Assembly (NCBI GenBank): GCA_964016885.1
Contig: OZ024743.1
Coordinates: 101,432,001 to 101,496,000, forward strand
Direction: 5' to 3'
DNA: 64,000 bases
Source of the DNA: Eledone cirrhosa
Taxonomy: Eukaryota
The notes beneath the pieces are model-generated. The model did no database searches and was not told the DNA's origin. It worked only from the letters and a program-made list of their open reading frames with translations. Positions 1 through 64,000 of this stretch are shown here, piece by piece. The stretch's first letter is position 1; the number at the start of each line of letters is the position of its first letter. The position numbers were made by a program, and so were the translations under genes.

Positions 1-420
1 CCTTAGAGAGACACAGAGCCACCTAGGGGACATCCTGACACAGATCCGCCTAGGGTACAGACCTCAGAGAGACACAGAGCCACCTAGGGAACAGACCTCA
101 GGGAGACACAGAGTCACCCAGGGGACAGATCTCAGTGAGATACACAGCTACCTAGGGTACAGACCTTAGAGAGACACAGAGCCACCTAGGGTAGTACAGA
201 CCTTAGAGAGACACAGAGCCACCTAGGGTACAGACCTTAGAGAGACACAGAGCCACCTAGAGTACATACCTCAGGGAGACATAGAGCCACCTAGGGTACA
301 GAACTTAGAGAGACACAGAGCCAACTAGGGTACAGACTTTAGAGAGACACAGAGCCACCTAGGGTACAGACCTCAGGGAGACATAGAGCCACCTAGGGTA
401 CAGAGAGACAGACAACCAGC
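1..420. repeat. 34-bp minisatellite (CCTTAGAGAGACACAGAGCCACCTAGGGTACAGA)n
   Basis: Unit recurs with ~34-bp period (e.g. at 201 and 235); about 12 degenerate copies; runs off the window start. Confidence 0.9.
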
Positions 421-586
421 TAGAGTACAGACATCAGATTGGTACATTACTGAACCTTAAAGTATCACAGTTTTATACAGGGCTGGTGCTACCATTAAGG
501 CCAACTAGGGTACATTGCAGAACCTTAAGGACATACTTAGTTCCTCTACAACAATATAATATACACATTACCTAGTCTGGTATTAT

Positions 587-845
587 GAAGGCCCTGAACA
601 AGGATGTTAAAGCTACACATAATACACAGTGGTGTTAGGAAGGCTCAGAACAAGGAGGATGTTAAAAGCTACACTTAATACACAGTGTTGTTAGGAAGGC
701 CCAGAACAAGGATATCAAAATCTACACTTAGTATACAGTGGTGTTAGGAAGGCCCAGAACAAGGATGTTAAAATCTACACTCAGTACATAGTAATGTTAG
801 GAAGGCCCTGAACAAGGATATCCAAATCTACACTTAGTACACAGT
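587..845. repeat. ~53-bp tandem repeat, about 5 copies
   Basis: GAAGGCCC(T/A)GAACAAGGATGTTAAAATCTACACTTAGTACACAGTGGTGTTAG repeated head to tail. Confidence 0.85.
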
Positions 846-959
846 GGTGGTGCAGGCAGGTATGACCCCATAACTCATTATAAAACCTGGCAGAGTACAT
901 CTCCTCTCCAGGTCTGAATAAAACAGACAGAGTGTGAGAAAGAGATATAGAGGAAGAAT

Positions 960-1090
960 TAACCCCTAGTATTTGACTGGTACTTTATTATCAACCCCGA
1001 ATGGAAGAAAAGTAGAGTTGAACTCAGATTAAAGAACTGGAAAAAATACTATAAAGAATTCTATCTGATGTTCTAACAACTTTACCAAAT
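960..1090 (-). mobile_element. degraded SINE (Nin-domain-like)
   Basis: TATTTGACTGGTACTTTATTATCAACCCCGAATGGAAGAAAAG resembles the reverse complement of the Nin-type core (CCTTTCGGGGTCGATAAATAAAGTACCAGT). Recalled from memory, not searched. Confidence 0.5.
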
Positions 1091-1387
1091 TACCTTATGT
1101 ATATATATTTGTCTCTAGAGATAAGAAAATAAACTGAAGAAGTTTAGTATGAACATACTTAGAGTATCTCCTGACCAGGATTGAACCCCAGACCAGAACC
1201 TCCACCATCTCTGGTATCTCACCAGACCACCATGAAGGCTAAAAGAATCTACTGAAATTTAATACTTATAAACCTACTTTCAAAATAGAAATAAAAATGA
1301 TGTGGTGTTGGTTATACCTTTCTTAAGGTATTTGGTTTAAAAGTTAGTTAAACCTAAAATTTCAATATTCAAATAATTATTGAATAG

Positions 1388-1878
1388 ATACACGCTGTTC
1401 TCAACGACATATTGAGAAGAAGCCTGGACGCAGCTGGCTTCCCATCACAACTGGGGCCAACAGGCCCCGGAGATGGCAAGCGCCCCGACGGAATCACTCT
1501 CTTCCCATTCGAAGGAGGTAGGTCCCTCATCTGGGACACCATCAGCTACGATACAATCTCCGCCTCCAACTTCGTTTCCAAGTCGTTTCGGCCACAAACC
1601 CCGGCATCGCAGCCCGCCTCGCAGAAGAACGCAAAATAAACAAATACCGAGGATTGTCCGGCCACTTGCTCTCTGCACCAGTCAACGTCGAGACCCCAGG
1701 AGTACTTGGACCCCATACTGCCGAGCTCCTCCGCAAGATCGGAGCGTCAGCGGCCCGTCTGAGGAGGGAACCTCGCAAGTTTGGGTGGATGTTGCATTGG
1801 GTATCACTGGCCATCGTCCGCGAGAGTACTTTTGCCGTCTTGTCCGTGGGGCGCAGCTCTTCTGCCCTTTTGCCCTAG
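1388..1878 (+). pseudogene. 3' fragment of a CRE-like non-LTR retrotransposon (restriction-like endonuclease domain), frameshifted
   Basis: HAVLNDILRRSLDAAG...DGKRPDGITLFPFEGGRSLIWD, then in another frame APVNVETPGVLGPHTAELLRKIG...VSLAIVRE. These match the RPDG..WD..VET.G...SLAVQRGN motifs of CRE-type RLE domains. Confidence 0.75.
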
Positions 1879-2235
1879 ACTCAAAGCTCAACCACCCTCC
1901 CCTTTCTTCTGCGACACCGGAGCTCTTTCCATCCCCTCTCCTTCCCGTACTTTTTCTTCTTTCTTTCTCTCTTCGATTTAATCAACTTTCCCCTCCCCCA
2001 AATTACTGGCCTTCCACCTTTACTAGAAATCATCATTATTATTGTTATTGTTACTGTAAATAATATCATATTTATACAGTTTTGATAATAAATAAATTGT
2101 TCATTACAAACTTGTTTATATAATTATTAATTCTCAAACACACACACTCATACGTATATATATATATGAACATATTCAGGACCCCGACGGCTGAGCTGCG
2201 GCCGTTTCAACAGCTATATATATCTATCTATCTAT

Positions 2236-2506
2236 CTAAGGCGGGTAAAATTCCCGAGATCCATGGACGAGTTCTCTCCAGCGGTCTCTGTCCCTCATTA
2301 TCGCTGCCATATCCTGCATCTCCAACAGACCAGTGTCTGTCCTTAGGGCATCAACAGATGGTAACCTTGGTCTTCCTCTTCTAGTGTGTCCATGTAGGGG
2401 CTCCCAAAGGAGCACTGAGTGCAATGTCAACTCTGGATGTCGGTGAGCATGTCCAGCCAACCTCAGTCTTCTCTGTGTCACTTTTGAGCTGACTTTTGGG
2501 ATGCTC

Positions 2507-2508
<2 letters not shown>
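2236..2508 (-). mobile_element. 5'-truncated RTE-clade LINE 3' end
   Basis: [16 protein letters not shown]...LLWEP.HG..RRGRPR...DALRTDTG...RDRDRWRELV; (ATAG)n tail; near-identical to 25717-25990. Confidence 0.8.
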
Positions 2509-2556
<48 letters not shown>

Positions 2557-2816
2557 CGTTTCTTAATTTGTTTAGCAAGATTCTTTATCTGAAAACGTGT
2601 GTTGAAACCGATATTGTTATACTTTGGGAGGGTCATGTTGCCAATAAGAAACACACGCACCAGTTGCTTTCACTCCAATTTATTATAAATAAAATTTATA
2701 AATATAAGCATTTATAAATTTCCGGTTGATTGGTTAGTTGGTTCCACCAACCAATGATATTTGTTTTTGAAATGCGCATAATAAAATACATGGAACTCTT
2801 AACCATCTTTTGATCT

Positions 2817-2879
<63 letters not shown>

Positions 2880-2880
2880 C

Positions 2881-2916
<36 letters not shown>

Positions 2917-3654
2917 GTTAGAATCCCAGAGAACAACAGAAAAATGCTGAGTTTAGAGTTTAGTAAACAACAGAAAGAAGGGCATAAATAAATAAATATA
3001 TATCAACATTTAAAATATGTTTATGTCCCCCTTTAATATAAAAAGAAACAGAGCCTTGTAAAAGTGTTATTACTGTAATATAATGTAGAGATCCTTTAAT
3101 TAAACAAAGCTAAGATGCAGCGATGGTCAAAACAAACGTATTATATCACTTTCAAATTGACCTCTATTATATTAAAATTGCTCCAGTGGGGCGTGCACCC
3201 CACGGTGGGAATCCCTGATATATAAATATATGTGAATATGTTACGATGACTGCTACTTCTAGCAGGTTTACTGCTGTCCTGTAGAGGCACAACACAAACC
3301 GGAAGTGGCAGCCATTAAAAAACTTAAAATCAGTGAAAATATTTTAAACAATAGAAAATTTAATGTAAATAAACCAGGGTGTTTTTGCCAAGAAAGATAA
3401 CTCTTGTCTTACTTAATCGTAAAAATCGAGACAAAAATTTTGCGAGTGTGCAATTGATTTGGTCCTGGATGTTGATATTTGACTGCTATTTCTAGCATGT
3501 ATGGACACTTTAGAAATAGCAGCGAAAAACGGAAAACATAAGAAGGGCACACACGTATATATATATGTATATATATATATGTATTGAAGTTTTCGTTGAA
3601 AATTGAAAAAGTCAGAGGAATGAAGAGTGCTCTATGTAAATTACAGAGCTAAAT

Positions 3655-3884
3655 ATTTAATGTATAATAAACAATACAGTATAATTACCTCATTACCAGA
3701 GGTTTCCCGAATAAGACGAATACAAGAAACGTCCGCATTCATTCATCAGACAAGGCAATTTATAAATTACAATTTATAAATTGCCTTGTCTGATGAACGA
3801 ATGCGGACGTTTCTTGTATTCGTCTTATTCGGGAAACCTCTGGTAATGAGGTAATTATACTGTATTGTTTATTATACATTAAAT
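3655..3884. repeat. ~114-bp-arm inverted repeat (Penelope-type inverted terminus), one hammerhead motif per arm
   Basis: 3655-3768 is the reverse complement of 3771-3884 with one mismatch and a 2-nt spacer. Confidence 0.9.
3779..3856 (+). ncRNA. type I hammerhead ribozyme motif
   Basis: Stem I AATTGCCTTGT/ATGAGGTAATT (with G-U pairs), core CTGATGA, long stem II (CGAATG..GGACG/CGTCT..TATTCG), GAAA, stem III CC-TCT-GG, GUA cleavage site. Confidence 0.75.
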
Positions 3885-3919
3885 AATTATATATATAAAT
3901 ATATATATATATTATATAT

Positions 3920-4038
3920 ATAGGAAAAAGTATGACCCCGACGGCAGAGCTCAAGCCGTTTCGACGGCTATTTCTGGAGTCCAGAAATAGCCGTCGAAAC
4001 GGCTTGAGCTCTGCCGTCGGGGTCATACTTTTTCCTAT
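3920..4038. repeat. perfect 59-bp-arm palindrome containing the 3' half of a hammerhead
   Basis: ATAGGAAAAAGTATGACCCCGACGG...CTGGA-G-TCCAG...CCGTCGGGGTCATACTTTTTCCTAT; right arm reads GAAA-CGGC-loop-GCCG-TC-GGGG. Confidence 0.9.
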
Positions 4039-4114
4039 TACCCACTATACTACCCTAAGTATTGAGTACTCTGGTGCGTTATAGTCCATCTGGTTCCTTA
4101 CCACAATTCCTTTG

Positions 4115-4200
<86 letters not shown>

Positions 4201-4324
4201 GAGAGAGAGAGAAAGAGAGGGAGAGAGAGAGAGAAATAGCAGCGAAAAACAGAAAGAAGGACACACACACATATATATATGTGTATATATATATATATAT
4301 ACACATATATATATATATATATAG

Positions 4325-4389
<65 letters not shown>

Positions 4390-4661
4390 CACATACGTAT
4401 ATATAGCATCCAAACACACAAATATATGTACCTACACGCACATATATGTAAAATAGGTGTGTGAATGCACGTACACACACACACAATTATATATATATCA
4501 GGGATATACGCTCCACAGGCAGCAATTTGTATATAATAGGGGTTAATTTGAAGCAGAAAAGGTTGGCGACCACTGAAGACAACAAATCGTCCTTTTTATT
4601 TTATTACAATTATTATTATTATCATATATATATACTTCTGCGTCCACAGATTGATTTTTTT

Positions 4662-4712
4662 AGTTTCAGAAGATCCCGATAAGGGTGAAAGCAGCGATTC
4701 TTTGCTTAAACT
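4662..4712 (+). ncRNA. hammerhead-like motif (core variant CAGAAGA)
   Basis: AGTTT-CAGAAGA-TCCC GATAA GGGT-GAAA-GCA..TGC-TT-AAACT; its 3' part recurs at ~14608-14660. Confidence 0.55.
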
Positions 4713-5031
4713 TTAATCTGTTATTTTAATAAATATTTGCTCTACGGTTCTTATATATCTGATACATCCTTATCGAGCCCTCTTTGGATTTTAGTCTTCA
4801 AATTTATTATTATTACTATATATATATAAGTATGTACACGTGCATACATATATGTATACAGACGTACAGTAGTATGTATATATATATACATACATGCACA
4901 CATATATATATGTACGTATGGATTCACCGAACATTTATTATAATCCTCGGTGTGTTTGTAAACAAACATCCCGTATTAAGCCGTAGTGTCTAGCAACCAT
5001 CGTTGCTCGTTTGTTTAACACTGACAAAGGA

Positions 5032-5074
5032 ACGCTGTACTAGTTTCAAGCTTATTAGCTATCGTCAGCAACGT
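5032..5074 (-). ncRNA. minimal hammerhead ribozyme (palindromic stem III)
   Basis: Minus strand: ACGTTG-CTGACGA-TAGCT AATA AGCTT-GAAA-CTAG-TA-CAGCGT. Confidence 0.8.
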
Positions 5075-5455
5075 ATACCTTCCTGCCAGATTGTTGAACG
5101 TATATACTTACCTTATGCATATTAAGGGCTGAGTAGCCCAATTTGCATATCGAGTGGGTTAATCGGCCGGGTGCACCGAAAACGATAAACGGAAAAAATG
5201 AAACGAAATTTCATTTCCCACTCTTAGTACGGCTGTTACTTAAATATAAGTATGTACACGTGCATACATATATGTATACAGACGTACAGTAGTATGTATA
5301 TATATATATATACATACATGCACACATATATATATGTACGTATAGATTCACCGAACATTTATTATAATGCTCGGTGTGTTTGTAAACAAACATCCCGTAT
5401 TAAGCCGTAGTGTCTAGCAACCATCGTTGCTCGTTTGTTCAACACTGACAAAGGA

Positions 5456-5498
5456 ACGCTGTACTAGTTTCAAGCTTATTAGCTATCGTCAGCAACGT
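5456..5498 (-). ncRNA. minimal hammerhead ribozyme, second tandem copy
   Basis: Identical to 5032-5074. The third copy (5737-5779, + strand) has GAAA changed to GTAA. Confidence 0.8.
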
Positions 5499-6042
5499 AT
5501 ACCTTCCTGCCAGATTGTTGAACGTATATACTTACCTTATGCATATTAACGGCTGAGTAGCCCAATTTGCATATCGAGTGGGTTAATCGGCCGGGTGGAC
5601 CGAAAACGATAAACGGAAAAAATGAAGCGTTTCGGTACACCCGGCCGATTAACCCACGCGATATGCAAATTGGGCTACTCAGCCGTTAATATGCATAAGG
5701 TAAGTATATACGTTCAACAATCTGGCAGGAAGGTATACGTTGCTGACGATAGCTAATAAGCTTGTAACTAGTACAGCGTTCCTTTGTCAGTGTTGAACAA
5801 ACGAGCAACGATGGTTGCTAGACACTACGGCTTAATACGGAATGTTTGTTTACAAACACACCGAGCATGATAATTAATGTTCGGTGAATCCATACGTACA
5901 TATATATATATGTGTGCATGTATGTATATATATATACATACTACTATACGTCTGTATACATATATGTATGCACGTGTACATACTTATATTTAAGTAACAG
6001 CCGTACTAAGAGTGGGAAATGAAATTTCGTTTTATTTTTTCC

Positions 6043-6089
<47 letters not shown>

Positions 6090-6224
6090 AATCATATATA
6101 TATATACATATATATATATTTGTGTTCAAGAGTGGAGGGGTGGGTCTGCTAGATTCATTGTGGGTGGGAAATGACAATGGGCTGGGTGGAGTAGTATTGT
6201 GGGATGGGGGAAGTAGAGAACACT

Positions 6225-7080
6225 ATCGGGTGGCTATGAGACATGTGTACCTTGCAAGAAGGGAAGCAGGGGATAGAAAGTTCAAGCATGTTCTACAACA
6301 CGAGGACCAAAAACGTGAGGTGTTCAGGATTGCTAGACAATGTGTCAAGGAAAACCGTGATATGAAGATGGTGTACTTGCCCTCACTGATACTGATAAGA
6401 AGGTAGCTTGGAAGTGTCATTACGAGAGACTACTAAATGAGGAGAATAAATGGGAAAAAAATAGTCTGCCCCACATTGATCAAATAGAGGGACCAGCGGT
6501 GCAAGTTAATGGTAGTATAATAAGTAAGGCAATCAAAGATATGAAGACAGGCAAGGCAGCTGGGCTTTCAGAGATAGTTGCTGAGATGTTGAAAGCATCT
6601 GGAATGGTGGGACACACTATGGTCACACAGATAGTAAACCAAGTAATACAGAATAGGGTCATACCAAAGGACTGGTGTAGCAGCATCATCGTTAACTGTT
6701 ACAAGAGAAAAGGAGATGCTCTAGCTAGGGGGAACTATAGAATCATTAAGGTAGTTGACCAGGTCATGAAGGTCACAGAAAGAGTTATTGCACAACTAAT
6801 CAGAGACCAAATTGATCTAGATGAGATGCAGTTTGGGTTTGTGTCAGGTAAAAGTACCACAGACGCTCTTTTCCTTGTACGACAACTACAGGCGAAGTAC
6901 CTAGATAAACGTAAACCCCTCTACTTAGCTTTCGTTGACTTGGAGAAAGCCTTTGACAGAGTCTCAGCTACATTTTCTGGTGGACCCTTAGAAAACTAGG
7001 TGTAGATGAATGGCACGTGAGAGTCATGTATAAAGAAACAGTGAGCAAGGTGAGAATTAACAATGAATATAGTGAAGAAA
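6225..7080 (+). pseudogene. RTE-clade LINE reverse transcriptase fragment
   Basis: KAIKDMKTGKAAG..IPKDWCSSIIVNCYKRKGDALARGNYR..MQFGFVSGKSTTDALFLVRQLQ..LAFVDLEKAFDRV; frameshifted at both ends. Confidence 0.85.
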
Positions 7081-7326
7081 TGATAGGAAGGAAGAAATAG
7101 AATGGGTACCAACAAAGATATTTATTTCTCTATTGTTACGAGCCTCCAATTCTTCGCAGTAATCTCAGATAAATCATTGAAACTGCAGGTGGTCTGAGAT
7201 CTGATGAATGTATTTTAATATTTGTGACCTCCTCTCACCCATTCTATTTCTTCCTTCCGATCACTTCTTTGAGTCAACTCACATCAGCTTTGACAGTATT
7301 TTGCTGTTTAAACACCGAGGTTTTCG

Positions 7327-7386
<60 letters not shown>

Positions 7387-7470
7387 AAGGGTAAACAGAA
7401 ATAACAACACAATCGGTACAGTATATGGAAGGAATATATTAGGTTAATGCTTTAGATAGCAGGAAGAGGA

Positions 7471-7506
7471 TCTTAACGTTTTGGATGCTAGTCCTTCATC
7501 AGAAGA
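7471..7506 (-). ncRNA. degenerate minimal hammerhead
   Basis: Minus strand: TCTT-CTGATGA-AGGA CTAGCA TCC-AAAA-CG-TT-AAGA (GAAA changed to AAAA). Confidence 0.55.
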
Positions 7507-8550
7507 AAGAATGACAAATTAGTTAGATTGAAGGGATGGGCAGGATGGAATTGGAAAACATATCTTTGGATAACAGGTCCATTCATGTTGACATCTCTTG
7601 GAAAACTGTTGATGCTGGCGTTTTGTGTATGATATATTTTTGTTAAAGACTCACATTAATCCCCTATAATTTAATGAGCTCAAGGATTAGATTCCGGGTT
7701 CATTATAAATCACCATATAGAGAGAAGTACACATAGAGATATGTGTTCAATCATAGGGGATTAAAAACCACCAGAGTGACGAAGATATTAACTACGGAAG
7801 TAATGCTGGATACAAATCAATTAAAATAATATATTAAAGTGTACTAACCATCTATTTATAACTATAACATCCAGACATGTTCAAATAAGAGTATGTTTCG
7901 CTATAAAAGTGAAGAAAATATATTGTAGATCTAGCTCATCGGCAGATACCTATCAATATGATCAACACTTCTAAAACACACATGGTATAGAGAAAAGACA
8001 TGTTTTATAGCCCATGGTGGTGTGAATAGACCATATGATATACGTCTAGAAATATATTTTTATCACATGTATGTTAACATACATATGAAAATTTAGAGCT
8101 GATTTAGCTGCAATTTCTAACATTTTCCACGTTACATATTTCTATTGTTTGGCTGCCATTTCTAGCATTTGTATTTACCACACATACTCAACAGTTTAAC
8201 AAAGGGGAATAAATCTTTTAAGCCTTCGGTTTGCTATTATCTCCCTTTGCCTGTAAAATTTATGATAGTAATCTAGACTAGAGAGCCCCTCACTAAATTT
8301 TCTTATAACTTTCTTAATAACACATATTTTGTTATAAAATGTTGCAGAGATACGAATTACAGTTTATAGATTAACATTCTGGAACTGAAATTACAATTTA
8401 TCTTTACGTACAAATGTACTAAGGCTAGAAATTGCCAGGTAGGGTGTACAGTTTTTATCACATTTTCTATTGAGTAAAATAAACTATTTTATCACGACAA
8501 TATAAAGAAACAGGATATAGATTTGTTTGGTACTTCTAGCGTTGTTTATG

Positions 8551-8621
<71 letters not shown>

Positions 8622-8710
8622 CATACGTACATAGTCCTATATATGTAAGTTTGTGTGTGTATATATATATACATATATTTATGTTGTTTATACACATACA
8701 TACATACAAA

Positions 8711-8762
<52 letters not shown>

Positions 8763-9789
8763 TGTATACTTCGGTTTTGAATTTATTTTAGAAGATTTTT
8801 TACCTGAAAATGGGTTGTAACAGATATTGTTATACTTTGGGAGGGTCATGCTGCCAATAAAAACACACGCACCTGTTAGTTTCACTTCAATTTATTAGTA
8901 TTATTATTCGGCTAGTTTAATAACCAGATGGCTGTTTAGTTGTTGATTGTCAAAGATCTTTTGTCACACATTCTGTCACCTCCTCAATGACTACTTTTGT
9001 AGTTATTTTGTGTCTCTTCTTTTTTTGTACTACACCAACTTGTTTTTGTGAAAATTTGAAATGAAATCCAGTAGCTGTGTGTAGTTTTATTGGCAACAGG
9101 ACCCGTCCAATGTATACCTATATGTATAAGTCATCAACATATATATATAATAAGGAAAATGTGAAGTTTGGTGTAGATGTTAAAAGTTCCTTTATTAACA
9201 AAGCTGTGATACACATTATAATGACAATCATGGTCACATGATTGTTCAATCATGTGACCACGTGATATCATCAGACAGCAACTTTATGTAATAAGGTTAC
9301 GTCTGTGAGGCAATCCAAAGACAAGGGAATGGACAGAAATGGTAAGGTTCGTAGATGTTTTCAGAAGGATATGATGTGACATTCAAATGTTGCCTGGACT
9401 GATGCTAAGCCACTGCCTCCCTGTTTATGTTTCAGATAGAGGTGGTCTATGTCACTGTTGATATGGAAACTTCCAGAACCAGTTAGAAGTTTTAGGGTTT
9501 TAGCATTATGGCTCAGATCTCATCTTGAGTCAAGTAGTCAATGATTGTTACTATTGTAATTTATTAGTCCCCAAACTTTTCGGACCACCTCCTAGATAAT
9601 GGCTGGTAAATCCGAAATATTTAGGGACTGCTAAATTACTAAGGTAACAATCAGTCATACTGGCCCTTTTATTTTCTAATCCATCTCTCTCAATTCCCTT
9701 CTCACTTGTTACCTTGGTAACCTTAAGCCACTTATATTGAAGGGCTCCCTAAACAGACCCACTTTTGACTTTTATATTCTGCAATGTAT

Positions 9790-10185
9790 GAAGATACATG
9801 GCATTGTGGTTGGGGTATTTGTCTCATGATTCCCATGATGGTGTCCTTGAGCAAGACATTTTATTTCACATTGCTCCAGTCCACTCAGCTGGTAAACACC
9901 AGTTGTACAGGGTGGCTCAAACGTCACACAGGGCTCGCAACTCTTTATAATTATTTTATTTAATTATTCATAAGTAATGTAGAGGTGTGACAAGGATTGA
10001 CAAGTGCAAAATAATTTCCATTATGTCCTTTAAGTTGTGTCAACATTTCATACATCAATCTGTACAATTCAGGAAGTTAATAAAAACTAAAACCCCTGTA
10101 TGACTTTGGGGCCACACTGTACCTGTAATTCGAAAGACCAGCTTTGTCACATTCTGTGTCATGCTGAATCTCCCTGAGAACTACG

Positions 10186-10190
<5 letters not shown>
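9790..10190 (+). mobile_element. tRNA-derived SINE interrupted by a MITE
   Basis: GTGTCCTTGAGCAAGACATTTTATTTCACATTGCTCCAGTCCACTCAGCTGG core, homologous to the minus-strand copy at 11872-12152. Confidence 0.7.
9908..10119. mobile_element. Tc1/mariner-type MITE, 212 bp, TA target duplication
   Basis: Imperfect 26-bp TIRs CAGGGTGGCTCAAACGTCACACAGGG / CCCTGTATGACTTTGGGGCCACACTG flanked by TA; the empty site AGTTGTACCTGTAATTC is present in the other SINE copy. Confidence 0.8.
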
Positions 10191-10278
<88 letters not shown>

Positions 10279-10362
10279 CGTATATTCATATATATATATA
10301 TACATCTTCAGATGTATACATATATGTATGTGACGTTTCTATATCCAACGATATACAGTATG

Positions 10363-10423
<61 letters not shown>

Positions 10424-10427
10424 TACA

Positions 10428-10523
<96 letters not shown>

Positions 10524-10563
10524 GGTAACAAATAATAGTTAAATGCAGTCCACTTAGGTCCAC

Positions 10564-10601
<38 letters not shown>

Positions 10602-10971
10602 ATATGCGTATATTACTTCGTTAACGTCTGTATTAACTCAACAACTATTTAGCTTTGACAGTGTCGTCCCACTCATGTATGCTATTGAAGATGAAAAGAA
10701 AGACTGTAAACACTGGCTTATCTTTATAATTTAAAATTGATACACACTTCGATACTCTGTACATGCCAAACTCTTACTTTTGCCTCATGACAGCTAGTTT
10801 TACACGCCGTAATGTTAGATACATTATGCCCCCCACCAAAGTAATGTCAGGGTCTCCTCAAATAATTTATTAATAGCATTGTTGTAATTGTTGTTATTGT
10901 TCTAATTGAATGCCATTACTACTTCATATAGTAGCCTGTATATTCTTTTCTTGCCTGTATATTCTCTTCAT

Positions 10972-11092
10972 TCTCGCATGCTCCGAAGATCTGACTGGTT
11001 ATAATTTTGTATTGGCGATCGAGTAACGTGAAAATAAGCGAATAGCGATCTCTAGACCTACCAGTTCAGAGAAACAATTGTCAGCTATGAGA
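10972..11092 (+). ncRNA. hammerhead motif with extended stem II (core variant CCGAAGA)
   Basis: GCT-CCGAAGA-TCTGACTGGT...ACCAGTTCAGA-GAAA-CAATTG-TC-AGC; palindromic stem III. Confidence 0.6.
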
Positions 11093-11138
11093 TTAAAAAC
11101 CTTTTTTGTATAGCAAACCATGTCAACCTTCTTTCCTG

Positions 11139-11174
<36 letters not shown>

Positions 11175-11455
11175 TAAAATATGTCCATAGGATCATTTGA
11201 TAAAATATATACACTATTTCCTCTCCCAATTAGCATAATTAACCACATAAAAAATCAATTAAGGCTATAAGAATAAAGGCTCCTATGAAGAAATATTTGA
11301 TAAATAAACTACAACAGCCTCTTCGCGGCCGACCGCAACAGAATATTTACCCAACATTTCAACAGCATGTAGAAACTGACTAAATATACTGTCAACCATA
11401 CACAATTACGTATAAATTTAAAGTTAGAAGAAATGAGTATATTCTTACCGTGATT

Positions 11456-11536
11456 ATATCTCTACCCTGGGTTTCGTTCGCGTTTTGAGATATCCTATTA
11501 AGGATAAATCTCGAGTATCGAACTCATCAGGAGATA
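11456..11536 (-). ncRNA. hammerhead ribozyme with intact core
   Basis: Minus strand: TATCTC-CTGATGA-GTTCG[..TATCCT TAAT AGGATA..]CGAAC-GAAA-CCCAGGG-TA-GAGATA. Confidence 0.85.
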
Positions 11537-11645
11537 AACTCATAGGACAGTTAATTTTCCAAAGCGATCCCCGCAAAAAATAGAATCGTGACGTGGCAGT
11601 GATCAAGTTAGAAAGAATGTGATTAGTTGCTTACGGCGAGTGGGC

Positions 11646-11706
<61 letters not shown>

Positions 11707-11871
11707 GGATATTTAGTAAAATCGAATCTCTGGCGGTTTGCAAGCAAATTGGGCCTACTTATATATATATCTTCAGCTGTATACATACATATATGTGACT
11801 TTTCTATATCCAACGATATACAGTATGTTTAATAAATAAACATTTTGAAAGCCCAGCTAAGAATATTGAAA

Positions 11872-12152
11872 GACTGGGTACTCCATCAGTTACAACGGTG
11901 AGTGTTCCAGTTGATATGATCAACAGAACAGCCTGCTCATGAAATTAAGAGGCAAGTGGCTGAGCATTCCACAAACATGTGTAACTTTGACACAGTTCTC
12001 AGGGAGATTCAGCATGAGACATAATGTGAAAAGGCTGACCCTTTGAATTACAGGTACAACTTATTTTTTACCTGCTGAATGGACTGGAGCAATGTGAATT
12101 AAAATGTCTTACTCAAGGACACAATGTACTACTAGGAATCGAACTCACAACC
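11872..12152 (-). mobile_element. tRNA-derived SINE
   Basis: Minus-strand B box GGTTGTGAGTTCGATTCC followed by GTGTCCTTGAGTAAGACATTTT core; the 5' head is cut off by (CTA)n. Confidence 0.7.
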
Positions 12153-12166
12153 TACTACTACTACTG

Positions 12167-12222
<56 letters not shown>
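12152..12222. repeat. (CTA)n microsatellite at the 3' end of the Tx1-like element
   Basis: Read directly. Confidence 0.9.
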
Positions 12223-12223
<1 letters not shown>

Positions 12224-14565
12224 GATAGATAGATACATTTCTTTATTAGTCATAAGGGCACAAAAGAAGGGGACAAATACATATGGGGAGTTTACATACA
12301 GGTATATGAAAATAAAACTATTAATACAATAACAAATAACGATTGAAATCCCTAATAGGAGGGAGGTGTTGCACAGGGGTTGTACACACCCCGAAAAAAT
12401 GTACAACCCTCATCTCCAGGAGCACCAAGAGTGACTACTCCTTTCCTCTCTTCCTCTTTTTCCTCAACCTACAGGCTTATATAGAGAGAAGGCCCAACCA
12501 CTCGGGCCATCTTTGCCACATTCACCCACCTTTTATAAAATTTGCTGGGGTACAGCACCTCTCTCTCCATCCTGATTCTTCTTCCAAAATGATATTTGAA
12601 AAAACGAATCAGTTGCTCGCCGGAAGAAAGGTGTCTGACCTCAGCCCTTTTAACCTCGTCCACCATATAACCTCTTTCACCATAGCTATAACACATAGGA
12701 AAACCACCTCTCCCTCGTTTTTGAAGGAGGGTGGCGGTTTGATCATGACAATGGACTCGGTGGTCAACTGGATTGGTCCCACCCGCGACAATAGTCGTTC
12801 TACATAACCCCACAGGTCGGTAACGCTCGGGCAGTGTACAAATGCGTGCGCAACGGTTTCCTCGTCGCGCACGCATCTCGGACAGATCTTTTTCGAAGGG
12901 TCCCTACTCGGGCGCTAGTGTCTGTAGAGCTTGTCTCGAACTGGTAGAGCTCCTCGGTAGCACTGCCAGGCCAGGGACTTTTGGAAGTTGTCCATTGGTC
13001 CCGGGCGGAAGGTCCTACCGAACAGACTGGCCAGTTCGTCCTCCTCTACGCCTAGAGTTTCTCTGAGCGTGTCTCGCACTTTCTGCAGACCAACCCTCTA
13101 TAGAATGTCGAAGTGGAGTCTCCACTGATCGCCGGGTCCGTTTGCCAGAGGACTGTGAGCGCCTGAGCACATTCGATGTGCCAGTCGCCCATTTTCCTCG
13201 GTCTTTGCTTGACCCAGGACTGCAGCTCGGTCAGCGAGACGAGTCGTGGGAAGGCTCGCCTCACGAACGGGGCCCACACCGGTTGTCTGGTGAGGAATAC
13301 GTGGAGGTGCCGCAGCCTGAGCGCGTATTTGCGCATCGTCAGCCACGGCATCCCCAACCCTCCGTTTGAAGATTGTTGGCAGCAGATGGAGCTTCTCACC
13401 AAAGGAGCCCGTTTCTTCCAAAGAAATTGGAAGAGAGCGCCCTCCATTTTGGTAAGCTTATTGGATGGACAAGGCACGACGGTCAAGCGGTAGTAGATGA
13501 CGGACGCTATAAAAGTGTTCGCCACCTCTGCTCGACCTTTCAAGGATAGTTTGCACTCGGCCCACTTCTGGGTGAGCGCAAACACCTTGGCCGTCACCTC
13601 GTTCCAGTTCTTCTCCACCTGGAGGTCCGGACCAAACCAGACCTCGAGCAGCTTTACCGCTCCTTCCGCCCAGCGTCCGACGACGCCATCGGAAGGCATC
13701 GGTTTGCCCCTCCACGTTCCGAGTTGCAAACCGACGGATTTGTCCCGATTCAGCTTCGCTCCTGTGAACCTTTCGTATTCCTCCAGTAAGGTGCCGACCT
13801 CCCCGATTTTCGCAGTCCCGGTTCCAAAGGGATGCCCTGCAATAGCTCCAACTTCCGCAGTAGTGGCTCGAGAGTCAGTACGTACAGAAGGGAGGAGAGA
13901 GGGCACCCGTGTCGGATGGATCGCGTGATATGGAACGGCTCTGAGAGGTAGCCGTTCACCTTGACCCTTGAGCAGATGTTGCTGCTGTGCATTGCAGCAA
14001 TCCAGCCCCTGAACACGGGTCCGAAGCCTGCCGCCTCGAGCACCGCATCCAAGTAACGATGGTCAACCCTATCGAAAGCCTTAGACTGATCCAAGTTGAT
14101 CAGGGCCCCACCGAAGCCGGGTTTACCCCCTACCCTCTCTATGATGTATCGCATGAGGTGGAGGTTGTCGTGTATGGACCTGGTCGGGATTGCGCATGTC
14201 TGCGCTTCTCCCACCAGGCTTTCGACGACAAGCGCCAGCCTCTTTGCCAACACCTTGGCCAAAATCTGTAACTTTGTGTTGAGCAGAGTTATGGGCCGGA
14301 AGTTGCCTATGTCATGCCCCCTGTTCTCGTCCTTCCTGACTAACGTGATTACGCCCTTGGTCACAGAACTGGGAATTCTCCCGTTCTGTTGCCAGTTGCA
14401 GTAGACCGCTTCCAGGAGGCCGGAGAACAAGTCGGCATTGCTACGTAAAATTCGTAGGGTAGACCGTTGAGACCTGGAGATTTGCGTTTGCCGCATTGGC
14501 TCAGCGCATCCCCTATCTCAGCGGCCGAAATCGGCCTTTCGCAGAACTTCGCCTAGCTGTCCGAG
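12223..14565 (-). mobile_element. 5'-truncated, deleted Tx1/L1-clade LINE
   Basis: NFRPITLLNT..LAKVLAKRL..LDQSKAFDRVDH..RHGCPLS; paralogous to 18674-21060; the YADD segment is deleted; AATAAA near the 3' end. Confidence 0.85.
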
Positions 14566-14655
14566 AGTATTACTATATATATATAGTAATAATAATAATT
14601 CACCGTTAAGGGTGAAAGCAGCGATTCTTTGCTTAAACTTTAATCTGTTATTTTA

Positions 14656-14717
<62 letters not shown>

Positions 14718-14764
14718 TGCCCCCTCGTTATCGAGTATGGCCATTGCACGAGGAGAAAGAAAAA

Positions 14765-14797
<33 letters not shown>

Positions 14798-15057
14798 AAA
14801 ATAAAATGAAAATAAAAAAAATAAAAAAGGAATATATATATATATATATATACATATACATACACATACACACACACACACACACTCACACACACATATA
14901 CACCCACACATACATTAATAACAATAATAATAATAATAATCATAACAACAATAATAATAACGACAACAACAATAATAATATACATATACATATATATATA
15001 CACACACACGCACACATATAAGAATATCTACACACACACACACACACACGATAGCAA

Positions 15058-18000
15058 CTAACAGCGCTGCGATCGAATGTGGCTTTTTAGCCCAGCCAAT
15101 GATCTAAAATGTCTTGCACAGAGTCGGCAACCAAAACATTCGCTGGAAATAGTCGGCTGTGGTTGGAGTTCATGTACTTTTGCATGTTGCTTGAGCCCTC
15201 CTGCTGATTTACATTCTCTACCACATGTTTGGCAAGCATGATGAGTAGCATCTCCAACAGCAGCCTGGTAGTCAACCACTGGTCTTACTTTATGACTGCG
15301 AAGATGACTTTCGAGTCCAGCTTTGCTTAGGCAGAGTCTCGCACATACGCTGCATGTCAGCACCATAGGAGGACCCTCGCCGTCTGGAAGTGCAACAGCA
15401 ATGCCCTTCCTCACATCCCGCTTTACTTTCTCGTATGCGATTCGAGATGCCTCAAGGCAACTTTTCCCTCATATACAGTCTTTCTCCATTTATTACGATC
15501 AGCAGCAATATTCTCCCATGTATCAGCAGAGATGTTAGCGTCTTTCAGAGAGGCTTTCAAGGAATCCTTATACCTCCTTTTTGGTTTATGTGACGGTCGT
15601 TTTCCTTTAACCAACTCTCCATAAAAGAGTTGTTTTGGTATTCTAGAATCCTTCATCCTGGCAAGGTGACCACTCCAACGGAGTTGTTGCTTAAGCACAA
15701 GAGCTTCTATACTGTCACACATAGAGATTTCCAAAATCTCGACATCACTGATGTGGTCCCTCCAGTGAACGCCATGGATCCGTCTGAGACACATCTGATG
15801 GAAACGCTCCAATTGCTTAAGGTGGTGTCGATATGTGACCCAGGTCTCGCAGGCATAAAGAAGACAAGAGAGCACACATGCCCTGTACACCTTTACCTTT
15901 GTCCTCCTGCATATATCTCGCCGACCCCAGAGTCGCCTTTCTAGCTTTCCGAAAGCATCACTTGCTTTCCTAATCCTAAGTGAGATTTCACTGTCAAGGT
16001 TGCTGTATCGATTGACAGTGCTTCCCAGGTAGACAAACTGATCAACCACTCCAAGTCGTTTGCCATACACATAGATGTTTGGTTCAGTGTACTGCCTACC
16101 AGGGGCAGGTTGGTACATGACGACGGTTTTCTTGAGACTGACAGTCAGACCTAGGCCAGTGCAAGCGTCAGAAAATGTATTCAAAATGTGCTGCATATCA
16201 CTCTCTGTGTGCGCTACAAGATCGCAATCATCTGCATACAAGAGGTCTCTTATGATTGATGTAAATACTTTTGTCTTCGCAGCAAAGCGCCTGATGTTAA
16301 ATATGCTGCCTGAGGTTCGATATCGGATGTAAACACCATGCTCGCAATTCCTGAATGCAATACAGAAAACCATTGCAAAGTATATGGCAAACAGGGTCGG
16401 TGCTGGAATATCCCCCTGTTTCACTCCATTTTTTACTGAGATAGGCTCCGACATGTTACCCCCGACATTAACCCAAGCCTTCATGTCGTCATGGAAAGAC
16501 CTAACTAAAGCAAGGAACTTATCAGGGCAACCAAGTTTCTGGAGAACCTTCCATAATGCATCTCTGTTAACAGTATCGAAAGCTTTTGTCAGATCGACAA
16601 AAACCTGATACAGATCCAAGCCTTGTTCCATGCACTTCTCCTGGAGCTGTCCAGCTGAGAAGATCATATCAGTAATGCCGCGTCCAGCACGAAAACCAGA
16701 TTGACTTTCAGGAAGAACACAATCTGCAATGTGTGTCAGCAGACGGTCCAGAAGCACCCTACATAAAACTTTCCCTACGACAGAAAGCAATGATATACCT
16801 CTGTAGTTCCCACAATCGTTCCTGTTACCCTTTCCCTTGTACAAGACCACCATTACTTTATCTCTCCAGTCCTCAGGTACGGATTCATTAGCCCATATCC
16901 TGCCAAACAAAGAGTGAAGATGTTGCAGGAGTCTCTCACCACCATATTGTAGGAGCTCAGCATGTATGCCATCCATACCTGGAGATTTTCCACTGTTCAG
17001 CTTCGAAATAGCCACTGCAACCTCCACAAGCGTCGAAGGTTCTGCGAGAGCTACTTTCACAGGACTTTCTGGAATGAGATTGAGGAAATCTTCACTGACG
17101 ACAGACGGCTGATTCAAAAGATCATCAAAGTGCTCTCGCCACCTTCGTAGAATTCCTTGTGAGTCACGAAGAAGTTCTTTGCCATCCTTGCTGCGAAGCG
17201 GTGTCACCAGAGAAGAAGACGGTCCATAAACCTCACGCAAGAGACTGTACAACAGCTTTGTGTTATTGGAATCAGACGCAGTTTGTATCTCACCAGCCTT
17301 CTCACTCCACCACTGATCCTTCATCTGAGAAAGACTCCGCCTAACACGTGATTTTACATCCCTGAGTTCCTCATGCAACGTATTCCTCTCCTGTGGTTTT
17401 GCCGTCAAGTAGCGTGACAGAGCACGCCTCTTATCAGCCAACAAGTCTTCTATATGTACATCATTCTCATCAAACCAGTCCTGATGTTTCCTCTGCGCCA
17501 ATCCAAGAACACGCCTGCCTACATCATAAACCGACTTTTTAAGGGTCGGCTAATCCTCACCAAGATCTGCAGCCTGCATCTCTTCTTCCAATGTCCTCTT
17601 CACATTTTTATCCTTAAGACGAGCAGCATTCAATCTTTTGGGCAGGGCAACACCAGGAGCCCGGATTTTACGTTTAGTGATTAGTTTCACTTTTGCGCGT
17701 ACCAGGCGGTGGTCTGTCCAGCACTCAGCTCCACGAAGAACACGAACACACTGCACATCCTGTCTGTCACGCATCCTGATTAGGACGTAGTCCAAAAGAT
17801 GCCATTCCTTAGATGCAGGATGCATCCATGTGGTCTTGAATTTGTTCTTTTGTTGGAACATGTTGTTGGTAACACACAGATCCAGCTCCTCACACATCTG
17901 CAGCAGGAGCATACCATTGCTGTTACACTTTCCCACCCCATGCCTTCCGATTACATTCCATGTGTTAAAATCCCTACCCACTCTAGCATTAAAGTCACCA

Positions 18001-18602
18001 AGCACGATGACTTTGTCTGCCTGAGGGATATTTCTTAAAACACCTTTCAAGGCATGGTAAAAGGACACCTTTTCCTCATCGACAGAACTCATAGTTGGAG
18101 CATACACACTCACCAGGGTAGCATATCTTCCCTTGTCCAGCGGAACTCTCATGGACATAAGACGCTCACTAATCCCTACTGGGAATTCTTCTAATTTTTT
18201 CACAAGCACAGTCTTAACAGCAAATCCTACCCCAGCCTCTCTTCTGGTTCCTTCATCTCTTCCTTTCCAGAAGAATGTATATTCTCCACAAAATTCCGTA
18301 AGATGACCATCTCCAGCTAGCCTCGTCTCTGATAAAGCCACGATGTCAAGATCGTAACGTCGAAGCTCCTTTGCAACAAGAGCGGTCCTTCGTTCAGGAC
18401 GCCCCAAGGAATTCCTGTCAAGCAGCGTCCGTACGTTCCAGCAGCCAAGACTAAATGCCTTGTTTGGCTCTATTACAATGGCACGATGACGAGCGGGCCC
18501 AGGCTGTGATAACCTGGGGCCCCTGCCCTTATTGCCAATGATCTTTTTTGTTCCAGAACCTAAATTGCCAATTATCTCTTTTATATTGTTCTGGAACATC
18601 AT
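15058..18602 (-). mobile_element. near-full-length RTE-clade LINE (APE endonuclease + RT + 3 C2H2 fingers)
   Basis: EN motifs WNVRTL/ALSETR/SVYAPT/LGDFNARVG/TDHRLV; RT motifs FVDLTKAFD/GVKQG/LYADD; fingers CxxC..HLRSH, CxxC..HAKVH, CxxC..HIRSQ. One in-frame TAG (17550-17552) and one frameshift (~15455). Confidence 0.92.
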
Positions 18603-18638
18603 TGAATTGGAAAAAAAAAAAAAAAAAAAGTAATAATA

Positions 18639-18675
<37 letters not shown>

Positions 18676-18951
18676 TTTCATTTATTAGCCACAAGGGCCG
18701 ACATGTAGGGGACAATACAAAGACAGGGACAGTGGGGGTTTACAATAAGGTCGAGTAAAAGTGCACAATCGCAAGACTAATTTAACAATGAAAATATAAA
18801 AATATAAAATAAACTATGCATAAATATAACAAAATAAATTCCCCGATAGGGGGTGGACGACCCTGGGGTGATTCGGGTACCCCACCAATCCTGAACCACC
18901 CTGCACTTCTAGGGCACCCAGGAGAACACCCCTCTCCTCAAGTTAGCCAGC

Positions 18952-21900
18952 CTATAGGCGCATGGTCAGAGTAGGCCCATTCACACGAGCCATTCTCGCC
19001 ACATTCACCCACCTTTTAGCAAATGTACTGGGGGGTAGCACTTCTCTCTCCACCCTCACCCTCTTTTCCAGGTGAAACTTGAAGAAGTTGATGAGGGATT
19101 GGCCGAAGAGAAAAGTGTCTGTCTTTAGTCCTTTCAACCTGGTCCACCATATAATCTCTTTCGCAACTGCCACCAGACAGAGGAAAATGTCCTGCTCTTC
19201 CTGACCTAAGGAAGGTGGCGGCTCGATCTTCACTATGGACTCGGCCGATAGCCGGATTCGTTCCACACGCGACAGTAGCTGTTCGACATAGCTCCACAAG
19301 TCAGTAATGCACGGACATTCGACAAGTGCGTGCAGAACGGTTTCGTCGTTCTGTGCGCATCTTGGGCAGGTCCGTCTGACAGCACTTCCGTGCCTGTAGA
19401 GTTTATCCCGAACCGGCAGTGCCCCCCGGTAGCACTGCCAAGCGAGGGATTTCTGGAAATTGTCCATCGTCCCCGGCTCAAAAGTCCTCCGGTACAGACT
19501 GGTCAGTTCGACTTCGTCGAGGCCCAAAGCTTCTCCGAGTGCGTCATCGCACTTGCCCACCACTAATCCTCTATAGAACTCGAGAGTGGAAGTTCCACTG
19601 ATCGCATTGCCCGCTTGGTAGAGGGCAGTGAGTGCCTGGCAACATTCCAGGTGCCAGTCACCCAGTCTCGGTCTCTTCTTGACCCAGGACTGCAGCTCAG
19701 TCAAAGAAATGAGCTGCGGAAAGGCCCGTCTGATAAACGGCGACCACACCTGTTCACCATTGAGGCAGAATATCTGGAGATGTCGCAGCCTCAACGCATG
19801 TCTGCGCATCATTAGTCACGGCATGCCCAGCCCTCCGTGTAGAGGGTGCTGGCAGCAGATGGACCGCTTCACCAACGGAACTTGTCCCCTCCGCAAGAAT
19901 TTGAAGAGGAGCCGTTCCAACTTGACGAGGCGCGGACGGGGGCAAGGCGCGACGGTTAGGCGGTAGTAGATGACGGACGCGATGTACGCATTCGCCACCT
20001 CCGCGCGACCTTTCAGTGATAGCTTCCTCCCAGCCCATTTTGGGGTGAGACTGGCTACTCTGCTCGTTACCTCGTCCCAATTCTTTTCCACCTGGAGGTC
20101 TGGTCCGAACCAAACCCCGAGCAACTTTACTGGTCCGTCCGTCCAGTGCCCCACGACGCTGTTGGACGGCATGGGCTTGCCTCTCCAGGTTCCGAGCTGC
20201 ACGCCCACCGACTTTTCTGGGTTAAGTTTGGCTCCTGTCAACCTTTCATATTCCTTCAATAAGGTGCCGACCACCTCGATTTCTGAGGTGTTCGACACCA
20301 TCACGGTGATGTCGTCCGCATAAGCCGACACCGCCTTTCCACGTCCCGGTTCGAGTGGGATTCCCTGCAACAGCTCCAGCTTCTGCAGTAAAGGCTCGAG
20401 AGTCAATACGTACAGAAGGGAAGAGAGAGGGCACCCTTGACGGACCGATCGGGAGAGACGAAATGGTTCCGAGAGGTGGCCATTAACCTTGACCACCGAG
20501 CGTGTGCCGTTGTGCATTGCAACGATCCAGCTTCTAAAGACAGGGCCGAAGCCAGCTGCTTTGAGGACAAACTCCAGATACCGATGGTCGACCCTATCGA
20601 ATGCTTTCGATTGATCTAAATTGATCAGTGCCCCACCGAAGCCAGGTTTACACCCTACCCTCTCTATGATGTATCGCATGAGGTGGAGATTGTCGTGTAT
20701 GGACCTGGCTGGGTTTGCCCAAGTTTGCGCCTCCCCAACCAAATCCTCGACGACAAGCGCCAATCTCTTTGCTAACACCTTGACCAAAATCTTAAACTCT
20801 GTGTTGAGCAGAGTTATGGGCCTGAAGTTGTCTAATGTATCCCTCTTGTTCTCGTCTTTACTTATCAGCGTCACCACTCCCCTGCTCACAGAACTGGGAA
20901 TACTCCCATTCTGCTGCCAGTTACAGTAGAGTGCTTCGAGGAGTTCGGAGAACAAGTCTGGCATATTTACGTAAAGCTCGTAGGGCAGGCCATCCAAACC
21001 GGGTGACTTGCGCCTCATGCAGCCGACAAGGGCGTCCTGAATTTCGGCTGAAGTAATCGGCCTTTCGCAGCGCTCAGCGTCGACCGTCGAGATGCGCGGC
21101 AAGCCGTCAAGGTAGGGACTGAAATCCGCTACTCTCTCTGACTCGCCACTCTCCCCGAACAACCGAGCAACGTGCTGGCGAAAGGCCTCACACATCCGCT
21201 TGGAATTGCTTATCTCGTGTCCGTCTCGATCCGCCAAAGACCGAATTGTGGTTTTATTACCACGCTGCGCCTCCGCCACGCGGGCCCATCGAACAGCTTT
21301 AGTTCCCTCGTTTCTCAGCGCACGCGCCTTAGCTCTGACAATGCAGCCTTCGTGTTTGGCATTGAAGAAATGGTCTAATGCCATTCTCGCCGCTAGCACG
21401 TCAGTTGCGATGCCACTACAAATAGCCTCGTCTAACTTATCTACCAGCTCCCCCTCCTTTCTATTTTTCTCTAACGCTAGTTCTTTGCTGAACTCTATCG
21501 AAGTTACTCTAATCTCTCTTTTGAGAGCCCCCCACCATCTGTTGTTGATGATCCCCCCTGTCAACTTTTGCTTAACTAACTTGTTGACTCGGTCCCTGTA
21601 AGCCTTACGTTCCGGAAATGACATGTTCAGCTTCCAGTAACCTGGTCCTAACCTACGCGTTTTATTTAGGTCGACCGTACAGATCACAAATTTGTGATCT
21701 GAATAGGCGAGCGTTTTAAAAAGTGGACAGCCCACACTATTTCTATCTATTTTCCTAATGAAGATTCTGTCTATATACGATCTAGATGACCCCATTCGGT
21801 TGGTCCATGTCCATACTGGCACATTGGGGAAATCTAGTCGATACCTGTCAGACAGTTGGAACTGGCTGAGTAGGTGCTTGAGGCTTTTGCACCCCCCGCT

Positions 21901-22374
21901 CCTATCGGCTACTCCCACACAATCCCAGCGTGCGTCTAAGATGCCATTCCAGTCCCCCGCTAACAGTAAAGGGCGAGACGTACCCAGAAAGGTCTCCAGG
22001 CGCCTAAAGAAGTCAGGTCGTCCGGCCCCTGTAGGGGCGTAGACGGCCAGCAGTCTAAAGGCACCACCTTCGCTACTGCTCACATCCAAGACCACCAACT
22101 TACCGTCCGGGTCCCGGAAGATCGACCTTACCTCGAGATCCAGTCCTTTCCTAAACAGCACTGCCACCCCACCCCCCATTCCCGACCTGCTAACAGATGC
22201 GAAGATCTGATAGTCGTCGAAAATGGGGGCTAGTGCGCGCGTGTCGGAAATTCTGGTCTCGCTTACGGCAATCACATCCATTTACAGCGATCGGAGGTCG
22301 TTGAGCAGGCGACCCTGCTTCCAGGGTGACCCCAGGCCGTGAACATTTAAACTTCCTACTCTTAATATGGCCAT
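18952..22374 (-). pseudogene. Tx1-like ORF2 (APE EN, RT, C-terminal CCHC), two in-frame stops
   Basis: MAILRVGSLNVHGL..*MDVIAVSETR, AGDWN, SDHK, RQGCPLS, AYADD, CPRC..ETVLHALVEC. One reading frame with TAA at 22282-22284 and TGA at 19816-19818 (Trp in the paralog). Confidence 0.9.
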
Positions 22375-22407
22375 ATTGGTAAGCTAAGAGAGAGAGAGAG
22401 GGAAGGT

Positions 22408-24243
22408 TTACTTTCCTCCCGGGTCTTGTGAAGGTCGGGTGGTTCGACCTCCATGGTTGGTAGGGTTTCTTTTGGGAACCCCTTTAAAAGTCTTGATGTG
22501 GGTTTCACATTCGAGTTTCCCACGTCTTGAGGAAAGCTCTCTCGAATTTCTTTGAAGGAATTGAGTGACATTCGGACCAGAAGCAAATCTTCTGGCACGC
22601 AAAATGTGCCATTTCAAAAATCTCCCCCTCTGTTTGAATGTCCTCGCTTCGCGCTAAGAGGGCCATCAGTTTATCGTTGGCCCTTCTGACAAGCACGAAG
22701 TTTTTAACATTTTGTTGGTGTGGTTTTATTTGTTTTCGTTTTGGTGAAGGTGGTGGCGATGGTTTTGGTGGTGTTGTTTCGGGTATGTCTATGTTTGTTG
22801 TAGGTGTGGTGTCTGCAATTTCAGGTATTTGTGTGTTTATTTGTACTTGTGTTTGTTTAGGTTGTTTGCGTTTCGGGGATTGTGGAGGTGGTGTCGATGT
22901 TGCTGATGGTGCTGATGTTATTGGGGAAGTGTTTGCGTTAGTGGTGTCTGTATTTTTTGTTGCGTGTGTTTTTGTGTTTTGTTGGGGCTTTTTTTTTGTG
23001 AGTTTTCTCTGTTTTTTTGCACTTTTGGGTTTTCCTTCATCTTCGCTGCTGGAAGACAAAGGGTCTGTGTCTGTGAGTGTCTCTGTGCCTGTGTGTGCGT
23101 TTATTTTTTTTTTGTCTATGTGTATAATTGGGGGGGGGGTAAGGGGAGTGGGAGAGCTTTCCTCGTTTTCTCCTTGGATTGGTTTTGGTGTTGGTGGTGA
23201 TCCGGCTGCTTTTGATGTTGGTGTCCGTGTTTTTGTTGATGTTGTTTTTGGTGGTGGTGGTGGTGCAGCTTTCCGTGCTGACACTGGCGTTGGCAACAAA
23301 GGAGGTTTGCGACCCCCTGCATTTTTGCGCTGAGGGCAGAAGGCTTGAAGATGCGTTGCTTCCCCGCAAACGAAGCAGCGTGGCCTTCTTCCGTCAATCA
23401 TTAGTTGGATTGTTGTCCCGTCCTGCAGGCGGGCAAAATCTGGGATGTTATTCATATCCTCCGGTTTCATTTGGAGAAGAATCTCCAAATCGATTCCGGA
23501 CCAGTCCTCTCTCTCTGTCCTTTTGATGTCCAGGAGTGTGGTGTCTGTCCCCTCCTCGATTACGCATCCCACCAGCCACCATATGTTCATTCCTGGTGGG
23601 ATGCTGGGAATGCGTACCTTCACTGTCCTTTTACCCATATAGGACGGATGCATGATAATGCGTTCCGTTCTGCAGTGGGTCACCGAGTGCTTAATAGCGA
23701 GGGCTTGGTTTTGAACAGTACCGAGATGGTACCGAACTGTTTGCCTCTTGCTTTGTACTCTATGTTACTTCCGATGTACTCCAAAGCAGCCTCTACCTCT
23801 GCTTGGCTCGCAAGTTCCACTTTTCGTGTCTGCACCGAAATACATCGAAAGAGCACCGTCCTCCTTTGCATGGCCGCTATTGCCTCGTCCGGGATGGTCA
23901 GGTTTGCCCAGGACTTCTCCCGTTTAATTAGCCTCCACGCTTTGGCCAACTGTTCGTCTTTATCGCTAATATCAATATCAATATTCAATAAGCGCTTTGT
24001 TTTTGCTGCTGCTGCAGCAAATGTGGTGTTTCTGATGCTCTTATTGTTGTTGTTGTCATTCTTGCTGTTGCCACCGCCATCCTTGTTTACATTGAAGCTG
24101 TCGGTGTTATTGTCGTTATTGCTCTGAGTTGTTGTTGTGGTGGTGGTGGTGTCGTTTTCAGATGATACTGCTGCTATGGCAGAAGGTTGTGATGGTAGCT
24201 TTTTAGTTTTGCTTTCACATTCAGTAGAGTGGATGACAGGCAT
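22408..24243 (-). pseudogene. Tx1-like ORF1 (gag-like, CCHC zinc knuckle), frameshifted
   Basis: RCFVCGEATHLQAFCP knuckle and a Pro/Thr/Lys-rich tail; frameshift near 23705 and probably near 22620. Confidence 0.8.
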
Positions 24244-24409
24244 GACTGTAGCCGTCGTAGTCGTGGTGATAATAATAATAATAATAAAGTACCAGTAATA
24301 GACTTATTTATTTCATTAACACTTCTTTAACTTTGTAATACCACATATAAGATTGGTTTTACTTCTATATTTCCTTTGGACTTACTTTAATCGACAAAAT
24401 CAATAACAA

Positions 24410-25197
24410 AGATATAACCATCAAACCCTGCATGAGCTCTAGACGCCCCTCTAAACATCTCACTGACCGTTGCAGATGACATTGCACTTCTTGCAGATTG
24501 TCTAGAAAATGCGCAACAACTTTTGACATCTCTCATGGAAGCAGCCACCCTCGTTGGCCTTCATCTCAACGAGAGTGAAACAGAGTACATATCAAACTGT
24601 ACAGGCAACATCAAAGCAGTCAACGGCAGTGATATCAAACAAGTCGAGGATTTCAAGTACCTTGGGTCCTGGATCAGGGATTCTGAGAAAGATTTTGCCA
24701 TCAGAAAGGCCCAAGCTTGGTCAGCTTGCAACAAAATGGATCGAGTTTGGCGCTCAAATCTTTCCAACTACACCAAGATGAGACTCTTCCAAGTAACAAT
24801 TCAACCAATCTTGTTATATGGAAGTGAAACATGGACGCTTTCATCCAAACAACAAAAGCACCTTGATGGCACCTACACTTGCCTGCTTCAATGCATTCAG
24901 AACATAAACTGGAGACATCTGACTCTGAGAGAGATATATGTCGGCCTCCCACGCATATCTGTCGTTGTACGTAAAAGGAAAGTAAGATTTGCTGGCCACT
25001 GCCATTGTGCCACCTCTGAGGCCGTGTCCCCATTAGTGTCACTAATAACAGGGGGCACAAGCTCTCCTATCCCGATATCATCTCCAGAGATTCTGCTGTT
25101 GAAATCCAGGATTTAGCAACAGCAGCAAACAACAGACCCGCGTGGAGATCAATTGTTGACTCCATTTCAATTGAGGCCACAGGATGATGATGATGAC
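24410..25197 (+). mobile_element. 5'-truncated RTE-clade LINE
   Basis: ADDIALL..VEDFKYLGSWI..ILLYGSETWTL..VRFAGHC; (GAT)n tail at 25183-25197. Confidence 0.85.
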
Positions 25198-25716
25198 TTT
25201 AAAAGACTATAACCACAGACTTCCTGCAAACGGGCAGGCTATGTATGAGTGGCTTTACTATAAGACCAGCATAAAATGCCTTCTTGATCAAGAAATAGCA
25301 ACAGTACCTGCTGAGTTTCAGGTCGCTCCCCACTGGAATTTGACCAAATACAGTTTAACAGGATGACTACGATGATAACATATTCCTTTAGCAGAGTGTA
25401 TGGCAGCCTAAATTAATGAATTGGGATAACTATCTAACTATCCAACCACTCTTAGACACCAGCCTACATGTTAAAACATATCTGATGAACTTCCAATTCC
25501 AGAGTCAAGATCGTTCATTAACTGTCGAGCTGATCGACAGTGAAACATATGTAATACATATTTAAATATGTATATCATGCAACAATGATTCTTTGTTCCC
25601 TTATATATTAATATTATTATCATTATTATCATTATTATTATTATTATTTTAATACATATCCTTGCAAGCAGGGAAAAACGGACTTAAAATGATGATGATG
25701 ATGATGATATATATAT

Positions 25717-26143
25717 CTAGGGCGGGTAAAATTCCCGAGATCCATGGACGAGTTCTCTTCAGTGGTCTCTCTCCCTTATTATCGCTGTCATGTCCTGCGT
25801 CTCCAACAGACCAGTGTCTGTCCTTAGGGCATCAACATACGTTAACCTTGGTCTTCCTCTTCCAGTGTGTCCATGTAGGGGCTCCCACAGGAGCACTGAG
25901 TGCATTGTCAACTCTGGATGTCGGTGAGCATGTCCAGCTAACCTCAGTCTCCTCTGTGTCACTTTTGAGCTGACTTTTGGGAGGCTCCTATACAGCTCTG
26001 AGTTTTTCATCCTCAGTGTATACTGATTAATGTTCAGAGCCATCCCCAGTATTCTCGTGTAGCACACATCCACCATCTGAGTGAGTTTCTTGGACAGTGT
26101 CCAATTCTCAGACCAGTACAGCAGTACAGACTCCACTACGGCA
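25717..26143 (-). mobile_element. 5'-truncated RTE-clade LINE, same family as 2236-2508
   Basis: [41 protein letters not shown]. Confidence 0.82.
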
Positions 26144-26361
26144 ATGAATATATGTGTATATATATGCACATATATATATATATGCACAGCAATGTATATA
26201 TATGTGTATATATATATGCACATATATATATATATATGCACAAACACACACATATATATATATATATATACATAAATACACACACAAATATATCCCCACC
26301 TTTTTAATGTCCTTCCGCCACTTCCCCTCACACCCTCGGAACTCTTTTCCTGCCCACTTTT

Positions 26362-26395
26362 CTCCTGATGAAGGGATTATGCCCGAAACGTCGTG
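26362..26395 (+). ncRNA. minimal hammerhead motif
   Basis: CTC-CTGATGA-AGGG ATTATG CCC-GAAA-CG-TC-GTG; core intact, stem I mismatched; same design as 7471-7506. Confidence 0.65.
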
Positions 26396-26579
26396 CCCCC
26401 CCCCCTCCTACACACACTTTCAACCGTGAAACTAATACTAACATTTGTACTGCCTCTTCGCTTCCACGATGTCTTTTGGTTTTTTGTTTACTGTCGCAAC
26501 TATAAAGTATATATTTGTGTATATATATATATACAACAGTAGTAACCGACAAACAATTCTACTGATATAAACAAAGTGT

Positions 26580-26710
26580 AAAACAACAAAAACAGAGCCT
26601 ATGCCAGTCAACAGAGGCATATCTCAAGGAGACTTCTGCCTAATATTAACATTACTATCTGAAACACTAGACAGAACTGGGCTAGGGTATAAATACTACA
26701 ATGGGAAAAT
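26580..26710 (+). pseudogene. tiny RT fragment, R4/Dong-like
   Basis: [31 protein letters not shown] resembles the GIFQGDSLSPLLFCL..PLS..L..TGYGY segment with SLSPLL deleted. Confidence 0.5.
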
Positions 26711-26736
26711 ATATATATACACAAATACATACGTAC

Positions 26737-26775
<39 letters not shown>

Positions 26776-27158
26776 AATATATATGAATATAAATATATAT
26801 ATATATTTGTGTATATATATATGTATACACACAAATATATATGAATATAAATATATATATATATATATATTTGTATATATATATGTACATATATATATGT
26901 ATATATATGTATATATATGTATATATATGTATATATATATATATGTGGGGAGGGTCATATTTGTGTAATATTGCCAGAATTAATAACAGAACACACTCAC
27001 TGTTTGGTTGGTTTTCGCTTCTCGCTGTCTTTTATATCGGTAATCTAACTTACTCGGTCCTCAATGTTGCCATTGACTGACCGACGGTCAAAAATAATAC
27101 AGATACAATATAGACACAAACATAGTTTATCATAAATCTTTCGTTGCACATCTGCAAC

Positions 27159-27196
<38 letters not shown>

Positions 27197-27239
27197 ATAG
27201 ATGTATATATATGTATGTATATATATATTTGTATAGTTG

Positions 27240-27270
<31 letters not shown>

Positions 27271-27335
27271 GTATGTATGTATATATATATATGTACATAT
27301 ATATATATGTATGTATTTATATATATATATATATG

Positions 27336-27917
27336 TGAACCACGCCAGTACACACGACAACACGGGACCAACCCACTGAGTGAAAGACCCAGGGGGATAA
27401 TAGGCAATAGAACCGGTCCCATTAGGCAGCCCCGCGGCCGCTTGGAGGGACATGCACCCCTGATTGAGGAGCATGACCCTACTAAAAAGTGTAATTGCAG
27501 AAGGAAGGACAAATGCCCACTAGCTGGACACTGCCTTATTAGGAACGTGGTATATGCTTGTAACGTAACCACAGGCACGTATACTAAGACGTATGTGGGA
27601 TCAACCGCTAACGAGTTCAAGACGAGGTTCAACGCCCACCAACATAGCTTCCGATATGAGAAGCTTAAAAATACCACGTCGTTAGCGGGGCATATACATA
27701 GCTTAAAACAAACAAAAACCCCTACACACTAAGCTGGAGATGCCTTACTAAAGCTCCTCCATATAGCTCGTTGAGCAGGTGTTGTAGCCTGTGCCTATCT
27801 GAATCTCATGCCATAGTATTCTCAGAACTCAACTTGCTCAACAGGAGATCAGAAATCTTCTCGTCCTGCCCCCATACCATACTTAGCTCTTTCTTTTTCT
27901 TCAGACTAGACACATAG
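27336..27917 (+). pseudogene. Penelope-like element GIY-YIG endonuclease (Naiad-type), 5'-truncated, one frameshift
   Basis: [50 protein letters not shown]; after the shift at ~27720: [35 protein letters not shown]. Confidence 0.85.
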
Positions 27918-29126
27918 CCCTGACACCACCCAGTCCTGCACTTGGCGGCCCCGCTGGCGAACAGGGTGCTCTTTAGTAACCCCGGCCGCATGGATGCCTC
28001 GGCTCCCCGATTGGCGATGGGGACCCTGGTGAGGAACAGACGACCCTGTGTCCCACTTGCCAACCTGGGATTGGTGGCAACATTGTTGCTGGGCACCCTG
28101 GGGGCAGCTGATGCCTGCGATGTAGGACATTGTGAGTGCCTGGAACCACGTTGACTAATCTGGGAACGTGCCGTCGAAGATGTATGTCAACAAACTCGAG
28201 AACATGCCCAGGGAAACAGTAACAAAACACCCAATATGGCGGCCGCTCCCTGCATATCGCCACTCACCCCCACCCCCTCCCTTAGTAAACCCCCGCCCAA
28301 ATAGATGCCCCTCCCCATTCTTTTGAGTTGGTTCTTTATTATCAGTGATTAGTTCTTTACTAATAGGAATTTTTTGTATTTTACCACAGTCGACTTAATG
28401 GGCTTGGAGAGTTGACTCCCTTGAAGTCTGACCACTCGATAAGTTAGGGGTTGTGCCTCTTGAACAGGGGTGTGTATAGCTGGTCTGCCTGTTGTCTGCT
28501 ACTACCCGAGACTAGACACGGTCGTAGCCACAGGCCAGCGCGTGCGCGATAGCATAGAATGTATATTTTCTGCTAGTCACCCCGTGTAATACGATACCCT
28601 AAGATTCCATGCATGAGATTCACCGAAGCATGCGCAGTCTTAACCGGGAGATGACATGCCAACTTGAAAATACCACAAGCGAGACCCTCTGGATAACGTA
28701 GACGCCGGACCATACCCGCAAATATATACCCTGATCTGTCTTGAATATACAGGGCTGACGGAATATGGATAACACGACCACCATCTAAGCTGGGACCGAC
28801 CCATACAGCAAACAAAGAGGGGGACAGCCCTTCGCTTTTGACCAGTCGCGTGTGGGCTTGGAGTTCGTAATATACCACCCCAGTCAAATCCACACTGGTT
28901 TTTTAACAATATAGCATGTAGACCAATACATCCTACGTAGCGAGACCTTGGACTTAGAACCGGCAGGCTGGTCTATCGCGAAAGCGTACAACCCCTGAAA
29001 CTAAAAGATCGAACGGACCACATCCAGCAACCACTGGCTATTAGATCCACAGGTAGATCTCCCAGAGAGTCCACGCAGCTGATAGTGAATCCCAGTTGAT
29101 CCATAAACTTTTAAACAAGACCAGCT

Positions 29127-29214
29127 GTGCCTGGAGCTATGCAGATGACTACATACGCATAATGGATATCGTGCCTGGAGCTATGCAGATGACTACATAC
29201 GCATAATGGATATC
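29127..29214. repeat. perfect 44-bp tandem duplication
   Basis: GTGCCTGGAGCTATGCAGATGACTACATACGCATAATGGATATC x2. Confidence 0.9.
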
Positions 29215-29245
29215 GCGCCCACACGGTCACCAGTACTGTTCATCC

Positions 29246-29493
29246 TGTTGTATGTATGTAAATATCCGTGCGCGGGATATCCCTGAGTACATTTTCTTGA
29301 CCATCAATTGTTAATCGATTGTTTGTTAATTAGGCAGGAATATACCATTGTGTCTGTGCTAATATATGTGTTGCTGTGTATGTGTAAAGTATCCGAGCGC
29401 GGGATATCCCTGAGCTAATTTTGCCTGACTGTTAATAGTGTTTTGATTACTTGTTAATTAGGCAGGAATATATATTATTATGTCTTTGTTAAT
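29246..29493. repeat. diverged ~125-bp tandem duplication
   Basis: GCGCGGGATATCCCTGAG and TTGTTAATTAGGCAGGAATATA each occur twice. Confidence 0.8.
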
Positions 29494-30425
29494 CCTGTAT
29501 CAATAATTTTATAATAATTTTTTGTGATAATACATTGTTAGATTACTGAAGCTACCTTATACCTTCTTAAAAATACATTTTATAATTATTGTCTTTTTAC
29601 TTATGTATTTTCTTATTTACCACTTTCTTTAATCTTGCCCAACTTGATAAACTCCTTGAATTGCTCCCTAATTAAATTACTTAAATTACTTAAATTATTG
29701 TATCTATTATGCCTAAGTTGTATCTGTTGAAGCAGCCCTTTGAAAATTCCCCGGATATCCCAAATACCGTAATTTCTAACTTTTAATGTATAATTTTCCT
29801 CAATTCGTTTTTATATATATCCTTAAAGGCTCTCTAAAATTTTAATTCTTCGAAGGGTCTCTCGGAAGAAGTTCCTATTAAAAATATTAAAGGGGCCTTT
29901 TCTGAGAGAATTATAGAAGGCTCTTTGAATTAACCTTTAATTGATTAGTTTCTTTCAACTTAGAAGGGAATATCAAAACTTCGTAAGTTTTCTGAAATTT
30001 GTAAACGTGATCTCGGGGGAAGAAGGTTTTTTTTCTTTCGGAAAAAAATTTTTTTTCTCTAGAAGGAATTTCATAGGAAACTTTATATATTTTTTAGGGA
30101 AACTTTATATTTTTATTTTTTATTTTATTAGCCTCTTAATTTCTTCTAGTCTAGTAGGTTTATTGGAGCCTGTAAGCTTTATGCACTTATTGAGGGATTT
30201 TCTAAGGTGCTTCTACGGGACCCCAAGTCTTTTAGTTTAATGTTAATGCGTAAATTATATATTATCTAATTTTTAAACTTCAATCCCTGACCCCGACAAC
30301 TAATATAAAAGAGCCCCCTTAGAATATAGACCCCAACTATACAGGCGGAGTTGCTGATGTATACCACAATTTCAAACTGCTAGCCTTGAGTGATACGTTG
30401 ATGTAAATAATGATCACATATTATA

Positions 30426-30472
30426 TGCCTTGAAAAGTCCCACCATGTGGTCGGACGAAACGGCTGTCGGCA
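30426..30472 (+). ncRNA. degenerate hammerhead, probable 3' terminus of the Penelope-like element
   Basis: TGCC-TTGAAAA-GTCC..GGAC-GAAA-CGGCTG-TC-GGCA; all stems pair but the CTGANGA core has two substitutions. Confidence 0.6.
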
Positions 30473-30693
30473 ATAAACTTGTTATAATGTCATAATAGTT
30501 CATTTGTTCTTTTTCACTAATATTTCTGCTCTGCGTATACGCATAGAGCTTAACTAGCTACCGTCACATATTTGGTAGGTCAGACGTGATCATCGCGATT
30601 CACATACGACCTACCATACATCTTACTTATATGTATGTATATATATATAAATGTATGTATAGATGTATGTATATATATATATGTATATATGTA

Positions 30694-30729
<36 letters not shown>

Positions 30730-30797
30730 TATATATATGTATGTATATATATATATGTATATATGTATGTATATATATATATGTATATATATGTATG

Positions 30798-30832
<35 letters not shown>

Positions 30833-30907
30833 GTATATGTATGTATATATATATATGTATATATATATATATGTATATGTATGTATATGTATGTATATAT
30901 ATATATG

Positions 30908-30944
<37 letters not shown>

Positions 30945-30949
30945 GTATG

Positions 30950-31038
<89 letters not shown>

Positions 31039-31074
31039 GTATGTTTATATATATATGTATGTATATACATATGT

Positions 31075-31650
31075 CAGGTCACCAGTTGGTGCTACTGGTA
31101 ACATGTATCCCAGTACAACCTGTCTCATGGTCGGGTCGTTGGCGACTAAAATGGAAACCCAACCAAGGTTTCTTGGTGAGGAGGGTGACTTTGGACATCC
31201 TGCAGGACTAAAAACAAAACCTGTCAAAGGGCAAAGGGGCTCTTAGGAGCCATCCAAAATCACCGGGAGAGATGACCCCTTAGGCTTTGTCAAGGCAGAA
31301 TTCTAGGAGAAGGAAAACTCTGATATAACACCTGCAACCCTGATGGTATCCAATGATGTTGACTTGTTGTTCTTTTTGGTAAATATCATCTTGGTTAAGA
31401 GAGTGGGACTGGCTTTGTGCAGTGCCTTTGCTCACTATAAAAGCTTCACGACACAGGCATTGCTTTATATCTGGAGATCTCTCTGCACTTATCGTCACAT
31501 GGTACCATGGGCCCAGCACTATGTGTCAATAATTGTACCAGAGTTTTCAAGTCACTGGCTGGACTAAAAAGTCACTCGTTCAGCGCATCGGTAGGGGTTC
31601 TACATGGATATAAAGTAGTGGCCGTACTCGAAAACGAGTTGGCAGCCACC
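31075..31650 (+). mobile_element. probable internally deleted RTE derivative (5' UTR + zinc-finger 3' end)
   Basis: CTAGGAGAAGGAAAACTCTGA resembles an RTE 5' UTR motif (from memory); [15 protein letters not shown] resembles the last finger of the RTE at 15058. Confidence 0.45.
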
Positions 31651-31737
31651 ATATATATATGTATGTATATATATATATATATGTGTGTATATATATGTAT
31701 ATATATATATATGTGTATATATATATATATATATATT

Positions 31738-31783
<46 letters not shown>

Positions 31784-31790
31784 CAAGTAA

Positions 31791-31886
31791 GACCCCGACC
31801 GCTGAGCTCAAGCCGTTTCGACGGCTAATTCTGGACTGAATGAAAATTTATTCTGGTATTTAAATAGCCGAGCTTATCAAGGGGTA
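31791..31886 (-). ncRNA. degenerate full hammerhead of the 3920-4038 / 2179-2216 family
   Basis: Minus strand: ACCCC-TTGATAA-GCTCGGCTA..TAGCCGTC-GAAA-CGGC..GCGG-TC-GGGGT. Confidence 0.6.
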
Positions 31887-32440
31887 ATTCCATATATGGT
31901 CAAAGAGATAATCACCAGGATTGGTCACATCACAAGTTAGTAGTAAATCTGTGATGGCAAATTGGTAGGAGAAGGGGTAGCTGAACCTGCCGGTAGGAGA
32001 AAAAGGGAGTGGGGGTGGAGTAGACCCATTCATGCGTTGGTATTGCCGGCTACAGCTGGGTGTGAGGTCAAAGAAGATAGTGGGGAGGGGGAGGGGGAGG
32101 AAGTCGAAACGGTAAGTAGAACAATGTAGGGTAAAACTATAAAAAGTACTGAGTGGGTTAATCGGCCGGGTGCACCGAAAACGATAAACGGAAAAAATGA
32201 AACGAAATTTCATTTCCCACTCTTAGTACGGCTGTTACTTAAATATAAGTATGTATACGTATATGTATATATATATACATACATGCACACATATATATAT
32301 GTACGTATGGATTCACCGAACATTTATTATAATATATATATATATATGTATATATGTATATATATATATATGTATGTATATGTATATATGTATATCTGTA
32401 TATATATGTATATATGTATATATATATATATATGTATATA

Positions 32441-32501
<61 letters not shown>

Positions 32502-33070
32502 ATATATATATATGTAGGAGGTGAGTTTTATTGTAGTACAATAAAGCAATGCCGATATCGGATAAGAAGCACTCTACAGTTTGTAGGACTGGAGTATACA
32601 TAATATATAAGAACAAAAGATGGTTAAAAGAGTTCCATGTATTTTATTATGCGCATTTCAAAAACAAATATCATCATGCAATAATATTTGTGTTTTCATC
32701 AGATAAAACAGGAAGACATGATATGAAGGTTAAAAAAACACTTGTGGATAGTGCAGTTTTAAATCAACATATGATAAGTAGTTTTAGATTGATGTGTGAT
32801 ATTGGGAAAAATATTTTATTTTGAGGGGGGGGGGAGGATGAAAAAGAGGAGGAGATGAGAGTAGAAAGTGGAGAGGGTGGAGTATAATTAGGAAGGATGA
32901 GATAGGAGGAGAGATGGGTGATAGAGAGAGAGAGATAGCTTTTATAACTGAGAAAGATATATTGTTTTACATAGAGAGGTTGAAAACCGTTGGAAGATAA
33001 TGTATAAATTAAAAGAATTTGAAAATTAACGAAGAGAAAAATAATGTAAAGTTAAGGTTTGTATATTGAG

Positions 33071-33240
33071 GGGTTTAATAATATGTGCGATGAAAAGAAA
33101 ATGTTAATATGTATTAAGAATAATATTTAAGGGCTTAATAACATGTGCGATGGAAAGAAAAAGTTAATATGTATTAAGAATGATATTTAAGGGTTTAATA
33201 ATATGTGCGATGGAAAGAAAATGTTGATATGTATTATTAA
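33071..33240. repeat. 60-bp tandem repeat x3
   Basis: GGGTTTAATAATATGTGCGATGGAAAGAAAATGTTAATATGTATTAAGAA at 33071, 33131 and 33191. Confidence 0.85.
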
Positions 33241-33322
33241 AAAGAACAACAGGTAATTTAAGTAAGGATATATTGTGAGATGAGCATGAATGAGTTAGAT
33301 GAAAGGGAGAAAGGAATAATGA

Positions 33323-35680
33323 ATTTATTTTAATTTATTTTATTTTATTTTATTTTATTTTATTTTATTTTTATTTTATTTTATTTTATTTTATTTTAAT
33401 TTATTTTCTTTTATTTTATTTTAGTTTATTTTTATTTATTTATTTATTTTATTTTATTTCATTTTATTTTATTTTCTTTTCTTTTATTTTATTTTATTTT
33501 GCTTTATTTTATTTTATTTTATTTTAATTTATTATATTTTAAATATTTATTTATTTAATTATTTATTTTATTTTATTTTATTTTATGTAATTATTTATTT
33601 TATTTTATTTTATTTTATTTATTTATTTATTTATTTATTTTATTTTATTTTATTTCATTTTATTTTATTTTATTTTATTTTATTTTATTTTATTTTATTT
33701 TGCTTTATTTTATTTTATTTTATTTTATTTTATGTAATTATTTATTTTATTTTATTTTATTTTATTTATTTATTTATTTATTTATTTTATTTTATTTTAT
33801 TTTAATTTATTATATTTTAATTATTTATTTATTTAATTATATATTTTATTTTATTTTATTTTATTTTATTTTATTTTATTTTATTTTATTTTATTTCATT
33901 TTATTTTATTTTATTTTATTTTATTTTATTTTATTTTATTTTGCTTTATTTTAATTTATTTTATTTTATTTTATTATATTTTAATTATTTATTTATTTAA
34001 TTATTTATTTTATTTTATTTTATTTTATGTAATTATTTATTTTATTTTATTTCATATTATTTTATTTATTTATTTATTTATTTATTTTATTTTATTTTAT
34101 TTCATTTTATTTTATTTCATTTTATTTTATTTATTTATTTATTTATTTATTTATTTTATTCTATTTCATTTCATTTCATTTTATTTCATTTCATTTCATT
34201 TCATTTTATTTTATTTTATTTTATTTTATTTTATTTTATTTTATTTTGCTTTATTTTATTTTATTTTATTTTATGTAATTATTTATTTTATTTTATTTCA
34301 TTTCATTTCATTTCATTTCATTTCATTTCATTTCATTTTATTTTATTTTATTTTATTTTATTTTATTTTAATTTATTTTATTTTATTTTATTTTATTTTA
34401 TTTTATTTTATTTTATTTTATTTTATTTTATTTTATTTTATTTTATTTTAATTTATTTTAATTTATTTTATTTTAGTTTATTTTTATTTATTTATTTATT
34501 TATTTATTTATTTTATTTTATTTTATTTCATTTTATTTTATTTTATTTTATTTTATTTTGCTTTATTTTATTTTATTTTATTTTAATTTATTATATTTTA
34601 AATATTTATTTAATTATTTATTTTATTTTATTTTATTTTATGTAATTATTTATTTTATTTTATTTTATTTTATTTATTTATTTATTTATATTATTTTATT
34701 TTATTTCATTTTATTTTATTTCATTTTATTTTATTTATTTATTTATTTATTTTATTTCATTTCATTTCATTTCATTTCATTTCATTTCATTTCATTTCAT
34801 TTCATTTCATTTTATTTTATTTTATTTTATTTTATGTTATTTTATTTTGCTTTATTTTATTTTATTTTATTTTATTTTATTTTCATTTCATTTCATTTCA
34901 TTTCATTTCATTTCATTTTATTTCATTTTATTTTATTTTATTTTATTATATTTTAATTTATTTTATTTTGTTTATTTTATTTTATTTTATTTTATGTAAT
35001 TATTTATTTTATTTTATTTTAATTTCATTTCATTTAATTTCATTTCATTTCATTTCATTTCATTTCATTTTATTTTATTTTATTTTATTTAATTTTATTT
35101 TATTTTATTTTATTTTTTTATTTTAAATTATTTTATTTTATTTTATTTTATGTAATTATTTATTTTATTTTATTTTATTTCATTTTATTTTATTTTATTT
35201 TATTTTATTTTATTTTATTTTATTTTATTTTATTTTATTTTATTTTATTTTATTTTATTTTATTTTAATTAATTTAATTAATTATTTAATTAATTAATTA
35301 AGTTAATTTTAATTTAATTAATTAATTAATTTTAATTTAATTTAATTAATTGAATTAATTCATTAATTAATTAAATTATATTTAAATTAATAAATTAATT
35401 AATTAAAATAAATTAAAATAAAATAAAATAAAATAACGCAAAATAAAATAAAATAAAATAAAATAAAATAAAATAAAATAAATAAATAAATAAATAAATA
35501 AAATAAAATGAAATAAAATAAATAAATAATTACATAAAATAAAATAAAATAAAATAAAATAAAGCAAAATAAAATAAAATAAAATAAAATAAAATAAAAT
35601 AAAATAAAATAAAATAAAATAATTATAATAAAAATAAATTTAATTAATTAATTAATTAATTTAATTTAATTTAATTTAAT
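33323..35680. repeat. (TTTTA)n/(TTTCA)n/(TTAA)n AT tract with a strand flip near 35270-35400
   Basis: TTTTA orientation switches to AAAAT; marker words (TTTATGTAATTATTT, TTTTGCTTTATTTT) reappear inverted. Confidence 0.9.
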
Positions 35681-38220
35681 ACCCGGAAATAACTGGAAAT
35701 ACCCGGAAACACCGGAAATAGCCCACTGCGCACTGCGCATGCAACAAGGTTGGACAGCACTGCGCATGAGGTAAGGTTGGACCGTAATGCGCATGCACGA
35801 CGGTTGGGCCGTACTGCGCATGAGCGAAGGTTGGACCGTAGTGCGCTTGCGCAAAAATTGGACCGCACTGCGCATGCGCCAAGTTTTGACAGCACCCCGC
35901 ATGCGCTAAGGTTGGACTGTAGTGCGCATGCGCGAATGTTGCACCGTAGTGCGCATGCGCGACGGTTGGACCGTAGTGCGCATGCGCGAATGTTGGATCC
36001 AACTGCGCATGCGTGAAGGTCGGACAGCACTGCGCATGCGCTAAGGTTGGACCATAGTGCGCATGCGCGAAGTTTGGACCGTAGTGCGCATGCGCGAAGG
36101 TTGGACCGTAGTGCGCATGCGCGACGGTTGGACCATAGTGTGCATGCGAGTCGGTTGGACCGCACTGCGCATGCGCAAAGTTTGGAGCGCACTGCGAATG
36201 CGCCAAGTTTGGACAGCATTTGCGAATATTGGATCCCACTGCGCATGCGTGAAGGTTGGACCATAGTGCGCATGCGCTAAGGTTGGACCATAGTGCGCAT
36301 GGGCGAATGTTGGACCGTAGTGCGCATGCGCGACGGTTGGACCATAGTGCGCATGCGCGAAGGTTGGACCATAGTACGCATGAGCGACGGTTGGACCGTA
36401 CTGCGCATGCGCGAAGTTTGGACCGTACTAAGCATGCGCAAAGGTTGGACCGCACTGCCAATGCGCCAGTTTGGACAGCATTGCGCATGCGCTATGGTTG
36501 GACCGTAGTGAGCATGCGCGAAGGTTGGACCGTAGTGCGCATGCGCCAAGGTTTGACAGCCCTGCGCATGCGCTAAGGTTGGACCGTAGTGCGCATGCGT
36601 GAAGGTCGCACCATACTGCGCATGCGCGAAGTTCGGACTGTACTGCGTATGCGGGAAGGTCGCTCTGCACAGCGCATGAAGGTTGGACAGTACTGCGCAT
36701 GCTTTAAGCTTGTACCATAGTGCGCATGCGCGAAGTTGGACCATAGTGCGCATGCGCTAAAGTTGCACCGTACTGCGCATGCGCGACGGTTGGACCGTAC
36801 TGCGTATGCCCCAAATTTGGACAGCACTCACGCACGTACGCACGCACACACACACGCACACACGCAATCACGCACGCACACACGCACGAATGCACACACG
36901 CACACAAGCACGCACGCAATCACGCACGCAATAACGCACGCACACACGCACACACGCAATCACGCACGCACACACGCAATCACGCACGCACGCACGCACG
37001 CAACTACGCATGCACGCACGCAATCACGCACGCACGCAATCACGCACGCACGCAATCACGCACGCACGCAATCACGCACGCACGCAATCACGCACGCACG
37101 CACGCAATAACGCACGCACGCACGCATTCACGCAAGCACGCATTCAAGCACGCACGCACTCACGCACGCAATCACGCAAACACGCAATCACGCACTCAGG
37201 CACGCACACACGCAATAATGCACGCACGCAATCACGCAATCACGCACGCAATAAGGCACGCCAGCAATCACGCACGCACGCAATCACGCACACACACACG
37301 CACGCATTCACGCACGCACGCAATCACGCACGCACGCAATAACGCACGCACGCACGTACGCAATCACGCACGTACGCATTCAAGCACGTACGCATTCAAG
37401 CACGCACGCACTCACGCACGCAATAACGCACGCAATAACGCATACACGCAATCACGCACTCAGGCACGCACACATGCAATCACGCACGCAAGCACGCATC
37501 TCACGCACGCAATCACGCACGCACGCAATCACGCACGCACGCATGCAACAACGCATGCACGCCCGCAATCACGCACGCACGCACACACGCAACCACGCAC
37601 GCAGCGTGATTACGTGCGTGATTGCGTGCGTGATTGCGAGCGTGCGTGATTGCGTGCGTGTGTGATTGCGTGCGTGCGTGATTGCGTGTGTGCGTGATTG
37701 CGTGCATGGGTGCGTGATTGCATGCGTGAGTGCATGATTGCATGCATACGTAATTGTGTGCGTTCGTGCGTGTTTGCGTGCATGCGTGCGTGCGTGATGC
37801 GTGCGTGCGTGATGCGTGCGTGCGTGATTGCGTGCATACCTGATTGCAGGCGTGCGTGATTGCGTGGGGACCGTACTGCGCATGCGCGAAGGTTGGACCG
37901 CACAGCGCATGCGCTAATGTTGGACCGTACTGCGCATGCACAGTGCTGTCCAAACTTGGCGCATGCGCAGTGCGGTCCAACCTTCGAGCATGCGCAGTAG
38001 GTCTAACTTCGCGCATGCGCACTGCGGTCCAACCTCGAAACCAGTTTCCTTTCGTTTGGTTTTTTAGGTTCCCCGGTTTCGTCTCGTTTCAGTTTTTTAG
38101 GTTCCCTGGTTTCATTTCGTTTGGATTTTAGGTTCCCCGGTCTCATTTCGTTTGGTTTCATAGGTTCCCCGGTTTCGTTTGGTTTGGTTTTTTAGGTACC
38201 CAGGTTTCGTTTCGTTTTTT
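35681..38220. repeat. subtelomeric module A
   Basis: CCGGAAAT 10-mers; ~40 x 27-mer AAGGTTGGACCGTAGTGCGCATGCGCG; CACG array 36828-37865 with a flip at ~37603; flipped 27-mers; T-rich ~28-mers. Confidence 0.9.
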
Positions 38221-38759
38221 AAATTAAATTAAATTAAGTTAAATTAAATTAAATTAAGTTGAATTAAATTAAATTAAATTAAATTAAATTAAATTAAATT
38301 AAAATGAATTAAAACAATTAATTAATTAATAAAATAAAATAAAATAAAATAAAATAAAATAAAATAAAATAAAATAAAATAAAATAAAATAAAATAAAAT
38401 AAAATAAAATAAAATTAATTTAAATTAATTTATTAATTAATTAATTATTTAATTTAATTTAATTTATTTTATTTTATTTTAATTTATTTTAATACATTTA
38501 ATTAATTAATTAATTAAAATTTAATTTAATTAATTAATCAATTAAATTAATTAATTAAATTAAATTTAAATTAATTAATTAAAATAAAATAAAATAAAAT
38601 AAATAAAATAAAATAATTAATTAATTAATTAATTAATTAAATAAAATAAAAATAAAATAATATAAAATAAAATAAAATAAATTAAAATAAAATAAAATAA
38701 AATAAAAATAAATTTAATTAATTAATTAATTAAATTAATTTAATTTAATTTAATTTAAT

Positions 38760-41700
38760 ACCCAGAAATAACCGCAAATATCCGAAAATACCTGGAAACA
38801 CTCGGAAATACCCACTGCGCACTGCGCTTGCGCTATGGTTGGAGCGAGGTGCGCATGCGCGAAGGGTGGACCGTAGTGCGCATGCGCGACGGGGGACCGT
38901 ACTGCACATGGGTAATGGTGGATCCCACTGCGCATGCGCGAAGGTTGGAGAGTACTTTGCATTCACTATAGTTGGACCATAGTGCGCATTCGCGAAGGTT
39001 GGACCGTAGTGCGCATGCGCTAAGGTTGGACCGTAGGGCTCATGCGCGACGGTTGGACCCTAGAGCGCATGCGTGAAGGTTGGATCCCACTGTGCATGCG
39101 TGACGGTTGGACAGCACTGCCCGTGCGCTAAGGTTGGACCATAGTGCGTATGCGCGAAGGTTGGACCGCACTGCGCATGCGCCATCTTTGGACAGCATTG
39201 CGCATGCGCTAAGGTTGGACCGTAGTGAGCATGCGCGACTGTTGGACCATACTGCGCATGCGCGAAGGTCGGACCACACAGCGCATGCGCGAAGGTTGGA
39301 GAGTACTTTGCATTCACTATAGTTGGACCATAGTGCGCATTCGCGAAGGTTGGACCGTAGGGCTCATGCGCGACGGTTGGACCGTAGAGCGCATGCGTGA
39401 AGGTTGGATCCCACTGTGCATGCGTGAAGGTTGGACAGCACTCACGCACGCATACAATCACGCACGCACGCAATCACGCACTCAATCACGCACGCAATGA
39501 CGCACGCGTCACGCACGCACGGAGACACGAACGCACGTACGCACGCACGCATCCACGCACGCACGCAATATCGCACGCCTGCATGCACGCAATCACGCCC
39601 GCACGCACACAATCACGCACGTACGCAATCACGCACGCACGCAATCACACGCAATCACGTACGCACGGAATTACGCACGCACACAATCACGCACGCCAGC
39701 AATCACGCACGCAAGCACGCAATAACGCACGCACACACACACGCAATCACGCACGCACGCATTCACGCACGCAGGGAATCACGCATGCACGCAATCACGC
39801 ACGCACGCAATCACGCACGCACGCAATCACGCACGCACGCAATCACACACGCACGCAATCACGCACGCACGCAATCACGCACGCACGCAATCACGCACGC
39901 ACGCAATCAGGCACGCACGCAATCATGCACGCACGCACACAATCACGCACGCACGCAACCACGCACGCACGCAATGACGCAGGCACGCAGGAAATCACAC
40001 ACGCACGCACGCAATCACGCAGGCACGCAATCACGCAAGCACGCAATCACGCACGCACGTAATCACGCATGCAAGCAATCACACACGCACACAATCACGC
40101 ACGCACGCAATCACGCACGCACGCACGCAATCACGCACGCACGCAATAAGCACGCACGCAATCACGCACGCAATCACGCACGCAATCACGCACGCACGCA
40201 ATCACGCACGCACGCAATCACGCACGCACGCAATCACGCGCGCACGCAATCAGGCACGCACGCAATCATGCACGCACGCACACAATCACGCACGCACGCA
40301 ACCACGCACGCACGCAATGACGCAGGCACGCAGGAAATCACACACGCACGCACGCAATCACGCAGGCACGCAATCACGCAAGCACGCAATCACGCACGCA
40401 CGTAATCACGCATGCAAGCAATCACACACGCACACAATCACGCACGCACGCAATCACGCACGCACGCACGCAATCACGCACGCACGCACGCAATCACGCA
40501 CGCACGCAATAAGCACGCACGCAATCACGCACGCAATCACGCACGCAATCACGCACGCACGCAATCACGCACGCACGCAATCACGCACGCACGCAATCCC
40601 GCACGCACGCAATCAGGCACGCACGCAATCATGCACGCACGCACACAAGCACGCACGCACGCAATCACGCACGCACGCAATCACTCACGCACGCAATCAC
40701 GCATGCAAGCAATCACACACGCACACAATCACGCACGCACGCAATCACGCACGCACGCACGCAATCACGCACGCACGCAATAAGCACGCACGCAATCACG
40801 CACGCACGCAATCACGCACGCAATCACGCACGCACGCAATCACGCACGCACGCAATCACGCACGCACGCAATCACGCACGCACGCAATCACGCATGCAAG
40901 CAATCACGCACGCACGCAATCACGCACGCACGCAATCACGCACGCACGCAATAAGGCACGCACGCAATCACGCACGCTCGCACGCAATCACGCACGCACG
41001 CACGCAATCACGCACGCACGCAATAAGCACGCACGCAATCACGCACGCACGCAATCACGCACGCAATCACGCACGCACGCAATCACGCACGCACGCAATC
41101 ACGCACGCACGCAATCACGCATGCAAGCAATCACGCACGCACGCAATCACGCACGCTCGCACGCAATCACGCACGCTCGCACGCAATCACGCATGCACGC
41201 ACGCACGAAAACACGCACGCACGCAATCACGAACGCAATAAGGCACGCACGCAATCATGCACGCACGCACTCAATCACGCACAAACGCAATCACGCAGGC
41301 ACGCACGAAATCACGCACGCACGCACGCAATCACGCAGGCACGCAATCACGCACGCACGCAATCACGCACGCACGCACGCACGCAATCACGCATGCAAGC
41401 AATCACACACGCACACAATCACGCACGCACGCAATCACGCACGCACGCACGCAATCACGCACGCACGCAATAAGCACGCACGCAATCACGCACGCACGCA
41501 ATCACGCACGCACGCAATCACTCACGCACGCAATCACGCATGCAAGCAATCACACACGCACACAATCACGCACGCACGCAATCACGCACGCACGCACGCA
41601 ATCACGCACGCACGCAATAAGCACGCACGCAATCACGCACGCAATCACGCACGCACGCAATCACGCACGCACGCAATCACGCACGCAATCACGCACGCAC

Positions 41701-44438
41701 GCAATCACGCATGCAAGCAATCACGCACGCACGCAATCACGCACGCACGCAATCACGCACGCACGCAATAAGGCACGCACGCAATCACGCACGCTCGCAC
41801 GCAATCACGCACGCACGCACGCAATCACGCACGCACGCAATAAGCACGCACGCAATCACGCACGCACGCAATCACGCACGCACGCAATCACGCACGCACG
41901 CAATCACGCACGCACGCAATCACGCACGCACGCAATCACGCATGCAAGCAATCACGCACGCACGCAATCACGCACGCTCGCACGCAATCACGCACGCTCG
42001 CACGCAATCACGCATGCACGCACGCACGAAAACACGCACGCACGCAATCACGAACGCAATAAGGCACGCACGCAATCATGCACGCACGCACTCAATCACG
42101 CACAAACGCAATCACGCAGGCACGCACGAAATCACGCACGCACGCACGCAATCACGCAGGCACGCAATCACGCACGCACGCAATCACGCACGCACGCACG
42201 CACGCAATCACGCATGCAAGCAATCACACACGCACACAATCACGCACGCACGCAATCACGCACGCACGCACGCAATCACGCACGCACGCAATAAGCACGC
42301 ACGCAATCACGCACGCACGCAATCACGCACGCACGCAATCACGCACGCACGCAATCACGCATGCAAGCAATCACGCACGCACGCAATCACGCACGCACGC
42401 AATCACGCCCGCACGCAATAAGGCATGCACGCAATCACGCACGCTCGCACGCAATCACGCACACACGCACGCAATCACGCACGCACGCAATAAGCACGCA
42501 CGCAATCACGCACGCACGCAATCACGCAATCACGCACGCACGCAATCACGCACGCACGCAATCACGCACGCACGCAATCACGCACGCACGCAATCACGCA
42601 TGCAAGCAATCACGCACGCACGCAATCACGCACGCACGCAATCACGCACGCACGCAATAAGGCACGCACGCAATCACGCACGCTCGCACGCAATCACGCA
42701 CGCACGCACGCAATCACGCAAAAACGCAATTACGCACGCACGCAATCACGCACGGACGCAAGCTCGCAATCAAGAAACCAACGCAATCACCCACGCATGC
42801 ACGCAATCACTCAGGCACGCAATCACGCACGCACGCAATCACGCACGCACGCAATCACGCACGCACGCAATCACGCACGGACGCAATCACGCACGGACGC
42901 AAGCTCGCAATCAAGAAACCAACGCAATCACCCACGCATGCACGCAATCACGCAATCACTCAGGCACGCAATCACTTACGCACGCACGCACGCACGCAAT
43001 CACGCACGCAATCACGCACCCACGCAATCACGCAATCACGCACGAAATCACGCACGCAATCACGCACGCACACACGCAATCACGCACGCAATCACGCACG
43101 CATGAAATCACACACGCACGCAGCGTGCGTGTGTGATTGCGTCCATGCGTGATTGCGTGCGTGATTGCGTGCGTGCGTGCGTGATTGCGTGCGTGCGTGA
43201 TTGCGTGAATGCGTGCGTGCGTGAGTCCGTGCGTGATTACATGATTGCGTGCGTGCGTGATTGCGTGCGGGCCGCCGTGCTTGCGTGATTGCGTGCGTGC
43301 GTCAATGCGTGCGTGCGTGATTGCGTGCGTGTGTGCGTGCGTGATTGCGTGCGTGCGCGATTGCGAGCGTGCGTGTGTGTGTGCGTGCGTGTGTGCGTGC
43401 GTGCTTGCGCGCGTGCATGATTGCTTTCGTTCGTGCGTGATTGCGTGCGTGCGTACGTGATTGCGTGCGTATGTGCTTGCGTGCGTGATTGCACGCAATC
43501 ACGCACGCTCGCAATCACGCACTCAATCACGCACGTACGCAATAAGGCACGCACGCAATCACGCACGCAATCACGCACGGACGCACACAATCACGCACGC
43601 ACGTACACAATCACGCACGCACGCAATCACGCAATCATGCACGAAATCACGCACGCACGCACGCAATCATGCAATCACGCACGCACGCACGCAATCACGC
43701 ACGCACGCACGCAATCACGCACGCACGCAATGACGCACGCACGCAATCACACACGCGTGCGTGATTGCGTTTGAGCGTGCGTGCGTGATTGCGTGCGTGC
43801 GTGATTGCGTGCGTACGTGATTGCGTGCGTGATTGCATGATTGCGTGGGTGCGTGATTGCGTGCGTGATTGCGTGCGTACGTGATTGCATGATTGCGTGG
43901 GTGCGTGATTGCGTGCGTGATTGCGTGCGTACGTGATTGCGTGTGTGCGTGTGTGCGTGATTGCGTGCGTGAGTTATTGCGTGATTGCGTGCATGAATGC
44001 GTGATTGCGTTGGTTTCTTGATTGCGAGCGTGCGTGCGTGATTGCGTGCGTGCGTGCGCGATTGCGTGCGTGCGTGATTGCGTGCGTGCGTGCGTGTGTG
44101 CGTGTGTGCGTGATTGCGCGCGTGCATGATTGCGTTCGTTCGTGCGTGATTGCGTGCGTGTGTACGTGATTGCGTGCGTGATTGCGTGTGTGCGTGCGTG
44201 ATTGCGTGCGTACGTGAATGCGGCCGTTGGTGATTGTGTGCGTGTGTGTGTTCGTGCGTGATTGCGTGTGTTCGTGCGTGATTGCGTGCGTGCGTGATTG
44301 CTTGCAGATGGTACTGCGCATGCGCGAAGGTCCGACCGCACAGCGCATGCGCGAAGGTTGGACAGCCCTGCGCAATGCGCTAAGGTTGGACCGTACGGCG
44401 CATGCGCAGTGCTGTTCCCCGGTTTCGTTTCGTTTTTT
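38760..44438. repeat. subtelomeric module B
   Basis: Same order; CACGCAAT array 39440-44305 with flips at ~43120, ~43490 and ~43755. Confidence 0.9.
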
Positions 44439-44819
44439 AAATTAAATTAAATTAAATTAAATTAAATTAAATTAAATTAATTAATGAAATAATAGAAAAT
44501 AAAATAAAATAAAATAAAATAAAATAAAATAAAATAAAATGAAATAAAATAAAATTAATTTAATTAATTAATGAATTAATTATTTAATTTATTTTATTTT
44601 ATTTTATATTATTTTAATTTATTTTAATTAATTTAATTAATTAATTAATTAATAAAAATTTAATTAAATTAATTAATCAATTAAATTAATTAATTAAATT
44701 AAATTAAAATTAATTAATATTAATTAAAACAAAATAAAATAAAATAAAAATAAAATTAATTAATTAATTAATTAATTAATTTAATTAATTTAATTTAATT
44801 TAATTTAATTTAATTTAAT

Positions 44820-47800
44820 ACCCAGAAATAACCGCAAACACCCGGGAACACCCGGAAATAGCCCACTGCGCACTGCGCATGCGCTAAGGTTGGACCGTAG
44901 TGCACATGCGCGAAGGTTGGACCGTAGTGCGCATGCGCGACGGTTGGACCGTACTGCGCATGCGCGAATGTTGGATCCCACTGCACATGCGTAAAGGTTG
45001 GACAGCACTGATCATACGCTAAGGTTGGACCATAGTGCACATGCACGAAGGTTGGACCGTAGTGCGCTGCGCGAGGGTTGGTCCGTAGTGCGCATGCGCG
45101 AGGTTTGGACCGTACAGCGCATGCGCGAAGGTCGGAGCGTACAGCCCATGCGCCAAAGTTTGAACGTAGTGCGCATGCGCGAATGTTGATCCCACTGCGC
45201 ATGCGTGAAGGTTGGACAGCACTGCGCATGCGCGAAGGTTGGACCGTACTGCGGATGAGGAAGGTCGGACCGTAGTGCGCATGCGCGACGGTTGGATCAT
45301 AGTGCGTAAACGCGAAGGCTGGACCGTAGTGCGCATGCGCGTTGGTTGGATCCTACTGCGCATACGCGAAGGTTGGACCGCACTGCGCATGCGCCAAGGT
45401 TGGACACCACTGCGCATCCGCTAAGGTTGGACCGTAGTGCGCATGCGCGAAGGACGGACCGTACTGCGCATGCGCGAAAGTTGGATAGTACTACCCATGC
45501 GCGCAGGTTGGACAGTAGTGCGCATGCGCTAAAGTTGCACCGTACTGCGCATGCGCGAATGTTGGATCCCACAGCGCATGCGTGAAGATTGGACAGCACT
45601 GCGCATGCGTTAAGGTTGGACCATAGTGCGCATACGCGAGGTTGGACCGTAGTGCGCATGCGCGGAGGTTGGACCGTAGCGGCGCATGCACGAGGGTTGG
45701 ACCATACAGCGCATGCGCGAAGGTCGGACCGAACAGCCCATGCACCAACGTTTGACCGTAGTGCGCATGCGCGAACGTTGATCCCACTGCGCATGCGTGA
45801 AGGTTGGACAGCACTGCGCATGCGCTAAGGTTGGACCATAGTGCGCATGCGCTAAGATTGGACCATAATGCGCATGCGCGAAGTTTGGACCGTAGTGCGC
45901 ATGCGCGAAAGTTGGACCGTAGTGCGCATGAGCGACGGTTGGACCGTACTGTGTATACGCGAAGGTTGGAACGGACTGCGCATGCGCGAATGTTGGATCC
46001 CACTGCGCATGCGTGAAGGTTGGACAGCACTGCGAATGCGCTAAGGGTGGACCATAGTGCGCATGTGCGAAGGTTGCACCGTAGTGCGCATGCGCGAATG
46101 TTGAACCGTAGTGAACATGTGCGACGGTTGGACAGTACTGCGCATTCGCGAAGGTTTGATCGTACTGAGCATGCGCGAAGGTTGGACCGCACTGCGCATG
46201 CGCCAAGTTTGGACAGCATTGCGCATGTGCTAAGGTTGAACCGTAGTGAGCATGCGTGACGGTTGGACCATACTGCGCATGCGCGAAGGTTGGACCGCAT
46301 GGCGCATGCGCCAAGGCTGGACAGCACTGCGCATGTGCTAAGGTTGTACCGTAGTTCGCATGCGCGAAGGTCGGACTGCACAGCGAAGGTTGGACAGTAC
46401 TGCCCATGCACTAAGGTTGGACCATATTGCGCATTCGCGAAGGTTGGACTGTAGTGCGCATGCGCTAAGGTTGTACCATAATGCGCATGCGTGAATGTTG
46501 GATCCCACTGCGCATGCGTGAAGGTTGGACAGCACTGCCTATGCGCTAAGTTTGGATCAGAGTGCGCATGCGCGAAGGTTGGACAGTAGTACGCATGCGC
46601 AAAGGTTGGACCGTAGTACGCATGCGCGACGGTTTGACCGTACTGCGCATGCGCCAAATTTGGACAGCACCAACACACGCACACACGCACGCAATCACGC
46701 AACAATCACGCACGCAATCACGCACGCAATCACGCACGCACGCAATCACGCACGCACGCAATCACGCACGTACGCAATCATGCACGCACGCACGCAATCA
46801 CGCACGCAATCATGCACGCACTCACGCACACACGCACACAATCACGCACGCACGCAATCACGCACGCAATGAAGCACGCATGCACGCAATCACGCACGCA
46901 CGCAATCACGCACGCACGCAATCACGCACGCACGCAATCACGCACGCACGCAATCATGTACGCACGCGATCACGCACGCACGCAATCACCCACCCACGCA
47001 CGCAATAACGCACGCATGCAATCATGCATGCACGCACGCAATCACGTACCCACGCACGCAATCACGCACGCACGCAATCACGCAAGCACGCAATCACACA
47101 CGCACGCAATCACACACTCACTCACGCAATCAAGCACGCACGCAATCACGCACACACTCACGCACTCACGCACGCACGCAATCACGCACGCACGCAATCA
47201 TGCACGCACGCACGCACGCATCCACGCACGCACGCAATGTCGCACGCACGCAATGTCGCACGCACGCAATCAGGCACGCACGCACACACACACGCAATCA
47301 CACACGCACGCACGCAATCACACACGCACGCAATCATGCACGCACGCACGCAATCACGCGCGCACGCAATCATGCATGCACGCAATCACGCACACACGCA
47401 CACAATCACGCACGCACGCAATCACGCACGCAATCAAGCACACATGCACGCAATCACGCACGCAATCACGCACGCACGCAATAACGTACGCACACACGCA
47501 CGCACGCAATCAGGCACGCAATCACGCACGCAATCACGCACACACGCACACACGCACGCACGCAAGCACGCAATCACGCACCCACACAATCATGCACGCA
47601 CGCACGCACGCAATCATGCACGCACGCAATCACGCACACACGCACACAATCACGCCCGCACCCAATCACGCACGCAATAAAGCACGCAAGCACGCAATCA
47701 CGCACGCAATCACGCACGCAACCACGCACGCACGCAATCACGCACGCACGCAATCACCTACCCACGCACGCAATAACGCACGCACGCAATCATGCATGCA

Positions 47801-49638
47801 CGCACGCAATCACGTACCCACGCACGCAATCACGCACGCACGCAATCACACACTCACTCACGCAATCAAGCACGCACGCAATCACGCACACACTCACGCA
47901 CTCACGCACGCACGCAATCACGCACGCACGCACGCGCTCATTCACGCACGCACGCAATGTCGCACGCACGCACGCAATCAGGCACGCACGCACACACACA
48001 CGCAATCACACACGCACGCACGCAATCACACACGCACGCAATCATGCACGCACGCACGCAATCACGCGCGCACGCAATCATGCATGCACGCAATCACGCA
48101 CACACGCACACAATCACGCACGCACGCAATCACGCACGCAATCAAGCACGCATGCACGCAATCACGCACGCAATCACGCACGCACGCAATAACGCACGCA
48201 CACACGCACGCACGCAATCACGCACGCAATCACGCACGCAATCACGTACACACGCACACACGCACGCACGCAAGCACGCAATCACGCACCCACACAATCA
48301 TGCACGCACGCACGCAATCATGCACGCACGCAATCACGCACACACGCACACAATCACGCCCGCACCCAATCACGCACGCAATAAAGCACGCAAGCACGCA
48401 ATCACGCACGCAATCACGCACGCAACTACGCACGCACGCAATCACGCACGCAACTACGCACGCACGCAATCACGCACGCACGCAATCACCCACCCACGCA
48501 CGCAATAACGCACGCACGCAATTATGCATGCACGCACGCAATCACGTACCCACGCACGCAATCACGCACGCATGCAATCACGCAAGCACGCAATCACGCA
48601 CGCACGCAATAACACACTCACTCAAGCAATCAAGCACGTACGCAATCACGCACACACTCCGCACGCAATCACGCACACACGCACGCAATCATGCACGCAC
48701 GCAGGCGCTCATTCACGCACGCCCGCATCCACGCACGCACGAAATGTCGCACGCACACACACACGCAATCAAACACGCATTCACGCACGCACGCATTCAC
48801 GCACGCACGCATTAACGCACGCACGCAATTACGCACATCTGCAATCACACACGCACGCACGCAATCACGCATGCACTGACGCAATCACGCACGCACGCAA
48901 TAAGGCACGCACGCACGCAATCACGCACGCACACACGCACGCAATCACGCAGGCACGCATTCAGGCAATCACGCACGCAATCACACACACAATCACACAC
49001 GCACGCGCACGCACGCACGAAATCACGCACGCACGCAGCGTGCGTGTGTGATTGCGTGCGTGATTGCGTGCGTGCGTGATTGCGCGCATACGTGCGTGAT
49101 TGCGTGTGTGCGTGCCTGCGTTCGTGATTGCGTGCGTGATTGGCTGCGTGCGTGAATGCGTGCCTGCGTGATTGCGTGCGTGTGTGCGTGATTCCATGCG
49201 TGTGTTAATGCGTGCGTGAGTGATTGTGTGCGTGATTGCGTGCGTGCGTGCGTGCGTGATTGCGTGCGTGAGTGCGTACGTGCGTGCGTGATTGCGTGTG
49301 TGCGTGCGTGATTGTGTGCGTGATTGCGTGCGTGCGTTATTGCGAGCGTGCGTGCGTGTGTGTGTGTGCGTGCGAGTGTGCGTGCGTGATTGCGTGCGTG
49401 ATTGCGTGCCTGCGTGATTGCGTGCCTGCGTGATTGCGTGCGTTCGTGCGTGATTGCGTGCGTGCGTTCGTGCGTGTGTGCGTGATTGCGTGCGGACCGC
49501 ACTGCGCATGAGCCAAGTTTGGACAGCACTGTCCATGTGCAGTACGGTTCAACCTTAGGGCATGCGCACTACGGTCCAACCTCGAAACCAATTTTGTTTC
49601 CTTAGGTTTTATAGGTACCCTGGTTCGTTTCGTTTTTT
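44820..49638. repeat. subtelomeric module C
   Basis: 27-mer array 44866-46670; CACG array 46671-49492 with a flip at ~49037; short T-rich end. Confidence 0.9.
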
Positions 49639-50267
49639 AAATTAAATTAAATTAAATTAAATTAAATTAAATTAAATTAAATTAAATTAAATTAAATTAA
49701 ATTAATTAAAAAATTAATTAATTAATTAATTAATAAATTAATTAAATAAAATAAAATAAAATAAAATAATTAAAATAGAATAAAATAAAATTAAATAAAA
49801 TAAATTAAATTAAATTAAAATAATTAATTAATTAATTAATTAATTATTTAATATAATTTAATTTATTTTATTTTATTTTACTTTAATTTATCTTAATTGA
49901 TTTAATTAATTAATTAATTAATTTAAATTTAATTTAATTAATTAATCAATTAAATTAATTAATTAAAATAAAATAAAATATAATAAAATAAAATAAAATA
50001 AATAAAATAAAATAATTAATTAATTAATTAATTAATTAATTTAATATAATAAAATAAAAATAAAATAAAATAAAATAAAATAAAATAAAATAAAATAAAA
50101 TAAAATAAAATAAAATAAAATAAAATAAAATAAAATAAAATAAAATAAAATAATTAATTAATTAATTAATTAATTAATTAATTAATTAATTAATTAATTA
50201 ATTAATTAATTAATTAATTAATTTATTTATTTATTGAATTTAATTTAATTTAATTTAATTTAATTTA

Positions 50268-50777
50268 ACACCCGGAAATAACCGGAAATGGCCGAAAATA
50301 CCCGGAAATATCCGGAAATACCCGGAAACACCCGGAAATAGCCCGCTGCGCATTCCTCATGCGCCAAAGTTGGACAGCACTGCGCCTTCGCTAAGGTTGG
50401 ACCGTAGTGCGCATGCGCGAATGTCGGACTGCACAGCGCATGCGCGAAGGTTCGCTCATAATGCGCATGCGAGAAGGTTGGCCCGTAGTGCGCATGCGCA
50501 GTGCTGTCCAAACTTGGCGAATGCGCAGTGCGGTCCTACTTTCGCGCATACGCGGTACGGTCCAACCTTCGCGCATGCGCACTACGGTCCAACCTCGAAA
50601 CCAGTTTTGTTTCATTTGGATTTAGGGTTCTCAGTTTCGTCTCGTTTCGGATTTTTAGGTTTCCGGTTTCGTTTCGTTAGGTTTTATAGGTTCCCCGATT
50701 TCGTTTAATATGTTTTTTTAGGTTCCCCGGTTTCGTTTCGTGAGGGTTTTAGGTACCCCGGCTTCGTTTCGTTTTTT
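50268..50777. repeat. subtelomeric module D (no CACG expansion)
   Basis: About 7 CCGGAAA units; 27-mers flip at TGCGCATGCGCA (~50489-50500); T-rich 28-mers. Confidence 0.9.
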
Positions 50778-51194
50778 AAATTAAATTAAATTAAATTAAA
50801 TTAAATTAAATTAAATTAAATTAAATTAAATTAAATTAAATTTAAATGAATTAAATTAATTAATTAATTAATTAATTAATTAATAAAATAAAATAAAATA
50901 ACATAAAATAAAATAAAATAAATAAAATAAAAGAGTTAATAATTAATTAATTAATTAATTAATTAATTAATTAATTAATTAATTAATAAAATAAAATAAA
51001 ATAAAATAAAATAAATTAAATTAAATTAAATTAAATTAAATTAAATTAAATTAAATTAAAATGAATTAAAATAATTAATTAATTAATTAATTACATAATT
51101 AATTAATTAATTAATTAAATTAATTAAAATAAAATATAATAAAATAAAATAAAATAAATAAAATAAAATAATTAATTAATTAATTAATAAAATA

Positions 51195-51467
51195 GGTTGA
51201 ACAGCGCTGCGCATGCGCAGTGCTGTTCAACCTTGGTGCATGCGCAGTGCCGTGCAACCTTCGCGCATGAACAGTACGGTCCAACCTTCGCGCATGCGCA
51301 GTACGGTTCAACCTCGAAACCAGTTTCGTTCCTTTGGTTTTTTAGGTTCCCCGGTTTCCTCACGTTTCGGTTTTTTAGGTTCCCCGGTTTGGTTTGGTTT
51401 GGTTTTTTAGGTTCCCAGGTTTCGTTTCGTTTGATTTTTTAGGTACCCCGGTTTCGTTTCGTTTTTT
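51195..51467. repeat. subtelomeric module E (5'-truncated)
   Basis: Lacks the CCGGAAAT part; flip at ~51208-51219; T-rich 28-mers. Confidence 0.85.
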
Positions 51468-51613
51468 AAATTAGATTAAATTAAATTAAATTAAATTAAA
51501 ATAAATTAAATTAAATTAAATTAAATTAAATTAAATTAAATTAAAATGAATTAAATAATTAATTAATTAATTAATTAATAAAATAAAATAAAATAAAATA
51601 AAATAAAATAAAA

Positions 51614-51668
<55 letters not shown>

Positions 51669-51937
51669 GTAAATAAATAAATTAAATAATTAATTAATTA
51701 ATTAATTATTTAATTTATTTCATTTTATTTTATATTAATTTATTTTAATTAATTTAATTAATTAGTTACTTAATTTAAATTTAATTTAATTAAATAATTA
51801 ATTAAATTAATTAAAATAAAATAAAATATAATAAAATAAAATAAAATAAAATAAATTTAATTAATTAATTAATTTAATTAATTTAATTTATTTTAATTTA
51901 ATTTAATTTAATTTAATTTATTTTATTTTATTTTAAT

Positions 51938-52391
51938 ACACGGAAATAACCAGAAATACCCGGAAATACCCGGAAACACCCGGAAATAGCCCACTGAGCA
52001 CTGCGCATGCGCCAAGGTTGGACAGCACAGCGCAAGTGCTAAGGTTGAACCGTAGAGCGCATCCGCGAAGGTCGGCCCGTACTGCGCATACGCGAAGTTC
52101 GGAACGCACAGCGCATTCGCGAAGTTTGTACAGCAATGCGCATGCGCTAAGTTTGGACCATAGTGCGCATGCGCTAAGGTTGGACCGTACTGCGCATGCG
52201 AAGTGCTGTCCAACCTTCGCGCATGCGCACTACGGTCCAACCTCGAAACCAGTTTCGTTTCATTTGGTTTTTTAGGTTCCTCGGTTTCGTTTCGGTTGGT
52301 TTTTTAGGTTCCCCGGTTTCGTTTGGTTTTTTAGGTTCCCCGGTTTCGTTTCGTTAGGTTTTTTAGGTACCCCGGTTTCGTTTCGGTTTTT
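51938..52391. repeat. subtelomeric module F
   Basis: Same order as module D. Confidence 0.9.
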
Positions 52392-52745
52392 AAATTAAAT
52401 TAAATTAAATTAAATTAAATTGAATTAAATTAAATTAAAATGAATTAAAATAATTAATTAATTCATAAAAAAATAAATAAAATAAATAAATTAAATTAAT
52501 TAATTAAATAATTAAGTAATTAATTAATTAATAAATTAAATTATTTATTAATTAAATTAATTAAAATAAAATAAAATACAATAAAATAAAATAAAATAAA
52601 ATAAAATAAAATAAAATAAAATAAAATAAAATAAAATAAAATAAAATAAATTAAAATAGAATAAAATAAAATAAATTTAATTAATTAATTAATTAATTAA
52701 TTTAATTAATTTAATTTAATTTAATTTAATTTAATATAATTTAAT

Positions 52746-53159
52746 ACCGGGAAATATCCTTAAATACCCGGAAACAACTGGAAAAGCCCACTGCGCATGC
52801 GCCAAGGTTGGACAGCACAGCGCATGTGCTAAGGTTGGACCATAGTGCGCATGCGCGAAGGTTGAACCGTAGCGCGCATGGGCTAAGGTTAGACCGTACT
52901 GCGCATGCGCAGTGCAGTCCAACTTTCGCGCATGCGCAGTACGGTCCAACCTTCGCGCATGCGCAGTACGGTCCAACTTTCGCGCAGGCGAACTACGGTC
53001 CAACTCCAAACCAGTTTCGTTTGGTTTCGTTTTTTAGGTTCCCTGGTTTCGTCTCGTTTCGGTTTTTTAAGTTCCCCGTTTTCGTTTCGTTTGTTTTTTT
53101 AGGTTCCCCGTTTTCGGTTCAATTGGTTTTTTAGGTACCCTGGTTTCGTTTCGTTTTTT
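52746..53159. repeat. subtelomeric module G
   Basis: Same order as module D. Confidence 0.9.
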
Positions 53160-53977
53160 AAATTAAATTAAATTAAATTAAATTAAATTAAATTAAATTA
53201 AATTAAAATGAATTAAAATAATTAATTAATTAATTAATTAGTAAAATAAAATAAAATAAATAAAATAAAATAAAATAAAATAAAATAAAATAAATAAATA
53301 AATAAATTAATTAAATAATTAATTAATTAATTATTTTATTTATTTTATTTTATTTTATATTAATTTATTTTAATTAATTTATTTAATTAGTTAATTAATT
53401 TAAATTTAATTAATTTAATTAATGGATTAAATTAATTAATTAAATTAAATTTAAATTAATTAATTAATTAATTAAATTAATTAAAATAAAATAAAATATA
53501 ATAAAATAAAATAAAATAAATAAAATAAAATAATTAATTAATTAATTAATTAAAAAAATAAAATAAAATTAATAAAATAAAATGAAATAAAATAAAATAA
53601 ATTAAATTAAATTAAATTAAATTAAATTAAATTGATTTAAATTAATTAATTAATTATTTAATTTAATTTATTTTATTTAATTTTATTATATTTTATTTTA
53701 TTTTAATTAATTAAATTAATTAATTAATTAATTAAAATTTAATTTAATTAATTTATCAATTAAATTACTTAATTAAATTAAAATTAAATTAATTAATTAA
53801 TTAATTAAATTTATTAAAATAAAATAAAATAAAATAAAATAAAATAAAATAAATAAGATAAAATAAAATAAAATAAAATAAAATAAAATAAAATAAAATA
53901 AAATAAAATAAAATAAAATAAAATGAAATGAAATAAAATGAAATTAATTTAATTAATTTAATTTAATTTAATTTAAT

Positions 53978-54274
53978 TCCCGGAAACACCCGGAAACAGC
54001 CCACTGAGCACTGCGCATGCGCCCAGGTTGGACAGCACTGTGCATGCGCTAAGGTTGGACCACAGTGCGCATGCGCGAATGTTGGACCGTAGTGCGCATG
54101 AGCTAAGGTTGGACCGTACTGCGCATGCGCAGTGCTGTCCAAACTTGGCTCATGCGCAGTGCGGTCCAACCTTCGCGCATGCGCATTACGGTCCAACCTT
54201 CGCGCATGCGCAGTACGGTCCAACCTTCGCGCATGCGATCTACGGTCCAACCTCGAAACCAGTTTCATTTCGAT
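53978..54274. repeat. subtelomeric module H, fused to the telomeric array
   Basis: Ends AACCTCGAAACCAGTTTCATTTCGAT|GGGTTAGGG. Confidence 0.9.
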
Positions 54275-57200
54275 GGGTTAGGGTTAGGGTTAGGGTTAGG
54301 TTTAGGGTTAGGGTTAGGTTTATGGTTAGGGTTAGGGTTACGGTTAGCTGTTAGGGTTATGGTTAGAGTTAGGGTTAGGGTTAGGGTTAGTGTTAGGTTT
54401 AGGGTTAGGGTTGGGATTAATGTTAGGGTTAGGGTTAGTGTTAGGGTTAGGCTTAGGTTTAGGGTTAGGGTTAGGTCTAGTGTTAGGGTTAGGGCTAGGG
54501 TTAGGGTTAGGGTTAGCTGTTAGGGTTATGGTTAGGGTTAGGGATAGGGTTAGGGTTAGCTGTTAGGGTTAGGGTTAGGGTTAGGGTTAGGGTTAAGGTT
54601 AAGGTTAGCTGTTAGTGTTAGGTTTAGGGTTAGGGTTAATGTTAGGGTTAGCGGTTAGGGTTAGGGTTAGGGTTAGGGCTAGGCTTAGGGTTTAGTGTTA
54701 GGGTTAGTGTCAGGTTTAGGGTTAGGGTTAGCTGTTAGGGTTAGGGTTAGGGTTAAGGTTAGGGTTATGGTTAGGTTTAGGGTTAGGGTTAGAGTTAGGG
54801 TTAGGGTTAGTGTTAGGTTAGCGTTAGTGTTAGCGTTAGGGTTAGGGTTAAGGTTAGGGTTAGGGTTAGGGTTAGTGTTAGGGTTAGGTTTAGGTTTAGG
54901 GTTAGGGCTAGGGTTAGGGTTAGAGTTAGTGTTAGCTGTTAGGGTTAGTATTAGGGTTAGGGTTAGGGTTAGTGTTAGGGTTAGGGTTTGGGTTAGGGTT
55001 AAGGTTAGGGTTAGGATTAGGGTTAGCTGTTAGTGTTAGGGTTAGTGTTAGGGTTAGGGTCATGTTTAGGGTTACGGTTAGGGTTAGGGTTAGGGTAAGG
55101 GTTAGCTGTTAGGGTTACGGTTAGGGCTAGGGTTAGGGTTAGGGTTAGCGGTTAGGGTAAGGGTTTGGGTTAGGGTTAAGGTTAGGTTTAGGGTTAGGGT
55201 TAGCTGTTAGGGTTAGTGTTAGGGTTAGGGTTAAGGTTAGGGTTAGGATTAGGGTTAGCTGCTAGTGTTAGGGTTAGGGTTAGGGTTAGGGTAAGGTTAG
55301 GGTTAATGTTAGGGTTATGGTTAGGGTTAGGGTTAGGTTTAGGGTCTGCTGTTAAAGTTAGGTTTAGTGTTAGGGTTAGGGCTAGTGTTAGCTGTTAGTG
55401 ATAGGGTTAGGGTTAGTGTTAGGGTTAGGGTCAGGTTTAGGGTTACTGTTAGGTTTAGGGTTAGGGTAAGGGTTAGCTGCTAGGGTTAGGGTTAAGGTGA
55501 GGGTTAGGGTTAAGGTGAGGGTTAGGGTTGGGGTTGAGGTTGCGGTTGGGGTTAGTGTTAGGGTTAGGGTTAGGGTTAGTGTTAGGGTTAGCTGTTAGGG
55601 TCAGCTGTTATGGTTATGGTTAGGGTTAGGGTTAGGGTTAGGGTTAGGGTTAGGGTTAGAGTTAGGGTTAGGGTTAGCTGTTAGCTGTTAGCTGTTAGGG
55701 TTAGGGGTAGGGTTAGGGTTAGGGTTAGGGTTAGCTGTTAGGGTTAGGGTTAGGTTAGGGTTAGGGTTAGGGTTAGGGTTAGGGTTAGGGTTAATGTTAG
55801 TGTTAGCGTTAGGGTTAGGGTTACGGTTAGGGTTAGGGTTAGGATTAGGGTTAGCTGTTAGGGTTAGGGTTTGGGTTAGGATTAGGGTTTAGGTTAGTGT
55901 TAGGGTTAGGGTTAGGATTAGTGTTAGGGTTAGGGTTAGCTGTTAGGGCTAGGGTTAGGTTTAGTGTTAGGGTTAGGGTTAGGGTTAGCTGTTAGGGTTA
56001 GGGTTAGGGTTAGGGTTAAAGTTAGGGTTAGGGTTAGGGTTAGGGTTAGGGTTGGGGTTAGGGATATGGTTAGGTTTAGGTTTAGGGTTAGAGTTAGGGT
56101 TAGAGTTAGGGTTAGGGTTAGGGCTATGGTTAGGTTTAGGGTTAGCTGTTAGGGTTAGGATTAGCTGTTAGGGTTAGGGTTAGTGTTAGGGTTAGGGCTA
56201 GGGTTAGGGTTAGGGTTAGGGTTAGCTGTTAGGGTTAGGGTGAGGGTTAGGGTTAGGTTAGGGTTAATGCTATCGTTAGGGTTAGGGTTAGGGCTAGGGT
56301 TAGGGTTAGCTTTTAGGGTAAGGTTTAGGGTTAGGGTTAGGGTTAGAGTTAGCTGTTAGGGTAAGGGTTATGGTTAGGGTTAGGCTTAGGTTTAGGGTTA
56401 GGGTTAGGATTAGGGTTAGGGTTAGCTGTTAGGGTTAGGGTTAGTGTTAGGGTTAAAGTTAGGGTTAGGATTAGGGTTAGGGTTAGGGTTAGGGTAAGGG
56501 TTAGCTGTTAGGGTTAGGGTTAGGGTTCGGGTTAGCTGTTAGGGTTAGGGTTAGGATTAGGGTTAGGGTTATGTTTAATGTTAGGGTTAGGGTCAGGGTT
56601 AGGGTTAGTGTTAGTGTTAGGATTAGGGTTAGGGTAAGGGTTAGGGTTAGGGTTAGGGTTAGGGTTAGGTTTAAGGTTGGGGTTAGGGTTAGTGTTAGGG
56701 TTAGTGTTAGGGTTAGGGTTAGAGTTAGGGTTAAAGTTAGGGTTAGGGTTAGGGTTAGGTTTAGGGTTAGGGTTAGGATTAGGGTTAGGGTTAGGGTTAG
56801 GGTTAGGGTTAAGGTTAGTGTTCAGGTTAGCTGTTAGGGTTAGGGTTAGTGTTAGGGTTAGGGTTAGGGTTAGGGTTCGGGTTAGGGTTAGTGTTATGGT
56901 AAAGGTTAGGGTTAGGATTAGGGTTAGCTGTTAAGGTTAAGGTTAGGGTTAGGTTTAGGTTAGGGTTAAACTTAGGGTTAGTGTTAGGGTTAGGGTTAGG
57001 GTTAGGGTTAGGGTTAGGATTAGGGTTAGGTGTAGGGTCTGCTGTTAGGGTTAGGGCTCGGGTTAGGGTTAGGGTTAGCTGTTAGGGTAAGGGTTAGGGT
57101 TAGGGTTAGTTGTTAGGGTTAGGGTTAGGGTTAGGGTGAGGGTTAGCTGTTAGGGTTAGGGTTAGGGTTAGTTTTTAGGGTTAGGGTTAGGATTCGTGTT

Positions 57201-60200
57201 AGAGTTAATGTTAGTGTTAGGGTTAGGGTCAGGATTAGGGTTACGGTTAGGGATAGGGTTAGGGTAAGGGTTAGCTGTTAGGGTTAGGGTTAGGGTTAGG
57301 GTTAGTGTTAGGGTTAGCTGTTAGGGTTACGTTTATGGTTAGAGTTAGGGTTAAGGTTAGGGTTAGGGTTAGGGTTTGCTTTTAGGGTTAGGGTTAGGGT
57401 TAGGGTTAGGGTTAGGGTTAAATTTAGGTTCAGGGTTAGGGTTAGTATTAGGGATAGAGTTAGGGGTAGGGTTAAGGTTAGGGTTAGGGTTAGCGTTAGG
57501 TTTAGGGTTAGTGTTAGGGTTAGGGTCAGGGTTAGGGTTAGCGGTTAGGGTTAGGGTTAGGGTTAGTGTTAGGGTTAGGGTTAGGGTTAGGGTCAGCTGT
57601 TAGGGCTAGTGTTAGTGTTAGGGTTAGTGTTAGGGTTAGGGTAAGGGTTATTTGTTAGGGTTAGGGCTAGGGTTATGGTTAGGTTAGGATTAGGGTTAGG
57701 GTTAGCTGTTAGGGTTAGGGTTAGGGTTAGGGTTAGGATTAGGGTTAGGGTTAGGGTTAGGTTTAGGGTTAGCGTTAGGGTTAGGGCTAGAGTTAGGGTT
57801 AAGGTTAGGGTTAGGGTTAGGGTTAGTGTTAGGTTTAGGGTTAGGGTTATGATTAGGGTTAGGGTTAGGGTTAGGGTTAGGGTTAGGGTTAGGGTTAGCT
57901 GTTAGTGTTTGTTTTAGGGTTAGGTTTACGCTTAGGGTTAGGGTCAGGGTAAGGTTTAGCTTTTAGGGTTAGGGTTAGGGTTAGGGGTAGGGTTAGGGTT
58001 AGCTGTTAGAGTTAGGGTTAGGATTAGGGTTTGGGTTATGTTTAATGTTAGGGTTAGGGTTAGAGTCAGGGTTAGGGTTAGTGTTAGTGTTAGGATTAGG
58101 GTAAGGGTTAGTGTTAGGGTTAGGGTTAGGGTTAGGTTTAAGGTTGGGGTTAGGGTTAGTCTTAGGGTTAGCGTTAGGGTTAGGGTTAGGGTTAGGGTTA
58201 GGGTTAGGGTTAGAGATAGGGTTTGGGTTAGGGTTAGGTTTAGGGTTAGGGTTAGGATTAGTGTTAGGGTTAGCTGTTAGGGTCAGCTGTTATGGTTAGT
58301 GTTAGGGTTAGGGTTAGGGTTAGGGTTAGAGCTAGGGTTAGGGTTAGGGTTAGGGTTAGAGCTATGTTTAGGGTTAGGGTAAGGGATAGCTGCTTGTGTT
58401 AGATTTAGGGTTAGGGTAAGGTTAGGGTTAGGGTTAGGGTTAGGGTTAGGGTTGGGGTTGGGGTTGGGGTTAGGGTTAGGGTTAGGTTTAGGGTTAGGGT
58501 TAGGGTTAGGGTTAGGGTTAGGGTTAGAGCTAGGGTTATGGTTAGGGTTAGCTGTTTGCTGTTAGGGTTAGGGTTAGGGGTAGGGTTAGGGTTAGGGTTA
58601 GGGTTAGCTGTTAGGATTAGGGTTAGGTTAGGCTTAGGGTTAGGGTTAGGGTTAAGGTTAGGGTTAATGTTAGGCTTAGGGTTAGGATTAGGGTTAGGGT
58701 TAGCTGTCAGGGTTACGTTTATGGTTAGAGTTAGGGTTAAGGTTAGGGTTAGGGTTAGGGTTAAGGTTAGGGTTTGCTTTTAGGGTTAGGGTTAGGGTTA
58801 GTGTTAGGGTTAGGGTTACGGTTAGCTGTAAGGTTTAGGATTAGGGTTAGGGTTAGGGTTAGTGTTAGGGTTAGTGTTAGGGTTAAGGTAAGGGTTAGGG
58901 TTAGGATTAGGGTTAGCTGTTAGGGTTAGGGTTTGGGTTAGCATTAGTGGTTAGGTTAGGGTTAGGGTTAGGGTTAGGATTAGTGTTAGGGTTAGGGTTA
59001 GGGTTTGCTGTTAGGGTTAGTGTTAGGGTTTGCTGTTAGGGTTAGGGTTAGGGTTAGGGTTGGGGTTAGGGATATGGTTAGGGTTAGGGTTAGGGTTAGG
59101 GTTATAGATAGGGTTAGGGTTAGGGCTAGGGTTAGGTTTAGGGTAAGGGTTAGGATTAGGGTTAGGGTTAGGGTTAACTGTTAGGGTTAGGATTAGCTGT
59201 TAGGGTTAGGGTTAGTGTTAGGGTAAGGGCTAGGGTTAGGTTTAGGATTAGGGTTAGCTGTTAGGTTTAGGGTAAGGGTTAGGGTTAGGGTTAGGTTTAG
59301 GGTTAGGTTAGAGTTAAAGTTATCGTTAGTGTTAGGGTTAGGGCTAGGGTTATGGTTAGCTTTTAGGGTAAGGTTTAGGGTTAGGGTTAGGGTTAGAGTT
59401 AGCTGTTAGGGTAAGGGTTATTGTTAGGGTTAGGGTTAGGGTTAGGGTTAGGGTTAGGGTTAGGGTTAGGGTTAGAGCTAGGGTTATGGTTAGGGTTAGC
59501 TGTTAGCTGTTAGGGTTAGGGTTAGGGGTAGGGTTAGGGTTAGGGTTAGGGTTAGCTGTTAGGATTAGGGTTAGGTTAGGCTTAGGGTTAGGGTTAGGGT
59601 TAAGGTTAGGGTTAATGTTAGGCTTAGGGTTAGGGTTAGCTGTCAGGGTTACGTTTATGGTTAGAGTTAGGGTTAAGGTTAGGGTTAGGGTTAGGGTTAA
59701 GGTTAGGGTTTGCTTTTAGGGTTAGGGTTAGGGTTAGTGTTAGGGTTAGGGTTACGGTTAGCTGTAAGGTTTAGGATTAGGGTTAGGGTTAGGGTTAGTG
59801 TTAGGGTTAGTGTTAGGGTTAAGGTAAGGGTTAGGGTTAGGATTAGGGTTAGCTGTTAGGGTTAGGGTTTGGGTTAGCATTAGTGGTTTGGTTAGGGTTA
59901 GGGTTAGGGTTAGGATTAGTGTTAGGGTTAGGGTTAGGGTTTGCTGTTAGGGTTAGTGTTAGGGTTTGCTGTTAGGGTTAGGGTTAGGGTTAGGGTTGGG
60001 GTTAGGGATATGGTTAGGGTTAGGGTTAGGGTTAGGGTTATAGATAGGGTTAGGGTTAGGGCTAGGGTTAGGTTTAGGGTAAGGGTTAGGATTAGGGTTA
60101 GGGTTAGGGTTAACTGTTAGGGTTAGGATTAGCTGTTAGGGTTAGGGTTAGTGTTAGGGTAAGGGCTAGGGTTAGGTTTAGGATTAGGGTTAGCTGTTAG

Positions 60201-63200
60201 GTTTAGGGTAAGGGTTAGGGTTAGGGTTAGGTTTAGGGTTAGGTTAGAGTTAAAGTTATCGTTAGTGTTAGGGTTAGGGCTAGGGTTATGGTTAGCTTTT
60301 AGGGTAAGGTTTAGGGTTAGGGTTAGGGTTAGAGTTAGCTGTTAGGGTAAGGGTTATTGTTAGGGTTAGGCTTAGGTTTTAGGGTTAGGGTTAGGATTAG
60401 GGTTAGGGTTAGCTGTTAGGGTTAGGGTTAGTGTTAGGGTTAAGGTTATGGTTAGGATTAGGATTAGGGTTAGGGTTAGGGTTAGGTTTAAGGTTAGGGT
60501 TAGGATTAGGGTTAGCTGTTAGTGTTAGGGTTAGGGTTAGGGTTAGGGTTAGGGTTAGGGTTAGGGTCAGGGTTAGGGTTAGGGTTAGGGTTAGGATTAG
60601 GGTTATGGTTAGCTGTCAGGGTTACGTTTATGGTTAGGGTTAGGGTTAAGGTTAGGGTTTGCTTTTAGGGTTAGGGTTAGGGTAAGGGTTAGGGTTACGG
60701 TTAGCTGTAAGGTTTAGGATTAGGGTAAGGGTTAGGGTTAGTGTTAGGGTTAGTGTTAGGGTTAAGGTTAGGTTTAGAATTAGGGTTAGGGTTAGGGTTA
60801 GTGCTAGGGTTAAGGTTAGGGGTAGTGTTAAGGTTAGGGTTAGGGTTAGGGTTAGGGTTATGGGTTAGGGTTAGCGGTTAGGGTTTGGGTTAGGGTTAGT
60901 GTTAGGGTTAGGGTTAGGGTTAGGTTTAGGGTTAGGGTTAGGGTTAGTGTTAGGGTTAGTGTTAGGGTTAGGGTTAGGGTTAGGGTCAGGGTTAGGGTTA
61001 GGCTTAGGGTTAGGATTAGGGTTAGGGTTAGCTGTCAGGGTTACGTTTATGGTTAGAGTTAGGGTTAAGGTTAGGGTTAGGGTTAGGGTTAAGGTTAGGG
61101 TTTGCTTTTAGGGTTAGGGTTAGGGTTAGTGTTAGGGTTAGGGTTACGGTTAGCTGTAAGGTTTAGGATTAGGGTTAGGGTTAGGGTTAGTGTTAGGGTT
61201 AGTGTTAGGGTTAAGGTAAGGGTTAGGGTTAGGATTAGGGTTAGCTGTTAGGGTTAGGGTTTGGGTTAGCATTAGTGGTTAGGTTAGGGTTAGGGTTAGG
61301 GTTAGGATTAGTGTTAGGGTTAGGGTTAGGGTTTGCTGTTAGGGTTAGTGTTAGGGTTTGCTGTTAGGGTTAGGGTTAGGGTTAGGGTTGGGGTTAGGGA
61401 TATGGTTAGGGTTAGGGTTAGGGTTAGGGTTATAGATAGGGTTAGGGTTAGGGCTAGGGTTAGGTTTAGGGTAAGGGTTAGGATTAGGGTTAGGGTTAGG
61501 GTTAGCTGTTAGGGTTAGGATTAGCTGTTAGGGTTAGGGTTAGTGTTAGGGTAAGGGCTAGGGTTAGGTTTAGGATTAGGGTTAGCTGTTAGGTTTAGGG
61601 TAAGGGTTAGGGTTAGGGTTAGGTTTAGGGTTAGGTTAGAGTTAAAGTTATCGTTAGTGTTAGGGTTAGGGCTAGGGTTATGGTTAGCTTTTAGGGTAAG
61701 GTTTAGGGTTAGGGTTAGGGTTAGAGTTAGCTGTTAGGGTAAGGGTTATTGTTAGGGTTAGGCTTAGGTTTTAGGGTTAGGGTTAGGATTAGGGTTAGGG
61801 TTAGCTGTTAGGGTTAGGGTTAGTGTTAGGGTTAAGGTTATGGTTAGGATTAGGATTAGGGTTAGGGTTAGGGTTAGGTTTAAGGTTAGGGTTAGGATTA
61901 GGGTTAGCTGTTAGTGTTAGGGTTAGGGTTAGGGTTAAGGTTAGGGTTAGGGTTAGGGTCAGGGTTAGGGTTAGGGTTAGGGTTAGGATTAGGGTTATTG
62001 TTAGCTGTCAGGGTTACGTTTATGGTTAGAGTTAGGGTTAAGGTTAGGGTTAGGGTTAGGGTTAAGCTTAGGGTTTGCTTTTAGGGTTAGGGTTAGGGTA
62101 AGGGTTAGGGTTACGGTTAGCTGTAAGGTTTAGGATTAGGGTAAGGGTTAGGGTTAGTGTTAGGGTTAGTGTTAGGGTTAAGGTTAGGTTTAGAATTAGG
62201 GTTAGGGTTAGGGTTAGTGTTAGGGTTAAGGTTAGGGGTAGTGTTAAGGTTAGGGTTAGGGTTTAGGTTAGGTTTAGGGTTAGGGTTAGGGTTAGGGTTA
62301 TGGGTTAGGGTTAGCGGTTAGGGTTTGGGTTAGAGTTAGTGTTAGGGTTAGGGTTAGGGTTAGGGACAGCTGTTAGGGTTAGTGTTAGTGTTAGGTTTAG
62401 GGTTAGGGTTAGGGTTAGTTGTTAGGGTTAGGGTTAGCTGTTAGGGTTAGGGTTAGTGTTAGGGTTAGGATTAGGGTTTGGGTTAGGGTTAGGTTTAGGG
62501 TAGGCGTTAGGGTTAGGGCTAGAGATAGGGTTAAGGTTAGGGTTAGGGTTAGTGTTAGGTTTAGTGTTAGGGTTAGGGTTAGGGTTAGGGTTAGGGTTAG
62601 GGTTAGTGTTAGGGTTAGGGTTAGGTTTAGGGTCTGCTGTTAAAGCTAGGGTTAGGGTTAGGGTTAGGGTTAGGTTTAGCTGTTAGGGTAAGGGTTAGTT
62701 TGAGGGTTAGAGTTAGCTGTTAGTGATAGGGTTAGAATTAGTGTTAGGGTTAGGGTCAGGGTTAGGGTTACGGTAAGGTCTAGGGTTAGGGTTAGGCTTA
62801 GCTGCTAGGGTTAGGTGTAGGGTTAGGGTTAAGGTGAGGGTTAGGGTTAGGGTTAAGGTTAGGGTTTGCTTTTAGGGTTAGGGTTAGGGATAGGATTAGG
62901 GTTACGGTTAGCTGTAAGGTTTAGGATTAGGGTTAGGGTTAGGGTTAGTGTTAGGGTTAGCGTTAGGGTTAAGGTTAGGGGTAGTGTTAAGGTTAGTGTT
63001 AGGGTTAGGGTTTAGGTTATGTTTAGGGTTAGGGTTAGGGTTAGGGTTATGGGTTAGGGTTAGCGGTTAGGGTTTGGGTTAGGGTTAGTGTTAGGGTTAG
63101 GGTTAGGGTTAGGGACAGCTGTTAGGGTTAGTGTTAGTGTTAGGTTTAGGGTTAGGGTTAGGGTTAGTTGTTAGGGTTAGGGTTAGCTGTTAGGGTTAGG

Positions 63201-64000
63201 GTTAGTGTTAGGGTTAGGATTAGGGTTAGGGTTAGGGTTAGGTTTAGGGTTAGCGTTAGGGTTAGGGCTAGAGATAGGGTTAAGGTTAGGGTTAGGGTTA
63301 GTGTTAGGTTTAGTGTTAGGGTTATGATTAGGGTTAGGGTTGGCTGTATGGGTTAGGGTTAGGGTTTGGGTTATCTGTTAGGGTTAGGGTTAGTTTAAGG
63401 TTTAGGGTTAGAGTTAGGGTTAGGGTTAGGGTTAGGGTAAGGTTAGGGTTAATGTTAGGGTTAGGGTTAGGTTTAGGGTTAGGGTTAGGTTTAGGGTCTG
63501 CTGATAAAGTTAGGGTTAGGGTTAGGGTTAGGGTTAGGGTTAGGGTTAGGTTTAGCTGTTAGGGTAAGGGTTAGTTTGAGGGTTAGGGTTAGCTGTTAGT
63601 GATAGGGTTAGAATTAGTGTTAGGGTTAGGGTCAGGGTTAGGGTTACGGTAAGGTCTAGGGTTAGGGTAAGGCTTAGCTGCTTGGGTTAGGTGTAGGGTT
63701 AGGGTTAAGGTGAGGGTTAGGGTTAGTGTCAGGGCTAGGGTTGGGGTTGGGGTTAGTGTTAGGGTTAGGGTTAGAGTTAGGGTTAGTGTTAGGGTTAGCT
63801 GTTAGGGTCAGCTGTTATGGTTAGGGTTAGGGTTAGGGTTAGAGTTGGGGTTAGGGTTAGGGTTAGCTGATATCTGTTAGGGTTAGGGTTAGGGGTAGTG
63901 TTAGGGTTAGGGTTAGGGTTAGCTGTTAGGGTTAGGGTTAGGTTAGGCTTAGGTTTAGGGTTAGGGTTAGGGTTACGGTTAATGTTAGGGTTAGGGTTAG
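54275..64000 (+). repeat. degenerate telomeric array (TTAGGG)n
   Basis: TTAGGG dominant, G-rich strand running toward the window end; variants TTAGCTG, TTAGTG, TTAGGA, TTAAGG, TTTAGG, CTAGGG. Confidence 0.97.

What the first reader, a model, noticed from the sequence alone, without database searches (positions are those of the whole stretch)
35681..54274. Subtelomeric satellite built from NRF-1 and ETS motifs abutting the telomere: candidate TERRA-promoter system
Seen: nearly every 27-bp unit carries TGCGCATGCGC(G/A), and each intact module opens with 3-7 CCGGAAAT/C 10-mers right after an almost pure AT tract. The CpG-rich block ends ~40 bp from the first TTAGGG. Established: YGCGCAYGCGCR is the NRF-1 (Ewg/P3A2 family) consensus; CCGGAA is the ETS/GABP core; NRF1 binds the CpG-rich subtelomeric repeats that act as human TERRA promoters. 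Inference: this could be a convergently evolved, tandemly amplified, methylation-sensitive promoter or boundary for telomeric transcription in an invertebrate.
Basis: partly seen in the sequence, partly recalled or inferred. Interest (0 to 1): 0.82.

Follow-up and report, generated by a model that had tools for sequence, protein, structure and literature searches.

The report
Fold-back satellite capped by telomeric repeats
In what is likely an octopus genome, eight head-to-tail copies of a hairpin-shaped repeat module run into a long, half-degenerate TTAGGG array; the "NRF-1 site" is the palindrome at which the module folds back and is not significantly better conserved than its neighbours, so this is most likely a chromosome-end satellite, and a role as promoter of telomere RNA remains an untested possibility.

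Summary
35,681-54,274 holds eight head-to-tail modules: AT tract, 10-mers, 27-mers, an optional CACG/CGTG hairpin, inverted 27-mers, 32-mers.

- The exact NRF-1 12-mer is in 45 of 165 complete units (107 within one mismatch).
- It is not significantly more conserved than the rest of the unit (p=0.11-0.35).
- It is the palindrome at which the 27-mers invert in 7 of 8 modules.
- CCGGAAGT never occurs.
- Module H is cut inside its first 32-mer by the TTAGGG array.
- That array is only about 50% pure over 9.7 kb, with kilobase duplications, so a true chromosome end is not shown.
- Public runs show many diverged copies, also in two other samples.

Best reading: a composite fold-back satellite amplified by slippage and unequal exchange, then broken and capped with telomere-type repeats. 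A TERRA-promoter role is not excluded (about 12%): the consensus unit carries the optimal NRF1 core and CpG decay is weak. No RNA, binding, methylation or genome-wide map could be tested.

The parts
33322..35680 (.). Expanded left AT tract: (TTTTA)n/(TTTCA)n, switching through (TTAA)n to (TAAAA)n, then (TTTAA)n.
35681..38218 (+). Module A (2,538 bp): 10-mers; about 40 forward 27-mers; CACG array 36,824-37,603 and CGTG arm 37,604-37,866; 3 forward then about 3 inverted 27-mers; 32-mers
38759..44436 (+). Module B (5,678 bp): degenerate 10-mers; about 23 forward 27-mers; CACG/CGTG block 39,438-44,296 with three orientation switches; 4 forward 27-mers; inverted 27-mers and most 32-mers missing
44819..49636 (+). 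Module C (4,818 bp): 10-mers; about 67 forward 27-mers; CACG 46,676-49,037 and CGTG 49,038-49,494; short forward and inverted 27-mers; shortened 32-mer block
50268..50775 (+). Module D (508 bp): 7.5 10-mers, 5 forward and 4 inverted 27-mers, 32-mers; no CACG block
51190..51465 (+). Module E (276 bp): left part missing (no 10-mers); 1 forward and 4 inverted 27-mers, 32-mers
51936..52389 (+). Module F (454 bp): complete short module, used for read mapping
52745..53157 (+). Module G (413 bp): complete short module
53977..54274 (+). Module H (298 bp): 2 10-mers, then a 27-mer inverted repeat centred at 54,126 predicted to form one long hairpin (-125 kcal/mol, z=-17), cut inside the first 32-mer
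38219..38758 (.). AT spacer A-B, typical of the seven spacers (others 44,437-44,818; 49,637-50,267; 50,776-51,189; 51,466-51,935; 52,390-52,744; 53,158-53,976). All seven begin with (TTAAA)n; five end in (TTTAA)n, its reverse complement (D-E ends in TTAA, E-F in TTTAA then TTTTA).
54270..54283 (+). Junction of module H with the TTAGGG-type array, in register with the TTTGGTT of the first 32-mer in other modules; GGTT is shared with the telomeric repeat. The exact break point is uncertain within about 8 bases.
54275..64000 (+). Degenerate TTAGGG-type array: 708 of 1,387 parsed units canonical; variants TTAGTG, TTAGCTG, TTAGGT, TTAGGA evenly spread; duplications at offsets 936, 1,392, 2,328, 749 (98.7-99.9% identical); runs off the window

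Best explanation
This is a composite fold-back satellite of eight head-to-tail modules that likely arose from one ancestral module, grew and shrank by slippage and unequal exchange, and was likely broken at its distal end and capped with telomere-type repeats, with the NRF-1-like palindrome serving as the fold-back point rather than, most likely, as a selected promoter element. Steps: (1) shown: fixed order of parts and shared junctions in all modules; (2) shown: orientation switches sit on short palindromes or hairpins; (3) inferred: the 27-mer inversion happened once, by template switching at TGCGCA|TGCGCA, before the module was multiplied; (4) shown: sub-arrays vary from 1 to about 67 27-mers and 0 to 4.9 kb of CACG, with internal duplications; (5) inferred: module H was broken just beyond its long hairpin and joined to TTAGGG repeats at a GGTT overlap, by telomerase healing or by recombination with a telomere-type array; (6) inferred: the TTAGGG-type array seen here has since been reshaped by recombination.
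For: Shared junctions: left junctions of 7 modules average 85% identity (76-91), right junctions of 7 modules 86% (79-95) (alignments). Switch points: the 27-mer array turns on the GCGCA|TGCGC palindrome (intact or with one change) in A, B, D, E, F, G, H and on TGGACAG[CA]CTGTCCA in C; the CACG arrays turn on CACGC[A]GCGTG (A, B, C); the 32-mers begin at a GAAAC[CA]GTTTC-type hairpin. The first inverted unit starts with the same GTGCTGT in A, B, D, E, F, H, as expected from one inherited inversion. No significant motif constraint: major-base frequency 0.89 in the 12-mer against 0.85 in the other 15 columns, p=0.35; divergence 7.6% against 9.6% for GGTTGGAC, p=0.07, reversing to 5.9% against 4.1% when variants seen 10 or more times are excluded; base-class-matched permutation p=0.11; intact cores 46.9% observed against 44.9% expected from independent mutation. 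A/T columns are generally better kept than G/C columns both inside and outside the motif. CACG blocks carry internal duplications of 343-1,706 bp. H matches the other modules up to the first 32-mer and then turns into TTAGGG; 1-5 base overlaps with GGTTAG mark healed human deletions (PMC3136441, passages). The family is multi-copy and real: 535 and 446 contigs of runs X1 and X2, and 2,871 and 2,197 reads of X4 and X5 (two other samples), lay on module F, most under 95% alike.
Against: Homogenised satellites would also hide selection on the array as a whole. High-depth loose ends show another 27-mer subfamily that differs at two positions outside the motif and none inside (too few changes to test). 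The 10-bp core is an unlikely product of the unit's composition. The GGTT overlap is weak evidence: 24 of 137 positions in the 32-mer block and 27 of 451 in module F offer a 4-base overlap, and the exact break point is ambiguous. The position of the other copies is unknown, so 'telomere-associated' rests on this one locus; a few loose ends run into unrelated AT-rich sequence.
Confidence: 0.58

Rival explanations
1. The module is a non-autonomous transposon (foldback/Mutator-like or Helentron-derived) with copies dispersed through the genome; this locus is a tandem cluster that happens to have been cut by telomere-type repeats.
For: Modular build of tandem sub-repeats in inverted orientation with AT-rich outer inverted repeats, as in foldback elements (PMC4079207, passages). 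A tandem core plus a tetranucleotide microsatellite is the typical cargo of mollusc HINE elements, and whole elements can be repeated in tandem (PMC7492417, passages). Many diverged and rearranged copies exist.
Against: The 10-mer and 32-mer blocks are not inverted counterparts: longest match with one mismatch 8-10 bases against 8.9-9.5 in shuffles, in 4 of 4 modules tested. No target-site duplication or defined terminus can be read; no transposase or Rep/Helicase frame was recognised among the ORFs of 1-34,000 (read by eye). No module part occurs in 1-33,300, which is uninformative at this copy number.
Confidence: 0.24
2. One reading: a tandemly amplified, NRF1- and ETS-bound, CpG-island-like promoter or boundary for telomeric RNA, convergent with the human 61-29-37 repeats.
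For: The consensus unit holds the preferred NRF1 core (PMC10810270); 84 exact cores in the block, 5 in module H, the last 76 bases before the first TTAGGG. Single changes lower human NRF1 affinity only 2-7-fold, and the human 29-bp sites themselves have two mismatches, so imperfect units could still bind. CpG transitions 4.5% per site against 3.0% at other G/C columns, p=0.13: little germline methylation. The 10-mers are all on one strand (16 against 1) and follow AT tracts.
Against: No significant excess conservation and no enrichment of intact cores towards the TTAGGG array; most cores lie 4.6-18.5 kb away (64 of 84 in A-C). No CCGGAAGT; module B has no exact CCGGAAAY. Other textbook motifs (names recalled) match more often: TNGCGTG 379 times, TGCRCNC 107 times. 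Octopus promoters and transposons are scarcely methylated (satellites somewhat more), and the authors doubt that methylation regulates expression dynamically (PMC9476566, passages), which weakens the 'methylation-sensitive' part. H is a truncated module, not a specialised terminal one.
Confidence: 0.12
3. The TTAGGG-type array is interstitial or a relic of an old end, so the block is not subtelomeric today (compatible with either origin above).
For: About 50% purity without gradient over 9.7 kb, longest pure run 8 units; kilobase near-exact duplications.
Against: The G-rich strand points to the window's right end, as at a real end; TTAGGG is the motif reported for an octopus (PMC13218726, passage); a long variant zone may precede a pure tract beyond 64,000.
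Confidence: 0.25
4. The modular block is an assembly artefact (chimeric or fold-back reads).
For: Inverted repeats and 99%-identical duplications can be produced by sequencing or assembly errors (general knowledge).
Against: Modules differ by about 15% at their junctions, inverted arms differ by about 22% in D, and the parts and strand switches appear in Logan contigs and in Illumina reads of two other samples.
Confidence: 0.03

Closest known systems
Human subtelomeric 61-29-37 CpG-island repeats (TERRA promoters; PMC6600276, passages)
   Same: CpG-rich tandem repeats of similar unit length (27 against 29 bp) carrying NRF1-type sites, directly proximal to TTAGGG-type repeats.
   Different: Here the units are arranged as fold-backs inside repeated modules separated by AT tracts; the largest component is a CACG microsatellite; the last module is truncated; promoter activity, binding and methylation control are shown in human and untested here. 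Sequence homology was not tested.
Foldback elements that seed satellites (Tetris of Drosophila virilis; PMC4079207, passages)
   Same: Modular inverted repeats built of tandem sub-repeats, non-coding, rearranged copies, variable sub-array length.
   Different: No middle domain, no matching left and right inner domains (10-mer against 32-mer), no readable 8-10 bp target-site duplication; copies are head-to-tail.
HINE / DINE-1 / Cg_HINE non-autonomous Helentrons (PMC4067079 and PMC7492417, passages)
   Same: Central tandem array plus 4-nt microsatellite, T-rich surroundings, tandem copies, likely molluscan host.
   Different: No 11-15 bp subterminal inverted repeat pair found; the microsatellite lies inside the tandem array and is itself a fold-back; the array is inverted on itself.
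Healed terminal deletions (PMC3136441, passages) and telomere variant-repeat zones or interstitial telomeric sequences (recalled; PMC6410037 seen as search listing only)
   Same: A repeat cut part-way and joined to TTAGGG repeats with a short overlap.
   Different: The added array is degenerate from its first units and over at least 9.7 kb, so the event is old or the array came in by recombination.

Membership tests
61-29-37-type TERRA promoter | CpG-rich tandem repeats directly proximal to TTAGGG repeats | tested here: met
   CpG o/e 1.95; last CpG 54,271, first TTAGGG 54,278
61-29-37-type TERRA promoter | NRF1-type site in the repeat unit | tested here: met
   In the consensus; exact 12-mer in 45 of 165 units, within one mismatch in 107 of 165
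   No significant excess, p=0.35, 0.07, 0.11; reversed for rare variants; units are not independent
61-29-37-type TERRA promoter | Located at true chromosome ends and shared by many ends | not testable with these tools
   No genome held; adjacent array about 50% pure
61-29-37-type TERRA promoter | Transcription start towards the telomere; NRF1 binding; repression by methylation | not testable with these tools
   No RNA, ChIP or methylation data reachable; CpG decay weak
Foldback (Mutator-like) transposon | Long modular terminal inverted repeats with tandem sub-repeats | tested here: inconclusive
   27-mers and outer TTTAA/TTAAA tracts are inverted; 10-mer and 32-mer blocks are not
Foldback (Mutator-like) transposon | 8-10 bp target-site duplication and defined termini | tested here: inconclusive
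   Modules abut shared AT spacers and the right end is lost; no unique flanks to compare
Foldback (Mutator-like) transposon | Dispersed copies and an autonomous partner | not testable with these tools
   No genome held; multi-copy shown, positions not
HINE / non-autonomous Helentron | 11-15 bp subterminal inverted repeats at the two ends | tested here: not met
   Longest inverted match between 10-mer and 32-mer blocks 8-10 bases, at shuffle level, in A, D, F, G; assumes the ends lie at the AT tracts
HINE / non-autonomous Helentron | Microsatellite plus central tandem repeats | tested here: met
   In A, B, C only, and in a different order from Cg_HINE
HINE / non-autonomous Helentron | Short palindrome within about 35 bp of the 3' end; insertion into TT | tested here: inconclusive
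   A 6-bp GGTACC lies about 20 bp before the AT tract; the larger hairpin is at the start of the 32-mer block; no empty sites available
Canonical telomerase-made telomere | Homogeneous TTAGGG tract | tested here: not met
   43-58% per 500-bp bin, longest pure run 8 units, within the window
Canonical telomerase-made telomere | G-rich strand running 5'-3' towards the end | tested here: met
   TTAGGG on + strand to 64,000, if the end lies to the right
Canonical telomerase-made telomere | Terminal position on the chromosome | not testable with these tools
   Array runs off the window; no genome held

The most novel reading that the evidence does not exclude
Octopods have independently evolved a CpG-island-like, largely unmethylated subtelomeric satellite whose amplified NRF1 palindromes, framed by nucleosome-poor AT tracts, open chromatin and fire telomeric RNA at many chromosome ends, converging on the human 29-bp NRF1 repeat; the same palindrome doubles as the fold-back point that rebuilds and breaks the array.
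Probability: 0.12. Interest if true: 0.75.

Novelty: new variant of a known kind. Interest (0 to 1): 0.3.

Why it matters
As a satellite, it is an apparently undescribed six-part fold-back repeat in a group whose chromosome ends are hardly studied (one telomere motif reported for cephalopods, PMC13218726 passage). It shows in one locus how palindromes, slippage and telomere capping can build and cut a chromosome-end array, and it gives a FISH and long-read marker. If the promoter reading held, it would be an invertebrate case of NRF1-driven telomere transcription from repeats, which my searches did not find in print, and it would suggest that such promoters can arise repeatedly from satellites. 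The evidence in hand does not support that step.

Tried and rejected
- Own genome: none held, so no map of other copies.
- Earlier scan notes: nothing relevant.
- Sequencing runs for 44,820-46,670: no RNA holder listed, which says nothing on expression. The three holders are one sample and may be the source of the assembly.
- Read depth as copy number: summed depth about 1,250-1,400 at the left junction against 5-7 on the contigs closest to the window sequence suggests of the order of 100-250 copies, but the tool states that this depth is no copy number; used only as 'many'.
- RAD reads as a methylation test: reads start at the CATG of the motif (for example 52,141, 52,168, 52,222, 52,198, 52,009) and end at AATT (52,396). 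That reflects the library's cutting sites; enzymes with such sites are, as I recall, not blocked by CpG methylation, so no inference.
- Loose ends into TTAGGG: none among the 24 shown of 385, but human-like reads are filtered out; uninformative.
- Metagenome scans with two 27-mer patterns: 0 matches.
- Rfam, 33,000-56,000: 0 matches at gathering scores.
- Bacterial promoter scan on module H: not applicable to this host, 0 sites.
- CpG decay in the CACG arrays: TG in 35 against CG in 661 at the CpG slot, TA in 17 against CA in 594 at the control slot; a mild excess, confounded by duplication and slippage.
- 10-mer and 32-mer as matching transposon ends: rejected.
- An octopus NRF1 sequence could not be fetched; that the protein exists in molluscs and binds the same site rests on recall.
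Full report
Host and setting. No genome is held for this window. The left 33 kb is (TA)n-rich and full of LINE fragments. The only named close relative of the longest LINE frame (19,816-22,281, minus) is a protein of the octopod Argonauta hians, 60% identical over 62% of the query; an unnamed protein is closer at 76%. An octopod host is therefore likely but inferred. TTAGGG is the telomere motif reported for an octopus (PMC13218726, passage).

Anatomy. The block is a head-to-tail array of eight modules, A-H, of 2,538, 5,678, 4,818, 508, 276, 454, 413 and 298 bp, separated by AT spacers of 355-819 bp and preceded by a 2,359-bp AT tract from 33,322. A full module reads: (TTTAA)n; 10-mers of consensus ACCCGGAAAT; forward 27-mers; in A, B, C only, a CACG array and its reverse complement; a few more forward 27-mers; inverted 27-mers; a short GAAAC-CA-GTTTC hairpin; 32-mers; (TTAAA)n. 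By length, CACG/CGTG arrays are 47%, 27-mers 27%, AT 19%, 32-mers 5% and 10-mers 2%. Junction regions are 85-86% identical on average between modules, so the modules descend from one composite unit.

The observation. The NRF1-type palindrome is in the consensus 27-mer and is rare in shuffles of it (9 of 200,000; 11 of 30,000). But it is exact in 45 of 165 complete units, within one mismatch in 107. Exact CCGGAAA(T/C) counts per module are 3, 0, 1, 6, none, 3, 1, 2, and CCGGAAGT is absent. The distance to the first TTAGGG is about as stated.

Is the motif constrained? Mean major-base frequency is 0.89 in the 12-mer and 0.85 elsewhere (p=0.35). Divergence is 7.6% in GCGCATGCGC and 9.6% in GGTTGGAC (p=0.07), and 5.9% against 4.1% once variants seen ten or more times are excluded. 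A permutation matched for G/C against A/T columns gives p=0.11, and intact cores occur in 46.9% of units against 44.9% expected from independent changes. Intact cores are as frequent in D-H (14 of 29) as in A-C (61 of 131). There is a slight trend in the predicted direction and the units are not independent, so constraint is not shown and not excluded. As a control for motif matching, TNGCGTG (xenobiotic response core, name recalled) occurs 379 times and TGCRCNC (metal response core, recalled) 107 times in the same block.

A structural role for the palindrome. The orientation switches I examined sit on short self-complementary sequences (the call listed 20 points). The 27-mer array turns on the GCGCA|TGCGC centre, intact or with one change, in seven modules and on a 7-bp hairpin in C. 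The CACG arrays turn on CACGC[A]GCGTG. The first inverted unit starts with the same bases in six modules, which points to a single ancestral template switch (inferred). Module H is predicted to fold as one long DNA hairpin (-125 kcal/mol, z=-17).

Methylation. Transitions at the CpG columns of the motif are 4.5% per site against 3.0% at other G/C columns (p=0.13), so germline methylation looks low. That fits the promoter idea but is also expected: in O. bimaculoides fewer than 10% of CpGs are methylated, promoters and transposons scarcely, satellites somewhat more (PMC9476566, passages).

The junction and the 'telomere'. H follows the other modules into the first 32-mer and then becomes TTAGGG, at about the place where the others read TTTGGTT. 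Short overlaps with GGTTAG mark healed human deletions (14 of 19 breakpoints, PMC3136441, passages), but 24 of 137 positions in the 32-mer block would offer such an overlap, so this is suggestive only. The truncation itself is clear: the repeat block was cut by, not built for, this junction (inferred). The array is about half canonical throughout its 9.7 kb, the longest pure run is 8 units, and 4,324 of 9,726 bases are in duplications 98.7-100% identical. It may be a very long variant zone before a pure tract, or an interstitial array.

Other copies. I laid four of the six listed runs on module F only: 535 and 446 contigs (X1, X2) and 2,871 and 2,197 RAD reads from two other samples (X4, X5), mostly under 95% alike, with strand-switch joints and a second 27-mer subfamily. 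The family is real, polymorphic and multi-copy; where the copies lie is unknown.

Comparison with known systems. It resembles the human 61-29-37 TERRA promoters in position, CpG content and motif (PMC6600276, passages; NRF1 site preference in PMC10810270, passages; PMC5087959 seen as a search listing only), but none of their functional features could be tested. It resembles foldback elements (PMC4079207, passages) and mollusc HINEs (PMC7492417, PMC4067079, passages) in its parts, but no matching subterminal repeats were found and no target-site duplication can be read. I file it in none of these. No supplements were read; repeat libraries in supplements of cephalopod genome papers might already list the family. 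Searches showed no description of it in titles or abstract openings.

Verdict. Most likely (0.58) a composite fold-back satellite, cut and capped by telomere-type repeats; a dispersed non-autonomous transposon family (0.24) and a selected TERRA promoter (0.12) are the rivals. Independently, there is about a 0.25 chance that the TTAGGG array is not terminal. The architecture is unusual and worth a genome-wide look; the promoter claim has no support beyond the motif match. Interest 0.3.

Noticed in passing
window 54,275-64,000: A 7-mer variant TTAGCTG (64 of 1,387 parsed units) and TTAGTG (93) are evenly spread along the array, also outside the large duplications. This could reflect old amplification or an error-prone telomerase.
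   Followed up: partly
window 58,488-63,668: Near-exact duplications in the TTAGGG-type array at offsets 936, 1,392, 2,328, 749, 876, 948 and 1,416 (98.7-100% identical): recent unequal exchange, or assembly over-expansion.
   Followed up: partly
window 19,816-23,764 (minus) and 13,052-14,517 (minus): Two related non-LTR retrotransposon copies with endonuclease and reverse transcriptase frames; the first has an upstream proline-rich ORF1-like frame. Nearest named relative is from Argonauta hians.
   Followed up: partly
window 15,423-18,677 (minus): An RTE-like LINE (label recalled) with endonuclease and reverse transcriptase in two frames, a CTA/TAA microsatellite at one end.
   Followed up: no
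window 27,340-27,730 (plus): A short frame resembling the GIY-YIG endonuclease region of Penelope-like elements (resemblance recalled, not searched).
   Followed up: no
window 33,063-33,236: A 60-bp unit repeated 2.9 times just before the left AT tract; the boundary of the block at 33,322 is abrupt.
   Followed up: no
window 37-404 and 578-849: Unrelated tandem repeats of 34 bp (10.7 copies) and 53 bp (5.1 copies) at the window start.
   Followed up: no
window 52,141-52,396: RAD reads pile up at the CATG inside the 27-mer palindrome; GCATGC occurs 155 times in the block, so this family would be heavily over-sampled and paralogous in such libraries.
   Followed up: partly
loose ends at window 52,164-52,200: A second, high-depth 27-mer subfamily with GGCTGGTCC in place of GGTTGGACC and the palindrome unchanged, suggesting locus-specific homogenisation elsewhere in the genome.
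   Followed up: no
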